A stretch of DNA of 63,708 nt, taken from positions 248,001 through 311,708 of the forward strand of contig NW_013657651.1 of the NCBI RefSeq assembly GCF_000142905.1, written 5' to 3'. Positions 1 through 63,708 of the stretch are shown here, piece by piece. The stretch comes from Thecamonas trahens ATCC 50062. Its lineage: Eukaryota; Protista; Apusomonadida. Both the position numbers and the translations under genes were made by a program. Numbering within the stretch: position 1 is the first letter of the stretch; each line of letters starts with the position of its first letter. The notes beneath the pieces were generated by a model that made no database searches, was not told where the DNA came from, and saw nothing but the letters and a program-made list of their open reading frames with translations.

Positions 1-180
1 GCGGCCAAGAAAAAGCGCAAGCGCGAGGCCAAGAAGCAACGCCAGCGCGAGCGCAAACGCCAGAAAAGGCTCGAGAACATGCAATTCAAGCCGGCAGCGG
101 CTTCTGCTCTGCCCGCCAAGCCTCCTACAGCGATACCAGACGCTGCGCCTACGGCAGCAGACCAAGAACCCGCATCATAG
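1..180 (+). CDS. 3' end of a gene entering the window (basic K/R-rich C-terminal tail)
   Basis: Frame 1 is open from base 1: AAKKKRKREAKKQRQRERKRQKRLENMQFKP...QEPAS, ending at TAG 178-180. Confidence 0.6.
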   Translation, partial: AAKKKRKREAKKQRQRERKRQKRLENMQFKPAAASALPAKPPTAIPDAAPTAADQEPAS

Positions 181-247
181 GTATGACGAGAAGACGTGTG
201 GTGTGTGTTTGTGTGTGTGTACGTTTGATGGGCCGATGTGCACCCGT

Positions 248-949
248 TCAGAGGGTAAAGACGACGGAAAAGCCGGCGCGGAGGTGAGGAAGCGTGGCCA
301 GCAGCTTGCCGTGGTCCCAGGCAAGCGGCGACGGGTCGATTCCCGAGTAGAGATCGTTAATGGCAGTGCGGAAGCGGGCGGCGTGGTCGTCAGAGGCATC
401 GTCGAGAGCAAACGATGACGACGCGAGCGCCTTGTCGACGACAGGCAGGTAGCCGCCAGCGTAGACCTCGACAGCGATGTGGTCGGCAAGGACCCAGCGA
501 TAACCGACGACGGCACCAATGTCGATGTCGAGCCACTGGGCCGAGTGATGGGCGGAGGACGCACCATCGCGGGTAGTCTCCGTCTCGGAGGTGGATGAAG
601 CCTCAAGCGAGAGATATGGCGAGATGTACGGACCCGTGGGAATGCGCGACGACAAGGGCGGATCTGATGCGGCAAGGAAGTGCTTGAAGGCGAGGATGAC
701 AGAGAGACCCATGCGCGAACGTGAGTACACCTTCTGAGTAATGGGCTCGATCCGGGTAAATAGTGTCGAGGGCAGGACGAGGGTGGCCGTCACCGCCGCC
801 GTCGTCGTCCGCTTGGCCAACCATGCGGAGACCACGCCAGGCAGGGCGTCGGCAAGGGCATTCAGCGCACCAGTCGGGCCATCAACAGTCTGCTCATAGC
901 TTCCAGAAATAGTTGCACATGCGAGAGAGAGAGGCGCCAGCGAGTACAT
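248..949 (-). CDS. Putative beta-barrel membrane protein (DUF3575-like pattern); true start uncertain (ATG 949 or further upstream)
   Basis: Amphipathic beta-strand motifs APLSLACATISGSYEQ, GPYISPYL, IGAVVGYRWVLADHIAVEVYAGG, and C-terminal LRAGFSVVFTL. Confidence 0.55.
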   Translation of the reverse strand: MYSLAPLSLACATISGSYEQTVDGPTGALNALADALPGVVSAWLAKRTTTAAVTATLVLPSTLFTRIEPITQKVYSRSRMGLSVILAFKHFLAASDPPLSSRIPTGPYISPYLSLEASSTSETETTRDGASSAHHSAQWLDIDIGAVVGYRWVLADHIAVEVYAGGYLPVVDKALASSSFALDDASDDHAARFRTAINDLYSGIDPSPLAWDHGKLLATLPHLRAGFSVVFTL

Positions 950-1280
950 GCTTGCAGGGTGGCCGTAGATGTGGCGTTGAGAGGAGTGGGTGTGCAGGTG
1001 CTGTTCGGTATGAGGACAGCAGAGACAGGCATGAGGATGAGTCGGAATGGCCATGCCGATCCCATCCCATTGCACATGTCTCCATCTCGATCATTCGTCT
1101 AGCTCCAGATTCGACTATATCCACATGTTATTGCTTGCCCAGGCATGGGCAGGTGGGGGGGGGGGGGTCGTCTGGGCGCAGGGGCTGGTCAAGTCGATCC
1201 GCCCTTCCCCTCCCCCCTCCCCCCTCTCCTCCTCTTCGTAAACGCTCTCCATACCTACACTCCTCTCTCTCTCCAGCGTC

Positions 1281-2393
1281 ATGGGAAAGGACGACGCATT
1301 TAGATCTCCCTGGGTGTGGGGTCCAGTGCTGTTGGGGGTTGTGGGCGTGCCGGTGGTGGCGTTTGCGGCAGCGGGCGTGAGGGTGGCTGGCCACGGCCCA
1401 GAGCTGAAGCTTCCGTTCCCGTCGGCGGTCGCCTCTCTGTGCTTGCCTTCCGCGCTGAGCGGAGCATGCACCTATCCGGCGGCAGCGTACGCCTTTGTTG
1501 GCATGCTTTTGTTCTACATTGGCTTCTCCACTGTCTTGCAGCTTGCGTTCTACACCGCTGCCGCCAAGCAAGAGACCCGCGAGGCCCGGGCAGCGGCAGC
1601 GTCGGCCTGGCGCACCGCTGGCGCGGCCGACGCCTCGTCGTTCATTGTCGACACGCCGGAAGACTGCATGGTCTGGTGGCTGCCGGCTCGCGCTGCCGCC
1701 TTTGCTTCCAAGCGGCGCATCGCTCAGCATCCAGTCTTTGCCTCGGTCAATCTGCTCACGTCGGCCCTCGCCGCCGCCGGCCTAGTCCACATCGTCGTCG
1801 CCGGCGCCTCGTACATGGTGTGGCCATGGGACTCGGCGCGGAGCCAGGCGTACGGTCTGGCTGTCGGCACGACAGCGGCGGTGCTTTCGGAGCAGCTTGC
1901 GCAGTACCTTTGGCATCGGGTCATGCACATTCCCTGGTTCTACGCCACCTTTCACAAGTTCCACCACAAGGCCCGCAACCCTTCGGCGTTTGATGACCTC
2001 CTTATCCACCCGCTCGAGGCCATCGGCTTCTACCTGATCCTTTTCGCGCCGCCGGTCCTCTTCTCCATCCACATCTTTGGCTTCCTTGCCTACTTTGCCA
2101 TGCACGGCGTCTCAGGCGTCCTCGACCACTCGGGCATCACCGTTCGCCTTGGCTCGTGGTACTCGACGGTTGACCACGATTTGCATCACAAGCTTGTCAC
2201 TGCAAACTACGCCACCCCGCTCATGTACTGGGACCGCATCTTTGGCACCTACGTTGGCGAGCACCATCCCGCCGGCCGGGCACACATTGCCCGGGCTCTC
2301 ACGCCAGCGGCGGCGGCGAGCCGCAACTTGGCCTCGACGCCATCGTCATCGCCCCGCACCTCCCTCGTTCACCGGCGGCCGCGCCGCGATTAG
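1281..2393 (+). CDS. Fatty acid hydroxylase / sterol desaturase superfamily membrane protein
   Basis: His boxes HRVMH, HKFHH, DHSG and HDLHH; C-terminal ANY..PLMYWDRIFGT motif; several TM segments. Confidence 0.9.
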   Translation: MGKDDAFRSPWVWGPVLLGVVGVPVVAFAAAGVRVAGHGPELKLPFPSAVASLCLPSALSGACTYPAAAYAFVGMLLFYIGFSTVLQLAFYTAAAKQETREARAAAASAWRTAGAADASSFIVDTPEDCMVWWLPARAAAFASKRRIAQHPVFASVNLLTSALAAAGLVHIVVAGASYMVWPWDSARSQAYGLAVGTTAAVLSEQLAQYLWHRVMHIPWFYATFHKFHHKARNPSAFDDLLIHPLEAIGFYLILFAPPVLFSIHIFGFLAYFAMHGVSGVLDHSGITVRLGSWYSTVDHDLHHKLVTANYATPLMYWDRIFGTYVGEHHPAGRAHIARALTPAAAASRNLASTPSSSPRTSLVHRRPRRD

Positions 2394-2446
2394 GCCTTCC
2401 CAGCTCCATTCGCTGCCATCATTGTCAATCGCCACCCCAGCCTTAT

Positions 2447-2933
2447 CCCTTTACGGTACGGAATGGACAAATTTGTCCATCGCACAAGCCGCGCTCCGCG
2501 ACGGCGCTCGCCGGCGCGTTTGCGTCGCGCGACATGCTCGTCCTCGACAAGGTCCTCACGGCGCTCAGAGTCAACGCTTACTCGGCACGCGCCGAGCGGG
2601 TGGCGCTCAACTCCAAGTACCAGCAGCAGAAGGGCTCGACGGAGCCCGAGTTTGCCGAGAAGAAGCTCCACCGCGAGCTCGCACGCGTCTCGCTGGCCAG
2701 CTGCCTGGTCGTTGTCGCCGGCGATTACGAGCCCAAGCCCAGCGACCGCCTCAAGGGCCAGGGGAGGGTGTCGATTGCCGACATCGTCGCCTCGTTCATC
2801 GCCAAGGGCGACCCCAAGCTCTCAACCAAGCTCCCCGAGTGGCAGCGCCGGCCGGTGAGCTGGAAGTCAAGCATCATCGAGCTGTTCACTTTGAGACGCG
2901 CGACAACGGTCCGAACGACCGTACCGTTTAGGG
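2447..2933. mobile_element. Non-autonomous piggyBac-like element (487 bp) with TTAT target-site duplication
   Basis: TTAT (2443-2446) precedes CCCTTTACGGTACGG (2447-2461). CCGTACCGTTTAGGG (2919-2933) is followed by TTAT (2934-2937). The TIRs match at 13/15 with CCCT...AGGG ends, and there is a subterminal 18-bp palindrome ATGGACAAATTTGTCCAT at 2463-2480. Confidence 0.75.
2462..2930 (+). pseudogene. Protein-coding fragment inside the element, possibly a Fanzor1/TnpB-like remnant
   Basis: Open frame LDKVLTALRVNAYSAR...EKKLHRELARVSLASCLVVVAGDYEPKPSDRLKGQGRVS resembles, from memory, the bridge-helix to RuvC-II region of Fanzor1. No Zn finger or RuvC-III is present. Confidence 0.35.
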
Positions 2934-3248
2934 TTATCAGTCAACGCTCTGTCAGTGTTCCACGTTGCAAGCGCGAGTGCCCAGGCGCGCGCTGCCTTAC
3001 AACGCCCCCCGGTCCCCTACTAACACCACCACCACCACCAACCCGCATCCCCCACCCCAAGTCCCCTCCATCCTCCACCCTGCATCATCATCATGCCTCT
3101 GGCTCTCCCCTGCCTCCGTTCCCCCCGCACCTGTCATCAGACGGTGTCGCCGACCCGGCATGTCACCACCGCCCAACCTCCCCACTTTGCCACTCAACAC
3201 GCGCCAAGGCCAAGCCACCCAAGTCTTTGGCACAGCTCTCGTGGGACC

Positions 3249-6200
3249 ATGTCGGGGTGGACTCTGACACAGACGGCCATAGTGGCACTGACGCTACTTG
3301 CAGCCTTTGCCCATGGACAGCCTAACTCTTGGGTCCAGCTCTACGCCAATGATGCTTCTGCAACCAGCCGACCTTCGCCTCGCTCGGGTACGTCGCCGCC
3401 TTTCCCGCCATCTTGGCGCGTTCTTTGGGTGCCGACCCCGCCCCCCCCCCCCCCCCCCCCCGGCCCCGCCCTCCCCCCCTTCCCCTCATTCGCTCCACCG
3501 TCCTTCCCCTGCACCACCCACTCACACTGACATGGTGGTATATGTGTAGGTGTCCTTGCTGCGGGGTACAACTCGAGAATGTATATGTATGGCGGTGGAC
3601 CCGGGGTGACGTCGTCGGACATCTGGTCGTTCCCGCTCTCGGTGAGCACCCCACCCGCCGTCCCGGCCTTCACCAGGCATACACCGACGGCGGCGGCGTC
3701 GCTGTCGTCGGTCCCGGCAGCATCATCGGGGCATGTTGGTGCTGCTATCGGGAACACCCTCGTCTCGCAGATCTCGGCCTCGCAGCGCAAAATCGGCCTG
3801 CTCAACCTCGACACCATGGTCTGGCGCCGCGGCTACGACCTCCCGCTGGCCATTACCGACGCCGCCATGTCGTACACATCGACAATCTCCAATCTAGCTT
3901 GGCTCTCGGCTGGCCGGACACCGCTTGGGACCGCACTTGATGCAGTGTACTCGTACGACGCTGCCATTGACACCGGTCCGCTGGGCGACTCGCCGTGGAC
4001 CTTTATCGACCGCCCGGGCGGCGCGGCATGGATGGAGCGGCGGTTCCTCCACTCATCGACGATGTGCAACTCGTCGCTGTACATCTTTGGCGGCAAACTG
4101 TTTGGCTCGCCGCAGCTTCCGAATCAGGACCTGTGGCGGCTGGATGTCGACACGCTCACCATGTCGCAGGTGTTCAACCCGGCGTCGGCGCTGCCGCCGG
4201 CCCGCGCGGGGCCGTTCTTGTCTGCGCAGAGCCGTACATGTATCTATTTGGCGGCTTTGACGACACCACCTCCTCGGTCATCTACCACTCGGACGTCTGG
4301 CGCTACTCGTTCCTCACCGAGACCTGGGTCGAGATGGGAAGCAAGGCTAAGGCCGGGACCCAACCTTGGCCGACCGGCCGAGCCTCACCGGCCTGCGTCA
4401 AGTCACAACTTTACATCTACTGCTTTGGCGGCTACGACGCCGCATCGGCAAACAACGAGCTCTGGGCCTACCAGTTCACCCGCAACGGCCCGGCCGTTGC
4501 CTCGTTTGTTGCCAACGACCCCGATGATCTTGACGACGTGTATTCCGTCGGCGACACGCTCACACTCACTTTCACCGAGGCCACCAACCAGCCACCCGTT
4601 GACACCAAGGACAGCATCGACGCTCTGCTGGCGTTTTCATCGGCGCTCGGGACAAACTACACCGGGACATGGATCACTCCGCTCGACCTTGTCATCACTG
4701 TCATCGACCCGACCGGTGCGAGTGGTAACTCGGCGCCTGCCATCGGTGTCGCCTCGGTCACTATCCTTGCTTCAGGCAACCTCCGCTCGGCCGACCAGAC
4801 TTCTCTGGCGTCGACGGCTGCATCTGGGCCGATCACGGGCGATTGGGGCATTCCACCTGGCCCGCGAGTGATCTCGTTTACCGCCGACGATCCCGATGAT
4901 GCAGACGGTGTCCTCTCCAACGGCGATGTCCTCATTGTTGTCTTTAGCGGTCCGACGTCGCGGCCCAAGGTGGCAACGACCGGAGACATCGACCTTCAGT
5001 TTTCGTTCTCCAACTCGCTCGGCACTTCGTACGCCGGCTCATGGAGCTCGGACTCGGTCCTCCGCATCGAGCTCCTCGACACTACCGGAGCCGACATGGT
5101 CATCGGCCTTTCCACCATCCGATGCATTGGCAACTTGACCAACTCGGCCAAGACCTCACGGTTTTGCAACACCGAGTCGCCGGCGCTCGGTGGCGACTGG
5201 GGCCTGCTGCCCGGTCCGGCCTTTGTCTCAGTTGTCGCTGACGACCCAGACGATGCTGATGGCATCTACTCGTCGGGCGACACGCTGACGCTGACATTTT
5301 CCGAGGCCACGAACCGCCCGCCGGTAGGCACCCTCACCCAGATCAACCACCTGTTTCGGTTTATTCCAGCGAGTGCGTCGACGCCGACGCTTGCGCTCGG
5401 CTCGGGCGCGACGGGTGTGTGGACAACCCCGTCGACGTTGGTCATCACCATCACCGACGTGGCGTCGGCCTCGACCGCCATCCGCGACCTTGCGTTTCGG
5501 GTTGTGGTCAACTCGGCGACGGCGCCGTATCTGCGGAACCAGGATGGGTCGTCGCTCCCGTCGTCATCGCAGTCGCCGGCCGCTGGCGGCGACTGGGGCA
5601 CTGCGCCTGGTCCGTACATAATCTCGATTGTGGCCAACGATCCCGACGACGGCGACGCACTGTACTCGACTGGCGACACGGTGACGCTTGTGTTCAACAC
5701 TTCGACCACAGTGCCGTCGATCAACAGCAAGGCCGAGGTCGATACCTACTTTGCGTTCTCGACTCCGCTCGGACTGGACTATCGCGGAACGTGGCTCAAC
5801 GGGACAATGGCGGTACTCACCATTGTCTCACCGGTCACATCTGATCCCAAGCCGACCATCGGCTCGTTCACTGTATCGATCAAGCCCTCTGGCGGCTTGC
5901 GCTCGGCGCCACCCACATCAGCTCTTGCCACCGGAACCTCGCCGCCGCTGGTGGGTGACTGGGGCCTGCTTGCCGGACCGGAGCTGGTGAGTGCCACTGC
6001 CAACGATCCCGACGACGCTGATGCGGTGTTCTCGTCTGGCGACACACTCACGCTTGTCTTTTCGCAGCCGACCAACCAGCCGAGTGCCAGCTCCAAGGCC
6101 GCCTTTGACGCCCTCTTCGCCATCTCGAACACCACCTCGCTTGGCTCGGCGTACGCCGGCTCGTGGTCGTCGGCGAGTGTCTTGGTAGTCACCTTTTCGA

Positions 6201-9200
6201 CAACACCGAGCAACCCGAGCGACGGACCAAAGCTCGGGGTCTCTGTTGTTTCGGTCATCGGCAGCCTGACCAACGCAGCCGGAACATCACTTCCGTCGCG
6301 TTCGAGCTCGCCGCCGCTCGCCGGCGACTGGGGCCTGCTGCCCGGACCGACCATTGTCGGCTTTCTTGCCGACGACCCGGACAACGCGGACGGTTTCTAC
6401 TCGGCGGGCGACACGCTGACCATCTCGTTTTCGATGTCAACCAACGTGCCGCCAGCGTCGACCAAGGCGCAGCTTGACGTGCTCTTCTCGTTCTCGCAGT
6501 CGCTAGGCGCTGACTACACCGGGGTGTGGTCGACGCCGTCTGTGCTGGTCATGACGGTCGTCGATCCCACCGGGGCCACACCGCCGGGCATCAACGTGCT
6601 CACAGTGACGGTGATCGGCGACGTGCGTGACGCGTCGTCGCGGACTCTGCCGTCGCGCGACGTGTCGGACCCGATTGTCGGCGACTGGGGCCTCGGCCCG
6701 ACGTGCTCATTTAGCGATTGCACCTCGTGCACGGCGGCAAGCCAGTGCGGATGGTGCGCGGCGACTTCGCAGTGCGAGGTCGGTAACGCCGGCGGCCAAG
6801 CCTTTGGCTCGTGCCCGGCGTGGCAGTACTCGGAGTGCGTGGCGTGCAACTCTTCGTCGTGCTCGGCTTGTCTCGCCAACGCCGACTGCGGATTCTGTGC
6901 TACCGGGCCGGCTACATCTCCGAGCTACGAGTGCTCGTTTGGATCAGCTGCCGGTCCATACGCCGGCTCGTGTGGCGGCGTGTGGCACTCGGGGACGTGT
7001 CCAGGCGCGTCACTTGCGGCGCCTGTACCGCCGCTCCCGCTCAGCGTCTCGGAGGCCGGTGCGACCGCCAACTTTGAGCTGGTCCTTGACGCACAGCCTT
7101 TGGCGCCTGTTGTGGTCATGCTGGGGACGTCAGATGCAACCGAGGGCTCGCCGTCGCCAAACTTTCTGGTCTACGACGAACTCAATTGGAACGTGCCACA
7201 GAGCGTGGTGCTCACACCCGCCGATGACAACGAAGCTGACGGCGACGTGAGCTTCTCAGTTGTGCTTGGGCCTTTCCTCTCCGACGACCGGTCGTACTCG
7301 GACACGGTCGACGATCCGGTGCCGGCGGTGTGCCTTGACAACGATGTGGCCGGGCTGTCGCTGGCCTTTGGTCCCGGCATTCGCAACACGTCCGAGGCCG
7401 GCGGCAGTGGGACAACGGTTGAGACCCGCGTCTCGCTCACGTCGCGACCCTACGGCCCGGTCTCGGTGTATGTTGTTGTCGACGACGCAAGCGAAGGCGT
7501 AGTTGTCTCGCCGGCGATGCCGATTGTGTTCCCTGCCAGCGCGTGGTCTTCTCCGGTGGCGGTCCAGATTGGCGGCGTCGACGACAGCGTCGACGACGGC
7601 GATGTGACGTTCAACGTCCGGGCCGAGACGTACGGGGCGGCGTCAAGCGATGTGGCGTACCGTAACCTAGTGTCTCCGCCGCTGCAGCTGTACAACATCG
7701 ACGACGACACCGCGGCGCTCCTTGTATCCGCACCGGGCTCGACGGTTTCCGAGGCTGGGACGGGGACCTCGTTCACGGTGGTGCTCGGCTCACAGCCGAC
7801 GGTGAGTGTGACGTCGTTCCCGCTGCAAGCGCTGGACTCTTCCGAGCTTGCACCGGCTCCGGGCTCACCGTCGCTTCTTGTCTTCTCGCCGTCGGACTGG
7901 AACGTGCCGCAGACGGTGAGCGTGGTGGGCGTTGACGATGCGGCGGCGGACGGCCCACAGACGACTGGCTTCCTGGTCGGCCCTGGCGTTTCTGCCGACG
8001 ACAAGTACGACGGACTCTCGCAAGTGGTGATGGTGACGACTGAGGACAACGACGTGATCGGGATTTTGGTGACGCCGGTTTCTGGGCGGGTGACCGAAGA
8101 CGGCGGAACAGCCAACTTTCGGGTGTACCTCGGCTCGCAGCCAATGTGACGATCACAGTCTCGAGCTCGGACCCGAGCGAAGGCACAGTGTGGCCGACGG
8201 TGTTTACTATCACACCGAGTGGGTACTCAGCAGGCGTCGAAGTTGTGGTGACCGGTGTCGACGACGCCATCACCGACGGCGATGTTGCATTCAACATTGA
8301 CTTTGCAGCGGCGGTTTCGTCGGATGGGGCGTACTCGGGCTTGACACGTGCACCTGTGACACTTGTGTGTTACGACAACGACGTACCAGGAATCTACGTC
8401 TCATCACCGTCGGGCTTTACGTCCGAAGCCGGTTCGTCTGCCACGGTGACGGTCTCGCTGATGGCTGCGCCGTCGGCGTCGGTGACGGTCAACGTAGCGT
8501 CGTCTCGGGTGGACGAGGCGACGGTCTCGCCGTCGTCACTCCTTTTCTCAACCTCGGACTGGTCGTCGCCACGTGTGGTGACCATGACCGGGGTGGATGA
8601 CTTGTATCCGGACGGCAACCAGGTGTACACCGTGACACTGACGGCGTCGTCGTCAGACGCTGGATACCAGGGTCTCTCTGTGGTGTTCAACAACACCAAC
8701 ATCGACAACGATGTAGCCGGCCTGGTGGTGACACCGCTCTCGAGCCCGGCGTACACGACGACCGAGACTCCGGGCTCAACGTCATTCACCAACGTGGGCG
8801 TGGCGCTGAGCTCGATTCCACGGGCGCCAGTCAACGTTAGTGTTGTCTCGCGTGACGTGAGCGAGGGTCGACCTGTAGTCTCGTGGATCGTTTTGTATCC
8901 GGCGTCGTGGTCGACGCCTGAGCCGGTGACGGTGTATGGACAGGACGACTTTGTGGACGACGGGGACGTGAGCTACGCGCTCGACTTTGGCCCGTCGGTC
9001 TCTGGAGACGCGCTCTTCACTGGCCTCACAGCGTCGGCGACGCTGGTTAACAACGACGATGGCGACACGGCCGGGCTTGTGCTTGGCGGCGGGGGATCAA
9101 CCAGTGTCCCGCAGCTTGTGGACGAGACTGGGAGCTCGGTCACGTTCACGCTTCGCCTCAACTCGCAGCCACCGGCCGGAACCCAAGTTAACGTCGGGCT

Positions 9201-12200
9201 CACCTCGCTGGATGTGAGTGAGGGCCGGGTGGCACCGAGCTCACTTTCGTTTGACGTGGCGAGCTGGGACACACCGGTGGCGGTGACAGTGACCGGAGTG
9301 GACGACGCCTTTGCCGACGGCGACGTGCCGTTCAGCGTGCGCATTGGGCCGTCGAGCTCGACGCCGGCGTCCAACTACGACGGGCACACGCTCGACGCAC
9401 TGTTTGTCAACCGCGAGGATGGCGATTCGGCTGGCGTGAGCGTGACGGCGATGTCGGGACCGACGTACGAGGCGTTTGGCCACGCCGACGCGACCTTTAG
9501 CTTTGCGCTCACCTCGCAGCCATACTTTGAGGTGGTGATGTCTGTGGCCGTGTCGGACACGAGCGAGGCTCTTGTGCGCGACCCTGTGTCGGGCGCGCTT
9601 GTCTCTGACTTTGTGCTGCGGATCGATCCGGCGACATGGGCGACACCGCGGGTGGTGGCGGTTGTTGGAGTCGACGATGACGAGGCAGACGGAGACGTGG
9701 CGTACAGCGTGACACTTGGGCCGCTTGTCTCTGGTGACGGAGCGTACAACGGTCTGGGGCCTTACACTGTTGCCGGAATCACCATCAACGACGACCGGGC
9801 CGAGGTCTTTGTCTCTGCGCACAACTCGCGCGGAGTGGTGTACGAGGCCGACGCGCTGGCGACCGGCGGGTCGGGCGGCGGCGTGGTGTTGGACTTTGTC
9901 CTCACGTCACGGCCGTCGTCTCAGGTACGTGTCCCGATCTCGCTCCGCGACGCAAGCGAGGGTAAGCTCGGCGTTGCTGGCGGCCTTGGGTATGTACCGT
10001 GGAGTGATGGCGAGTTTGTGTTTGAGCCTGCCGACTTTGACGTTCCGCAGTCTGTGGCAGTCTTTCCGGTCGACGACACCGAACTCGATGGGGCGCAAGC
10101 GGTTGTGCTTGATATTGGTCCGCTGACGGCATCGGACGCGGTGTACTCTGGCCAGATTTCGAACTACTCGTGCGTCAACGTGGACAACGAGTCGCCAAGC
10201 CTGGTGCTCGTCAATGCTGGTGGCGTCATTGGTAACTTGACGGAGGCTGGAGGAACGAGCGAGCTCGTGTTTGTACTTGGTGGACCGCCGAACGCCGACG
10301 TCTCGTTCGAAGTGAACCTGTATGCGCGCGCCGCTGGCGGGTCCGGCATTGGCTCGACGGTGGCCGAAGCTGAGGTTGTGAGCGGCTCGCCACTTGTTTT
10401 TGGTCCTGCGAACTGGATGCTGCCACAGACGGTGACGTTGCGCGGGCTTGACGACGGTGTGCCTGACGGCGACGCTGACCTGCAAGTGCTTGTGGGCGGC
10501 GGAGTGAGCACCGACGCCCGGTTTTCCGGCATCTGGGCAGGGCCGTATCTAGTGTATAACCTCGACGACGATGCGGTGGCGTATGCCACGAGTGGCACGG
10601 TGCCCGTGGTGGTGTACGAAGCGAGAAGCGTGGCCGGCGGTGCAGCAGAGATTTCTGTGGCACTTGCGTCACGACCGTCATCGACGGTGTCTGTGCCTGT
10701 GGGCCTGAGCGGGTCTGCGGCGACACGGATGACGCTCGAGGCACCGCTGGGCGGAGTGCTGACGTTTACGGTGGCGTCGTGGTCGACACCGCAGCCTGTG
10801 CGGGTGTCTGTGGCGGACGATAGCCTTGTCAACGGGCTCGGGTTGGACCGGTTCTACATCTCGCTGGGGATGGCGTCGACGGCCGATGTCGGGTACGCAG
10901 CGCTGGGTGTTCGTGTCCTGGCTGGCTTTGTAGTCGACGACGACGGGAGCTTTGCGATGGTGGCATCCGCACCCGAACCGAGCTCGTCTACGTCCGAGGC
11001 CGGTGATGCTGTGCGGTTCGAGGTTCTGCCACGAGAGCCGCTTCTCGCAGCGCTGTCCGTGGAGGTAACCTCGAGCGACGTGAGCGAGGGCGTGGTGACC
11101 GCTGGAAGCCGGTGTGAGTTTGTGCCACCGGGAGCCGGAAGCTGGCTTGTGCCACACATGGTTGAGGTGACCGGCGTTGACGACCAGTTTGTGGATGGCG
11201 ATGTGAGCTACGCAGTGGCTGTTGGGCTCTCTGGGCTTAGCGTGGCGCTGGTCAACGTGGATGTTGGCGACGCGGTGGGCTTTGACGTGCAGCTCGGGGC
11301 CGGGTCTATGGCCGCGTCGATTGCGGAGCTGGCGACGTCCGAGTCTGGCGAGGGCGACGTGTTTACGGTGTCTTTGACGGCACAACCGTCTGGCGAGGTG
11401 CGTGTGCCTCTGGTGGCGAGTCCTGAAGGTGAGGTGCGGCTGCAGCCACCGTCGCTCCTGTTTACGCCACTGACGTGGGCGACGCCAGCGTCGGTGGTAG
11501 TCGTGGGCGTTGCCGACGAGGTGGCGGACGGCGATACGCAGTTTGTATCAGCTTTGGGCCGACGACGTCGCCCGATCCCGCGTGGGCAGGCATCACGCTA
11601 CGGAGTGACCAGGTTGTGGGCGGAACGAACGCCGACGTGGGCCGACCGAGCGTGGTCTCGATGGCGCCGGCGGTTGTTCCACTCTCGGGCGGGGTTGTGA
11701 CGGTGAGCGGTGCTGGTTTTGTTGAGGGCCTCTCTGTGTGGCTCAACGCGAGTTTGCCGAGCGTGGGCAGCCCCCCTGCACTTGGATTCTTTGCCGAGAC
11801 CGACGGGTCGTCTGTGGTACGGCCTGGCGGAGTGGAGCTTGTGGTGCTGGGCTCGACCGACGTGATGTTCCGGGCGCCAGCTGTAAGCTCACCGGCGACG
11901 GTGTGGGTGCGTCTGGTGAATCCGGACGGGTCGATCGCGGTTGCACCGGGCTCGCTGACATACGCGCGCGACTGCCCACAGGCGGGAGTGGTGGGAGTCG
12001 GCGATGAATGTGTGAGCTGCCCTGCTGGAGCCAAGTGTCCGGGCGGCAACGTTATTGTGCCGTTGCCCGGGTACTGGTCGCCCGGGCTCGGATCACAGGT
12101 TGTGGCGGCTTGCCACGATGCGTCGCGGTGTACAGGAGGCCCGTACTCGGGATGTGCGGCTGGATACTCGGGATGGCTCTGCGGATCGTGCGCTGACGGG

Positions 12201-13733
12201 TATGCGCTGGACGGCGACGAGTGCATCAAGTGCGGTTCCAAGTTTGTACTTGCGCTGTACTGGCTGCTGTATCTGGGAGTCGCGCTTGGAGTTGTGGGCG
12301 TGAGTGTGTGGGTGAAGGATCCGACGGCACATGCACAGGCGATGTGGATGATGGTGCTGTTTGGCCTGGTGCGAGCGGCGAGTGCGGGGGCCGGTTCGAG
12401 GGTGCCGAGCTTTGCGCGAGCCTACTACCACTTTCTGGGACTGTTTACGCTCGATGTGGAGTTTGTTCGTGCTGGATGCACAGCGGGCGCGGCGAGCCGC
12501 AACTTTGAGTCTGTGTTCTTTGGCTCCATCGCAGCTGTGGTTGTGATGGTGAGCGTTGTGGCGGCGCTGGCGTGGGGTGCAGGCATGGCGAACGTCGGCG
12601 GCGGGCGGAGCTTCTTTGAGGCGCGGCTTGTACGGGGCGTGCTCGGGGTCAGCCTTGTGATGTACCCGCTGATGAGCAAGGTGTCGATTCAGGGGGTTGC
12701 GTGCGCGCCTGCACTTGGCTCGCTCTGGCTTGTGGCACACGCGTCGCAAGAGTGTTTTGTGGGCGTGCATGGCGTCGAGTTCCTGTTTGCCATGCTGGGC
12801 TGGGTGGTTGTCATCGGCGGTCCGGTGGCTGTGGGCATCGGGTACGTGCGGCACGGGACGGGAGTGCTCGGTGAGGAGGCGAACATGGCGCGGTTCGGCG
12901 TGCTCTACGACATTACCGACTATGAGCTCTGGCACTGGCTTGTGGTTGTGCTGGGCGGCGTGCACTTTGCGCTCGCGTTTGCCGGGTACATGCTTGTGCG
13001 GCTGCCTGTGCTTGGGTTTGTGGTGGCGGAGCTTGGGCTTTTGGGGCTTGTGGGTGTGCTGCTACATGCGCCGTTTGAGGCCAAGTGGCAGAACGTGTGG
13101 ACGCTTGCGCTTGTCTTTGCCTCGCTCTACATTGTGGTCGTCAACTTTGTGGCGGACGAGCAGCTCGGCGTGGAGTCGACGACGATTGACGTGCTCGCGT
13201 TTGTGGGAGTGGCGCTGGGCGTTTTTGCCCAGATCGGGTACCTTGTCGGTCTGTTCATGTACGCAAGGTCTCAGATGTGGGGTCTCATGTCGCTGTCACA
13301 CATCATCTCGTTCAAGCGCGGCGAGGGCGCAGAAACGGCCAAGGTGCCCAAGTCGGCACAGATGGACGGGATGGAGACAGCACCGACTGTGGCACAGGCT
13401 GTGGCCATTGTAGACGTGACCGCGAGCAACGGAGATGTGTCGAAAGCGGCGCCAGCTGCGTCGCGTGTGGTGACGGCGGCGCCGGCTCGGGCGCCCGCGC
13501 GGAACGGCGACGATGACGACGAGATCGTGTACTCTTACTCGTACTCGGAATGGAGCTACGAGGGCGAAGAGAGCCGCGGGCGGGCGGAAGAGGACGACGT
13601 GCGGGTTGCTTTTGACGAGGGCGAAGACGCAGCGGCGGCGATGACGCCTGTGCGGCTGCCCGTGGACCTCAAGGCACGAAAGCGGGTCGATCTTGTGCGA
13701 ACGAACCAGATGCTGCGCGAGATGCGGCAGTGA
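3249..13733 (+). CDS. Giant (~3,440 aa) cell-surface protein: signal peptide, Kelch repeats, 6 DDPDD repeats, 2 PSI-like domains, 13 Calx-beta/cadherin-like repeats, IPT/TIG, Cys-rich region, multi-TM domain
   Basis: ATG 3249 (MSGWTLTQTAIVALTLLAAFAHG); intron 3388-3549 (GTACGT...CTGAC...TAG) is in phase with ORF 3579. ORFs 3579, 3995, 8146 and 11475 join through -1 shifts near 4210, 8144 and 11546. Motifs: YMYGG, YIFGG and YLFGG (Kelch); CTSC...CGWC (PSI); W..PQTV.V.GVDD...DGD repeats. Confidence 0.8.
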
Positions 13734-13770
13734 GAGGTAGAGTTGACGGGGCAGCCGAAGGTGTTTATGA

Positions 13771-15298
13771 CTAGCTGTAGAACATAAAAAGGTCCGACTC
13801 GTCCTTGCGGACGCACTTTTCGTATGCCTGCTCAAAGTTCTGCGAGGTGACGATGAAGGAGTTGCCGCGGACGGCGAGGAGGCCGGCCTCTGCGCAGATG
13901 GCAGCGATCTGCGAGCCGGAGAGGCCGTCTGAGCGGTTGACGTACTCCTCGAGGTCGACGTCGTCGGCGAGGTTCATCTTTGCGGTGCAGACCTGGAAGA
14001 TGAGGCGCTTCTGGCGGCGGTCCGGGGCGGGAAGGCGATCTTGCGGTCGAGGCGGCCCGGGCGGAGGAGGGCGGGGTCGAGGGTATCGGGCCGGTTTGTG
14101 GCCATGATGACCTTGACGTTGACAGAGACGTCAAAGCCGTCCATCTGGTTAAGGAGCTCGAGCAGAATGCGCTGGACCTCACGGTCGGCACCGGTCTGGG
14201 CGTCGAAGCGCTTGGTGGCGATGGCGTCGATCTCATCGATAAAGATGATGGCGGGCGCGTTTTCGCGGGCGAGGCGGAAGACGTCGCGGACCATGCGCGG
14301 GCCCTCGCCGAGGTACTTTTGGACAAACTCGGAGCCGACGACGCGGATAAAGGCGGCGTCGGTGTGGTGTGCGACGGCCTTGGCGAGCATGGTCTTGCCG
14401 GTGCCCGGCGGGCCGTGGAGCAGGACGCCGCGCGGCGGGTCGATACCGATCTGGGCGTAGAGGTCGTGGTGGGTGAGCGGGAGCTCAACAGCTTCGCGGA
14501 TTTCCTGCTTCTGGACGTCAGCACCGCCAATGTCCGAGTACTTGACGTTGGGCTTCTCGCCCTGGCCCATGAGGGTGATGGACGAGTCGGCCTCGGGCGG
14601 GAGGACGTCGACGAGGGCGTTCGAGTAGCGGTGAAGAGCAACGGTGGACGAGGGCTTGAGAAGCTCGCGGTCGATGGTCGAGAGGATGCGGACGTAGTAG
14701 GTTGATCCGGTGGTGGCGGAGACAATGCCGGTGTGCTCGTCGATCATCTCCATAAACTGACCAATGGTGAGCGGGACCGACTGAATGCGCTTGACCTCCT
14801 CCTTGGCCCGCAGGTACTCCCTCTTGAGGTTCTTCTGCTCGTACTTGATGTACTCTTCCTGGATCTCAATAAACTGCAGCTCCCGCTCCAGCTCCTTCAT
14901 CCGCTCGTACATGTCGTCGGTCGACATCTCCTTGACGTCCACCGTCTTGGCCGGTGCATGGGGTGGGTTCTATGCGGGGAAGGGGGAGGGTGAGGGGAGG
15001 GAGGAACGGAGGGGGGATGTATGTACATGGATGCATGTGTGTGCGTGGGGACTTGTAGGTGACCGTGGGTGGGTGGGTGGGTGGGTGGGTGGGGGTGGCT
15101 ATGCATGGCTGTGTGTGTGTGGGGGGGGGGGGGGTTGGTCGAAGGAAAAACAGGTCGGGTCGCGTTCGCGCCTTGGGAGACAGCGACATGGAACAGGACA
15201 GGGAGAGGGAGAGGGGGGGGGGGGAATGGGGATGGGGTTAAGAGAGAGGGAGGAGGGCGTACTGTCACAGGCAGCGGGGCGGATGCGGCTGCACTCAT
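13771..15298 (-). CDS. RPT3: 26S proteasome regulatory AAA-ATPase subunit Rpt3 (PSMC4)
   Basis: Exon 1 15263-15298 ([12 protein letters not shown]); intron 14970-15262 (GTACGC...CATAG). Motifs [31 protein letters not shown] 1-nt frameshift near 14024-14031 joins to [10 protein letters not shown]...[13 protein letters not shown]...FYS (C-terminal HbYX). Confidence 0.95.
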
Positions 15299-15539
15299 GG
15301 TGGTGACTCCTGGGTGAGGTGTGCTGGTGAGAAGGTGATGGTGATGGTGCGGGTGGGGCAGTAGCTGGCGGTGGCTGGAGGTGGCTGGCGGTGGCTGGCG
15401 GTGGCTGGCTTGGCTGCTGGCGTGGGTGGGGTTGGTCGACTGATTGATTCGGGCAGCTCGAGTGAGGTCGAGGTTGAGTTGCAAGGAGGATTTGATGTGT
15501 AGTAGTACAGTGGTCGGTTGGGTAACGAGGTGGCCTGGT

Positions 15540-17483
15540 CTAGTACCAGTCGGAGCATGCCCACTCCGAGTCGGCGCCGGTGATGCCGCCAGAGTCGCTG
15601 GTGCGGTCCGAGTCGGCTTCTGAATCCGAGTCGACGATGCCGAAGCGTCGGTCGATGAGGGCGCGGGAGAGCGCGCCTACAAACGAATTGTCTTGTGCAG
15701 CAGCCTTGGCCTTGGCCTTTTGCCGCGCAGAGGGCGAGACCTTGCGGAGCGAGGCAATGCCCTCGTGGGCGACAATCGAAGCCATGATCGATGCGCGGCC
15801 GGGAACTGTGGGCGTCGACGGCGCAGCCGGCGGCGGCAGGGCGGTCGGTGCGCGAGCCGTTGCTGACGACGGCAGAGGTGGTGGCGGTGGCGGCGGCGGA
15901 GCCGCAGTGTGCGTGAGTGCGGCAGGGAGCGGCGGCGGTGGCGGCGGCGGCGGCGGAGGAGGAGGGGCTAGCGGGGCGGCAGCGGTAGCGGTAGCACCGA
16001 AAGGCGGCGTGCCCGAGCGAGCGATGGGCGAGGCTGACGGTGAGCGCGGCTGGACCGAGCGCGAGCGTGAGCGGCGAATGCGGCGCGACGGCGAGCGCGA
16101 CGCACCACGCTTGGGCGATGCGCTCACGCCATGCTGCTCGGCAAACTCGGTGACAAAGGCCAGAGTCTCGACATCGTTCAGTTCGTCGGCAGCGACGCCC
16201 GCCGAGACAAGCACCTCGCGCCACTCGTCCGACATGCGGGCAGCAACAAAAGTCCTCGCCTGGGGATCCCAGCCGAGGCTGGAGAGCAGCACCGGATCGA
16301 TCTGGGCCATCTCGGCCAGATACGCTTCGGCCGAAATCATCGAGGTATGGAGGCAGGCGTGAGCGCCGGACGGCTCAGCACCGCGCTTGAGGCGCCCGCC
16401 AATCCGCAGTGCTTTGGTCAGGCGGCTTTGCAGTGCCGATGAGGCGACCGGTGCAATGTGACGGGTGGGATCGAGGTCCGGCGGCGGGAGCGGCACGTCG
16501 CCGCGCTTCTCAAGGAGGACAGCGACAACGTCGGCGTGCCCGCCCTCGGTGGCCAGGCTCAAAGGGGTGCGGCCCTTGACGTCGCGAGCCAACGGGCTCG
16601 CTCCGGCCTCCAGTAGCAGACAGACTGTCGAGAGGTGGCCGTTGGCGGCGGCTCCGTGCAGCGCAGTGGTGGCGTACGGGCCAACCCTGGTGGCGGGCTC
16701 GGCGCCGTGCGCCAGCAGCAGCGCTACGACCTGGGTCTGGCCAAGCAGCGCGGCAAGATACAGCGAGGTGAGGCCTGACCGCGACTGGACCTCCAGGCCG
16801 GGCCAGAGCTCGTTCTTGGCCGGTCGCGGGAGGCTACGCGCGGGGGCGGCCGCCGCCATCGGCGCCGCCATCCCGGCCGCCGCCGCCCACGCGTTGACCA
16901 CGTCCAGGGCGGCGCGCAGATTGCCACGGAGCAGCAGAACTTGGTTTCGCTTGTTCTCTACCTTGGCCATCAGCCGGGTAATGAGTGCGTCCTTGCCGGC
17001 GTGCAGCGCTTCGGACGCCGCCAGAGCCTCCGCCGGCGCGCGGGCGATCTCGGCCTCGGCGACCTCGGCCCTGCGGCGCCAGGCAAGCATCTCGTCGCGA
17101 AGCCGGGCCCGCTCTGCAGCGTCTTCGGCCATGACTGCTTCCATACGGGCAGCAGCAGCGGCAGCCTCCTTCTCGGCAGCCTCTCGCGCAGCCATAGCCT
17201 CATCGCGCTCAACCGCCGCCGCCGCTGCCGCCTCCTCGGCCTCTGCCCGCGATGCGTAGACCTTCCGCAGCGCCTTCCGCAGCTTGGCATTCTCCACAGC
17301 CAAGTCAACCTCTTTGTCTCCGCGCAGCTCCCGCAGTTTGCCAATGACCTTGTTCAGCTGGGCATTGAGCGCGTGCGCCTCCTTCAGCTCACGTGCCAGA
17401 CCGGCCGTGGTCGTCGCCGCCTTGGTCTGTCCGCCTGCCCCAGGGGGCCCTGTATTCTCGTCCGTCTTTGCCGACAACGGCAT
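15540..17483 (-). CDS. WASP-family Arp2/3 activator without WH1: coiled coil, ankyrin repeats, GBD-like region, polyproline, WH2-C-A
   Basis: Ankyrins GLTSLYLAA, TTALHGAAANGH, GRTPLSLA. GBD-like LGWDPQ...EWREVLVSAGVAADELNDVETLAFVTEF. Proline tracts. WH2 GRASIMASI...LRKV. Central helix VGALSRALIDRR. Acidic tail with Trp (DSEWACSDWY). Confidence 0.8.
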   Translation of the reverse strand: MPLSAKTDENTGPPGAGGQTKAATTTAGLARELKEAHALNAQLNKVIGKLRELRGDKEVDLAVENAKLRKALRKVYASRAEAEEAAAAAAVERDEAMAAREAAEKEAAAAAARMEAVMAEDAAERARLRDEMLAWRRRAEVAEAEIARAPAEALAASEALHAGKDALITRLMAKVENKRNQVLLLRGNLRAALDVVNAWAAAAGMAAPMAAAAPARSLPRPAKNELWPGLEVQSRSGLTSLYLAALLGQTQVVALLLAHGAEPATRVGPYATTALHGAAANGHLSTVCLLLEAGASPLARDVKGRTPLSLATEGGHADVVAVLLEKRGDVPLPPPDLDPTRHIAPVASSALQSRLTKALRIGGRLKRGAEPSGAHACLHTSMISAEAYLAEMAQIDPVLLSSLGWDPQARTFVAARMSDEWREVLVSAGVAADELNDVETLAFVTEFAEQHGVSASPKRGASRSPSRRIRRSRSRSVQPRSPSASPIARSGTPPFGATATAAAPLAPPPPPPPPPPPPLPAALTHTAAPPPPPPPPLPSSATARAPTALPPPAAPSTPTVPGRASIMASIVAHEGIASLRKVSPSARQKAKAKAAAQDNSFVGALSRALIDRRFGIVDSDSEADSDRTSDSGGITGADSEWACSDWY

Positions 17484-17922
17484 GTAAGCGGAGAGGGTAT
17501 GCGTTGGAGAGGTGGAGAGGTGGAGTGATGATGGTGGTGGTGGAGGTAGGGGTGGGGAGGGAAGGGGGGGGGGAAGGGGTGGCGGTCTTGGTTTCGCGGC
17601 GGCGCGCGGTTTGCAAAAGTTTGTAATGATTTATGTCACCGAAGGGAGAGGGGGGGGATGTGATGATGTGGTACTTGATCGGGGATAAAGGGATGGGTTT
17701 GGGGTTTGTTTGCAAGAGGAGGAGGTGGTGGTAGTGGCGGTGGGAGTGGGAGTGGGAGTGGGTGGGATCGGTGACTCGGATGTGAGTAGATGATGGGATG
17801 GCTGTGATAGCGATGAGATGATGGCTGGCGTGGTCGGCGTGTGGTTGGTTAGTCGCCGTGTGGCCAAGGCCAAACTCGTCTCGTTCGACTCGGCCACGGG
17901 TAATCTCGGTTGGCTACCTGTG

Positions 17923-19329
17923 ATGGCGAGCCCGTTAAAGGCAGCTGTAGGCGGGATGTGCGCGGGGCTGGTATTCTTTGTTGTCTTTGTCCCGCTGGCA
18001 GTCCTCGTTCATCAGGCGGTCTTCTTCCGGCCGCAGCTCGATGCCGGACTCATGGTGGGCGCCGTCTCGGAGGTGACGGCCAAGATCTGGATTCGGGTCG
18101 TCGGCGGCGAGTCTGGCGTAGTGGAGGCCCGCTGCGGGGAATGGCTCTCGGAGCAAATCGGCGTTGAGCTCGCTGAGAGCCGGCGGTGGATGACTGTGGT
18201 GGAGTTGCCGCTGGCGAGCTGCGGGTGCGCGCCCGGCGAGCGGGTGACCGTCTCCGCCGTCGTCGTCGGCAGCTCGCGGCCAGAGCCAGTTTTGCTCTCG
18301 GGATCGTTTGCCATAGCGCGCCGAGCCGAAGCCCGGCTTACTGCTGACGACGAGTTGGCGTGGGTCTTTGGCTCATGCCTCTCGCGGATGGCGCTCCCGC
18401 CGTTTGCGTCGCTCGCTGTCTTTGACCACATTGCTGCGACCGTGCCTGACGCTGCCTTTGCGCTCCTGCTCGGCGATCTGATGTACCGCGACCTCAATCG
18501 GGCATGGGTCCCGTTTCTGCATCTCGAGCCGGATGTGGCATACGAGCAGACGTGGTCCGACTCGAGCTTGCTGCGTTTTGCGGGCAAGGTCCCTGTGCTC
18601 ACCATGTTTGACGACCACGAGATCGAAAACGACTACGACCGCGGCCCGTCGCCGGATCTGGACTACGCGCTCGCTGCGTATGACGCGTGGATGGGGAGCC
18701 GAAACCCCGAGCCGGTTGCTGCCGGCTCGCGGTACTACACCTTTGCACACTCGGCTGACGTGGCGTACTTTGTGCTCGACACCCGCTCGGGTCGATCCCG
18801 CAACGACGCGCCCGACACTGCGGGCAAGACCATGCTCGGCCAGGACCAGCGAGAAGCGCTGCTGGCGTGGTTGGTGGCGAGCCACGAGGCTGGCGTTGCG
18901 TTCAAGGTCATCGGCTCGCCGGTTTCGTGGGCGCCGCACGGCGATGGGCACATGTTTGCGACCGAGACGCGCGACATTGTCGCCTTTGTCGCTGCCTCCA
19001 ACATCACCGGCGTCGTTATCCTCTCTGGCGACACCCACTGGGGCGCAGCCTATCGGCACGGCTTTGCCGAGCCGCACGTCTACGAGTGCTCGGCATCGCC
19101 GTTCCAGGCGCTCCCCTTTCCGCATCCGGACACGCTGGCGGTCGTCGAGCCAGGCATCAAGTCTGGCGACGACGACGGGTGGAGCGAGACGCTCTTCCTC
19201 TCGTCGATGTCGTTCCACTACGGAGTGGCTCGGGTCTCAGGTGCCGACAAGACGCTCACCTGCGAGATCTACGGGTTCTGGCCGTGGTCTACACCACAGA
19301 TGCTGTTCTCGTCGACGGTTGCCGTCTGA
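17923..19329 (+). CDS. phoD: PhoD-like alkaline phosphatase with N-terminal membrane anchor
   Basis: Motifs FGSC, LLGDLMYRD, FDDHEIENDY, FVLDTRSGR, KTMLGQDQ, ILSGDTH; hydrophobic N-terminal segment. Confidence 0.88.
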   Translation: MASPLKAAVGGMCAGLVFFVVFVPLAVLVHQAVFFRPQLDAGLMVGAVSEVTAKIWIRVVGGESGVVEARCGEWLSEQIGVELAESRRWMTVVELPLASCGCAPGERVTVSAVVVGSSRPEPVLLSGSFAIARRAEARLTADDELAWVFGSCLSRMALPPFASLAVFDHIAATVPDAAFALLLGDLMYRDLNRAWVPFLHLEPDVAYEQTWSDSSLLRFAGKVPVLTMFDDHEIENDYDRGPSPDLDYALAAYDAWMGSRNPEPVAAGSRYYTFAHSADVAYFVLDTRSGRSRNDAPDTAGKTMLGQDQREALLAWLVASHEAGVAFKVIGSPVSWAPHGDGHMFATETRDIVAFVAASNITGVVILSGDTHWGAAYRHGFAEPHVYECSASPFQALPFPHPDTLAVVEPGIKSGDDDGWSETLFLSSMSFHYGVARVSGADKTLTCEIYGFWPWSTPQMLFSSTVAV

Positions 19330-19362
19330 CCCAGCGGTGTACATGGGCACGTACTTGCGTGT

Positions 19363-20512
19363 TTACGGCTTGGCAGCAGCGCCAGCGCCAGCAGCACCGG
19401 CGGCGACCGCAGCGGCAGCGGTGGTGGCAGCGGCGGCTGCAGGCTCCAGAGCGCCGTCCGGAAGCGTCGGCCGCGCAGGCGTGTCGTAGTAAGCACCCAT
19501 AAAGAAGAGGAGCATGAACTGGAGGGCGACGACAAAGATGAGCAGGTAGTTGCGCTTGGAGAGCGAGCGATCGACAGGACCGAAGAACTCCTTGAGGGCG
19601 CGGACGAGAAAGACCGAGGAGAGGATGCCGGCGACGACAATGGCGCCAGTAAATGCCATCGAGCCAAAGTTGATGCCGATCAGCGAGCAGAGGACAATGT
19701 ACACGTACTTGTAACCGCCAAAGGCGACAGCGTCGAGGAACGGCAGCGGACGCGGCGAGTTGGTGAGATAGAAGCCGAGCTTGAGGACAAGGACCTCGAT
19801 GCTGAGCGCAACCAGCGCCGATGTCAAGGTGGCCCCGAGTACCTCGGGCGTGAACCGCTGCTGCACGCCCTGGACGTAAGCGCAGAGGAGGACGTATGTG
19901 ACGAGCGCCATGGACGGAATGTAAAGATCCGGCGCATTGATGTCATCCCGCGGCGGAAGGCGGCGCGGCGTGCCCTCCATGCTCACGCTGGCGTTTCTCG
20001 GCGTCCACTCCTTGAAGGCAAACGGCAGCAGCAGCCGCTTGAACTTGTTCAGCACGTACGAGTTGGAGACGGCAAAGTAGAAGCGGAGCGCCGGGAGGTC
20101 GATCCATCGGTCGATCTGGGTGGGGAGAAGGAGATGAGTTCGTGGGGGAAGAGCAGAGCAGAGAGGGGATGGAGGGGATGGAGGGGATGGAGGGGATGAT
20201 CATCATGCGTACCCGCGAGTGCATCCGTGACACTTCACCGGCGAGCATCTTGCCGCCGAGCGCCGCCGCGCCTGCCAGGGCAGGATCAGCGCCCGAGCCC
20301 AGTGCGGAGAAGGCAGCATCAAAGCCGAGGCCCGGAGCGTCGTCAGCGGCATCTTGACCAGCCATACCCATGCCCATACCCATACCCATGCCTGCTCCAG
20401 TCGGCGCCATGCGAGGAGGCCGGGCGCCCCGACTACGTGGCAAACCGATGGGGGTGCCCGGCGGCGCTGTGTCGAGGGCGTCGAACTCGTAGTTGGAGTT
20501 GGGGTCGAGCAT
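19363..20512 (-). CDS. YIF1: YIF1 ER-Golgi trafficking protein
   Basis: Intron 20116-20212 (GTACGC...CCAG, phase 0). Motifs LRFYFAVSNSYVLNK and DINAPDLYIPSMALVTYVLL, followed by about 5 TM segments. Confidence 0.92.
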
Positions 20513-20710
20513 AGGTAAATGTGTGTGTGTGGGGGGGGGGGAGGGTGTGTTTGTGGTGTGTGTTTGAGGGGGGGTGGGGGGGTGGGAGGGGGGTTATGTG
20601 TGAGGTGTGTGAGGTGTGTGCGGTGTTGTGGAAGGTGACATCGGTGGAGGGAGTGACGGTGGTTGGTTGGCCGGCAGCAGAGTGAGAGTGCCGGCGAGGC
20701 GAGCGAGACG

Positions 20711-20776
20711 GGAGCAGCCACAGCAGGGAGCAACCACAGCAGGGAGCAGCCACAGCAGGGAGCAACCACAGCAGGG
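20711..20776. repeat. 16-bp tandem repeat x4 (GGAGCA[G/A]CCACAGCAG)
   Basis: Direct reading; the G and A variants alternate. Confidence 0.8.
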
Positions 20777-20886
20777 CAGGTTGCCAGGGCCATGTTCCCC
20801 CATCCCCATCTCCATCCCCTCCACCCCAAAATCAAGGTCACATCGGGGATGTGTGACCAACAGCCACATGGGATACAATCGTCCAC

Positions 20887-21610
20887 NNNNNNNNNNNNNN
20901 NNNNNNNNNNNNNNNNNNNNNNNNNNNNNNNNNNNNNNNNNNNNNNNNNNNNNNNNNNNNNNNNNNNNNNNNNNNNNNNNNNNNNNNNNNNNNNNNNNNN
21001 NNNNNNNNNNNNNNNNNNNNNNNNNNNNNNNNNNNNNNNNNNNNNNNNNNNNNNNNNNNNNNNNNNNNNNNNNNNNNNNNNNNNNNNNNNNNNNNNNNNN
21101 NNNNNNNNNNNNNNNNNNNNNNNNNNNNNNNNNNNNNNNNNNNNNNNNNNNNNNNNNNNNNNNNNNNNNNNNNNNNNNNNNNNNNNNNNNNNNNNNNNNN
21201 NNNNNNNNNNNNNNNNNNNNNNNNNNNNNNNNNNNNNNNNNNNNNNNNNNNNNNNNNNNNNNNNNNNNNNNNNNNNNNNNNNNNNNNNNNNNNNNNNNNN
21301 NNNNNNNNNNNNNNNNNNNNNNNNNNNNNNNNNNNNNNNNNNNNNNNNNNNNNNNNNNNNNNNNNNNNNNNNNNNNNNNNNNNNNNNNNNNNNNNNNNNN
21401 NNNNNNNNNNNNNNNNNNNNNNNNNNNNNNNNNNNNNNNNNNNNNNNNNNNNNNNNNNNNNNNNNNNNNNNNNNNNNNNNNNNNNNNNNNNNNNNNNNNN
21501 NNNNNNNNNNNNNNNNNNNNNNNNNNNNNNNNNNNNNNNNNNNNNNNNNNNNNNNNNNNNNNNNNNNNNNNNNNNNNNNNNNNNNNNNNNNNNNNNNNNN
21601 NNNNNNNNNN
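20887..21610. other. Assembly gap (N run)
   Basis: Run of n bases. Confidence 1.
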
Positions 21611-21766
21611 CCCCCCCCCCTGCACGCCGTCTTGTGTGGTTTGTTGGCCATTGGCCATTGGCCATGATCCTGGACGCGACGATGCCGGCCATGTGACCAA
21701 GCCCACTTCCCCCCCCATGACGGGCACGACACCGGACTCGGTACACTCGTCTGGTCCATTCCAACT

Positions 21767-22608
21767 ATGGACGCACCTCTGTTTGGTGAGACCAAGTCCA
21801 GCTCCAAGCTGGTGTACTATGGTGTGGGCGGCATTCTGGGCATCTTCTCCACGGTAGGTGGTGTGACAGGGGGCGGGGAGGGGGGGGGGGAGGGGGGGGA
21901 GCATGTGCGACACGGGAGGACAGGGGAGGCAGGGGGAGAGGCAGGTGAGGCAGGGGGAGAGGCAGGGGGAGGCAGGGGGAGAGGCAGGGGGATTCATGGC
22001 AAGGTGGGAGGGACTGGTGTGCGGTGCAGGTGACTGTGATTGCGGCCATTGTGACGGGCGCCAAGGAGGACTTTCGGCACATCTTCTTTGCTATCACGCT
22101 CTGCCTCTACCTGGCGGTCTTTGCCGTCCTTGTCCGGTGGTACATGAAGGGCGATCTGGATCCCAAGTTCAAGAACCTGTTCATTCTCCTTACCATCGCC
22201 TGCCTCTTTGCAGGCGTCACCGCGAACCTGTACATCTGGCGCAAGCTGCCGGACGTCAAGGCTTGTAAGGGCGAGCTGTACTATGTGGAGAGCGAGACCA
22301 AGGGCTACTGCGTCCCGCTCTGCGCCAGCTCGTACCTGCTCAACACCCGCACTATGGCCTGTCAGTTTGTCAACAACTCGCTCTCCACCCACGGCGTCGA
22401 CATGATCGACTCGGGCCTCTCGCCACTGTCGCTGCCGGACGACGGTGACGCGCCGGCCGAGGCCCCGATCGAGCCTGCTCCCGCCGCGCTTGCGCCCGTC
22501 GCGGCAAAGGAGGTCGAGGCCAAGCCTGCGTCGGCGGCCGGCTCGGTCGCCTTTGGCGTGGGGCTCAAGCGCCGCAAGTCCGGCATCAGCTTCCGCAGGC
22601 AGCCGTAG
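21767..22608 (+). CDS. TMEM243: TMEM243 (DUF2678) family small membrane protein with a C-terminal extension
   Basis: MDAPLFGET...; intron 21854-22029 (GTAGGT...GCAG). IFFAITL...WYMKGDLDPKFKNL...ANLYIW matches the TMEM243 signatures PLFGET, WY..GDL.PKF and ANLY. Confidence 0.85.
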
Positions 22609-22727
22609 CAGCTCCATGACGGCGACATTACATTATCCCTCGCAGCCGAGCTACCCCAGGCGTTCGCGCTGCGCTGTATGTCTTTCATTCCTAAGCGGGC
22701 CAAGAGTGCGACAGCATAGCCCGGGAC

Positions 22728-23976
22728 TCAGGCCTCGCCAGCCAGCGCCAGCGCCTTGTTGGCCATGGCCACCACTCCCTCGTACGTCTTGTGCCCACCG
22801 ATAAAGCCCGAGGCGTGCACAAAGATGGCGCCGTCGACGCCAAGCTCGGCCTTGGCATCGAGCTCGGCGTCGCGGACACCGCGCCACGGCTCGGGCAGCG
22901 GCAGGCGCGACTGGAACGAGTCCGGCGAGATGGGCACGGCCTGGATGCGCCACGCGCCCGAGCGGTCGGTAAAGAGCGCGTACTTGACAGAGCCAGCAAT
23001 GCCACGCTCCTCCTCAAGCTCCATCAGGTGCGCCTTCCACGGGCAAGTTGTCTCCAGGAGAATGACCTCGCCCGAGGGGTGGACCGACGGCGCGGCGTCG
23101 AGCGCGGCAGCGACAATGTCGCGGGCCGGAAGCCACGAGTGGACCAGGCCCTCGAGCTTGCCCACAAAGGCCTCGGTAGTGATGGCAACGGCCTTCTCAA
23201 ACCGTGCCTGGACCGGATCGGTGTCGGGCTCGTCGGCTGGCGCCTCGAGCACCTCGTTCCACCGCGGGTTGAGCGCCGCCACCCGCGAGCCGAGATCCGT
23301 CCCGTTCGACTTGTACGCCGGCTTCAGCTCGGCAGGGTACTGGGAGATGCCGTTGTCGATGGCGTCGATGGCCTCGACAAAGTTGACATACATCTTGTTG
23401 TACACCAGCTCGAGCACGGCGTCGTCAGCAATGTCCGCCACCGAGGCCACAATCTCGCGACCAAAGTGCTTGTACACCAGCCCTGCCGATGACAGCGTAG
23501 TCTCAAAGCCCTCGCCAAAGGTGCCAGTAAAGCCACGCTGGTGGTGGTCAAACAGGTTCTTATCGGCATCGTACACCCCGCCCACGTCCACCACCACATC
23601 TGCCGTCGCCAGCACCTCGGGATCCCGCGACCGCACCACGCCCGCGCCGGCAAACTCCTTGGTCATCCTCAGGAGGCCCACTGCGAGCGCCTCATCACAA
23701 TGGAACCTACCCCCCCCTCCCGTTTACACATACCCGTTCCGCCCAGCACCAGCCCGGAGAGCATGTTGTGAGTTGGCGGCCATGCAGAGGATGGGGAGGC
23801 AGGGGGTGATCGTGATCGTGATCGTGATCATGATCATGATCTTGATCATGATCTTGTCCCTGTTCGGATCACCGTCGCCCCTCCCCCCTTCCCCCCCCCC
23901 TCCCCTCCCCCTCTTCACGCTACACTGGAGCCACCTACGAGCCAGAATGTGTTCCGATGACCTTGGTTGATGCCAT
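22728..23976 (-). CDS. MYG1: MYG1 exonuclease (UPF0160)
   Basis: Exon 1 23939-23976 and intron 23707-23938 give MASTKVIGTHSGSFHCDEALA. Motifs VVDVGGVYD, FDHHQRGF, LSSAGLVYKHFG, IDAIDNGI, FVHASGFIGG. Confidence 0.93.
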
Positions 23977-24560
23977 GGCTGCTGCTGTGGTGATACGGCG
24001 GATTGAAGAGAGCATTGGGGCCTTGAACGTGCTGTCGCCTGGCTCGCTCGTCGGCGCAAGAGGCCTCTCTCGCTGGCTTTCCGGCCAAACTGAGTGGCTC
24101 GATCTTGGGGATCACGGCGACCCGGCAGGCCTTTCATGCCGCCGCCCCAAGGTTGCCATCAAGTGGGCTCACAATGGCTTCTGATCAACTCGGCCTTGAC
24201 TCTACGCAGTATATCTTGGCTGCAACCATGTGATCTGTTACACGTGTTTATTCGAGCAAGATCGGTTTTTGATCAGTGATCACGCTTCAAAATCATACCG
24301 GCCCCCCCTTCCTTTCCTGCCCTCGATTCTCATCCCTCCCCCCTTATTTCCGCACCTTTCCCTACCGTATTGCAGCCAGCACAACCACGTGCATGCGTCT
24401 CTTCCCCGGTGGCGTGATCGGCTCATCGTGTGTGTGCGGCTGGCTCATCGCGTCTTTGCTCTCGCTGCGCACCTGATTTCCATTCTGCTGCCACTGGCAC
24501 GCCGGCAACCACCTCTGCCTCCCACGCCAGGCACAAGACTCCTCTCCACTGACGTCGGCG

Positions 24561-25880
24561 ATGGGTATGGGGATATCTCTGCGGACACTGGTGGCGCCTG
24601 TGGTCTTCACAGCCGCGCTGGTTGCATTGTTCTCGGCCCCCGAGGCCGTGGACGAGCTGCCGTCCCTGACTCGGCTTGCTCCAACCTGGTTCCGCTCGAC
24701 AGCTGTGGCTGCCGTGGGCGTCTACCCCCAGTCACGGACGGAGGCCTTTGCCTACGGAAGGCTGCTGGAGCGATTGGTCGTTGCAGAGGCCCGCGGCGAT
24801 GGAAAGGCGATTGATGAGGTGCTTGCGGCTGCCGCTGTGCTTGCGGGGCGCGTAGTGACTGCGCGCGAGGTCAAGGCCATCGAGGACAACACAGTGGCGG
24901 TCGAGTCCCGCCGCGGACCACTGAGCGTAGCGCTGGGCATGCTCTCGCTGGTCAACATCATGTGGCTAGTGTCGATCTTTGGCATTGCCGCCTTTTTGCT
25001 CCCGGCGCTCGCCATCTGCGTCCGCCCGCTCGTCGCCGCCCTGATCTCCGTCTTCACCCGCTGGATCCTCCCGATGCTCATTGCGCTGCAGCCAGTCTAC
25101 GAGCTGGCGATGTACGCATTTGCGGTCTTGCTGCTCGCAGAAGGTCTACGCATGCCGCCCGAGACCGGCGTTATGATTGCGCTCACCGGTGTTGTCCTCG
25201 CCGTCCCGGCCTTTGTGTACTCGACGTACTTGCACACGCACGCAAAGACGTCGATGAGTGCATTCTCGACGTGGGTGAGCGTGTTGTGCACCGTCTGGTT
25301 TGTTGTTCCGGCCATCCACTTTGATGACGCTCTCATGGCGTGGATTGCAGTGGCCTCGTTCTACTCGGCGGTCGGGTTCTCAGTCGTCCCGCTCGGCCTC
25401 AGGTACCTTGTGGGCTTCCACTCGCCAGAGACCATGGTCCGGGTCTCGATCACGTCGACTATTGTGCTCGGAACCTTTGCGGCACTGAGAGTTTGCGGGG
25501 CTGAGTATGCGGCGATGCAGCTGCTCGCTGCACCCACGTCTGTCTTTGGCACGCTCACGCTCCTCCTCGCGCAGCTCATTGCCTCATCGCGGTTCTACGC
25601 TTGGTGGTCGTTGCCGTACTATGTGCGGCAGCTGACGATGATTGCCACGCTGGGAGTCCTGCTCGGCTTTGGGGCCATCGGCGGCTCACCGGGCATGTTC
25701 AACACGGCAACGACGTTTACCGTGCTGTACGTGGTGGAAAAGGTGCTCGAGCTCGAGTTCCTCTGGTCGTCCAGCATCGCGCCGCTCACCATTCTCGCCA
25801 TTTTTGTCGCCATGTACGCCGCCTCGCTCTTCCTCGCATCACATCCGGGCTGGCTCGTCTCGATTGCGTTCAACCTGTAG
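24561..25880 (+). CDS. Uncharacterised polytopic membrane protein (~10-11 TM)
   Basis: 439-aa ORF with many hydrophobic helices and coding-like codon usage; no family recognised. Confidence 0.75.
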   Translation: MGMGISLRTLVAPVVFTAALVALFSAPEAVDELPSLTRLAPTWFRSTAVAAVGVYPQSRTEAFAYGRLLERLVVAEARGDGKAIDEVLAAAAVLAGRVVTAREVKAIEDNTVAVESRRGPLSVALGMLSLVNIMWLVSIFGIAAFLLPALAICVRPLVAALISVFTRWILPMLIALQPVYELAMYAFAVLLLAEGLRMPPETGVMIALTGVVLAVPAFVYSTYLHTHAKTSMSAFSTWVSVLCTVWFVVPAIHFDDALMAWIAVASFYSAVGFSVVPLGLRYLVGFHSPETMVRVSITSTIVLGTFAALRVCGAEYAAMQLLAAPTSVFGTLTLLLAQLIASSRFYAWWSLPYYVRQLTMIATLGVLLGFGAIGGSPGMFNTATTFTVLYVVEKVLELEFLWSSSIAPLTILAIFVAMYAASLFLASHPGWLVSIAFNL

Positions 25881-25889
25881 CGTCAGTTC

Positions 25890-27101
25890 TTACGGCTCGA
25901 GGTGGTCGAGCGGATACGGAGCGTCGATAAAGTCCAGCTCGGGGACTGCAGCGAAAAAGTCGGCAATGGGCACGTCTGCCAGCGAGCGCGGGTAGTGGCT
26001 CGTCCGCCACGACGGAGTCGAGCCGAGCTTGGACGGTGTGATGTGGTTGCGCAAGTCGGCAAGAGTGGCCGGCGACGACGCGTTGCGGACCCGGTTCTCC
26101 AGAAAGCTGAGGGTGTGGTAGGTGAAGCGATCGATGACGGCGACACCGAGCGAATGAGCCGCCGAGTACGAGTACGACGACTCGCCGATGACCGACGATC
26201 CAACAGTGACAATGCCTGGCGTGGTGACGGCCGAGAACAGCGTGTCGGCCTGACACGTGTCGGCCATGACCAGCATCTCGTTGAACCGGCCCGTCGAGGC
26301 CATCGACGCAAAGGCGTCGGCAAGATCGACCGAAGTCACCTCGCCCGAGTCCTGGAACTTGAGGAACTGGTCACCGCCGTGGCCGGTCATAAAGACCAAG
26401 ATGTTGGAGCCGGCGTCTGAGCGCAGCATCTTGGACTTGGCCGTGCCCGGCGGCGTCCGTCCGGTCAGCACTCGCAGAAAGGCCTCAGCAGTGACCTCGT
26501 ACCCGCGATAGTCGACCTCTACAGCCTCCCCATACAGATTGAGGTCGAGTGAGCCCGAGTTGAACACATGGGCCGGCTCGATGTTCCGCGAGTTGCACGC
26601 CATGTCATCTGCGAGCATAAGGATGATGTGCGAGTCCGGAATGCCCAGCCGCTGCACAGATCGGTACAGCGAGAGCGTGTTGGCAATATGCCGATAGTTG
26701 AACCAGTACCTCGAGGCACAGACAAGGACCGCCCAGTTGGACGTGTGTCCGCCATCTCCGGCCCCTCCGCCTGCTGCCGCCTTGCCCGTTGCTCCCTCGC
26801 CTGCCGCTCCCTCGCCAGCCGCCGCCTTCCCTGCCTCTCGTCTCGCCAGCCACGCTGCCGCCACATCGACTGCCTCCTCGGCCCCGTCTGTAGCCACCAC
26901 CTGGACCTTGCTCATCCCGTCCCCAGCCCCAGCCGAGGTCCCGGCCACAGGCAGAGACTCAGCGCCGTCCACCTCTGCCGCCACCGCCACCTCTGCCGCC
27001 AGCACCGCCACCGCCACCGCCACCGCTACCGCCCCCAGCCCCAGCCCCCAGCCTCTCCTGCTGCCTCTACACATAGTCCTCTGTCTCCTTTGCCCTCCCA
27101 T
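25890..27101 (-). CDS. GPI8: GPI-anchor transamidase catalytic subunit (peptidase C13, PIG-K)
   Basis: Motifs HTSNWAVLVCASRYWFNYRH, VEVDYRGYEVT, TGHGG (catalytic His), DTCQA (catalytic Cys). Signal peptide follows ATG 27101 or 27074. Confidence 0.93.
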   Translation of the reverse strand: MGGQRRQRTMCRGSRRGWGLGLGAVAVAVAVAVLAAEVAVAAEVDGAESLPVAGTSAGAGDGMSKVQVVATDGAEEAVDVAAAWLARREAGKAAAGEGAAGEGATGKAAAGGGAGDGGHTSNWAVLVCASRYWFNYRHIANTLSLYRSVQRLGIPDSHIILMLADDMACNSRNIEPAHVFNSGSLDLNLYGEAVEVDYRGYEVTAEAFLRVLTGRTPPGTAKSKMLRSDAGSNILVFMTGHGGDQFLKFQDSGEVTSVDLADAFASMASTGRFNEMLVMADTCQADTLFSAVTTPGIVTVGSSVIGESSYSYSAAHSLGVAVIDRFTYHTLSFLENRVRNASSPATLADLRNHITPSKLGSTPSWRTSHYPRSLADVPIADFFAAVPELDFIDAPYPLDHLEP

Positions 27102-27298
27102 CTTGCTTGGGCGGTGTTCGAGTGAGGTGTGGCACCCGCTTGCCCTCGCCCTCGCCCGCCCCTCCCGCCCACCCGCCGGCCAGCGAGAGCGTCGGGGCTG
27201 GACATCCGGATGCGCCGGCCAGCTGTGGTAACGAAAGGGCTTGTGTTTGTTGCGGATGGTAGTGGTAGTGGTGGTGGTGGTGGTGGTGGTGGTGGTGG

Positions 27299-28153
27299 TC
27301 AGTAGGACCAGGGGAAGACGACAAGCTCGGCGAGGTCGATGCCAGCGAGCGCGATGCCTGGAAGGACGAGGAGAGAGACCAGCCGTGCGAGCGAGTGGTT
27401 GGTGAAGCGTGCTTGCTGTGGCGGCGGAGGGCCGGCACGAAAGTCGACAAGGGGCTCCATAAAGGCGATGAGGCCCAGGACGGCGCAGGAGACGACGCCG
27501 GCCCAAATCAGCCATGATCGCGTCCGCCGCGCCACGAGCGACCACATGCAGGCAACAAAGCCGTAGCAGCAGACCCCCATCGGCGCCAGCATGCCGAGTG
27601 TCGGCACAGCGCCCAGCAGGGAAGCGCCGGCGACCGCTGCCAGCGCGAGGCTCGCCGAGCCGACCACTGCCGCCAGCCGCCATCGCACATCGTAGGCGTA
27701 CAGCATCCACACCGCCGGGACAGCGAGGCCCACCATGTGGGCAAGCCATGCGAGAAGCGCCACCCGCCACCAGAACGCATACGATCCGTCGACTCCAGGC
27801 GCATCAGCTGTGGTCAACGCCGCCGCCGAGCTCGGGCTCCGGCCGTGGAGCCCGGCCCCCGCAGCGGCGGCCACTGCTGCGGCGAGCAGACTGGCGGCAT
27901 GCCATCCGATAATCAAAACCGATGACCTCGGCCCACGGCGACGTCGTGAGCCACTTTGCCCGTGTTGGCCCGTTCGGCTCTGACCGCCATTGGCGCCCTC
28001 GCCGCGGCCCCTACTCCCACCGGCTGCCAGCCATCGGTGGAGCGGGACGGCGAGCTGGGCGGCGGCGAGCAGGACACACTCGCCAGCCACCAGAGCCTCT
28101 GTTGCCGTTGTGGCAGGGCAGTGGTCGAGGTACTGCACAACCGCAAGCACCAT
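27299..28153 (-). CDS. Uncharacterised multi-TM membrane protein
   Basis: MVLAVVQYLDHCPATTATEALVAGECV... followed by about 7 hydrophobic helices, ending FTNHSLARLVSLLVLPGIAL; start uncertain. Confidence 0.55.
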   Translation of the reverse strand: MVLAVVQYLDHCPATTATEALVAGECVLLAAAQLAVPLHRWLAAGGSRGRGEGANGGQSRTGQHGQSGSRRRRGPRSSVLIIGWHAASLLAAAVAAAAGAGLHGRSPSSAAALTTADAPGVDGSYAFWWRVALLAWLAHMVGLAVPAVWMLYAYDVRWRLAAVVGSASLALAAVAGASLLGAVPTLGMLAPMGVCCYGFVACMWSLVARRTRSWLIWAGVVSCAVLGLIAFMEPLVDFRAGPPPPQQARFTNHSLARLVSLLVLPGIALAGIDLAELVVFPWSY

Positions 28154-28292
28154 GGCGTGAGGTGCGTGGGCGACAAGTGGGTCGGAGGGCAGGTAGGCGG
28201 CGGCTGGTGGTGGTGGTGGTGGTGGTGGTGGTGGTGTTGGTGGTGTTGGGGGGCGGTGGCTCTCTGCCCTCTTTGGGCTGCCCTCTTTGGGT

Positions 28293-30701
28293 TCATTCCT
28301 TGTCGGCATCGGCGGCCGGGGACGACGACGTTGAGGGTGTGCGCTTCTTGAGGGCGGCCTCGCGGGCAAGCTGGGCGAGCTCAGCCTGCTCGACCACATA
28401 GTTGGTGAGCTCGTCGATGGAGATGCGGTCGTCGTTGTCGAGATCGATCTTGGCCCAGAGGTCGTCGAGCTGCTTCTCGGTCAGCTTGTGCTTCATCGAC
28501 GAGACGGCGAGCGCAAACTCAGCGGCGGAGATGCAGCCGTCGCCGTCGATGTCGATGGTCTTGAGCGAGGCGCCAAGCTCTGACTCGGCGTCGTGAATGT
28601 CCTCCTCAAGGGACGAGACCATCTTGGCAATCTTGCGCTCGAGCGACGAGAGGAGCTTGGTCTCGGCGACCACGCGCTTGTCCTTGGAGACAGCGGCGGC
28701 GGCGGCAGCGGCGGCGGCCGACTGTGCTTCGGCCTCGGCGGCAGCGGCGTCCTTCTCTTCGGACGCCTTGAGCGCCTCGAGCGCCTCCTTCTCCTTCTCG
28801 AGGGCCGAGTCGGAGGCAAGGGTGACGACGGCCTCCTCGAGCTGCTGCAGCTCCTCGGACGAGAGAGCGGTGACGACATCGTGCATGCGCTCCAGCGGCT
28901 CAGCGCCCGGACGGGCGGCGGCGTCGTCGTCACCGACGTCCTCGCCACGTGCTGCAGCTGCCCGCTTGGCCTCGGCGGCGATGACTGTGGCGGTGGCGGA
29001 AGCCACCGTTGCGGCGGCTGTCGCGGCCATGGTGGCATCTGCGAGCGACTTGGTGCGGATGGTGTCCTCCTGGATAGCAGTCTTGACAGCGGCGTCCTCC
29101 TCGGCCTGGCGCGCAGCCTGCTTGGCGGCGTCCTCCTTGTCCTTGAGCTCCTTGGCCTTGGCTGCTTCGCGGGCGATGGCCTCCTCCTCGATCTTGAGTA
29201 GGCGCAGCTTCTCAGCCGCGGTATCGTCGTCATCCTCGGTGTCGACCTCCTCGGCCCGAATCTCGTCGATGATCTCCTCGGGGAAGGCCAGGATGGTGTC
29301 CTGGAGGCGGACGGCCGGCGCCACCTTTTCGGAGATGAGCAGCGCGCGTGAGAGGACCAGCATGGCCGCCGGCACCTGCTCCTCGATGTGCAGATAGAGC
29401 CACTCGGAGATCTGGGCGCGAAGCTTGTCGAGGTCGACTCCGACGCCGCGCATGCCACGCGAGATGGCGGCCTGGACCAGCTCCTCATCCGAGAGCGAGT
29501 CGACGCCCTCGTCCATGATCATTAGATCGTCCTGCTTGATGGTCTCGAACCGGTTCTCGAGCTGGAACCGCAGGTACCCGGTTGTGCCGTACGGCGAAAT
29601 GCCCATGTACTTGCACATGTTCTGCAGCTGCGGCCGGGTCAGCGTGCTCAGAGTCAGCTTGTCGCCAAACAAGTTCGCCATCCGCAGGATCGACTCGTTG
29701 TCGACAGGCTCGCCGGCTTGCACCTTGCCCATGAACGAGGTCAGCTCCTCGGCGCGCGCCTCGCCGGACTTGAGCTTGGTCTCGTCAGCCACCTCGTGCA
29801 GGATCTCCTTGAGGAACTTGGCCATCTCCAGCCGGATCTTGAGCTCCTTGCGGCGCTTCTCCTTCACCTTGGCCTCGTCCTCAAACGTCGACGGCAGCAT
29901 GTTGGGGAAAATGTACAGCGCGACCGGGAGGAGGAGCTCGAGGAACGGAACGACCAGGAACATGGCCAGTGGAATGACTCGGAACAGGTCTGCCGCTGTC
30001 CGTCGCAGCTGCCGCCGCTCGCGCCGCGTCAGCTGGTTCCCGCGGACCAGCTTGATCAAGTACTTGGACGCAATGCGGGTCTCTGTGCCCAGCATCTTGA
30101 ACCCGGTCCAGTGGTGGTGGGCCATCTTCTTGGTCGCCACCCACATCTTAGCCAGTCGCGACTGCGCCTCGGCAGCCTCGGCCTCGGTCTCCTTCTTGCT
30201 TATCTTTCCGCTCTTCTTGCCCTCGTCCTCGTTGTCTGCCCACACCGGCCGCGCCGTGCTCAACGCCCGCAGCGCCCCGCCGGCCACGGACCGGCCCCCG
30301 CCGGCCTGCAGCAGCATCCGCGCGAGGCCCGGCGGCGGCGGCGCGCCCCATGCCCACCCAGACTGCCGGCCGAGTAGCGCCAGCGTCCGCCCGCTGCCTG
30401 GGGCCGAGACTGAGGCGAGGGACGGAGCCGGCGCCGAAGGCACCAAGGCTCGGGAGGCAGCCCGGGCCGAGAACAGCCTTGCGGCACCACCAGAGCAGCT
30501 CACGGTGTGGAGCGAGTTGGCCACAGCACCATGGAGAGCATGCCTCGCAGCAGCACCGCTACCGGCGGCACTCTCGCTCAACTGCGACCGAGCCGCTCCG
30601 CCGCCTCCACTCGCTGACCCCGCACGGACAGCCCGGACTGCCCGGACTGCCCGCACAGCCGCCAGCGACGACCGTCCCGCGCGCATGGTGTACGTGTGCA
30701 T
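28293..30701 (-). CDS. LETM1: LETM1 mitochondrial inner-membrane protein with EF-hands
   Basis: Arg/Ala-rich presequence; HHHWTGFKML, LTRRERRQLRRTAADLFR, VPFLELLLPVAL..FPNMLPSTF; EF-hand loops DIDGDGCISAAE and DLDNDDRISIDE. Confidence 0.93.
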   Translation of the reverse strand: MHTYTMRAGRSSLAAVRAVRAVRAVRAGSASGGGGAARSQLSESAAGSGAAARHALHGAVANSLHTVSCSGGAARLFSARAASRALVPSAPAPSLASVSAPGSGRTLALLGRQSGWAWGAPPPPGLARMLLQAGGGRSVAGGALRALSTARPVWADNEDEGKKSGKISKKETEAEAAEAQSRLAKMWVATKKMAHHHWTGFKMLGTETRIASKYLIKLVRGNQLTRRERRQLRRTAADLFRVIPLAMFLVVPFLELLLPVALYIFPNMLPSTFEDEAKVKEKRRKELKIRLEMAKFLKEILHEVADETKLKSGEARAEELTSFMGKVQAGEPVDNESILRMANLFGDKLTLSTLTRPQLQNMCKYMGISPYGTTGYLRFQLENRFETIKQDDLMIMDEGVDSLSDEELVQAAISRGMRGVGVDLDKLRAQISEWLYLHIEEQVPAAMLVLSRALLISEKVAPAVRLQDTILAFPEEIIDEIRAEEVDTEDDDDTAAEKLRLLKIEEEAIAREAAKAKELKDKEDAAKQAARQAEEDAAVKTAIQEDTIRTKSLADATMAATAAATVASATATVIAAEAKRAAAARGEDVGDDDAAARPGAEPLERMHDVVTALSSEELQQLEEAVVTLASDSALEKEKEALEALKASEEKDAAAAEAEAQSAAAAAAAAAVSKDKRVVAETKLLSSLERKIAKMVSSLEEDIHDAESELGASLKTIDIDGDGCISAAEFALAVSSMKHKLTEKQLDDLWAKIDLDNDDRISIDELTNYVVEQAELAQLAREAALKKRTPSTSSSPAADADKE

Positions 30702-31147
30702 GAGTATAATAGATATACGTCAGCCACCCGTAGACCTTCTCCAGTCGAGTCTGTCCACCCACTTTTACTTCTACTACCTCTCCCATACACGCCCCCCCCC
30801 CCCCCCCCCCCCCTCTGCCTCTCCCGTTCCCGTTCCCGTGTCGCTCAACGTTCGCCATGTCGCGTATTCACAGTCGCCAGACCGTCCGACCGCCAGCAGC
30901 CCGTCACCCGCCAGCCGACCAGCCGACACGTTGCCGGCCGACCAGGTGATCACCCGCTCCCTCCCCATCCCGCCCACTTCAGCCATTCCAAGCCAATTCC
31001 CTCCTGCCCTCTCAAGACCTTCGCCCTCAACAGCTCCACCCTCTACTCTACCGCATCTCCCGTGCCGATCGCCGTCATCGAATCCCTTCCCTCCCTCCCT
31101 CCCTCCCCCTTCTCGTCAGCCACAACCTCTCCTGACTCGCACTGATC

Positions 31148-32809
31148 ATGTGGGCCGCACGCGGGATCGGGAGCGTACTGCGCTTCCTCTACACCACGCC
31201 CAGAGCCTCCAAGCTCTTCTCCGGTCACCCTTGCTCACAGCTACCCACCCGCGCCCTCGCCTTGTACGCAGTGGTGGCCGGGAGCGGTAGCGTCCGTCTC
31301 GGCCGGGCGTGGATGGGCCGACAGCAGACTCGCCGGCCAGGCGGGGCAAGCGACGGACGAGGGCGGGGTGTGAGGCAGGCACAGGCACAGCTCTCGCAGC
31401 AGACTCGGGAGTACACTGCAGGGATGGACCGTCGCCCGCCGAACCTGTATCGGACTCTGGAGGTGCATCCTCAGGCAAAGGAGGGTCGGAAGCCGTTTGC
31501 CCTCGGCGACGTGGCTTGGCTCGGATTTGACCTCGACCACACGCTCGTGCGGTACAAGATGGACGTCTTTATGCCGCTCTGCGCATCAGCCATTCTCCAG
31601 CACCTCGTGACTGCGCTCGACTATCCTCAGAAGCTGGTGGAAGCTGATTTCGACTTTTCGTTTGCCAAGAAGGGCCTCATCATCGACAAGGAGCTCGGCA
31701 ATGTGGTCAAGCTCGATTGCCAGGGTCGGGTTCTGCAGGGCGCCCACGGGTCTCGCTGGCTCTCGGCGAGTGAGCTGGCGGCGGCGTACGGCGCCGATCC
31801 GCTGCCGGGCTTTGAGGGCCGGTCGTCGGAGCGGTACTGGCCGCTCAACACCTTTTTCGACATTCCGGTCGCGCCGGTCTTCGCCGCCATGGTCGATCTC
31901 GAGACCGGCAAGTCGTACACCCAGCTCACGCTCGACATCTACGACTCGGTCTCGCACAACTACCTCTCGTTTGACGGCGGATACTACTTTGGCGCCTTTA
32001 AGGAGACGCCCGAAAAGTACGTCCACAAGCGCGACGAGATCAAGGCCTGGCTCGCCTCGCTCAAGGCCTCGGGCTCTCACAAGCTCTTTGTCGCCACCAA
32101 CTCGATGCCGGCGTACTCAAAGCTCCTTCTCGACTTTGCTTTTGGTCCCGGCGAGTGGGAGCCGCTCTTTGATCTTGTCCTCTTCAAGTGCTGCAAGCCG
32201 GCGTTCTTCACCGAGGCTGCCCCGTTCCAAGCCGTCACCTTTTCGCCGCGCTCCGATGCGCCGCCACCCGCCGACGGCTCGTACGTCCCTGTCGACGTCG
32301 CCTTTCGTGATCTTGCGCCCGGCGAGACCATTCAGATAGGAGGCATGTACCACTACGGCAACGCCGCCGACCTTCACGCTGCGCTCGACGTCGAGCCTGC
32401 CGACATTGCCTACTTTGGCGACCACATCCCGTACGACTGCGGCGCTGCCAAGATCCATGCCGGCTGGCGGACCGTTGGCGTCGTGGAGGAGGTTGACTAC
32501 GACCGCTCGCCGCACTCGGACCCACAGGCTTACAACTCCTGGTCGTGCTTCTTCACCTACGACCCAGTTGCCGAAATCAACACCGCCGTGCTCCCGGACC
32601 CGGCCTCATCCGAGACCTACTACAAAAAGTGGATGGACGAGGCGTGCGATGCCGTCGTTCCCGACCTCAACCATCTCATCGGCGTCGAGCTCGATACTGT
32701 CCTCAACACCTCGTCGTTCTTTGTCAATCCGGCCGTTCCGCCGCTCCCGCCGCCCGGCGTCACCCACCTCCACCTCGATGGCGACGTTGCCGAGACCAGT
32801 GAGCAGTAG
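31148..32809 (+). CDS. HAD-superfamily 5'-nucleotidase (NT5DC1/cN-II-like)
   Basis: Motifs GFDLDHTLVRY, FVATNS, KPAFF, YFGDHI..D, GWRTVGVVEE; possible mitochondrial presequence. Confidence 0.88.
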   Translation: MWAARGIGSVLRFLYTTPRASKLFSGHPCSQLPTRALALYAVVAGSGSVRLGRAWMGRQQTRRPGGASDGRGRGVRQAQAQLSQQTREYTAGMDRRPPNLYRTLEVHPQAKEGRKPFALGDVAWLGFDLDHTLVRYKMDVFMPLCASAILQHLVTALDYPQKLVEADFDFSFAKKGLIIDKELGNVVKLDCQGRVLQGAHGSRWLSASELAAAYGADPLPGFEGRSSERYWPLNTFFDIPVAPVFAAMVDLETGKSYTQLTLDIYDSVSHNYLSFDGGYYFGAFKETPEKYVHKRDEIKAWLASLKASGSHKLFVATNSMPAYSKLLLDFAFGPGEWEPLFDLVLFKCCKPAFFTEAAPFQAVTFSPRSDAPPPADGSYVPVDVAFRDLAPGETIQIGGMYHYGNAADLHAALDVEPADIAYFGDHIPYDCGAAKIHAGWRTVGVVEEVDYDRSPHSDPQAYNSWSCFFTYDPVAEINTAVLPDPASSETYYKKWMDEACDAVVPDLNHLIGVELDTVLNTSSFFVNPAVPPLPPPGVTHLHLDGDVAETSEQ

Positions 32810-33198
32810 CAAACTCCACTCCACACTGGTACTGTACCACCATACGCCCCCCCCCCCCCCCCTTTTTCCAGCCTCTCCCACACTCGGCATCGTCTTTGTC
32901 ACCGCCGGCAAAATCTTCACCGCCTGCCCAATCTTCAGCAGTGATTTTATTGCTCAATCACCTTCGCTGCCACCGTGACGGGCTCAATTTCCCCCCCCCC
33001 TCCCCCCCCACCCCCCCTCCCCCCTCCACGACACGCGCGCACCCACGCTTGCACCACGCGTGGGTCCTGCCACAACCCACTCCCACGTCACTCAGCTCTG
33101 TAACTCAGTAGAGTCCTCTCTCGCCCTCCCCCTTGTCAGGCTTCATACCCTCCCTTTCTCTGCTCTCTCCCCCCCTCGCCCCGGCTCACCATTCCAAT

Positions 33199-36100
33199 AT
33201 GCACCAGCGATTTGTTGTTGTCGTTGTGTGTGCCGTCTCAGTCTTGACACTGAGCGGGCTGGTGAGCGGGCAAGCGCCATTGTCGCCGCCACCACCGCCG
33301 CCTTCGCCACCTCCTCACTTTCCGCAACATCCTTCCGATCCGGTTCCCACGGCCCGATTTACAAGTACCTCTGCCGAGTTTGACATCACTTTTTCAAACG
33401 CCACCGATCGCGCTGGTGCACCCGAGTCCGTCATCGACTTTGACTGCGGGATTCTCTTCTTCGACATCTCCACGCTGGGCACGAGTCCTGTCTGTCGCTT
33501 TGTCACTGACGCCCATGTCAACGTCGCGCTCGGATCAGGCGCCACCGCGATGCCCGGCGATGTGCTCTTCCTCGCTATTGAGTTCAAGGCAGCCGCACCG
33601 GCGGCCCGGCGGCGCAGGAGAGTAGAGATCCGCGGCCCGACGAGCATCACCCTCCTTGCCCCACTTTCGCCCCAGCCGCTGGTTGCAGCCCTCCTCGCAC
33701 CGCCCTCGGTCGACTCGTGTGGCACGGTTACGCTCGACGCCTCGGCATCGAGCGGCATCCGTCTCCTGTACCAGTACGCCCTTCTCTCGCCGCACAACAC
33801 GAGCGATGCGTTGGCTGTTTCGTCGGCACTCGCTGCCACCCCCAGCTCACAGTTCCAGGTCTCGCTCGCAGTTGACAGCTGGCCAGAAGGCGTACCGTAC
33901 GTCTTTCGCCTCACTGTCACCGACTGGCTGGGAGCGACTGACAACACCACCACCACAATTGTCAAGGATCCCGGCGCTCCGCAGCTCACGCTCTCCACCG
34001 CCACGGCCCTGGTCTCTTCGCGGACAGCGTTCGCGCTCTCAGTCGACGTCGCATTTGCATCGTGCTCGTCGTCGTCGACGCCGCCGATTGCCGTTGCCTG
34101 GTCGACGAGTGCCGGGCCGGACGACCCCATCACTGCCCACGGGATTCCTGCCGCAAGCAATACGCTCAACTTTCCGCCGGGTGTTCTCACTGTCGGCGGG
34201 AGCTACATCTTTGAGGTCAACGTCAACACCACCGATGGATCGGCCAAGTCGGCGTCAGCGTCAGCAACGGTGACCGTCAAGACTTCGGCGCTGGTGGCGT
34301 TTGTGGCAGGCGGCAGCAGCCAGACTTTCCACTCGAGCCTTGACGTAGTGCTTGACGGCTCGGGCTCGTACGATCCCGACGCGGCCGGCGCTCTCACGTA
34401 CCTGTGGACTTGCACGGATGTATCAGCCGGTGGTGCGTGTGTCTCCTCGCCCTCATCGATCACCTGGAACGCACCGACTCTCACCCTCCCAGCCTCACTC
34501 ATTACGGTGCCTGTCTCGGACAAGTTGTCGATATCACTGACGGTGAGCGCCGGCGCGCGTTTGAGCGTGACGACGATCACGGTCACGCGCGCCGTCCTTC
34601 CGTTCGAAAAGTACAGTTTGACGTGGCGCGATGCCGATCTTGTGCAGAACGTTAATGACTTTATGATCCTTACCGCCAACGTTGTCCCAGCCCAGGCCGG
34701 CGATGTAATCGAGTATTTGTGGGACGAAGCGAGTGGAAAGCTCAATCTGGAGGCAAACAACACGCTGGCAACGCTCACCCGCCGCGAGAATAACTTTGGC
34801 ATCCGGGCCAACGTCATGGTGCCGCAAGTCGAGTACGAGTTCCGCCTCTTCGCGCGTGTTATCCGCAACTCGGGCTCGTTACGATCTTCCCTCACGACCC
34901 GCGCCATTGCCGACGCGCTCGACAGCGGCCTCTCGTCGCGCCACGCACTCACGCGTGCGTACTGGGCCGCGCACTACCCTGGAGATCCCGCCGCACTGCT
35001 TGGCACTGGCTCCGCCCGCGGCACCAGGGCCGTCTCGCCGTACTTTCACCTTGCGTCGCACGTGGCGCGGGTCAACGCCGTCCCTGTCGGTGGCACTTTC
35101 ACGGCTGTTGGGCCACCGGCATCGGCCACGGCTGACACGCTCTTCACCTTTGTTTTTTCAGGCTGGAGCGATGGCGACGGCGACGTCATCCTCTACTCGG
35201 TGGTCCAGGAGCTGGCGTCGGGCGAGCTGCTGGAGCTAGTGCCAAAGTCGGTTGGCACCTCGCACTCGGTGTATCTTCAGCCAGGCCGACAGGCGAACAA
35301 CTACCAGGTCAGCGTGCTTGGCTATGTGACCGATGACCGCGCTGGCCGTGCCGCGCCAGTCAAAATCTCACTCCGGGTCCAGCCGTTTGCCGCATCGTCG
35401 GCAGGCGCAGGGGCGACCGCCGAAAGCCTTGTTGACGGCATCCTCTCGCGAAGCGTGGAACTGGGCAACGTCAACCAAGCGCTGCAGCTCATCTCATCGA
35501 TCTCGGACGTGGTCAACTCGGCGCCGTCGCCGACGCCGTCTGCGACGCCGGACCCGACGGCAGTCCGCGCGCGCGAGAAGCTATTTGCCGCCCTCCAGCG
35601 TGTCGCCAAGGTCAACGGAACTGCCGACGACCTGGCACGGACGTCGTCGACGCTCGGGGTAGTCCTCGGCGTGCCGCGCGAGGTGTCAGCAGCGCTGCTC
35701 GACAACTCGCTCGCGCTCACTACTCAGCTGTTCAGCTCGATAGGCGAGTCGTATGTGACCGAGGAGCAGGGCTCCGGCATCTCGCGTGCGCTGGCCGGCC
35801 TCTTTCGCGCCGCCAACGCCAACGCGTCGCTGGCGTCTGTTGGCGAGGTGACTAGCGGCGGCGACGCTGTCAGCCGCACACTGGAACTTGTACCCAAGCT
35901 GGCGCGCGCGGTCATGGCCGATGCTGTCGATGGCATGATTCCGCTGGTAGCGAGCAACGCCATGTTCCGGTTTGAGGGCCGCCAGCATGTAGCGTCGTCG
36001 CTCGGGCTCCAGGCCAACGAGACCGGCAGCACTGTTCCGTCGGGCGTGGACCTGGCGTCGGCGTGCGGGGCTATCCGGCTACCGACGTCGGCACTCACGG

Positions 36101-38160
36101 GCGCCGGCGCCCGCGAGAACGACTCGATTCGTTCCGAGTGCATTGCCTTTTCAGAGAACATCTACGCTTGGGCAGGCGGGCGAAGCGCCGATGGCAACTC
36201 GTCGCGCAAGACGTCTGGCGCGCTGGTCTCGCTCTCATATCGTGCGTCGCCGGTGGGCGCACTGAGCATTGGCGCATCGACGCCACTGGTAACCGGCGAG
36301 CTTGCGGTTACCAACAGTGCCGACGCCATCTTTATCACGGTGCCGCTGACGGCGGGCCGTGGCGAGCTGTCTGCGGCCGCCTGCCGATTCTGGGATGACA
36401 CCCGAGACGGGTGGAGCGAGGACGGATGCCAGGTTGCGTCTGTTGAGCGGGGGTGGCAGTAACGTGCGCGTGTAACCACCTAACGACGTTTGGCCTCAAC
36501 ACGCTCGACGCGTCCGACTTTGAGCGGCTGAGGAATATCAAGGACCAACCAGAGGCGCTCATTGTGGTTGTGCTTGGATGGGCGGCGCTCCTCATCGCGC
36601 TGCCGTTCCTTCATTTGGCTGACCGCAAGGACGCGCTGGCCTTGCTTCACGACCGCGATGCCGAGCACTCTGTGTTTCTACAGGCCAAGCTTGCAGCACT
36701 CAGTGGGCGCGGAGCACTGCTCAAAAAGTCGCTCAAAGACGCTGTGACGCGCAAGCATCTCTGGATGTCGCTCTTCATCAAGGCCAAGGATGATCCGTTC
36801 ACTCGGGTTTTCCGCGCTGGCGTTCTCTTTACCACCCTTGTCGCCGGCCTTGCCATGGCTGCTGCGTTCTTTAAGGACCAGTCCGACGACGAAGTGGTGA
36901 GCAGCAAAGCGCGAATCGTCGAGCTTGTTGTCTCGATCGTCATCGGAGTCGTGCTGTTTGGCCCCATCACCGCCATCACCTTTTCCTCCGCAAGGCGGCC
37001 AAAGGCACCATCTACGGCCTCTTACCCAAGGAGCGGCACTGGCTCCAGCTTCATCCCGGCAAGCGGCCGATTGATGCCGTCGGCAAGAGCCCGCCAGCTC
37101 ACATGGGCCTCGCTGAGCCGCTGCCTAGCTTGTCTGTTGACGAGCAAGAGGAGGTGAGCTCGAGCGAGGATCTGTCGCCTGTTTTGCCCTGGCGGCCGTG
37201 GTGGTACTACTGGCGAGAAAACTACGCGGGCGATGCCGGCGCCGTGCCTAGGTTTACCGGCAGTACCAGTGCCAGCACCAGTGCCAGCACGGATACGTAC
37301 TCGTCGTGGTCGAGCTCGCTTTTGGGAGCGAGCAAGCGCTGCTGATGCGGCATGCCTTGGCCATGCCGTTGTCAACCGCGACCGCAAGCTCAAGCGAGTC
37401 GATCGACTGGATTCGCGACGCGCTCGACGACGGCGTGGCGTTGATCTCGTCGTCGTCGTCCAGCAGAAGCAGTGCACAACCGCCTCCACCGCCACCGATA
37501 GTGGCGGCGGCGATGGCGCACGCAAACACACCCGAGAGCGGCCAGGGTGGCGAGAGCGGCGAAGCCGGCAAGGGCAAGCGGTGGTTCGGCATTTGCTGCT
37601 GCCGCAAAAAGTATGCACCGAGTCTGGAGGAAATGGTGGCGGCGCTGCCGCCGGCAGTTGTCGAGGCGGCTTGGAGTGACTACCACAAGATGGACCTCAA
37701 CCACGACGGGACGCTGGACGAAGAAGAGGTGGCGGTGATGATGGCGCAGCGCGGGTGGATTCTCCATGAGCGGGAGGTCTACCGGCTGATGGAGGCCATC
37801 GACACTGACCACAACGGAGTTGTCGACTTTTACGAGTACCTGGCCCTCGTTGCCATCCGGCTCCACAAGATCAAGGAGGAGGAGAAGGCGCTGCGGCACG
37901 GGAGTGTGCCGGCCTGGGGCGGCTGGCTTCTGTTTGGCGCGTTGATGATCATCTCGCTCGTGTCCTCGCTTCTGGTGATAGTGTATGGTCTCAAGTTCTC
38001 GCGGCCTGTGGTTCACTCGTGGCTCCGCACCTTTGCGTTCAACGTTGTGCTCGACACGATCTTCTTTGAGCCGCTCAAGGTCTTTACTGGCGTCCTGCTG
38101 CACATAGCGACAGTGTCTGGGGCGATGGGGCTGGCCGATGTGTTCTCGCTGTTTGGATGA
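33199..38160 (+). CDS. Polycystin-1-like protein: signal peptide, REJ/PKD, GAIN/GPS, ~5 TM, EF-hand pair, no channel domain
   Basis: Signal peptide MHQRFVVVVVCAVSVL; REJ motif VVLDGSGSYDPD..LTYLWTC; GPS CRFWD..WSEDGC...CACNHLTTF; RKHLWMSLF..DPFTRVFR; EF loops DLNHDGTLDEEE and DTDHNGVVDFYE; YGLKF...W...FFEPLKV. Four ORFs join through -1 shifts near 36451, 36982 and 37321. Confidence 0.8.
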
Positions 38161-38619
38161 TAAAAATACACATCTGCACTGCAATGCAGCACCAACTGCA
38201 ACATGTATGGGGAAAGGGGACGGGATGAAGATCGGGCATGGGGGAGGGGGTTGGGAAAGGGAGAAAAAGGGGAAAAAAGGGAAATGTGACCTGCATGTCT
38301 CATCCTCGGCTCATACCTCCAGAGGAGGTCACCGACGTTTAGCATGGATGCGGGACCTGGGAGCCTCACCCTCCCAAGGGAGGGGGCTCACCAATGACGT
38401 TCGTCCATCAAGGGCGCTGCAGACGGGATACACACCATGGCGTAATGGTGCCCCGCGTCCGTCAAGGTCCTCCGCCAGCCACTGGGACTGGGGCCAACCA
38501 AGACTGCTGCCGCTGGGCATGGCCAAAAGACGTACCCGCCGAAGCGGTGCGGTCAATCGGCTGCAATGCTGCTCAGCACGCCCACACCGACTAACCATTG
38601 TCTCGGCCACTGGCGGCGA

Positions 38620-39759
38620 ATGGCCGAACGTACCCAGGCGAGGGCTTCCGCTCGCGAAATGGGTTTCACCGACTCGGCCCTGGTGGTGGGTTACATTGCA
38701 GCCAACACCACCGTTGTCGTCCTCTCCCGCTACATACGCAAGCACCACCCAGGCATACATACCAAGGAGGCCTCCATGTTCTATGTCGAGGCCATGAAGC
38801 TGGCATGTATGACCCTATACCTCGCCGTCGTTGCCGCGCCCGTCACTGCCCGTCTGCCACCCTCCCGCCTCACCCCACGCACCGCCGGCCATCTCCTCGG
38901 CCTTGCCACGCTGCCGGCACTGCTGTACGCTGCGCAGACGTGGCTTGCTTACTGGGCCATTGCCCGTCTCGACGCCGGCGTCTACGCCGCGTTCTCGGCG
39001 CTCAAGTTTGTGGCCGCCGCACTTGCCGCGGTCGTCCTCCGCGGCGCGCGCATCTCCCGCTCGCAACTCGCCGCCCTCGCCGCCGTCTGCTGTGGTCTGG
39101 CGCTGCTGCCGACTGCGCCCCGCGCCGCGAGCCCTGTCGCCGTATCCGGTCAGCTGGCGAGCACTTCGCTCTCGTCGGCTGTTGTCGCCGCCATGATCGC
39201 CATCGCCGCAGCGTCTGCGCTTGCTGGCGCTCTCACGGCGTCGCTCCTTCGCGGCGTAGCCGGGTCGTCGCCGCTGATGGCGCGTCTTGTCCCGCCGCAT
39301 GTCTCTGCCCTCCCGCAGGCGTACAAGTCGCTTGCACTTTATGCCGGCGGTACGGTTGTCTCGGGCGTTGTGTGGGCGCTGTCTCCGCCCGGCGCAGCGA
39401 CCCGTTCGGCCCCAGATCTGGTCCCGTGGGCGCTGGCGTGGCTCTCGCTTGTAGTCCTCGCCGCCAATGGCATTCTCATCTCGCTCCTCCTTGCCCGCAT
39501 TTCGATCGTCGCCAAGTCGATGGCCGGTGCCTTTTCCGTCTTTACCATCGCCACGGCCTCGTCGCTCCTCTACGCCGACCTCGGCCCGACCGCGCCTCGG
39601 CTCGCCACCTCTGGCATTCTCATTGCCATCGCCATCTACGTCTTTCACGCCTACCCCCCTGCCTGTCATTCTCACTGCGATGCTTCTGAGGTGACCGAGC
39701 TAGTCCCTGCCCCGCTCAACTCGGACTCCGTCCGTAAGCGGTCAATCAAGCGCGACTGA
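38620..39759 (+). CDS. Nucleotide-sugar transporter (SLC35A-like, divergent)
   Basis: Motifs VEAMKL, LPALLYAAQ...LDAGVYAAFSALK, ISRSQ, ANGILISLLL...IVAKS; about 10 TM segments. Confidence 0.8.
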   Translation: MAERTQARASAREMGFTDSALVVGYIAANTTVVVLSRYIRKHHPGIHTKEASMFYVEAMKLACMTLYLAVVAAPVTARLPPSRLTPRTAGHLLGLATLPALLYAAQTWLAYWAIARLDAGVYAAFSALKFVAAALAAVVLRGARISRSQLAALAAVCCGLALLPTAPRAASPVAVSGQLASTSLSSAVVAAMIAIAAASALAGALTASLLRGVAGSSPLMARLVPPHVSALPQAYKSLALYAGGTVVSGVVWALSPPGAATRSAPDLVPWALAWLSLVVLAANGILISLLLARISIVAKSMAGAFSVFTIATASSLLYADLGPTAPRLATSGILIAIAIYVFHAYPPACHSHCDASEVTELVPAPLNSDSVRKRSIKRD

Positions 39760-39884
39760 GCCTCGCTTGTACAGGGCCTCGCCTGTGCAGAGCTTCCCAT
39801 CCGAATGGATGATGGGCTCTGCCGTCGCATGCCGACCCGATCTCATCCGTAGCCACACTGCACACCAATCATTGAACGCACCCG

Positions 39885-40089
39885 TGATGCCGAGCCGATG
39901 ATGCCGAGCCGATGATGCCGAGCCGATGATGCCGAGCCGATGGTGCCGAGCCGATGATGCCGAGCCGATGATGCCGAGCCGATGATGCCGAGCCGATGAT
40001 GCCGAGCCGATGATGCCGAGCCGATGATGCCGAGCCGATGATGCCGAGCCGATGATGCCGAGCCGATGATGCCGAGCCGATGATGCCGA
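39885..40089. repeat. 14-bp minisatellite (TGATGCCGAGCCGA) x~14.6
   Basis: Near-perfect tandem array with one variant unit (TGGTGCC...) at 39941. Confidence 0.95.
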
Positions 40090-40199
40090 CGCTGATCCCG
40101 ACCACCATCCTCCCTCCCCACCCCCCCGTCCACCCCCGTCCCCCCCTCCCCCTCCCCCACACCACTCCCGCCCACACCTCACCCTCACCCTCGCCCACC

Positions 40200-41196
40200 A
40201 TGGTACGCCCCTTCTCCTTCTCCTTGCCTCTCCTCCTCCTCCCTCCCCTCTCTCCATCCCCCTTCCCTCCCCCCCCCTCCCCCCTCCCCCCTCCCCCATC
40301 ACTGGCTCATCCTCCCTCCCTCCCTCTCCCTCCTACCACCACCACTAACCACCCCCCACCCCCACCCCCTCCCTCCCTCCCTCCCTCCCTCCCCCCCTCT
40401 CCCACCCACAGGCCGACACGGTGCAGTACCTGATGGAGAAGATGCTCCCCGAGCTGCAGGACTTCCGCATGAGGGGCTACTTCAACGAGGAAGAGATTGG
40501 GAAGATTGTGGCCACACGGAGCGACTTTGAGTACAAGCTCAAGAGGAGGGCGCCGGATCGGGTCACCTTTGTCCGCTACTTGGAGTATGAGGCCAATCTG
40601 GAGAAGCTGCGGAGGAGGAGGAGGAAGAAGGTCGGTCTGCCTTCTGGCTTCCGTTCAAAGGCAGACTCTGCTTATCTGCGTCGCGTCCACTCCATCTACA
40701 CCCGCTTGCTCCGTCGCTACCCGGGCGATGTCGACGACTGGGCCCGCTACTTTGCCTTTTGTGCCGACAATGGCGCTCACAAGCAGCTGGCAAAGGCCCA
40801 TGCTAAGGCTCTCGAGGCCCACTCGCGCAAGGCCGACTTGTGGATCCTTGCCGCACGCTTTGAGATCGCCGTCCGTCACAACATGGTCCTCGCCCGTGCC
40901 CTACTGCAGCGCGGCCTTCGCCTCAACGGCCACGACCTCAACCTGTGGATCGAGTACTTTAAGGCCGAGCTCATGTACCAGCAGAAGCTTATCGACCGCC
41001 GCCGCCTCCTAGGCCTCCCGGTCCGCCCGGTCAAGGGCACAGCCGCCGAGCCGGCTCAGCTTCTCGGCGCTGTCGCGTCGGCGCTCCACGACCAGATGGC
41101 CGAGTCGGACGGCGATAGCGACGACACAGCCGTAGGCGCTGCCGCTTCGGGCTCGGACGTCGACGACGACGATGGGTTCGACCTCACTGCGAGCGA

Positions 41197-41233
<37 letters not shown>

Positions 41234-42574
41234 AATGCCCAGCCTGCGGCGCCGGCCGCTGATGACGACGACGGCGACGCCGAGGCCATCAATGTCAACG
41301 TCTCTCTCCTTGCTTCGGCCGTCCCGCGAACCATCTTCCGCATGGCGCGGAACAAGTTTCCGGCCTCGATGGAGCTCCACCTCCGGTGCCTCGACCTCTA
41401 TCTGCGGTTCGACAACACTGAGCTCGGCATCGACGAGGTCTACGAGTCGCTAGCGGAGCGGTTTGCATCGGCGCCCGACAACGAGCACTTTGTGGCGGCA
41501 CTCAACGAGCTCGCCCGCCGCCCAATGCGGGCCTACCTTGCGGCCCGCGCCCGTCTCTCGACCGCGCCGTTTGAGCCGACGGCCTTCCAGGCCGCTTGGC
41601 TCTCTATGAGCGCCCGCTACGAGGAGATGCTCGAGGTCGCCGCCTCACCGGCCTTCCTTGAGGCGTACATGGAGACGTTGCTCTCTCTCCTCGAAACCGT
41701 CGCCGGCCACGGCGCGCTCTCGGCCTACACCGTCGCTGCGCGTGCGCTCCGTCTCGGTGCCGAGGCCGCCGCCGCAGACATGCTCACCGAGACGCTCGCC
41801 GCGCGCTGGGCCCAGCTCGCCGCTCGCCTCCCGGCCGACGTCCGCCCCGTCGGCGCGCCGTCCGCTGTTGACGCTGCTGCTGCCGGCACTGCCGCCTTTC
41901 CGTCCTCGCCGGTCCTCGCCGAGTTGCACCTGCAAGCACTCGCCGCCGCCGGCATGAGCGCGTCCGAGCTTGTGACCGCAGGCCTCGCTGCGCTGCGGCC
42001 GATCACCACCAGCCACGACACCATCCTCTCGTCGAACGGTCCGTTTAATGGCGAGCAAGCTGCGCTCCGCGCCTCGGTCCACCGGCTGTGGAGGACCGTT
42101 CTCCACGTCGCGCTGTGGAGCAAGGGCAAGGTGGCTGGCCGCGACGACGCAATTGCTGCCTCGGCCGGCGCGCTGCCGGACGGCGGCGCCGAGTGCATCG
42201 TCTTTGAGTGGGCGGTGGCCACGGGCTCGTCGACCAAGTCGATCCGCAAGGTCTACGCCGGTCTCCTTGCGCGGTCGGTCATGCAATCGCGCGCGCTCCT
42301 CGGTGCCATCATCCGCTTCGAGGCTTCGCTGCAGCGGCCGTCGATGGAGACGCTCGACCCGCTGCACGCGGCCATCACGACCTCGTTTGGAAGCCCCAAG
42401 GCGTCGCCTGACTCGGCCCACTTGCTCTGGATCGACTGGCTCCGCTCGCTGCTGCGGACCAAGGCCACACCGGCCCGCGTCACCGCCGTCTACAACAAGG
42501 CCACCCAGGCGCTCAAGAGCTCCGAAACCGAGATGGAGGCCTTCCTCGCCGCCTACCACGCCCTCAACGTCTAG
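40200..42574 (+). CDS. UTP6: U3 snoRNA-associated protein 6 (HAT repeats)
   Basis: ATG 40200-40202 is followed directly by intron 40203-40411 (GTACGC...ACAG), giving MADTVQYLMEKMLPEL. Motifs RSDFEYKL, YLEYEANLEKLR, ARALLQRGLRLN, LWIEYFKAEL. Confidence 0.9.
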
Positions 42575-44593
42575 TGTACGGCGGGTGATAGTCGGCCGTC
42601 GCGAGCTCGGCCCGCTCCAACGCGTCGGCGACCTGCCACGACGCCAGCTCGGCCGCCACGTCGATGCCGTTGGCGGCAAAGAACTCGTGCTCGAGCACCT
42701 TGTCCAGCGTGATTCGCGTCACCGGGTCTGGATCGAGCATAGCCCGCAAGAGCGCGTACTGCGGCGCCGACGCCTCGTCAGCCGGCAGGGCGTCCATCCA
42801 CGAGTAGAACTCGGACCACGGTACCTCGCCCTTGTCCTCGAGATGGAAGAGGAGCTCGCCAAAGACCACGCCGGCGGCCCAGACGTCAACTGGCCAAGAG
42901 TAGCCGACAATACCATAGTTTTTGGCAAGGCCGTGGCGTGGCGGGTCGCCAGCGTCGCCTCCGGCGGCATCGGCCGCCTCCTCGGCCACCTTCTTGGCCG
43001 CCTTGTACGCCGCGTTGATGCCCTCCATCTCGGGCGCGAGGTGGCCCTCGGTTCCGGTCATCGACGTGTGCCCGATCGCCGGATCGTGGAACGTGGAGCA
43101 GTCAAAGTCCATGAGCGTTACACGGCCAGTCAACGGCTCGTAGAACAGGTTGTCGCGCTTAAAGTCACGGTAGATGATGCCCTTGCCGTGGACGTGCGCG
43201 AGCGCGCCGAGCGCGTCGACCATGTACCGCGCGATCTGCGGGAGCTCGAGACGCGTCACAGCCTCGGAGGTGTTGCGGAACTCCATGACAAGCGCGTACG
43301 TTCCGGTCTCGACGAGCGGAACCCAGTCGACGAGCTTGTTGATTCGCGGGTGGCCTTGCACCACGGCATGGACCCGGACGTCGCGCGGGACATCCTCGCC
43401 AACCGGCGGCCGCTCGTCGGGATCGTGGTCGAGCTGCGCAATCTTAATGGCCACCAGCGCACCGGTTGCCCTCTCGCGCGCCGAGTACACCACCAGCTGG
43501 CTTTCGAGATGGATGCGCTCAATAAAGTGGAACCGGTCGCCAAGCGCAAAGATGTTTGACTCGAACGGGAACTCGTCGTCGCCGTTGCGGAAGGCGACTT
43601 GTCGCGGGCGGTGTTCTTGCGGAGCCACCGCTGCTTGGCTACGATCTTGGATGCTGGATCAACAAGCTTGAAGAGCGACGCGGCCGCGTCCCAAGGTAGC
43701 GGCGGGGGGATACGCTGCGGCTTGAGAATGAGGCCGACCGAGCCGCCGAGCGGCTCGCGCGAGATGCGCACCGTCAGCGCGTCGCCGGTCTCCGACTCTT
43801 GGATTCCGATGGCATGCTTGCGGACCTCGCCACGCTCACCCCCACGCGCACTCGGCATCTTGCGGTACTGCACATGTATCTCGCCCGACGGGTGGAGCCG
43901 GACCTGGAACGACGCCGTCTCCACGCCGAGCGACTTGGCGCCGTACTGGGCCACGCGGTCAAACTGGACGAGCCACGAGGCGGTCAAGCCCGAGCCAAAG
44001 CTACGGACAAAGACCTTGCCCGCCAGCGACAAGTCCAGATCGCACCAGTACGGCGCAAGGACCGTCCCATGCATACGATATGCCGGGAGTGATTCGGGCG
44101 AGTGCGGGACCGAGGTCGGCGAGAAGCGGCCAAAGCCAAGCAGCCCGTTGGAGCCGATGGTGACCACTCCGTGCCAAGCTGAGTACACCGGAACAGCAAA
44201 CGGAAGCGCCATTGTCACACCGTCGTCATCACGGCCCATATTCAACTCCGTCGCATTGCTGTCTTTGCTCAGATCGACCCAGGCGTAGGCCTCGGGCGAG
44301 AAGGCGTCGACCACGTAGCCGGGGCCATCGCTCACCGGCATCTCCGCCTTGCATCTCCCCATCCAGCACGTGCCAACCGCATGGCTCGCCCTCGCACTCC
44401 TCGGCGCATCCAACAGCTCATCGTTCACATCCAACCCCGCCAGCTCGCCATCAAGAACACAGGCCGGCCCGTGGAGCGGCGCGCAGCTCGCCATTTCGGT
44501 GCAGCGGACGTCGGCCGGCTGGCACCCGGCAGCGGCTGCGCCTAGGGCAAGCGCTACAACGAGGGTGACCACAAGAGAGAGTGCTGGCAGCAT
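42564..44593 (-). CDS. Signal peptide + Cys-rich/NIDO-like domain fused to an atypical Ser/Thr kinase (junction by frameshift or intron near 43600)
   Basis: MLPALSLVVTLVVALALGAAAAG; ALPFAVPVY...IGSNGLLGF...LAPYWCDL...FQVRLHPSGEIHVQY; kinase motifs VAIK, YRDFKRDN, DFD, APE, DVWAAG. The kinase frame has an upstream TGA and no ATG before subdomain V. Confidence 0.7.
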
Positions 44594-44799
44594 GGTGCTG
44601 TGGGTCGTTGGAGGTGAGGTGTGGGGTGTGGGCAAGCGGGACGGAGTCAGTGAGCGGAGGGGGGGCTGACTCGACGCAAAGCGGCCGAATCGGTCGGCGG
44701 AGCGCCAGTCGACCAGATTGGGCATGGGCTGGGGATGAAGACGTCGACTTGTTGTGCGATGCTTGGCGTGTGGTGTCTGTGATTGTTATTTACATTTAC

Positions 44800-47700
44800 T
44801 TATGCCCATTCGACACTGCCGATGGGGCGGACGCGGTGCTGGGCGAGGCGATGGCTGACCCAGTTGCGGAGATCGTTGGCGAACCAGAACTGGCTGCCGT
44901 CGGACTTGTAGAGGAGCGGCTCGAGAGCTTCGAGGGTGAGGGCGGCAGAGGGCTTGAAGGTCTTGGCGTACCACCGCTCGAGCTCGGCGACCTGGACGTC
45001 CGAGTAGCCGGCCCGGGAGAGGCCAATAAAGTTGAGCGACTGCGAGGTACCCGACGGCGACGAGCCGCGCGAGGTAAAGGTGGTAAACGGCAGAACGTCG
45101 CGGACGACAGAGGTGCCAAGGCCGACCATGCAGTACGGGCCGATGGTGGAGAACTGGTGGACCTGCGAGTTGATGCCGACGTTGGCGTTGCGCATGACCC
45201 GGCAGTAGCCGCCAAACTGGACCGAGCACGTGACGGTCACGTTGTCCTCAATCACCATGTCGTGCGCAATGTGCGCGTAGTTCATAAAGTAGCACTTGTT
45301 GCCAATCTTGGTCACCGCCTCGTACTTGGGAGGCTCGCCCTCGGGCGCGTGGACGTTGACGTACTCGCGGAACACGTTCTCGTTGCCGATCACAATGCCG
45401 CCGGTCGGCGGCGTCCGCGTCACGTAGTCCTCGGGCCAGAGCCCCACCACGCAGTGCGACGAGAACTCGTTGCGCGATCCGACAACGACGTCAGGACCCA
45501 CAAAGTGGCAGAACGCCCCGACGTCGTTCTCCTCGCCAAACCGCACCCCAGACTCAATCTGCACGTGTGATCCAATCTTGGTACGCGCACCAATGACCGC
45601 ACCCGAGCGGATGATCGAGAACGCGCCCACAGAGACGCCAGCGCCAAGCACCGCGCCGTCCTCCACAATCGCCATCGGCGCAATCGTCACGCCCGGGCCC
45701 ACTCGGGCGCCCGGGCTCACCAAAGAGGTCGGCATCGGCTGCGCAGGCGCAGTCGTCACCGCAGCGCGCACCGGAGCGGCGTATGCCGCTGGCGCCGGCG
45801 CCGGCGGTGCCGCCGATGCATGAGCCGGCGCGGTGCCTGCCGGCGCCTGAACGCCCAGTGAGACCAGGTGACCAGCCATGGCTGCAATGTTCGGCTGCTC
45901 AAAGAGGACCATGCCGCTCAGCTCGACGCCAAAGGCCTCGTTGAGCCGGGTCCGGAGCGTGGCCGACGCCAGCGAGTCGACGCCCAGCTGCGCAAACGGC
46001 GCCTGCCGGTCAAAGCCGTACGGCCGGGCGGCACCCACAAGCTCGCCAACCACGTCCTCGACACGGGCCTCGACACCCGCCGTAGCCGGGGCAGCGACCG
46101 GAGCAGCGGTAGCAGCCGATGCCGCTGACGCGTGAGCCGGCGCGGCGACCGCCGCCGGCGCCTGCACGCCCAGTGAGACCAGGTGACCAGCCATGGCTGC
46201 AATGTTCGGCTGCTCAAAGAGGACCATGCCGCTCAGCTCGACGCCAAAGGCCTCGTTGAGCCGGGTCCGGAGCGTGGCCGACGCCAGCGAGTCGACGCCC
46301 AGCTGCGCAAACGGCGCCTGCCGGTCAAAGCCGTACGGCCGGGCGGCACCCACAAGCTCGCCAACCACGTCCTCGACACGGGCCTCGACACCCGCCGTAG
46401 CCGGGGCAGCGACCGGAGCAGCGGTAGCAGCCGATGCCGCTGACGCGTGAGCCGGCGCGGCGACCGCCGCCGGCGCCTGCACGCCCAGTGAGACCAGGTG
46501 ACCAGCCATGGCTGCAATGTTCGGCTGCTCAAAGAGGACCATGCCGCTCAGCTCGACGCCAAAGGCCTCGTTGAGCCGGGTCCGGAGCGTGGCCGACGCC
46601 AGCGAGTCGACGCCCAGCTGCGCAAACGGCGCCTGCCGGTCAAAGCCGTACGGCCGGGCGGCACCCACAAGCTCGCCAACCACGTCCTCGACACGGGCCT
46701 CAACACCTGCGACAGCCGGGGCAGCAACCGGAGCAGCGGCAGCAGCCGGGGCAGCGGCAGCGGCAGCGACCAGTTCGACCACCGTCGACGTTGACGGCGT
46801 CATCGACGACGCCGCAAACGCAGCCCAGTCGACCTCAAACATGCCGATCGATGATGCGGCGTTGTCGGCGGCCAACAGCTGGCCAAGGCCCATGAAAGCC
46901 TGAGTCGGGTCCAGGAAGCCGAAGCCCTGCGAGCGCCAGTAGCGCTCAAAGGCCGGGCCGAGCTCGGACGCCATGCCGTCATCGGCAAACGTGCACCAGT
47001 TGACGCTGAGCGCCGGCAGGCCGGCGCGGTGGCGGAAGGCAGCCAGGCCGTCGAGGTACGCGTTTGCTGCCGCGTAGTGGGTCAGCTGCGCGTAGCCAAG
47101 GACGGCGTAAACCGACGAGAAGAGAACAAAGGCGTCGAGCTCCAGAGCGAGCGCATCAGCCGCAGCATGCAGCGCCCATCCGCCAACAACCTTGGCGCTG
47201 AGGACGCGCTCGAACCGCGCCGGCTCCATGCCGACGGCAAAGCCGTCATCGAGGATGCCGGCAAGATGCAAGATGGCCGAGATCTTGACGCCTGCGGCGC
47301 GGGCCCCATCGCGGAGCGCGGTAAGACCAAAGACAACCTCCTCTGGCTTGGACACGTCACACTGCGCCAGCGAGAGAGTCACGCCCTGGCCGCCGAGCTC
47401 GGCGACGACGGCGGCGGCAGCACCGTCCAGCTCCTCCAGCGATGCCTTGGACCGCGAGAGAATGCCGATGCGCTTGACGCCAACCCGCGCCAGCCAGCGC
47501 AGGACATGGCGGCCGAGGCCGCCGAGGGCGCCGGTCACAACCACCATACCGGAGTCGGCGGCACCAAGTGCAGCGCAGACTGCGTCGGCGGCCACGCCGC
47601 CGGCAGGAACCTGGGCCCGGACAAGACGGGTGGCGTACACAGAGGTACCGCGGAGCGCAATCTCCATGACCTGTGTCACAGCGCCACCGACAACGCCATC

Positions 47701-50700
47701 AGCACCCAGGACCCGGCCGAGGACGCTGCCCTCAAACGCCACCTCACCGGCAGCGCCCGGGCAAAGATCGATGATACCGACCTTGGCCCACGAGCTCTGC
47801 TCGCGAGCGAGGACCCGGAAGAACGACCAGACGCACTGCTCAAGCGCGCCTTCGTGGCCGTCAGCAGGCGCGCCCGCCGGCGGTGCAACAGGAGCCGCGT
47901 TGCGGGTCAGGACTGCAACCGTGGCAATAGAGGCCAGTGCCGGCGTCGCCGCCACCGCCTGCACACCCGCAAGCACGTCGAGGAGCCAGGCTGACATGGC
48001 GACACCCGACGACGATGCCTTGGCCGGCGCCGGCGCAAAGATGACCGCCCACTTGCTGGCGTTTGCAGCAGAGCCGGCGGCCGCAGCTGCGTCGAGTGCG
48101 GCGCGGAGCGCGTTGTTGCCGCCCGAGAGTGGAACGGCCGCGCCCGAGCCGGGTGCCATGCTGGCGATGAGGGCCGAGCCGTAGGCGACGTCGTCGCCGA
48201 GGACAATGACAAAGGTGCCCGAGCCGGCAAGGCCCGCGCCGGTGACTGGGCCGATCGGGATGTACTGGGTCTCGTACACGTGGTCGGCGACGTAGGTCGA
48301 GGCCTCGACAAGGCGGGAAGGAGCGGTAGCGTCGCTGCGAGCTGCGCCGGCGCCGGCGGCCGACGGCTTGAGCTTGAACTTTTGGATCTTGCCCGAGGCG
48401 GTCATCGGGAGCTGGTCGGCAAACTCGTACACGACCGGGGCTTTGTAGCGGGCAAGGTTAGCAGCACAGAGTTCGCGGAGCGCGGCCTCGACGGCGACCT
48501 CCTGACCAAGCGCGTCCGGGTTGAGGACGATGATGGCCTTGACAATCTCCTCCATGACAGGGTCGGGCTGGGCGACGACCGCGGCCATGCGGACCTGCGG
48601 GGCGCGGTAGAGGATGTTCTCGACCTCTGCGCAGTACACGTTCTCACCGCCGGTAAGAATCATGTTCTTGGCGCGGTCGACGACTCGCAGGTAGCCGTGG
48701 TCGAGGGCGACGGCAAGGTCGCCAGTCTTGAAGTAGCCGTCCGAGGTAAAGGCCTCGGCGTTGGCGTCGGGCCGGTTCCAGTAGCCAGAGAAGACGGTCG
48801 GGCCGCGAATGTGGACCTCACCGACGGTCTTGCCGTCAGCCGGAACGGGAGCACCGGTCTCGGGATCAACAATGCGGACGTCCATGAGGAGGAACGGGCG
48901 ACCAGAGGTGGTGATGAACTCGGCGGCGCCGTCGCCGAGGGCGGCAACGGCTGGGGTGACGAGCGAGAACGAGATCTTGCCGCAGCACTCGGTCATACCG
49001 TACGAGATGAAAAAGGTGACCTGCTCGCCAAACCGCTCAAAGACGCGGCGAACCATTTCGGACGGGAGCGGCGAGCCGCCGCACGACATCAGCCGCATCG
49101 AGGTGAGGTCCAGCGGCTCGAGCATGGTTGCCGGCAGCGACATCATCATGGTCACCATGGTCGACGCAAAGTTGGTGATGGAAACTCGATGGTCCGAGAC
49201 GATGCCGAGCGCGCCAAGCGGGTCAAAGGTCCGCGAGATGATGTGCGTGCCACCAACCCAAGTGATGACGTAGATGGCAAAGGCATCGACAAGATGGAAC
49301 ATGGGCGCAAAGTGGCCCCATACGTCGCGGCCGGTGATGGAGAACTCGGCGGCAGCGCCGAGTGCATGCATGGTCACAATCTTGTTGGAGAGGACCACGC
49401 CCTTGGGGAAGCCGGTCGTGCCCGAGGTGTAGTACATCTGGTAGCCGTCTGACGGCGAGGCGGGGCCGACCGGGAGCGCGAGCGGCGCAAAGCCTGACAA
49501 GGTTCCGGCCACCATCTGGGTGTAGGTGTACTCGGCGACCGTGAACGGGGCGCCGCGGGTGAGCGGCAGGCTGAGGGCGGCGTCCTCGGCCTCGGACGGC
49601 GAGACCCAGACGATGCCACCAAGCGAGAGCGCTGCCTGGGCGCCGTCCCAGTGGCCGCCGGCGAGGATGTCGGCGACAACCGGAGCGTACTCGCTGTCCA
49701 CCACCAGCCAGTGCGGCGAGGCGTCGCCAAGAATGAAACCGTGCTCAGCGGCGACAAGGCCGGTGTTGAGGTTGAGGACGACCGAGCGGAGGCCAGCCGC
49801 GGCAAAGTGGAGCTCGTAGACAACAGCCGAGTTGCGGCACAGGACGCCGATGCGGACCTGGCGGAGCGCGGTAGCGCCGCCGGACGACGCTGCCGCGAGC
49901 GACGACGCAATGTTGCGGACGCGGTCATAGACCTGGCCGTAGGTGTGCTCGGTGCCACGGGTGACGTCACGGACGCCGACGGTGGACGAGCCGAGCGCGA
50001 CGGCACGCTCGAGCATGTCCCACGGGTCGACACCGGCAGGCATGATGTCCTCGGAAGCCGGAGGCGGGGTCGGGGTCGGTGGCGAGCGGGCCGGCACAGG
50101 AAGACTCGCAGACGCAGGCGCGGGCGTGGGCGAGCCAGACACGGCCTGATCAACCATGGGCGAAAAGGCGGCAGTGCGGGCGCGCGACGAGAGCACGCCA
50201 CGCGAAAAGTGGGTCATGGTCGAGTAGTCGACCTCGACCTCGAGGAGCATCGAGGTGGAGGCCGCGGCGGCCGCGGCGGCAGCAGCGGAGAGGCCGGCGG
50301 TGGTGTCGACGTGGGCATAGCCAAGGCCAAAGGCCTTGGCCAGGGCAGCGAGGTTGTACTTGGGCAGGACAGTGCAGAACGGAGTCCGGCCCACAAACCG
50401 CTGGAGGCCGGACATCATGCCGAGCTCGTGGTCGCGGAGGACAACGACGGTGACCGGAAGCGGAGCGTTGACAAGGGTCGCCATCTCAAGGCCGGTCATG
50501 AGAAAAGCGCCGTCTCCAACCAGCGCAACGGCGTGGGTGTTGGTAGGCGCGGCGCCGGCGCCGAGGGCAGCCGGCACGCAGTAGCCCATGGACGAGTAGT
50601 CTGTGGGCGAGAGGATGCGGGTGGGCGCGTCGAGGACAAGGTGCTCCATGGCGAGCACAGTGCCGTTGCCCGAGTCGGTGACGTAGACGGTGGTCTGAGA

Positions 50701-53329
50701 CGGGAAGGCGGTCTGGAGCGCGGCGAAGAGTGCAGCGGGAGGAAGGGCGGTGACGCCCGACGCCGACGCGGTCCGCTCGCTCATCTCGGGCGCCGAGAGG
50801 GCCGGCCAGAGGGTGGCGCGGGCGGTGGCGAGGCGCGGATGAATCGACGACTGGGCGGTGGCGAGGCAGGCGGCGCGAACGCCGGCGGCAGCACGCGACT
50901 CGAGCTCGGCGACGAGGGCAGCGACGAGGGCCGAGGAGTCGGCCCGGACAGGAACGGCGTCCATGTGGGCACCGGGCACGGCCGGGTTGATGTCCACATG
51001 AAAAGTGACCCGCTTCGGCGCGGTCCGGTAGTGGGCCGAGGCCATTTCGGACATGCGGGCGCCGAGAATGACGACAACATCGACAGGCTCGACAAACTCG
51101 CGGAGGACCGACGGAACCTGGGCGCCAAAGCCCGGCCAAACAAAGCCGGGGCTCGACTCGGGGTACACACCCTTGCCAGAAAAGGTCGAGGTGAAGAGGG
51201 CACCGGTGAGGCGGCCGAGGGCAAGAAGGGCTGCGGGCTCGACGCCCGCAGCGCCGAGACCGACGTGGAAGAGCGGCGGGTAGGCTGAGTTGAGAAGGGC
51301 AGCGGCAATGCCTCGGATCTGGGCAGCGGTAATGGGCGGCGGAGCGAGCTCAAGACCAGCCGGCAGGGCGAGCCCGGCGGCGGCGTCGGGCACGAGCTGC
51401 GCGCCCGAAGCTACCGAGAGCGGGACCGAGACAAAGACCGGACCGGGCGTGCCCGAGACGGCGAGAGCGGCAGCTGAGGCGAGGGTGCGGACAAGGCTGT
51501 GCGGGTGCTCGACGGCAAGCGCGCCCTTGGAGATGGGCGCGGCGACGGCGGCGTACCAGCTGGCAACACGGGCCTCGTGGGGGGCTGGAGCGTCGGCCTC
51601 AAGCGAGACAACCACGAGCGGGGCGTTGTCCATGTGCGCCTCGCCGACGCCGGAGAAGACAGCCGGGAGGACGTCAACGCTCGGCGCGACGAGGGCGACG
51701 CCGACGGCCTGGCACCGCTGCGAGCGAGCATAGCCGTCAAGCATGAAGCCGGCCGACTGGTTGTCGGTGACGGCGCGGACGTCGAGGCCGGCAGCGGTGG
51801 CTGGCGCCTTCCAGCCGAAGCCTGCCCATGCATGGGTGACAAAGGCGAGGGCGGGACCCGGCGAGTCACTCATGGCAGCGAGGGCAGCAAAGAGGGTGTC
51901 AAGCGCCGGGAGGTCAAGAGCAGCCGGGAGCGGAGTGGCGAGAGCCGGCTCGGTCAGCTCGACAATGACGACCGAGCCCGCAGAGGCGGCCAGGGCAGCG
52001 GCGTCGGCGAGCGAAGCACCGACAGCAAAGCGGGCCGAGACGCCTTCGGCAAAGGCGGCCAGGTCGACGGCCGGCGGGGCGGAACCGTTGGCCAGCGGCG
52101 CGGTGCGTGGAAGGACGGCGACGACAAGCGGCGCGTTGGCGGCAGCGGCGGTGACCAGCTCCATGCCAGTGGCGAGCAGGTCGTCACGCGAGGTGACGAC
52201 GCAGGTCGGAGCCTTGGCGGCGGCGTCGGAGCCATAGGCGGCGCGCCAGAGAGCGGCGCCGATGCCGGTGCAGAGCGTGCCGGGGCTCTCGATGACAAGC
52301 GTCGACGTGCCCTCAAGGAGGCACGACTGGACGCCGGCGGAGGCGGTGGCCGGAGTGAGCGACGGAAGGACGATGACGCCAAACGGCGCGAGGTCGGTGG
52401 GCACGGCGGAAGCAAGAGCTTGGAGCTCCGCGGCTGGGCGCGAGGCAAGCACCGGGTATGCCCCGTAGGCAGCAGCAAGGTCTACGGCGGCAGCGGCAAT
52501 GGCGGCGTCGAGGGCAGCGGCGTCGCAGGCATGCATCGAGTTGAGCATGTCCGAGGGGATTTCGACCGCGACCGGGCCCGGGGCGCCGCCGGCAGCCGGC
52601 GACGGGTCCATGGCCAGCTTTGCGGCATGGAGCAAAAGCTTGGGAATGGCCTCACCTGAGGCAGGCGCGAAGACGTCCTTGACCATGGGGCGGAGAAGGG
52701 CCTGGTTGTCGACATCGTGGAGCTGATAGGCGTCCGAAGCAACAGCCGAGTTCGAGGGCGATCGGCGAGCACCTGTGGTGACCACCAGCATGGGCGCTGA
52801 GGCCAGAGCAGCAGCAGCGATACCAGGCAGGGCATGGGTGATGCCCGGACCGCCGATGATGTTGACAACAGGGAGCGCTGGAGCACCGGCAGCCACCGAT
52901 GCGGCCCATGCGCCATTTGCCATGAAACCGGCCGACTCTTCGTTGCCGATGAGGGCGATGGACGGAGAGGCCTCCGTCAGCGACGCCAGAGCCTCATACA
53001 TCTACAGAAACCAGACCATATCATGCAAGTGAGTCTTCCCGAGGTGTAGTGCGTGGTACAGAGTGGTCGGCATCGGTGTGCGGCTTGCTGTAGCCATGGG
53101 AAGGCGGCAGGAAACGAAGCAAAAGGTGCGTAACATCCGCCACAAGCCGTCCAGGCCACCATACCTCCAGTGGCCAGGGGGACAGAGAAGGAGCATGACG
53201 GGAGAGGGAGAATAAACGGCTTCGTACCTTGAGGTTCTGGACACCAGGAATGCCCATGACAAGCGAGGCTCCCGCAGCCTCCATGCCGAGGGCCACCAGG
53301 GCGTCCCCGCGCTTGGTCGACGTGCTCAT
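44800..53329 (-). CDS. KS-less megasynthase (~2,767 aa): tandem ThDP/acetolactate-synthase-like region, adenylation domain, ketoreductase, ACP x3, LpxA-like acyltransferase
   Basis: Exon 1 53228-53329 (…MGIPGVQNLK); intron 53002-53227 (GTACGA...TGTAG, phase 0); then a 2733-codon ORF. Motifs: NEESAGFMA, GSMG-like YSSMGYCVPAALG, GDGAFLMTGLE; YTSGTTGFPKG, YGMTE, TGDL, GKIQK; TGALGGLG, LDD, YAAAN; GVDSL x3; hexapeptide repeats, AHIAHD, VHQF. Confidence 0.92.
45851..46701. repeat. 315-bp tandem repeat (2.7 copies) encoding three ACP domains
   Basis: Blocks starting at 45851, 46166 and 46481 look identical; Ser codons of the DSL motif lie at 45973, 46288 and 46603. Confidence 0.93.
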
Positions 53330-53400
53330 TCTCCCAAGTGATGTGGCAGTCGTTGAGGCGGGTGGAGAGGGGAGGGGGGGGGGGGGAGGGGTTCGGCCGG

Positions 53401-54702
53401 CTAGGCAAGCGCAGAGGCTGGGGCGGGATCGTCAAAGAGCGAGTCGGTGCGGTTGGCCGGCGGGGTGACGACAACAAGGAGCGAGTCGGCAGAGATGCCG
53501 GCAAGGCGATCGAGCGAATCGATCGATGTGCCGCCGATGTCGAGGACCGAGAGCGTAGGCCGTGGTGGGACGCGCTCGATGCCGGGACAGCCCGAGACGT
53601 CGAGGACAGAGACATGGAGCGAGGCCAGCCCGGCCGAGGTGATGCTGGTGCAGCACGAGGCATACAGCGCACGAAGCTCCGTGAGTGGCGCGAGGGCGGC
53701 AAGAACCGCATCGTCGGCGGCGGTGTGCGATATGTCGAGTTCGGTGAGCGAGGTCAGCGCGCCGAGCATAGCCAGTGCCGGCGGAGTGAGGCTGGCGCAG
53801 TGCGCGAGTGAGAGCGATGTCAAATGTGAACAGCCAGCGATGACGGCGGCAAGGACGTCGTCGGTGGCACCCAAACACGCGTCGAGGTGCAGCTCGGTGA
53901 GCGCAGGCGCGGCCGAAATGACCGCCACGAGTGCAGCGGACTGCAGGCCAACATCACCCGCGTCAAAGACATCAAGCTGTGGCATCGACAGATGTCCGAG
54001 CAGCGGAGCGCCGGTCAGTTGTGGCGAGACGCAGCCGCGGAGCACCAGATCCTTGACCCCGGCAGCAAGACCGTTGTGTGCAAGGATGACTCCGAGCGCC
54101 GCGTCGGTGAGCAGCTCGGTCTGCGACAGATCCACCGCGGCCCACTCGGACTGGGCGCACGCCAGCAGCTTGGCCACCGCCACAAGCTTGGGCGCATCGT
54201 CAGGATCGTCCTCATCGCCCCAAACCAGCTCTTCCAGCGCCGGGCAGCCGACAACAACACTCGCGATGCCGACCATGGTCACACTGGGACACCCACCGAC
54301 GTTGAGCACCTTGAGCCCCGGTGCGATGACCGGAAGCTTGGCCAGCAGCGCGTCGTCGATAGCACGAACGACCGAGACGTTAAGCTCGACGAGACGAGTA
54401 AGGGCAGCAATGCCAGCCGTCAGTGCGTCGGAGGTGACCCACGACGAGCACCAAGAGAGGGAGAGGGAGTGCAGATCAGGGGCGGCAGTAGCAATGTGCG
54501 GCAGGAGCTCGTCCGCGTCGATGGCCTCTGTCTCGTCGAGCACCAGTCCTCCCAGAGCATCACACGCAGTTATCCATGCCATCAGCTCAGTCGAGGTCAA
54601 ACTCGCCTTGACATCATCTCCCACCACCATGGTCCCGCAGGCAGGAACTTGGCCCACTTGTTCGGCGCACGCCACTTCCACCCGGTGTGCGGCAGTGGAC
54701 AT
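53401..54702 (-). CDS. Leucine-rich repeat protein (RNI/FBXL/AMN1-like)
   Basis: Repeated LxxLxLxxCxxxTD units (LHSLSLSWC, LKVLNVGGC, LTSLSLAHC, LTELDISHT). Confidence 0.85.
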   Translation of the reverse strand: MSTAAHRVEVACAEQVGQVPACGTMVVGDDVKASLTSTELMAWITACDALGGLVLDETEAIDADELLPHIATAAPDLHSLSLSWCSSWVTSDALTAGIAALTRLVELNVSVVRAIDDALLAKLPVIAPGLKVLNVGGCPSVTMVGIASVVVGCPALEELVWGDEDDPDDAPKLVAVAKLLACAQSEWAAVDLSQTELLTDAALGVILAHNGLAAGVKDLVLRGCVSPQLTGAPLLGHLSMPQLDVFDAGDVGLQSAALVAVISAAPALTELHLDACLGATDDVLAAVIAGCSHLTSLSLAHCASLTPPALAMLGALTSLTELDISHTAADDAVLAALAPLTELRALYASCCTSITSAGLASLHVSVLDVSGCPGIERVPPRPTLSVLDIGGTSIDSLDRLAGISADSLLVVVTPPANRTDSLFDDPAPASALA

Positions 54703-54947
54703 GATGCGAGCAGGGGGGGTGGTGGGGATGGGTGTGTGTGGGTGTGTGGGGGGGGAGGAAGGGGGTGGGGGTGGAGAGTGTGGTGAGGTTGATGCAGGTG
54801 AGGGTGAGACAGATGGGGATAGCCGAGGAGATGTGCGAGGTGGGAGGGGACGTTGTGCTATGGGGAGAAACAGGTGGCGCGTGTCAGTGACGATGCATGC
54901 GGGTTGCAAAGAACAAAAAATATTGTGAGTTGGTGGAAGGGGGGGGG

Positions 54948-55461
54948 NNNNNNNNNNNNNNNNNNNNNNNNNNNNNNNNNNNNNNNNNNNNNNNNNNNNN
55001 NNNNNNNNNNNNNNNNNNNNNNNNNNNNNNNNNNNNNNNNNNNNNNNNNNNNNNNNNNNNNNNNNNNNNNNNNNNNNNNNNNNNNNNNNNNNNNNNNNNN
55101 NNNNNNNNNNNNNNNNNNNNNNNNNNNNNNNNNNNNNNNNNNNNNNNNNNNNNNNNNNNNNNNNNNNNNNNNNNNNNNNNNNNNNNNNNNNNNNNNNNNN
55201 NNNNNNNNNNNNNNNNNNNNNNNNNNNNNNNNNNNNNNNNNNNNNNNNNNNNNNNNNNNNNNNNNNNNNNNNNNNNNNNNNNNNNNNNNNNNNNNNNNNN
55301 NNNNNNNNNNNNNNNNNNNNNNNNNNNNNNNNNNNNNNNNNNNNNNNNNNNNNNNNNNNNNNNNNNNNNNNNNNNNNNNNNNNNNNNNNNNNNNNNNNNN
55401 NNNNNNNNNNNNNNNNNNNNNNNNNNNNNNNNNNNNNNNNNNNNNNNNNNNNNNNNNNNNN
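54948..55461. other. Assembly gap (N run)
   Basis: Run of n bases. Confidence 1.
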
Positions 55462-55764
55462 CCACGTATAGATGGAGATGGTTGGTGTGGGAGTTTGATG
55501 GTGTGGGGGGGTGGGGGGGGGGGAGGGGGGGAGGTGAATGTGATGAGTTCAGGCGTCACGGTGTGTGTGGGGTGTGGGTCTCTTTGGTTTGCCGAGTGAT
55601 GACCGAGAGAAAGCCCCCCACATGCCTCTTACACCGCGTTCCCACCAAATTGGCCAAACGTTGCTAGAAACGCAGTTCGTTGCAGACGCGGTGACGGATA
55701 CACTCGACGTTCCGCCGGTACGGCCCTTGCCCTCTCCTCGGCACCTTCACCTGCCTGTGCCTCG

Positions 55765-58658
55765 ATGAATATGTTACACCTCGCAAGAGTATTTGCTCTG
55801 GTATTGGTCTCGGGCATGGTGGCGATGCCGGCATCGGGCGCTAGTCTGCTCACCTCGACAGCCATCTCGGCCAACCGCAACTGGGTGACCTGCCAGAAGA
55901 ACAGTGATGGCAGCATGCAGGCGAAAGCAGGCAGTTTTCAGCTCAGAAACCAGATTTGCGCATCCAATGGCGAGCTGAGTGCCATTCCCAGCTCGACTAC
56001 GGGATTGGTATGGGTGGACGAGACGTCGAGCATCGTGTTCAGCAAGACGGATATCGATACTCCCTTTGACGTCGGCATCAGCTACTACAACATCGATGCC
56101 TCGCTCAAGGCCATCAGCTTCAACACAAACTACTGGAAGACCGACAACTCGCTGGACACAAACACTCCCTTCGGAGGTACTGCCACTGTGGTCGATGTCT
56201 CGGACGCATCGGGCACATTGTCCGGGCCGGCGGTCCAGGCCATGATCCAGGCGGCTAACGACAACGCCGCCATGGCAAGCGGTCGTCTCATGATCCGCTA
56301 CGAGCAGATCGGGTCAAAGTGCTCGGCAGGCAACTGCAAGCTGGACAGTAATCCTACACCTGTGGTGACCATCAACTACTACGAGGTTTGCCCTACCTTT
56401 GCTCTTGCCAACGGTGTCGTCTCCAACTCGCTCATCACATCCGCGCCCTTTGCGCCTGTTGGCGATGCCCTGTCGCTGGCCTGCAACCCAGGCTTTATGC
56501 TGATCAATGCTGGTGCGGGCAACACTGGTGCGTGCCAAGCTGATGGGACATACGTCAATGCGGCGGCCCAGTGCGTGCCGCCTCCACCGCCGCCGCCATC
56601 ACCATCACCACCGCCGCCGTCGCCGCCCCCACCATCACCACCGCCACCACCGTCGCCTCCTCCTCCTCCTCCACCACCGCCGTCACCACCGCCACCCTCA
56701 CCGCCACCGCCACCACCGTCGCCTCCTCCGCCACCACCGCCGCCTTCACCACCACCGCCGCCTTCACCACCACCGCCGCCATCACCGCCGCCGCCGCCAT
56801 CACCGCCGCCGCCGCTCTCGCCGCCGCCACCACCATCGCCGCCACCACCATCACCACCGCCGCCATCACCCGCCGCCGCCGCCCTCATCACCACCACCAT
56901 CACCACCATCGCCGCCACCACCATCGCCGCCACCACCATCACCTCCACCACCACCACCACCGCCGCCACCAGCCATCACCACCACCACCACCACCACCAT
57001 CACCACCACCACCATCACCACCACCATCACCACCACCATCACCACCACCATCACCACCACCACCATCACCACCACCATCACCACCACCATCACCACCACC
57101 ATCACCACCACCATCACCACCACCATCACCGCCGCCTCTGGATCTTCCGTGTGCGGTAGCCGATGCGGACGACTGCGGCGTGTGCTTTGGCAACGGCACC
57201 TCTTGCCGCGGATGCGACGGTGTCATCGGCTCGCCGGCTGTGGTGGACGAGTGCGGCGTTTGCGACGGAACGAACGAGTGCTTGTCGACCTCGACACCGT
57301 TCTCACCGCCGTCGCTCGCTATCGCCGCTGTTGCTGGCATCGGCGCAGGATGCATCCTTCTCACCGCGCTGCTTGCCGCCATCGTTATCCTCGCCTTGCG
57401 TGCCCGCGGCACCAAAGCCGGCGTTGTGCTTGCGGCACCAGGCGCGGCCGACATCCTTGTCGTCGTGCTCACTCTTCCGCACTCGGACGAGCTTCAGGCC
57501 GACCTGCAGCCCTCGGAGTTCTCCGCCATGCTTGACAGCATGGTCGAGTCATGGGAGCAGACGATTACTGTTTTCGGCGGAACCGCCATCAAGCGCGGCG
57601 GCCGGCTCGACATGATCGCCGCTGCCTCGTTTGGCCGGGACGCGAGCCTCGATGCTCTTATGGCCGCGCTAGCGGTCCACGACGCGCTGCTCAATGTAGA
57701 CTGGTCGGCGGCCGTCCTCGATCATCCTCGCGCAGCTCCAGTCCGTCGGCTAGAGCCGAACTTGTCTGGTCATCGCATCCCGGGCACCATCAAGTACCTG
57801 TGGCGCGGGCCGCGCACTGTTATCAGTATTCTGGCCTGCTCGCCCGTTTCCGAGGATGGAACCGATGAGGTCGGCCCCATCTGCCTCGACAAGGCGGTTG
57901 CCGTCAACAGCGTTGGGCAAACTGGCCATGTCATTGTCACCCGTCTCGCGCTCTCGACTCTTCCTGCTGAGCTCCCGAGCGACATCTGTGTCGATTCTGG
58001 TTCTGAGATACCAGTCATGGCCATCGGCGACGAGGCGCTCCGCGTCACCGCTGTCGGCTCGGTCACCACCGCCCGCAAGCTCATGTCACCGCCCTCGCAA
58101 TCGACGTTGTCAGCCTCATCAGAGCTGGACTCGACCACATCCGCCTCGGCCAGCGAGATTGCAAGCAATCCGGAGGAGATTCCGCGATTTGGTGCGTCTT
58201 CGCAGCTCGACTCGGTCGGCTACTCCTCGGCTACTGACTCGTCGGGTATTGTCTCGGGCTCAAGCCCCGGCTCGACCTGCGATGAGCCGGCTCCGTCGGC
58301 GCGGGTCAACAAGCGGAATGCGCGGCTCCGCGGGATTGCAGGCATTGGCTCGATGGGCAACGTCGCTCCGCGCAAGAGCAGGTTAGACCGAGTCCGCGGT
58401 CTTGGCGGTCGTGGTGCCAATGTGTCGATGCCACTCGGCCACGAGCCTGAGCCCACCTCCTCCCCGCCCCTCGATGTCGCCCACGACGACGGCTCGATTC
58501 TCTTCGGTGATCTCTCTCTCGAGCTAGACGAGGTCGAAGCCGCCAGCAGTGTGGCTCCCATCCCCGCCCTCCCCGTCAGCCCTGCTCGCCGCGCCGAGGC
58601 CCGTCTTCCATCGCAGATCTCGATCGAGCGTCTGCAAGCCGATCTTGGCCACGAGTAG
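55765..58658 (+). CDS. Type I membrane protein: signal peptide, sushi-like domain, SPPP extensin-like stalk, CGVC repeats, TM, degenerate class III nucleotide cyclase domain
   Basis: MNMLHLARVFALVLVSG; CPT...NG...LACNPGFML...CQADGTY...C; (SPPPP)n with two frame breaks near 56870 and 56970; DDCGVC..DECGVC; TM IAAVAGIGAGCILLTALLAAIVILAL; DALMAALAVHDALLNVDW...YLWRGPR. Confidence 0.7.
56578..57136 (+). repeat. Low-complexity (CCA/CCG)n-TCA repeat encoding Ser-Pro3-6
   Basis: Direct reading of the sequence. Confidence 0.9.
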
Positions 58659-58929
58659 AGTCCCATCTCTGCGACCCTTTCGATTCCACAGCAGGCATCC
58701 GTGTCGCGTACAGGCTCCGTGCCTGCATCTGCAGTAAATCCTCTTACAGCTACACGCCTCTCACCCTGATCTCATGGCCGCACACTCGCCACTCGAAGAG
58801 ACCGGCTCACATCGCGACGTCGGCAAGCGCAGCGCCCGCAAGAAAGAGCGCCGGGCTCGCCAGCGGTACAGGGCGACGACGCGCGCTTTGGCTTTACTTC
58901 CGCACACGGAGAGGCGGAGAGAGGCTTGG

Positions 58930-61900
58930 TTAGAACAGAGCGTTGGTGGCCTTGAGCTCGCAGCACTGGTTGAGCGCGTTGGACTTGACGTCGGTGACGT
59001 AGTAGCCGACGCGCTCAAACTGGAGATGCTTCTCGGGCACCTTGAGGTCGTTGAGGACGACGGGCGGCACGTAGCCGACGAGGTCGACACGCGAGTTCTC
59101 GTTGACGTCGGCGCGCCAGTCTGGGGCGGCGGCGACGTTCTCGGACTTGAAGAGCACCCCGTAGTTGCGGACGGCAACCTGGGCCGGCGGTGTGGTGGGC
59201 GACACCCATCCGACCCAGTGGATGGCCTTGGGCTTCTTGGACTTGCCGGTCAGGGTCGACTCGTCAGTGACGATTTCGACGGTGACCGAAGTAACGTTGC
59301 CGGCGGCGTCGACATCGTTGGCGACGGCACGGACGACAGGGCCGTAGCGGAGGCGGACGACCTTGCCCGGAGCAAGGCCAAAGTACTTCTTCGAGTCGTT
59401 GAGGCGGAAGTCGCGGGCCTCGATGTAGATCTTGCCCGCAGCAAACGAGGCCGGGTAGGTCATGGCGGCCTCCGGCGTGCCCTCGGCGGCATTGGGGAAG
59501 CTTGCGGCAGCGACGGTCTGAGCAGCGGGGGCGACGGCGTCGACGTTGGCGATGATGACCTCCAGCGGGTCAAGGACCACCATGCGCCGCTCGGCAATGT
59601 TGCCAAGATCCTCGCGGAGGCAGTGCTCGAGGAGCTCGTAGCGGACCAGGTTCTCGGTCCGGGTCACGCCGACAAGGTCAACAAACTTGTTGATGGCGGC
59701 CGGGGTGTAGCCGCGGCGGCGCAGGCCGGAGAGGGTCGGCATGCGCGGGTCGTCCCAGCCGTCGACAAAGCCGTCCTCGACGAGGGCGCGCAGCTTGCGC
59801 TTGGAGACGACGACGTGGGTGATGTTAAGCCGCGAGTACTCCCACACGACCGGGCGGTAGATGCCGAGAGCCTTGAGGAGCCAGTGGTACGACTCGCGGC
59901 GGAGGCCAAACTCGAGGGTGCAGAGCGAGTGGGTGATGTTCTCGAGTGCGTCGACGATGCAGTGCTCAAAGTCGTAGGACGGGTAGACACACCATGCGTC
60001 GCCAGCCATCGGGTGCTCGTGGAACTTGACGCGGTAGGCGATGAGGTCGCGCATGCACGGGTTGTCGCTCTGCATGTCCATCTTCAGCCGCAGCGTGGCC
60101 TCGCCCTCGCCGATCTTGCCCTTGCGCATGTCGCGGAAGAGCTTGAGCGACTCGGCCGCCGGGCGGTCGCGCCACGGCGAGTTGGTCCGCTTCTGCCGCG
60201 ACTCGACAATTTCGGCCTTGTTCTGGTGGCACACGTATGCGTGGCCGGAGAGAATGAGCTGCTCGGCATACGCGTACATCTGCTCAAAGTAGTCCGATGC
60301 CTTGGTCACCGCCACCGGCTCGTGGCCGAGCCACGCCACGGCCTCGCGGATGGCCTTGTAGTACTCGGGCTTCTCGGCCTCGGGGTTGGTGTCGTCGTAC
60401 CGCAGGTAGCAGATGCCGCCCTTGGCCTTGGCGTAGCCAAAGTTGAGGCCCATCGACTTGGCGTGTCCGATGTGCGGGAAGCCGTTCGGCTCGGGAGGGA
60501 ACCGGGTCACCACCTTGCCGCCCGTCGTCGCCAGATGCTCCGCAAGCAGCTTGGGATCGTCCTGCTCGTTCTCTTCGGGCGCGGAGAACACAATCTTCTC
60601 GGCAGTCGTCTCGGCAACCTCAGCAGCGGCCGACGCGCCGGCCTCGTTACCCTTGCCCTTGCCCTTGCCCTTGCCGCCCTTGCCCTTGCCCTTGCCCTTG
60701 CCGCCCTTGACCGGTGCCGCCGGCGGAGGGCCGTCGTCAAACGCGGTCCGTGGGCCGAGCGTCTCGGCGATCTTGGCGTCAAGGATGTTCTTCACCCGCG
60801 CCCCATCCACAAACGGCAGCGAGCGCGTCGTCTGGCCCAGCAGCTTGCCGGTCTTCATGTGGTACCGCATCCGCTGCAGTTCCTCGGCGTGCGCCTCGAG
60901 CGTCTTGGCCACCGCCGCGCCGATCTGCTCGTCGGTGTACGAGACGCCGACGCCAGACGCCTTTTCAAACGCCGCCACGTCGAGCTCGGCCACCGGCACG
61001 TTCTTGTTCTTCTTCAGCCACTTGGTGGCAGCTGCAAACTGCGGCTTGCGAATCCGCTCATCGGCCACGTATCCGGCCAGGAACGGCAGGTGGATGTCCG
61101 CCACGTGCTTCGGCGCCACCGCCGCCACCTCGTACAGCATGTTGCACGCCGATGGCGTTGCCGGAGTTCCAACCTGGAGGCAGCAATGACGAGAGAGGAA
61201 AGGGAAAGAGAGAGTGTGTGTGAGTGAGTAAGTTTGAGCGGAAGCACCGACGACGACGGCGATGATGCAATGTGGATGGCCATAATCACGACGACGATGA
61301 GCACGAGCACGAGCACGAGCACGACGACCGACAACCGACGGCGACGATGACAAGCACAATGGTGACGGCGACAGCGACGGCGACAAGCATGACGGCAACG
61401 GCGACGGCGACGGCGCCAAGCACGACAGCAAGAAGACCGCAGCGAACGACCAACAACAGCGAGGCCCAACGACGAGCAACGACGAGCCACGATGAGCCAC
61501 GACGAGCCACGACGAGCAACGACGAGCCCCCTTCCCCCCCTTGCCCCTCCCATCAGCGCCACACACACCCTTACTCCCTTTCGTACCATGNNNNNNNNNN
61601 NNNNNNNNNNNNNNNNNNNNNNNNNNNNNNNNNNNNNNNNNNNNNNNNNNNNNNNNNNNNNNNNNNNNNNNNNNNNNNNNNNNNNNNNNNNNNNNNNNNN
61701 NNNNNNNNNNNNNNNNNNNNNNNNNNNNNNNNNNNNNNNNNNNNNNNNNNNNNNNNNNNNNNNNNNNNNNNNNNNNNNNNNNNNTCCCCCCCCTCAGTCC
61801 CATGATAATTGCACCATGGACAATGCATGGCACAGGGCATCCACACTGCCCACCCCCTCCCCTCCCCCCTCCCCCTCCCCTTCCCCCATAGTCATCCACA

Positions 61901-62080
61901 TACCACAGCATGGAGCTCAAGAATGAGCTGGGTAAGCTTGGTGTTGTTGAGAGTGTCAGGATGGCATCCAAGCTCGGTAATGACGGCCTTGGCGTCCATG
62001 TTGGTCTTCTTGGCAACAGAGTCGTATCGGTCGCCTCCTTCCCGTTTGCCCTCTTTGCTCTTTGGCGGCGGTTTTGTCAT
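58930..62080 (-). CDS. QARS1: Glutaminyl-tRNA synthetase
   Basis: Exon 1 ends at 61904 (start ATG 62080 or 61999); intron 61174-61903 spans a gap. Motifs TRFPPEPNG..HIGH, LRYDDTNPE, THSLCTLEF, VVSKRKL, WDDPRMPTL, QFERVGY. Confidence 0.93.
61591..61784. other. Assembly gap (N run) inside the GlnRS intron
   Basis: Run of n bases. Confidence 1.
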
Positions 62081-62207
62081 CGTCGCCGTCACCGGCGCCG
62101 AACCACACACTGCATCGAAGCCGACGAGTCAATAGGTAGGAGAGGGGATTCATCGAAGAGGGGAAGGTTCTAGCTTCTTGGGAGAAGGGTGGCATGCAGG
62201 TTTATTG

Positions 62208-63368
62208 CTAGCTGCTGTCGGACGGCTTGGTCGGCTTGCCCAGCTCCTCGTCAACCCACGAGCGCTTGACCATGCCCTCGGGCGGAGTGCCCTCGACATA
62301 GCCCTTGGAGGCATCGGCCCATTGGGTGGTGAGCACCGTTCCACCCGACTCGACAAACGACTTCTTCATGGCGCGGCGGGTGTCCTCGTCGGCGTTGGCG
62401 TAGATCTCCTGGAAGAGCTTGTTGAGCGGGTCACCTTCCTCGTCCTTCTCCTTGCCCACCTCGTGCTCGAGGGCGTCCCAGTTGATGTGCTTCTTGGACG
62501 ACGACGGGTACGCGTGCTTGTTGACCGTCGACGCGTCGTCAAACGGCCGCAGCGTTGTCGCCTCGCCCTCGAGCTCGCCCCAGTTGAGCGGGTGCTTCTT
62601 CTTCAGCTTGAACTCGATCTTCATCCGGGTATTGACAAACGACGACGCCTCGGGGTCGATGGCGTCAGTCAGATGCCAGGTGTGATCGTAAGCGCTGCCG
62701 TCCTTGAGCGTCGTCTTGACATGCACCTTGCGCTCGGAAAAGTTGACCTCGGTCTCGGCCTTGCTTGTCGCCTTGGCGTAGAGCGAGAGCATGACGTACT
62801 CCTCGCTCTGGTACCAGTCGAACCGAACCGACGACGGCGCTGGCACAAACGGCTGCTCGGCCGGCGGCGCCTGTCCGGCGGCGGCGCCGGCAGCGGTGGT
62901 AGCCACCGCCTCGGACGAGGGCGGCGGCGCCGAGGTTGACCCCGCGCCGGCCGCCGGTGTCGACGTGGCCACAGCCGGCTTGCCGCCCTCGCTGGCCAGC
63001 TCCGCCTTGCACTTGCGGATCCATGTCTTGAACGGCTTGTGGTTCGGCTTGATCTCGGCACCCGCCTGGAAGGCGGCCAGCGCCGAGGCAAACTCGTCGA
63101 GGGCAAACAGCGCCAGGCCCTTGCGCATGTACGCCATGTGCATCGTCGGATCGATGGCCAGCGCATCGTTGGCGTCCTGTAGCGCCTCCATGGCATCATC
63201 CAGCTTGAGCGAGGCCGCCGCCCGCGACGACAGAGCCGCCGCCAGAGCCTCCGACTCGCCTCCATCCCGAGCGGCATCAATACCTTCCGAGTACATGGCC
63301 ACCGCCGTCTCGTAGTCCTCCTCCACCATGGCCGCGTGCCCTGCGTTCACCTTGTCTGTCCACGACAT
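62208..63368 (-). CDS. SGT1: SGT1 co-chaperone (TPR-CS-SGS)
   Basis: N-terminal TPRs; CS domain VRFDWYQSE...KIEFKLKK; SGS domain AYPSSSKK..NWD and LNKLFQEIYANADEDTRRAMKKSFVESGGTVL. Confidence 0.93.
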   Translation of the reverse strand: MSWTDKVNAGHAAMVEEDYETAVAMYSEGIDAARDGGESEALAAALSSRAAASLKLDDAMEALQDANDALAIDPTMHMAYMRKGLALFALDEFASALAAFQAGAEIKPNHKPFKTWIRKCKAELASEGGKPAVATSTPAAGAGSTSAPPPSSEAVATTAAGAAAGQAPPAEQPFVPAPSSVRFDWYQSEEYVMLSLYAKATSKAETEVNFSERKVHVKTTLKDGSAYDHTWHLTDAIDPEASSFVNTRMKIEFKLKKKHPLNWGELEGEATTLRPFDDASTVNKHAYPSSSKKHINWDALEHEVGKEKDEEGDPLNKLFQEIYANADEDTRRAMKKSFVESGGTVLTTQWADASKGYVEGTPPEGMVKRSWVDEELGKPTKPSDSS

Positions 63369-63395
63369 GCTTGTCCTTCCCGCGTCTGCCGGTAA

Positions 63396-63455
63396 CGGTA
63401 TGGGTACGGGTGCGGGTGCGGGTGCGGGTATGGGTATGGGTATGGGTATGGGTGG
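63396..63455. repeat. Hexamer repeat (GGGTAT/GGGTGC)n upstream of SGT1
   Basis: Direct reading of the sequence. Confidence 0.7.
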
Positions 63456-63708
63456 GAGTGGGCCTGGCTACTTGCGCGTGAGACCGGTGTGCTGCAGCCT
63501 GTCCAGGTCTCGCTTGCCTGTCTCTCGCCCCACCTTCGTGAAGGTCGGCGAAAGTGAGCCGTCCGGTCGCTGGTGCCCCCCCTCACTTTTGCCACTGCCC
63601 AGGTACGCACCACAGGGGGATCAACGAGATCTGGCTAAACAGCGACCTGGAAGGCGGCGGGGGGGGGGGGGGGGGGGGTGGGGGGGGGGGAGTGATGTTA
63701 GTCTTCTC

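What the first reader, a model, noticed from the sequence alone, without database searches (positions are those of the whole stretch)
44800..53329. KS-less eukaryotic assembly line: ThDP carboligase + A + KR + 3 ACP + LpxA-like acyltransferase in one polypeptide
Seen: one ORF plus a short first exon encodes, in order, an acetolactate-synthase-like ThDP region (~53329-50180), an adenylation domain (~50030-48370), a PKS-type KR (~48290-46830), three ACPs (46700-45855) and an LpxA-like beta-helix (~45735-44800). I see no KS, AT, condensation or thioesterase motif. A canonical spliceosomal intron splits the ThDP N-terminal motif (GIPGVQNLK|MYEAL) and the flanking genes are eukaryotic, which argues against bacterial contamination. 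Established: ALS-type enzymes make 2-hydroxy-3-oxo (beta-keto) acids; PKS KRs reduce beta-ketoacyl-ACP; LpxA transfers (R)-3-hydroxyacyl groups from ACP to UDP-GlcNAc. Inference: the ThDP module replaces the ketosynthase as the C-C bond-forming step. Its beta-keto acid product is adenylated, loaded on ACP, reduced to a (di)hydroxyacyl group, and transferred to a nucleotide sugar or other acceptor. That would be a self-contained route to an acylated sugar or glycoconjugate. I know of no described enzyme with this architecture.
Basis: partly seen in the sequence, partly recalled or inferred. Interest (0 to 1): 0.96.

Follow-up and report, generated by a model that had tools for sequence, protein, structure and literature searches.

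The report
Thiamine-primed, ketosynthase-free acyl assembly line
A marine protist gene, spliced and transcribed, joins a thiamine-dependent carbon-carbon bond-forming enzyme to an acid-activating domain, a ketoreductase, three carrier domains and a lipid-A-type acyltransferase; no paper I could search describes this layout, although uncharacterised relatives exist in algae and a myxobacterium.

Summary
One minus-strand gene (exon 1 53329-53228, intron 53227-53002, exon 2 53001-44803; 2767 codons) encodes these domains in order:
- a tandem ALS-like ThDP unit
- a CoA-ligase-type adenylation domain
- a complete B-type PKS ketoreductase
- three ACPs
- an LpxA-like acyltransferase

There is no room for a KS, AT, C or TE domain. 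An RNA contig shows the intron spliced out. RNA contigs identical to the DNA cross the ThDP/A and A/KR junctions. The flanking genes are eukaryotic, and codon GC3 is native in every domain.

The same N-terminal module occurs in seven other proteins: Chromera, Cymbomonas, Corallococcus and metagenomes. One of them, P0001, has the whole architecture and the same intron site. In three relatives the module feeds a ketosynthase, so it is a portable starter module and not simply a KS replacement.

Most likely mechanism (inferred, about 0.45): the carboligase makes a labile 2-hydroxy-3-oxo acid. This is adenylated, loaded on ACP, reduced to a (3R)-2,3-dihydroxyacyl thioester, and transferred to a hydroxyl acceptor. 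The acceptor is unknown.

The genome, Thecamonas trahens according to earlier scan notes, also has a separate canonical LpxA, LpxC, LpxB and an LpxD-like gene. I found no paper describing this architecture. The scan noted sub-parts of this gene before, on this same DNA.

The parts
53228..53329 (-). Exon 1: 34 codons, from the start codon to ...GIPGVQNLK. It encodes the first strand and helix of the first ThDP PYR domain.
   Evidence: Sequence read. It matches the N-terminal consensus GIPGxHNxELYDAL of the family alignment. The RNA joint 53001->53228 is.
53002..53227 (-). Spliceosomal intron, 226 nt, GT..AG.
   Evidence: It is skipped in a contig of RNA run X1. The homologue contig L001 begins inside an intron that ends ...ccacag|ATGTATGAG, the same codon position.
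52537..53001 (-). PYR1: rest of the first ThDP pyrimidine-binding domain, ORF aa 1-155. The catalytic Glu is kept (E21 in NEES).
   Evidence: Pfam TPP_enzyme_N 7.7e-9. phmmer alignment to BbmA, HEEG versus NEES. The Glu is conserved in all seven long homologues.
51922..52356 (-). PP1: degenerate diphosphate-binding domain, ORF aa 216-360. It has S-R-D where GDG should be, and there is no middle domain before it.
   Evidence: Weak phmmer alignment to the BbmA PP domain. Our PP2 hits the equivalent stretch of P0121, residues 288-331, at 3.6e-5. No homologue has GDG here. The model shows alternating strands and helices at pLDDT 65-75.
51382..51816 (-). PYR2: second PYR domain, ORF aa 396-540. The catalytic Glu is replaced (D-N-Q for H-E-Q, N414).
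   Evidence: phmmer alignment to E. coli ALS I 6lpi. The family alignment shows the Glu lost in 5 of 8 members and kept in P0123, P0139 and P0153.
50902..51321 (-). ThDP middle domain (TPP_enzyme_M), ORF aa 561-700.
   Evidence: Pfam 2.7e-15. It lies within the AHAS-fold match at Z 39.4.
50182..50691 (-). PP2: intact diphosphate-binding domain, ORF aa 771-940, with G829-D830-G831 and D857 (family motif L-R-D in place of NN).
   Evidence: Pfam TPP_enzyme_C 2.4e-25. Alignment. G829, D830 and D857 are nearly invariant in the 29-sequence alignment.
48352..50028 (-). Adenylation domain of acyl-CoA-ligase (ANL) type, ORF aa 992-1550. Motifs YTSGTTGFPKG, YGMTE, TGD and SGKIQK are all present.
   Evidence: Pfam AMP-binding 2e-59 plus AMP-binding_C 1e-15. 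NCBIfam PRK06187 scores 359 bits, below its cut-off of 476. Best PDB matches are feruloyl/fatty-acyl-CoA synthetase 8wev at 5e-60 and ttLC-FACS 1ult.
46822..48306 (-). PKS-type ketoreductase with structural and catalytic subdomains, ORF aa 1566-2060. It is B-type, with L1917-D1918-D1919 and catalytic Y1976.
   Evidence: Pfam KR 9e-46. Best PDB match is DEBS KR1 at 1.5e-35, with LDD, K, S and Y aligned. The keto-acid NRPS module 6ulw scores only 9e-7.
45847..46716 (-). Three ACP domains, ORF aa 2096-2175, 2201-2280 and 2306-2385, each with GVDSL (S2133, S2238, S2343). They are encoded by a 315-bp tandem repeat.
   Evidence: Pfam PP-binding x3. TRF reports period 315, 3.0 copies, 97% matches.
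44803..45711 (-). LpxA-like left-handed beta-helix O-acyltransferase, ORF aa 2431-2733. H2577 and H2580 correspond to E. coli H122 and H125. It has one extra coil, Y2599 for H144 and L2628 for the G173 'ruler'. The stop codon is at 44800-44802.
   Evidence: NCBIfam LpxA models score 188.5 and 171.8 bits, below their cut-offs of 226 and 231. PDB Burkholderia LpxA 4eqy at 6e-30. Alignment with E. coli LpxA. The C-terminus is colinear with that of P0001.

Best explanation
This is a real, expressed, cytosolic megasynthase of a heterotrophic marine protist. It builds and hands over a short hydroxylated acyl group without any ketosynthase.

**Step 1, inferred.** The N-terminal ThDP unit is a single-chain pseudo-dimer. 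Its one conserved active site is formed by PYR1 (Glu kept) and PP2 (GDG...D kept). It acts as an acetolactate-synthase-type carboligase: it decarboxylates a 2-oxo acid and adds the resulting carbanion to a second carbonyl compound. The product is a 2-hydroxy-3-oxo acid, which is chemically labile.

**Step 2, inferred.** The fused CoA-ligase-type adenylation domain captures that acid, adenylates it and loads it on one of the three ACPs.

**Step 3, inferred from motifs.** The B-type PKS ketoreductase reduces the 3-oxo group to a (3R)-hydroxyl. This gives a 2,3-dihydroxyacyl-S-ACP.

**Step 4, inferred.** The LpxA-derived domain keeps the catalytic His and the oxyanion Gly but has a narrowed chain pocket and an altered acceptor site. 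It transfers the acyl group from ACP to a hydroxyl of an acceptor. The acceptor may be a nucleotide sugar but is unknown.

In relatives, the same ThDP-A-KR-ACP unit serves as the loading module of type I polyketide synthases.
For: **The gene is real**
- The intron is spliced in an RNA contig, and 100%-identical RNA contigs cross the ThDP/A linker (50040-50197) and the A/KR junction (48235-48437, 48273-48553, 48222-48372) in runs of two studies.
- The flanks encode UTP6, SGT1, LETM1 and a cytosolic 5'-nucleotidase.
- GC3 is 0.78-0.86 in all five regions, against 0.84-0.87 in the neighbours.
- P0001, 39% identical, has the whole architecture and the same intron site.

**The module recurs**
- P0121, P0122, P0123, P0139, P0146 and P0153 share ThDPx2-A(-KR)-ACP at 31-55% identity per domain.
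- They come from Chromera velia, Cymbomonas tetramitiformis, Corallococcus sicarius and metagenomes.

**ThDP chemistry**
- Model residues 363-940 match the AHAS fold at Z 39.4, rmsd 2.9 A over 539 aa.
- The best family model is biosynthetic ALS.
- BbmA, titled 'ThDP-dependent HKA synthase', is the best sequence match of the first unit (7e-9). It ranks third for the second unit, after E. coli ALS I and plant AHAS (5.6e-25).
- The PYR1 Glu is conserved in all seven long homologues, and the PP2 GDG...D in six of them; P0153 has GEEE.
- A standalone relative, P0138, is fused to a PanE/ApbA keto-acid reductase. This is an independent link between this ThDP clade and a following keto reduction.

**KR**
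- It matches beta-keto-reducing PKS KRs at 1e-35, with the LDD motif, far better than the alpha-keto-acid NRPS KR 6ulw at 9e-7.

**Release**
- The equivalents of H122, H125, G143, H160, Q161, N198 and R204 are kept.
- G173 is replaced by Leu, Gln or Met in the clade, which fits a short chain.
- Other family members end in other acyltransferase-type domains (a different hexapeptide domain in P0139, a weak PapA_C match in P0122) or in a KS.

**Cofactor supply**
- The genome has three stand-alone PPTase-like genes.
Against: - No step has been tested biochemically.
- Nothing in the sequence shows that the A domain takes the ThDP product. Its closest solved relatives activate fatty, feruloyl, malonyl or succinylbenzoyl acids, and it falls below every curated equivalog cut-off.
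- The ThDP unit scores far below the ALS cut-off: 151 bits for the second unit alone and 191 for the whole ORF, against 538. Its donor, its acceptor and even the choice between carboligation and plain decarboxylation cannot be read from sequence.
- Several LpxA residues that hold UDP-GlcNAc are changed (K76V, H144Y, E200I, R205A), so a nucleotide-sugar acceptor is a guess.
- The identity of PP1 rests on weak alignments.
- The ThDP model has only moderate confidence (pLDDT 68.7), and its first ~70 residues are poor because exon 1 was not joined.
- The ACP copy number lies in a 315-bp repeat that I did not check with reads.
Confidence: 0.45

Rival explanations
1. The two halves work on different substrates. 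The A domain loads an acid taken from metabolism, for instance a 3-oxo or ordinary fatty acid. The ThDP unit acts elsewhere. It could be a YerE-like enzyme that adds a two-carbon branch to a keto sugar nucleotide that then serves as the acyl acceptor, or it could act on the acyl-ACP itself.
For: - The closest solved relatives of the A domain are fatty-acyl, feruloyl and malonyl CoA ligases.
- YerE-like ThDP enzymes of the same superfamily modify nucleotide-activated keto sugars (PMC12247030, read).
- JanthE, a YerE-like enzyme, is among the structural matches at Z 36.7.
- The terminal domain derives from an enzyme that acts on a nucleotide sugar.
Against: - The ThDP unit travels with A-KR-ACP and not with the LpxA-like domain. 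In P0153, P0146 and P0121 it precedes a KS, and in P0122 and P0123 there is no LpxA-like domain at all.
- Free 3-oxo acids are unstable and are not a usual metabolite pool (general knowledge).
- An ordinary fatty acid would leave the KR without a substrate.
Confidence: 0.2
2. The protein follows depsipeptide-type logic. The A domain loads a 2-oxo acid directly and the KR reduces it to a 2-hydroxyacyl-ACP, as in A-KR-T modules of cereulide- or valinomycin-type synthetases. The ThDP unit only tunes the 2-oxo-acid pool or is regulatory.
For: - A-KR-carrier is a known module for keto-acid incorporation.
- Streptomyces A-KR-T-C proteins appear among the full-length hits (P0035, P0039, P0108).
- The 6ulw keto-acid module is a detectable KR relative.
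Against: - The KR matches beta-keto PKS KRs about 28 orders of magnitude better than 6ulw.
- The A domain is of CoA-ligase type, not the amino-acid/keto-acid NRPS type.
- This reading gives the conserved ThDP active site no job.
Confidence: 0.12
3. The product feeds the organism's own lipid-A-like pathway. The terminal domain still acylates UDP-GlcNAc at O-3, with an unusual short dihydroxyacyl group, and LpxC, LpxD and LpxB process the product. This is a special case of the best explanation, with the acceptor fixed.
For: - The genome has a canonical LpxA (243 bits, above the cut-off), LpxC, LpxB and an LpxD-like gene.
- The catalytic and several sugar-nucleotide residues of LpxA are kept.
- A nucleotide-sugar-transporter-like gene lies 5 kb away, at 38566-39756.
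Against: - A canonical LpxA already exists, and the megasynthase domain is only 28% identical to it.
- It falls below both LpxA cut-offs and has lost K76, H144, E200 and R205.
- Gene proximity means little in a eukaryote.
Confidence: 0.12
4. Artefact: a chimeric assembly, bacterial contamination or a dead fusion gene.
For: - The 315-bp ACP repeat could be mis-assembled in copy number.
- High GC content gives long chance ORFs.
Against: - The intron is spliced in RNA, and RNA contigs cross the domain junctions.
- There is a colinear homologue with the same intron site.
- Seven homologues share the module.
- GC3 is native in every domain, and the flanks are eukaryotic.
- All catalytic motifs are intact.
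Confidence: 0.02

Closest known systems
Acetohydroxyacid/acetolactate synthase catalytic subunit and alpha-hydroxy-beta-keto-acid (HKA) synthases such as BbmA (PDB 8x3x) and the carbazole enzyme NzsH
   Same: - PYR-M-PP fold (Z 39.4).
- Catalytic Glu and a GDG Mg-ThDP motif.
- Expected product class: 2-hydroxy-3-oxo acids. PMC7466098 surfaced as a hit for this term in ThDP-dependent carbazole biosynthesis; the paper was not opened.
   Different: - This is a single chain of two units with complementary decay: PYR1 live with PP1 dead, PYR2 dead with PP2 live. The known enzymes are homodimers.
- Unit 1 has no recognisable middle domain.
- The second Asn of the NN motif is Asp, family-wide.
- It scores far below the ALS cut-off (151 bits for unit 2 alone, 191 for the whole ORF, against 538).
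- It is fused to an assembly line.
A-KR-carrier loading or depsipeptide modules and acyl-ligase loading modules of type I PKS/FAS
   Same: - An adenylating domain loads a carrier protein.
- A PKS-type KR acts on the tethered acyl group.
- Tandem ACPs.
- In relatives, hand-over to a KS.
   Different: - The acid is probably made in situ by a fused ThDP enzyme.
- The A domain is of CoA-ligase type.
- The KR is a beta-keto B-type KR.
- In this protein no KS, AT, C or TE follows.
LpxA, acyl-ACP:UDP-GlcNAc 3-O-acyltransferase
   Same: - Left-handed beta-helix plus a helical C-domain.
- Equivalents of H122, H125, G143, H160, Q161, N198 and R204.
- Takes a (3R)-hydroxyacyl group from ACP, which is what a B-type KR would deliver.
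   Different: - It is fused to its acyl donor.
- About 20 extra residues, one additional coil.
- K76V, H144Y, G173L, E200I, R205A and a 4-residue insert at the H191 position.
- A distinct C-terminal tail.
- Below both curated LpxA cut-offs.
- The organism has a separate canonical LpxA.
PapA5-type off-loading of PKS products by direct esterification
   Same: The logic of release: the acyl group goes from a synthase-bound carrier to a hydroxyl acceptor without hydrolysis. The Corallococcus homologue has a weak PapA_C match in this position.
   Different: A different fold: condensation-domain superfamily versus beta-helix.
C7-hydroxyacid synthase route to necic acids of pyrrolizidine alkaloids (from my own knowledge, not checked here)
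   Same: An AHAS-derived carboligase, then reduction of the keto group to a 2,3-dihydroxy-2-alkyl acid, then esterification to an alcohol.
   Different: That route uses separate free enzymes, free-acid intermediates and plant plastid enzymes, with no carrier protein.

Membership tests
Biosynthetic acetolactate synthase large subunit (TIGR00118) | Whole-protein score above the curated cut-off of 538 bits | tested here: not met
   151.3 bits for ORF aa 401-1000 and 191.4 for the whole ORF.
Biosynthetic acetolactate synthase large subunit (TIGR00118) | PYR-M-PP three-domain fold | tested here: met
   Model residues 363-940 match A. thaliana AHAS 7tzz at Z 39.4, rmsd 2.9 A, 539 aligned. Unit 1 lacks a recognisable M domain.
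ThDP-dependent decarboxylase/carboligase superfamily | Catalytic Glu in PYR, and GDG-X(24-27)-N(N) in PP | tested here: met
   The Glu is in PYR1 (E21), and GDG plus D857 are in PP2. PYR2 has Asn and PP1 has S-R-D. One complete site can form only by pairing PYR1 with PP2, which is inferred.
ThDP-dependent decarboxylase/carboligase superfamily | ThDP- and Mg-dependent C-C bond formation | not testable with these tools
   This needs an enzyme assay.
ANL adenylate-forming enzymes (acyl-CoA ligase branch) | Core motifs A3 (P-loop), A5, A7, A8 and the A10 Lys, with both subdomains | tested here: met
   YTSGTTGFPKG, YGMTE, TGD, DRAKNMILTGGENVY and SGKIQK. Pfam 2e-59 and 1e-15. No NCBIfam equivalog cut-off is reached; the best is PRK06187 at 359 against 476.
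Type I PKS ketoreductase, B-type | Structural plus catalytic subdomains, NADPH motif, Lys-Ser-Tyr, and an LDD motif | tested here: met
   Alignment to DEBS KR1 at 1.5e-35. Aligned are VVVTGALGGLG, SAKV, FSS, HYAAANAY and ILDDG.
Acyl carrier protein domain | Four-helix domain with the DSL serine | tested here: met
   PP-binding x3. GVDSL at 2130, 2235 and 2340. Phosphopantetheinylation was not tested, but PPTase genes are present.
LpxA (TIGR01852 / NF003657) | Score above the curated cut-offs of 231 and 226 bits | tested here: not met
   171.8 and 188.5 bits. The genome's other LpxA gene scores 243.3.
LpxA (TIGR01852 / NF003657) | Catalytic His125 with His122, the Gly143 oxyanion hole and His160 | tested here: met
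   Alignment with E. coli LpxA.
LpxA (TIGR01852 / NF003657) | UDP-GlcNAc contact residues K76, H144, E200 and R205, and a small 'ruler' residue (G173) for C14 | tested here: not met
   V, Y, I, A and L at these positions. P0001, P0283 and P0284 also differ from E. coli at all five, with similar but not always identical residues. The residue roles are from my knowledge of the E. coli structure.
LpxA (TIGR01852 / NF003657) | Homotrimer with active sites between subunits | not tested
Type I polyketide synthase / fatty acid synthase | Ketosynthase and acyltransferase domains | tested here: not met
   No ketoacyl-synt, Acyl_transf_1, Condensation or Thioesterase hit at E<=0.01, and no unassigned stretch is long enough. 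KS genes exist elsewhere in the genome.

The most novel reading that the evidence does not exclude
A widespread but uncharacterised starter module consists of a single-chain pseudo-dimeric ThDP carboligase fused to A, KR and ACP. It makes 2,3-dihydroxyacyl thioesters by thiamine chemistry instead of Claisen condensation. It feeds polyketide synthases in algae and bacteria. In Thecamonas it is off-loaded by an LpxA-derived transferase onto a sugar (nucleotide) acceptor. That would give a new class of acylated glycoconjugate, or an unusual lipid-A-like molecule, in a eukaryote.
Probability: 0.35. Interest if true: 0.9.

Novelty: new variant of a known kind. Interest (0 to 1): 0.8.

Why it matters
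Carrier-protein assembly lines are known to form carbon-carbon bonds with ketosynthases. A fused ThDP carboligase as the bond-forming or priming step, and an LpxA-type beta-helix as the release domain, would add two new part types to that toolbox.

The module recurs in an apusomonad, a chromerid, a prasinophyte, a myxobacterium and several metagenomic organisms. It therefore marks an unrecognised route to hydroxylated starter units for polyketides and lipids.

The single-chain pseudo-dimer is a clean natural example of how an obligate-dimer cofactor enzyme can be made independent of oligomeric state, and so usable inside a megasynthase.

It also adds to the open question of what lipid-A-type enzymes do in eukaryotes.

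Tried and rejected
**Literature**
- Nine full-text searches were run. One further attempt failed on a term that was too short.
- None found a paper describing a ThDP + A + KR + ACP (+ LpxA) protein, BbmA/CsmA by name, or Thecamonas LpxA.
- The library lacks most subscription journals, so this is weak evidence of absence.

- Complex prediction, to test whether the LpxA-like domain trimerises, was not available.
- The protein-atlas search on the unassigned stretch aa 120-400 could not run because the machine was busy.

**Tests that were inconclusive**
- hhalign of the aa 101-400 family alignment against standalone relatives confirmed only the end of PYR1 with confidence. It did not settle the identity of PP1, which therefore rests.
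- Names and neighbourhoods of the closest standalone ThDP relatives gave no known pathway. They are only translationally coupled to a GMC oxidoreductase.
- The Chromera C-terminal 500 residues have no significant family hit.

**Read joints treated as noise**
- Two odd joints in the RNA contigs were set aside: 50436->52138 with 27 foreign letters, and 51707->51214. They are non-canonical, they appeared at the 90% threshold in metagenomes, and they probably come from other organisms.

The fold used ORF residues 1-1000 only.
- I did not lay reads on the ACP repeat.

Full report
**1. What is in the sequence**

The minus strand carries an uninterrupted 2733-codon ORF from 53001 to 44803, with its stop at 44802-44800. 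Upstream, an ATG at 53329 opens 34 codons that end in ...GIPGVQNLK at 53228. A 226-nt GT..AG intron follows (53227-53002), and the ORF resumes with MYEAL. The exon 1 peptide fits the N-terminal consensus of the family, GIPGxHNxELYDAL.

Pfam and NCBIfam place the domains as follows, in ORF residues:

| Domain | Residues | Score |
|---|---|---|
| TPP_enzyme_N | 6-91 | 7.7e-9 |
| TPP_enzyme_N, second and weak | 405-471 | 4e-4 |
| TPP_enzyme_M | 566-696 | 1e-14 |
| TPP_enzyme_C | 776-922 | 3e-24 |
| AMP-binding | 1014-1408 | 2e-59 |
| AMP-binding_C | 1459-1538 | 1e-15 |
| KR | 1818-2006 | 9e-46 |
| PP-binding, three copies | | 4e-39 |
| Hexapeptide plus LpxA domain 2 | 2437-2694 | |

No KS, AT, condensation or thioesterase family appears. 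The remaining stretches are accounted for. Residues 1566-1817 are the KR structural subdomain. Residues 216-360 are a decayed ThDP PP domain. The rest are Ala/Pro-rich linkers of 60 residues or fewer.

**2. The gene is real, eukaryotic and expressed**

- A contig of RNA run X1 joins 53001 to 53228, exactly removing the predicted intron (ends CT..AC on the + strand).
- RNA contigs identical to the DNA lie along the ThDP, A and KR regions. They bridge the ThDP/A linker (50040-50197) and the A/KR junction (48235-48437, 48273-48553, 48222-48372). They come from runs of two studies, one labelled subsurface and one marine.
- These are assembled contigs, so they show presence and splicing. They do not show expression level or a single full-length transcript.
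- The neighbours encode UTP6, SGT1, LETM1, a cytosolic 5'-nucleotidase, an LRR protein and a nucleotide-sugar-transporter-like protein.
- GC3 is 0.78-0.86 in each of the five regions, against 0.84-0.87 in the neighbours.
- Earlier follow-up notes of this scan name the genome Thecamonas trahens. I did not verify the name independently.

**3. The ThDP region is a single-chain pseudo-dimer**

- Alignments to solved enzymes show that the first PYR domain keeps the cofactor-activating Glu: NEES against HEEG of BbmA.
- The stretch that aligns with a PP domain in the first unit has S-R-D in place of G-D-G.
- The second PYR domain has D-N-Q in place of H-E-Q.
- The second PP domain keeps G-D-G and has L-R-D where ALS has L-N-N.
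- Across the seven long homologues, the PYR1 Glu is always kept and PP1 never has GDG. PP2 keeps GDGA and the Asp in all but P0153. The PYR2 Glu is lost in five of the eight family members (this protein, P0001, P0121, P0122 and P0146) and kept in three.
- G829, D830 and D857 are nearly invariant in a 29-sequence alignment.
- Because ThDP sites form between a PYR and a PP domain of different units, one conserved site (PYR1 + PP2) is expected within one chain. This is inference.
- An AlphaFold model of ORF residues 1-1000 has pLDDT 68.7 and pTM 0.71. It is poor in the first ~70 residues, as expected without exon 1. Its residues 363-940 match A. thaliana AHAS at Z 39.4, rmsd 2.9 A over 539 residues.
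- In the same list BbmA is titled 'ThDP-dependent HKA synthase'. BbmA is the best sequence match of the first unit (7e-9). For the second unit it ranks third, after E. coli ALS I and plant AHAS.
- The unit is ALS-like but not an ALS: 151-191 bits against a cut-off of 538.
- Its nearest standalone relatives, about 40% identical, share family motifs such as TDSGNGT, DYSSMGY and VLRDxELG. They are themselves unnamed and below all cut-offs.

**4. The other domains**

*Adenylation domain.* It has all ANL core motifs. It is closest to feruloyl/fatty-acyl-CoA synthetases (8wev 5e-60, 1ult 5e-57), so its substrate cannot be read from sequence.

*Ketoreductase.* It aligns over both subdomains with DEBS KR1 (1.5e-35). 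The NADPH motif, Lys, Ser, Tyr and the LDD motif of B-type KRs all align. The keto-acid NRPS module 6ulw scores only 9e-7. From established PKS knowledge, B-type KRs give (3R)-hydroxyacyl products.

*ACPs.* The three carry GVDSL and come from a 315-bp repeat with 3.0 copies at 97% matches. They are not nucleotide-perfect, and the copy number is unverified by reads.

*LpxA-like domain.*
- It matches LpxA structures (4eqy 6e-30) but stays below both curated LpxA cut-offs.
- Aligned with E. coli LpxA, it keeps D74, H99, H122, H125, G143, H160, Q161, N198 and R204.
- It has V for K76, Y for H144, L for G173, I for E200 and A for R205.
- It also has one extra coil, a 4-residue insert at the H191 position and a distinct tail.
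- P0001, P0283 and P0284 (the last an ACP + beta-helix transcript from MMETSP) share the extra coil and tail and also differ from E. coli at these five positions, with similar but not always identical residues.
- The genome has a separate canonical LpxA (243 bits, above the cut-off), only 28% identical to this domain. It also has LpxC, LpxB and an LpxD-like gene.

**5. It belongs to a family, and that changes the reading**

A search of 1.8 billion representatives with the ThDP region, followed by domain scans and source look-ups, gave these relatives:

| Protein | Length (aa) | Source | Architecture |
|---|---|---|---|
| P0001 | 2343 | metagenome | Identical architecture with one ACP, same intron site |
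| P0139 | 2178 | not named | ThDP-A-KR-ACP plus a different hexapeptide transferase |
| P0123 | 3003 | Chromera velia | ThDP-A-KR-ACP plus 500 unassigned residues |
| P0122 | 2003 | Corallococcus sicarius | ThDP-A-ACP plus a weak PapA_C-type acyltransferase match |
| P0153 | 2779 | Cymbomonas tetramitiformis | ThDP-A-KR-ACPx2-KS |
| P0146 | 4144 | not named | ThDP-A-KR-ACP-KS-DH-ER-KR-ACP-KS |
| P0121 | 5021 | metagenome | ThDP-A-KR-KS... |

P0122 lies beside KS-KS, DH and PPTase genes. The ThDP-A-KR-ACP block is therefore a portable starter module. It is either extended by ketosynthases or, as in this protein, released at once by an acyltransferase. One standalone relative, P0138, is an ALS-like enzyme fused to a PanE/ApbA keto-acid reductase. 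That is an independent sign that this ThDP clade makes a keto compound which is then reduced.

**6. Most likely mechanism (confidence about 0.45)**

What is shown is the domain content, the intact motifs, the domain order and its conservation. Everything below is inferred.

1. The carboligase makes a 2-hydroxy-3-oxo acid.
2. The fused A domain captures this labile acid and loads it on an ACP.
3. The B-type KR makes the (3R)-alcohol.
4. The LpxA-derived domain moves the 2,3-dihydroxyacyl group to a hydroxyl acceptor. Its ancestor is specific for (3R)-hydroxyacyl-ACP, and its ruler position is now bulky.

The instability of beta-keto acids gives a rationale for the fusion. The pseudo-dimer makes the ThDP site independent of how the rest of the protein oligomerises.

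The main rivals are:
- independent substrates for the ThDP unit and the A domain, including a YerE-like action on a keto sugar (0.2);
- alpha-keto-acid loading as in depsipeptide modules (0.12);
- a link to the organism's own lipid-A-type pathway, which is the best explanation with the acceptor fixed (0.12);
- artefact (0.02).

**7. Known or new**

Each domain belongs to a known superfamily, and carrier-protein assembly lines are a known kind. I found no description of an ALS-like ThDP unit inside such a line, or of an LpxA-type release domain, in the searchable literature. Homologues sit in databases as hypothetical proteins. I therefore class it as a new variant of a known kind. They cover the pseudo-dimer, the LpxA ruler, the A-KR junction and the ACP repeat.

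**8. Limits**

- There is no biochemical evidence.
- The substrates and the acceptor are unknown.
- The PP1 assignment is weak.
- The ACP copy number is unchecked.
- The organism name is taken from earlier notes.
- Complex prediction and the Atlas search could not be used.

Noticed in passing
G000:C25:260719-261381 (L006), C11:62982-63887, C12:368682-369710, C4:661286-661921: The same genome carries a canonical LpxA (243 bits, above the cut-off), single LpxC and LpxB genes and an LpxD-like gene. A heterotrophic protist thus has the first four steps of a lipid-A-type pathway (LpxA, LpxC, LpxD, LpxB), separate from the megasynthase.
   Followed up: partly
L004:6499-9773 and L005:726-4000; also the place of P0275: The closest standalone relatives of the ThDP unit (about 40% identity) overlap by 4 bases with an upstream GMC oxidoreductase gene in three unrelated contigs. 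This looks like a conserved two-gene unit of unknown function.
   Followed up: no
P0138 (925 aa, Logan contig): An ALS-like ThDP enzyme of the same clade is fused to a PanE/ApbA ketopantoate-reductase-type domain.
   Followed up: no
L002:1-16144 (Corallococcus sicarius RAWG01000051.1): The bacterial ThDPx2-A-ACP homologue ends a gene row of KS-KS, KS-KS-DH, PPTase and DH proteins. This is a PUFA/PKS-like cluster that could serve as a tractable model for the starter module.
   Followed up: no
window 53316-53512: Summed RNA contig depth is about 200 in runs X1 and X2, just upstream of the start codon and over a C/T-rich tract. It is probably cross-mapping of low-complexity sequence, not expression.
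   Followed up: no
window 50436->52138 and 51707->51214: RNA contigs show non-canonical joints with 22-27 foreign letters between the two sides, at the 90% likeness threshold. They probably come from related sequences of other organisms in the metagenomes.
   Followed up: no
window 20887-21610, 54948-55461, 61591-61784: Runs of N (gaps or withheld sequence) explain the apparent low-GC windows in the composition profile.
   Followed up: yes
window 43259-44725 (minus strand): A 489-codon ORF directly downstream of the megasynthase has no Pfam hit. I did not examine it.
   Followed up: no
G000:C21:314926-317018: A PPTase-like ORF lies next to a 2218-codon ORF with a KS domain. This looks like a second carrier-protein synthase locus in the genome.
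   Followed up: no
window 38566-39756 (plus strand): A nucleotide-sugar-transporter-like gene (Pfam Nuc_sug_transp, 1.2e-11) lies 5 kb from the LpxA-like end of the megasynthase. The proximity is suggestive only.
   Followed up: partly

What the first reader, a model, noticed from the sequence alone, without database searches (positions are those of the whole stretch)
50180..53329. ThDP region is a single-chain pseudo-dimer with complementary loss of half-sites
Seen: two tandem ALS-like units. Unit 1 keeps the cofactor-activating Glu (IGNEESAGFMANG, E at 52939-52941; family consensus RHEQ.A.FMADG) but its diphosphate-binding motif is eroded (SRDDLLATGMELVTA..NAPLVVAVL, ~52100-52195) and it has little middle domain. 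Unit 2 has Asn at that Glu position (VTDNQSAGFMLDGYAR, 51760-51762) but keeps the middle domain and an intact GDGAFLMTGLEMAT...LRD motif (~50430-50517). Established: in this family the active site forms between the PYR domain of one subunit and the PP domain of its partner, and LpxA folds are obligate homotrimers. Inference: the duplication builds one active site within a single chain (PYR1 + PP2). This removes the need to dimerise and so resolves the 2-fold versus 3-fold symmetry clash with the LpxA domain.
Basis: partly seen in the sequence, partly recalled or inferred. Interest (0 to 1): 0.82.

Follow-up and report, generated by a model that had tools for sequence, protein, structure and literature searches.

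The report
Single-chain, one-site thiamine enzyme pseudo-dimer
The front end of this eukaryotic megasynthase holds two fused thiamine-enzyme units, each keeping only the half of the active site that the other has lost, so one chain probably builds one working site; the same design recurs in relatives from other eukaryotes and from myxobacteria.

Summary
The gene is spliced: exon 1 is 53329-53228, a GT-AG intron is 53227-53002, and exon 2 is 53001-44800. Its first ~975 residues read PYR1, linker, truncated PP1, PYR2, middle domain, PP2.

About 14 relatives share this layout: uncultured eukaryotes, TARA Oceans metagenome scaffolds and Corallococcus. Across them:
- PYR1 always keeps the activating Glu, and nearly always the GPG and FQ active-site loops.
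- PYR2 never keeps either loop, and has N, D, G, A or sometimes E at the Glu position.
- PP2 keeps GDG...D.
- PP1 never does.

PP1 is a true PP domain (hhalign 98.5%, E 1.5e-15 against PP2).

An AlphaFold2 model of exon-2 residues 1-940 has pTM 0.83. Unit 2 superposes on a whole AHAS chain (Z 39.6). PP1 plus PYR2 superpose as one rigid body on DXS, the family whose PP and PYR domains form the active site within one chain.

I conclude it is a single-chain pseudo-dimer with one live site (PYR1:PP2) and one dead site. The PYR1:PP2 contact itself could not be measured.

The tandem is always followed by an adenylation domain, but most relatives have no LpxA domain.

This is a new variant of a known enzyme kind. 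I found no published description.

The parts
53228..53329 (-). Exon 1: 34 codons that encode the start of PYR1 and end in GIPGVQNLK.
   Evidence: The junction matches the family consensus GIPGVQNL.xYE.
53002..53227 (-). Intron, 226 nt, GTACGA...TTTCTGTAG, phase 0, GC 0.57.
   Evidence: The environmental orthologue L001 has an AG acceptor at the same place, directly before ATG TAT GAG.
52507..53001 (-). PYR1 (exon-2 aa 1-165). This is the live pyrimidine-binding half. It carries the activating Glu E21 (52941-52939), GGPGITHALPGI (52854-52819) and the YQLHDVDN loop.
   Evidence: Pfam TPP_enzyme_N; alignment to AHAS and BbmA; HMM of single-unit relatives, 99 bits; family conservation.
52309..52506 (-). 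Ala-rich linker (aa 166-231) in place of a middle domain. It has low model confidence.
   Evidence: No TPP_enzyme_M hit here; pLDDT below 50 over 177-240; coding-type GC3.
51946..52308 (-). PP1 (aa 232-352). This is a truncated, dead diphosphate-binding domain. S-R-D replaces G-D-G (52191-52183), and P-R follows the beta-strand where the metal-ligand N/D should be.
   Evidence: hhalign PP1 against PP2 98.5%, E 1.5e-15. The HMM of single-unit relatives hits this domain at the GDG region in all members, E down to 1e-14. phmmer with the window's PP2 finds PP1 of P0006, P0007 and P0008. Motif table.
51790..51945 (-). Inter-unit linker (aa 353-404).
   Evidence: pLDDT below 50 over 352-367 and 378-405.
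51322..51789 (-). PYR2 (aa 405-560). The fold is kept but the cofactor side is lost. Asn N414 (51762-51760) replaces the Glu, the GPG loop reads S-V-D, and the FQ loop is absent. R, E and D of the GyaR / GEA..D helices are kept.
50767..51321 (-). Middle (TH3) domain of unit 2 (aa 561-745).
   Evidence: Pfam TPP_enzyme_M 566-696, 54.6 bits against a cut-off of 30.4.
50197..50766 (-). PP2 (aa 746-935). This is the live diphosphate-binding half. It carries TDSGNGT, SSMGY..PAALGA, and GDG (50517-50509) ... LRD (50439-50431).
   Evidence: Pfam TPP_enzyme_C 776-922, 85.8 bits; 19 of 20 conserved PP columns kept; structural superposition.

Best explanation
The N-terminal ~975 residues form a single-chain pseudo-dimer of the ThDP decarboxylase/AHAS fold. 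The domain order is PYR1, linker, PP1, linker, PYR2, TH3, PP2.

The four ThDP-fold domains pack as the PYR/PP core of an ordinary homodimer does. Unit 1 (PYR1 + PP1) stands in for the partner subunit of unit 2. This gives two interfaces of the active-site type.

Only PYR1:PP2 is complete. ThDP-Mg would be anchored by G829-D830-G831 and D857 of PP2. E21 of PYR1 would activate the cofactor's aminopyrimidine ring, and the GPG and FQLHD loops of PYR1 would line the site. All residue numbers are exon-2 numbers; add 34 for the spliced protein.

The other interface, PYR2:PP1, has lost the metal/diphosphate motif, the Glu and both PYR loops. It most likely serves only as scaffold.

What is shown:
- the domain order and the homology of all four domains;
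- the complementary, family-wide residue pattern;
- a confident overall model;
- unit 2 arranged like an AHAS monomer;
- PP1:PYR2 in catalytic-pair geometry.

What is inferred:
- that PYR1 sits on PP2;
- that exactly one ThDP binds per chain;
- that the site is catalytically active and feeds the adjacent adenylation-KR-ACP line.

Origin: PYR1 and TH3-PP2 are the parts closest to single-unit enzymes of Holophagaceae and Gemmatimonadota. So the tandem looks like such an enzyme with PP1-PYR2 added between PYR and TH3. Equivalently, it is a duplication in which the inner copies decayed.
For: Architecture. An HMM built from 118 single-unit relatives maps every tandem member as PYR, a short PP piece around the GDG region, then a full PYR-TH3-PP. 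hhalign gives PP1 against PP2 98.5%, and 2-3% against the other domains.

Complementarity across 15 sequences:
- Column 49, the Glu, is E in 12/12 PYR1 domains. In PYR2 it is N x1, D x6, G x1, A x1 and E x3.
- GPG is kept in 10/12 PYR1 (SPG in the other two) and in 0 of 13 PYR2.
- The (A/Y/F)-(F/Y)-Q-L-H-D-V-D-N loop is kept in PYR1 and gapped or random in PYR2.
- GDG is kept in 13/15 PP2 and the Asp at column 472 in 15/15. No aligned PP1 has GDG.

Structure:
- AlphaFold2 of aa 1-940 with a 15-sequence tandem-only alignment gives pTM 0.83 and pLDDT 74. Two independently placed bodies of roughly 540 and 300 residues could not reach that pTM.
- Unit 1 folded alone drops to pTM 0.48, and PP1 confidence falls.
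- Residues 362-940 superpose on whole AHAS chains: 1ybh, Z 39.6, rmsd 2.8 A over 525 residues.
- Residues 188-549 (PP1 + PYR2) superpose as one body on E. coli DXS 2o1s_A (Z 10.7, rmsd 3.4 A, 282 residues). They also superpose on a DXPS-like enzyme, 9kpq_B (Z 11.5, rmsd 4.0 A, 295 residues).
- DXS is the family in which PP (domain I) and PYR (domain II) of the same monomer form the active site (PMC5851014).
- Transketolase-type chains, whose intrachain pair is not catalytic, align instead to 356/366..925.

Selection: the catalytic residues are conserved from a free-living eukaryote to myxobacteria at only 33-42% identity overall.
Against: The PYR1:PP2 contact is therefore deduced from symmetry, not seen.

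One row could have shown it: PFOR 6cin_A, model range 19..929. It has rmsd 16.4 A, which is not a rigid-body match and cannot be read either way.

The folded sequence lacks the 34 exon-1 residues.

Unit 1 alone matches decarboxylase-family chains across both its domains only loosely (Z 17, rmsd 6.5-8 A).

Three relatives keep the Glu in PYR2. Glyoxylate carboligase is active with Val at that position (PMC3534367). So the Glu alone does not decide; the case for a dead site rests mainly on PP1.

P0034 and P0049 have also lost GDG in PP2.

Nothing here shows enzymatic activity.
Confidence: 0.7

Rival explanations
1. The domains swap between chains. The tandem chains still dimerise (or form higher oligomers), and PYR1 of one chain completes PP2 of another. 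The live site would then be intermolecular, as in ordinary AHAS.
For: All solved decarboxylase-family enzymes are dimers or tetramers with intersubunit sites (PMC5851014). Several relatives continue into ketosynthase modules, which are dimeric. The 50-65-residue linkers would allow swapping.
Against: The monomer model is confident as a closed assembly (pTM 0.83). PP1 already occupies the partner position on PYR2 within the chain (DXS superposition). PP1 gains confidence only when unit 2 is present.
Confidence: 0.12
2. The whole ThDP region is a pseudo-enzyme. It would be a structural or docking module that no longer binds ThDP or catalyses a reaction.
For: No curated AHAS or related model reaches its cut-off (TIGR00118 191 bits against 538). 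Half of the domains are plainly degenerate. Two relatives (P0034, P0049) have lost GDG in PP2 as well.
Against: In nearly all members the full catalytic set is kept at only 33-42% overall identity. That set is Glu, the GPG loop, the FQ loop, TDSGNGT, the MG..PAA.GA helix, GDG and the second metal ligand Asp. This conservation is hard to explain without function.
Confidence: 0.1
3. Both interfaces are functional. The PYR2:PP1 site would bind ThDP or another ligand in a non-canonical way.
For: Glyoxylate carboligase works without the Glu. Three relatives keep Glu in PYR2. PYR2 is otherwise well conserved, with an invariant SGVGEA..D.
Against: PP1 lacks both metal ligands in every member. In the window it also lacks the N-terminal third of the PP fold: hhalign covers only PP2 columns 57-179. 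The GPG and FQ loops of PYR2 are gone in all members.
Confidence: 0.06
4. The tandem is an assembly or gene-model artefact: a collapsed or duplicated region, or two genes read as one.
For: The scaffold has N-gaps nearby (54948-55461). The same gene also holds three identical ACP repeats.
Against: The two units are highly diverged from each other and are not copies. The 2733-codon frame is continuous with coding-type GC3. The same order recurs on independent contigs from other organisms.
Confidence: 0.02

Closest known systems
Acetohydroxyacid/acetolactate synthase catalytic subunit and other ThDP decarboxylase-superfamily enzymes (PYR-TH3-PP homodimers)
   Same: Unit 2 has the same three domains in the same arrangement: Z 39.6, rmsd 2.8 A over 525 residues to 1ybh. 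The motifs match: Glu helix, GPG, FQ, and GDG-X-N/D. The closest solved sequences are E. coli AHAS I and the HKA synthase BbmA.
   Different: Those enzymes use two identical chains and two equivalent sites. Here one chain carries two unlike units and only one complete site. No AHAS equivalog model is reached. The single-unit relatives and this family have Asp, not Asn, as the second metal ligand.
[quoted passage not shown]
   Same: PP and PYR domains of one chain pack into an active-site interface (PMC5851014). The model's PP1 + PYR2 superpose on DXS domains I + II.
   Different: DXS belongs to the transketolase-like lineage, has one PP and one PYR per chain, and its intrachain site is live. 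Here the DXS-like pair is the dead one, and the live pair is formed by the outer domains.
Two-domain PYR + PP decarboxylases without a TH3 domain (sulfopyruvate and phosphonopyruvate decarboxylase type, such as RhiEF)
   Same: Unit 1 is also PYR followed by PP with no middle domain.
   Different: In the structure search their chains matched only PP2 (9iz3_B, 9u8q_G). Unit 1's nearest sequence relatives are AHAS-like enzymes that do have a TH3 domain. Unit 1 cannot bind the cofactor's diphosphate.
Tandem-duplicated pseudo-dimers with one degenerate site in other folds (double histone fold; ABC transporters with a degenerate nucleotide site)
   Same: An obligate homodimer is turned into one chain, and redundant halves then decay asymmetrically.
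   Different: The folds and chemistry differ. I found no ThDP example in the paper library.

Membership tests
ThDP decarboxylase superfamily (AHAS-like; Pfam TPP_enzyme_N / _M / _C) | PYR domain with the cofactor-activating Glu (standard position 51). | tested here: met
   E21 of PYR1 aligns with the Glu of 6lpi and BbmA. It is E in 12/12 family PYR1 domains. PYR2 has Asn at this position.
ThDP decarboxylase superfamily (AHAS-like; Pfam TPP_enzyme_N / _M / _C) | PP domain with GDG-X(24-27)-N/D metal and diphosphate motif. | tested here: met
   PP2 has G829-D830-G831 ... D857. TPP_enzyme_C scores 85.8 bits against a cut-off of 21.9. PP1 fails this feature: it has S-R-D and no second ligand.
ThDP decarboxylase superfamily (AHAS-like; Pfam TPP_enzyme_N / _M / _C) | TH3 (middle) domain between PYR and PP. 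| tested here: met
   Present in unit 2 (PF00205, 566-696, 54.6 bits against 30.4). Absent from unit 1.
ThDP decarboxylase superfamily (AHAS-like; Pfam TPP_enzyme_N / _M / _C) | Homodimer with two equivalent active sites formed between subunits. | not testable with these tools
   The sequence allows only one complete site per chain.
Biosynthetic acetolactate synthase large subunit (NCBIfam TIGR00118 equivalog) | Score at or above the curated cut-off. | tested here: not met
   191.4 bits for the whole protein and 151.8 bits for unit 2 alone, against a cut-off of 538.35.
ThDP enzymes with an intrachain active site (DXS type) | PP and PYR of one chain packed in catalytic-pair geometry. | tested here: met
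   On the model only: residues 188-549 against 2o1s_A give Z 10.7, rmsd 3.4 A over 282 residues. This is a resemblance in how it works. It is not sequence membership of the DXS family.
ThDP enzymes with an intrachain active site (DXS type) | The live site (here PYR1:PP2) seen as an intrachain contact. | tested here: inconclusive
   No coordinates or PAE. The PFOR row (19..929) has rmsd 16.4 A.

The most novel reading that the evidence does not exclude
The dead PYR2:PP1 interface is not mere scaffold. It would have been kept as a pocket with a new job, for example docking the phosphopantetheine arm or ACP, or receiving the product of the fused adenylation domain. The tandem would then be a channelling device between ThDP chemistry and the carrier-protein line. 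This would explain why PYR2 keeps an invariant SGVGEA..D and Arg while losing every cofactor-facing residue, and why the tandem is never found apart from the adenylation domain.
Probability: 0.15. Interest if true: 0.8.

Novelty: new variant of a known kind. Interest (0 to 1): 0.62.

Why it matters
ThDP enzymes are textbook obligate dimers. Whether their two active sites must communicate (half-of-the-sites or alternating-sites reactivity, the proposed proton wire) is an old and unsettled question.

This would be a natural, conserved family that has only one cofactor site per pseudo-dimer. If that site is active, a second ThDP is dispensable for catalysis in this fold. The family would also give a ready-made asymmetric system for testing the question, with a bacterial member (Corallococcus) that should be easy to express.

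It also defines a recurrent 'tandem ThDP + adenylation' starter cassette of eukaryotic and myxobacterial megasynthases whose chemistry is unknown. And it adds a domain order (PYR-PP-PYR-TH3-PP) to the known architectures of the superfamily.

Tried and rejected
No verdict.
- Coordinates are not exposed, so I could not measure the distance between E21 and the GDG motif.
- Folding unit 1 alone gave a weak model (pTM 0.48). It helped only by contrast with the full model and as a loose two-domain match.
- The PFOR row of the wide structure search (rmsd 16.4 A) could not be interpreted. The OFOR paper I read does not say whether domains I and VI of one protomer form the site.
- The spliced protein (exon 1 + exon 2) was not assembled, searched or folded, in keeping with the operators' rule. 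Every search used exon 2 by reference, so PYR1 lacks its first 34 residues in the models.
- Literature searches for a ThDP pseudo-dimer or tandem, for ThDP domains in PKS loading modules, and for Thecamonas found nothing relevant. The first search matched 'BBMap' rather than BbmA.
- Gene neighbourhoods of the single-unit relatives (GMC oxidoreductase, sorbosone dehydrogenase) gave no clue to the substrate.
- I rejected a hidden in-frame intron in the Ala-rich linkers, because GC3 stays at 0.73-0.90.
- I rejected LpxA symmetry as the cause of the tandem.
- P0008 (5021 aa) was too long for the contig look-up and for Pfam.

Full report
**Gene model**

The region lies on the minus strand inside one very long reading frame, 53001-44800, of 2733 codons. 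That frame starts in the middle of a PYR domain.

The missing start is 34 codons at 53329-53228. These are followed by a 226-nt intron, GTACGA...TTTCTGTAG (53227-53002, phase 0). The junction reads GIPGVQNLK|MYEAL. The uninterrupted Corallococcus homologue has GIPGVQNLRLYEM at that point. An environmental orthologue has an AG acceptor directly before the same ATG TAT GAG.

So the host is a eukaryote. Its assembly has 28.7 Mb in 131 contigs. Another agent's note names it Thecamonas trahens; I did not verify this.

Every search and fold used exon 2 by reference. Residue numbers below are exon-2 numbers; add 34 for the spliced protein.

**The observation**

- HMMER alignments to E. coli AHAS I put E21 (52941-52939) and N414 (51762-51760) on the catalytic Glu.
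- In the alignment to the solved ThDP enzyme BbmA (PDB 8x3x), the S-R-D of unit 1 falls on the G-D-(A) of its metal motif.
- In unit 2, GDG (829-831) and D857 align with GDG...N-N of AHAS I.

Pfam finds two TPP_enzyme_N stretches, one middle domain (566-696) and one full TPP_enzyme_C (776-922). Downstream it finds AMP-binding, KR, three carrier domains and an LpxA-like hexapeptide domain.

Third-position GC stays at coding levels through the Ala-rich linkers, so no intron is hidden there.

**The segment between PYR1 and PYR2 is a PP domain**

Pfam does not see a domain in this segment. Three results show that it is a decayed PP domain.

- phmmer with the window's own PP2 detects the equivalent segment of three relatives (E 1.6e-7 to 4e-5).
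- A profile built from 118 single-unit relatives hits that segment in every tandem protein, always at the model positions around the GDG motif. E reaches 1e-14 in P0006 and is 0.018 in the window.
- hhalign of the family's PP1 alignment against its PP2 alignment gives 98.5% probability, E 1.5e-15, over 102 columns. Against PYR1, PYR2 or the middle domain it gives 2-3%.

In the window, PP1 covers only about the last two thirds of a PP domain.

The order is therefore PYR1, linker, PP1, linker, PYR2, TH3, PP2.

**A family, not a one-off**

Word-based and exhaustive protein searches found about 14 proteins with the same tandem.

- One is an environmental orthologue with the identical full architecture, including the LpxA-like end (P0003).
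- Others are large proteins that continue into ketosynthase modules (P0006, P0032, P0034, and P0007 on a TARA scaffold whose PYR1 is split into several exons).
- P0008 has 5021 residues.
- A group of Corallococcus proteins also carries the tandem. P0001 lies beside a PUFA-synthase-like cluster.

In the set of bacterial species genomes, only Corallococcus has the tandem. Holophagaceae, Gemmatimonadota and Thermoanaerobaculia hold single-unit relatives at 35-42% identity.

In every full-length member an orthologous adenylation domain follows the tandem directly (E 1e-83 to 1e-134).

**Complementary loss, column by column**

I mapped all four ThDP-fold domains of each protein onto the single-unit profile.

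| Feature | PYR1 or PP2 | PYR2 or PP1 |
|---|---|---|
| Activating Glu | E in 12/12 PYR1 | PYR2: N x1 (window), D x6, G x1, A x1, E x3 |
| GPG loop | kept in 10/12 PYR1 (SPG in the other two) | in no PYR2 |
| Loop equivalent to AHAS 'FQE' | (A/Y/F)(F/Y)QLHDVDN in PYR1, nearly invariant | gapped or random in PYR2 |
| GDG | kept in 13/15 PP2 | in no aligned PP1 |
| Second metal ligand (Asp) | kept in 15/15 PP2 | PP1 never has both ligands |
| Other conserved PP columns | 16-19 of 20 kept in most PP2 | PP1 keeps only the PAA.GA helix and one Glu |

The second metal ligand is Asp in the single-unit relatives as well.

The reverse asymmetry also exists. An Arg and the E and D of the 'G.aEA..D' helix are invariant in PYR2 and lost in PYR1. 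This trio may contact the TH3 domain, which only unit 2 has; that reading is an inference.

One caveat applies. Glyoxylate carboligase is active with Val at the Glu position (PMC3534367). The argument that PYR2:PP1 is dead therefore rests on PP1 and the lost loops, not on the Asn alone.

**Structure**

AlphaFold2 on residues 1-940, with an alignment of tandem proteins only, gave mean pLDDT 74 and pTM 0.83. If unit 1 were placed freely relative to unit 2, pTM could hardly exceed the share of the larger body, about 0.6.

Unit 1 folded alone gave pTM 0.48, and PP1 confidence was lower. That model still aligns to decarboxylase-family chains from their PYR domain through to their PP domain (1..351 onto 4..526, Z 17, about 245 residues, rmsd 6.5-8 A).

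In the full model, residues 362-940 superpose on whole AHAS chains (Z 39.6, rmsd 2.8 A, 525 residues). So PYR2-TH3-PP2 is an ordinary monomer.

The most telling rows come from the search of all PDB representatives.

- E. coli DXS (2o1s_A) aligns to model residues 188-549, that is PP1 plus PYR2, as one rigid body (Z 10.7, rmsd 3.4 A, 282 residues).
- A DXPS-like enzyme (9kpq_B) does the same (Z 11.5, rmsd 4.0 A, 295 residues).
- Transketolase, E1p and phosphoketolase align instead to 356/366..925.

DXS is the family in which PP (domain I) and PYR (domain II) of the same monomer form the active site. In transketolase, E1 and AHAS the site lies between monomers (PMC5851014).

So PP1 sits on PYR2 just as a partner subunit's PP domain would. 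By the two-fold design of the ThDP core, PYR1 should sit on PP2.

I could not see that last contact directly. The one chain with the right domain order, PFOR 6cin_A, aligned over 19..929 at rmsd 16.4 A, which means nothing either way.

**Origin**

In a tree of PYR domains, the PYR1 domains form one clade (support 0.87). That clade is sister to 15 single-unit proteins. The PYR2 domains lie just outside on longer branches.

The same single-unit proteins are the best matches of TH3-PP2. tblastn of bacterial single-unit genes matches query residues 1-939, skipping the middle.

The tandem thus looks like a normal PYR-TH3-PP enzyme with PP1-PYR2 added between PYR and TH3. Equivalently, it is a tandem duplication whose inner copies lost their constraint.

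**The symmetry argument**

The LpxA-like end occurs only in the window, in P0003 and perhaps in P0025. Other members end in ketosynthase modules, which are dimeric. Corallococcus members end in neither.

The tandem is tied to the adenylation domain, not to LpxA. The general idea that a self-contained site spares the domain from dimerising inside a megasynthase remains reasonable. It is an inference.

**Verdict**

The pseudo-dimer reading is well supported by conservation and partly supported by modelling. The LpxA rationale is not supported.

I found no description of such a ThDP architecture in the paper library. I rate it a new variant of a known kind.

Noticed in passing
window 51322-51789 (PYR2) against 52507-53001 (PYR1): There is a reverse asymmetry. 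The Arg of 'GyaR' and the Glu and Asp of 'G.aEA..D' are invariant in PYR2 across the family but lost in every PYR1. They may contact the TH3 domain, which only unit 2 has, or line the dead interface.
   Followed up: partly
L003:1-14021 (Corallococcus sp. bb12-1): The bacterial tandem-ThDP-A-ACP gene lies directly after genes with double ketosynthase and PKS-dehydratase domains and a phosphopantetheinyl transferase. This is a PUFA-synthase-like cluster. Its last ~470 residues have no Pfam match.
   Followed up: no
L002:1544-6783 (TARA scaffold): A marine eukaryotic homologue has PYR1 split over at least three exons. The gene runs on into a type I PKS with KS, AT and KR. The tandem-ThDP + adenylation cassette therefore also serves as a PKS starter module.
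   Followed up: partly
L001:100-125: The environmental orthologue P0003 has an AG acceptor at exactly the same codon as the window's intron. Its contig ends before exon 1. The intron position is conserved between the two organisms.
   Followed up: partly
window 54948-55461: An assembly gap (run of N) flanked by long C and CA-rich tracts. It explains the low-GC value in the composition profile at 54001-56000. The dip at 20001-22000 may be another gap; I did not read it.
   Followed up: no
window 53401-54909, minus strand: A leucine-rich-repeat ORF ends 71 nt upstream of the megasynthase start codon at 53329. The promoter and 5' UTR of the megasynthase must therefore be very short, or must overlap the neighbouring gene.
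   Followed up: no
G000:C83:5434-7005 (L076): The only other hit to the ThDP region in this genome is a 641-codon frame with 29% identity to unit 2. It is probably the ordinary acetohydroxyacid synthase, so the tandem gene is single-copy.
   Followed up: no
model m2c3e3a87eed4 against 6cin_A: The PFOR alignment spans model residues 19..929 but with rmsd 16.4 A, an outlier among rows at 2.5-4.5 A. I could not tell whether this reflects the aligner or a real difference in PYR-PP geometry.
   Followed up: partly
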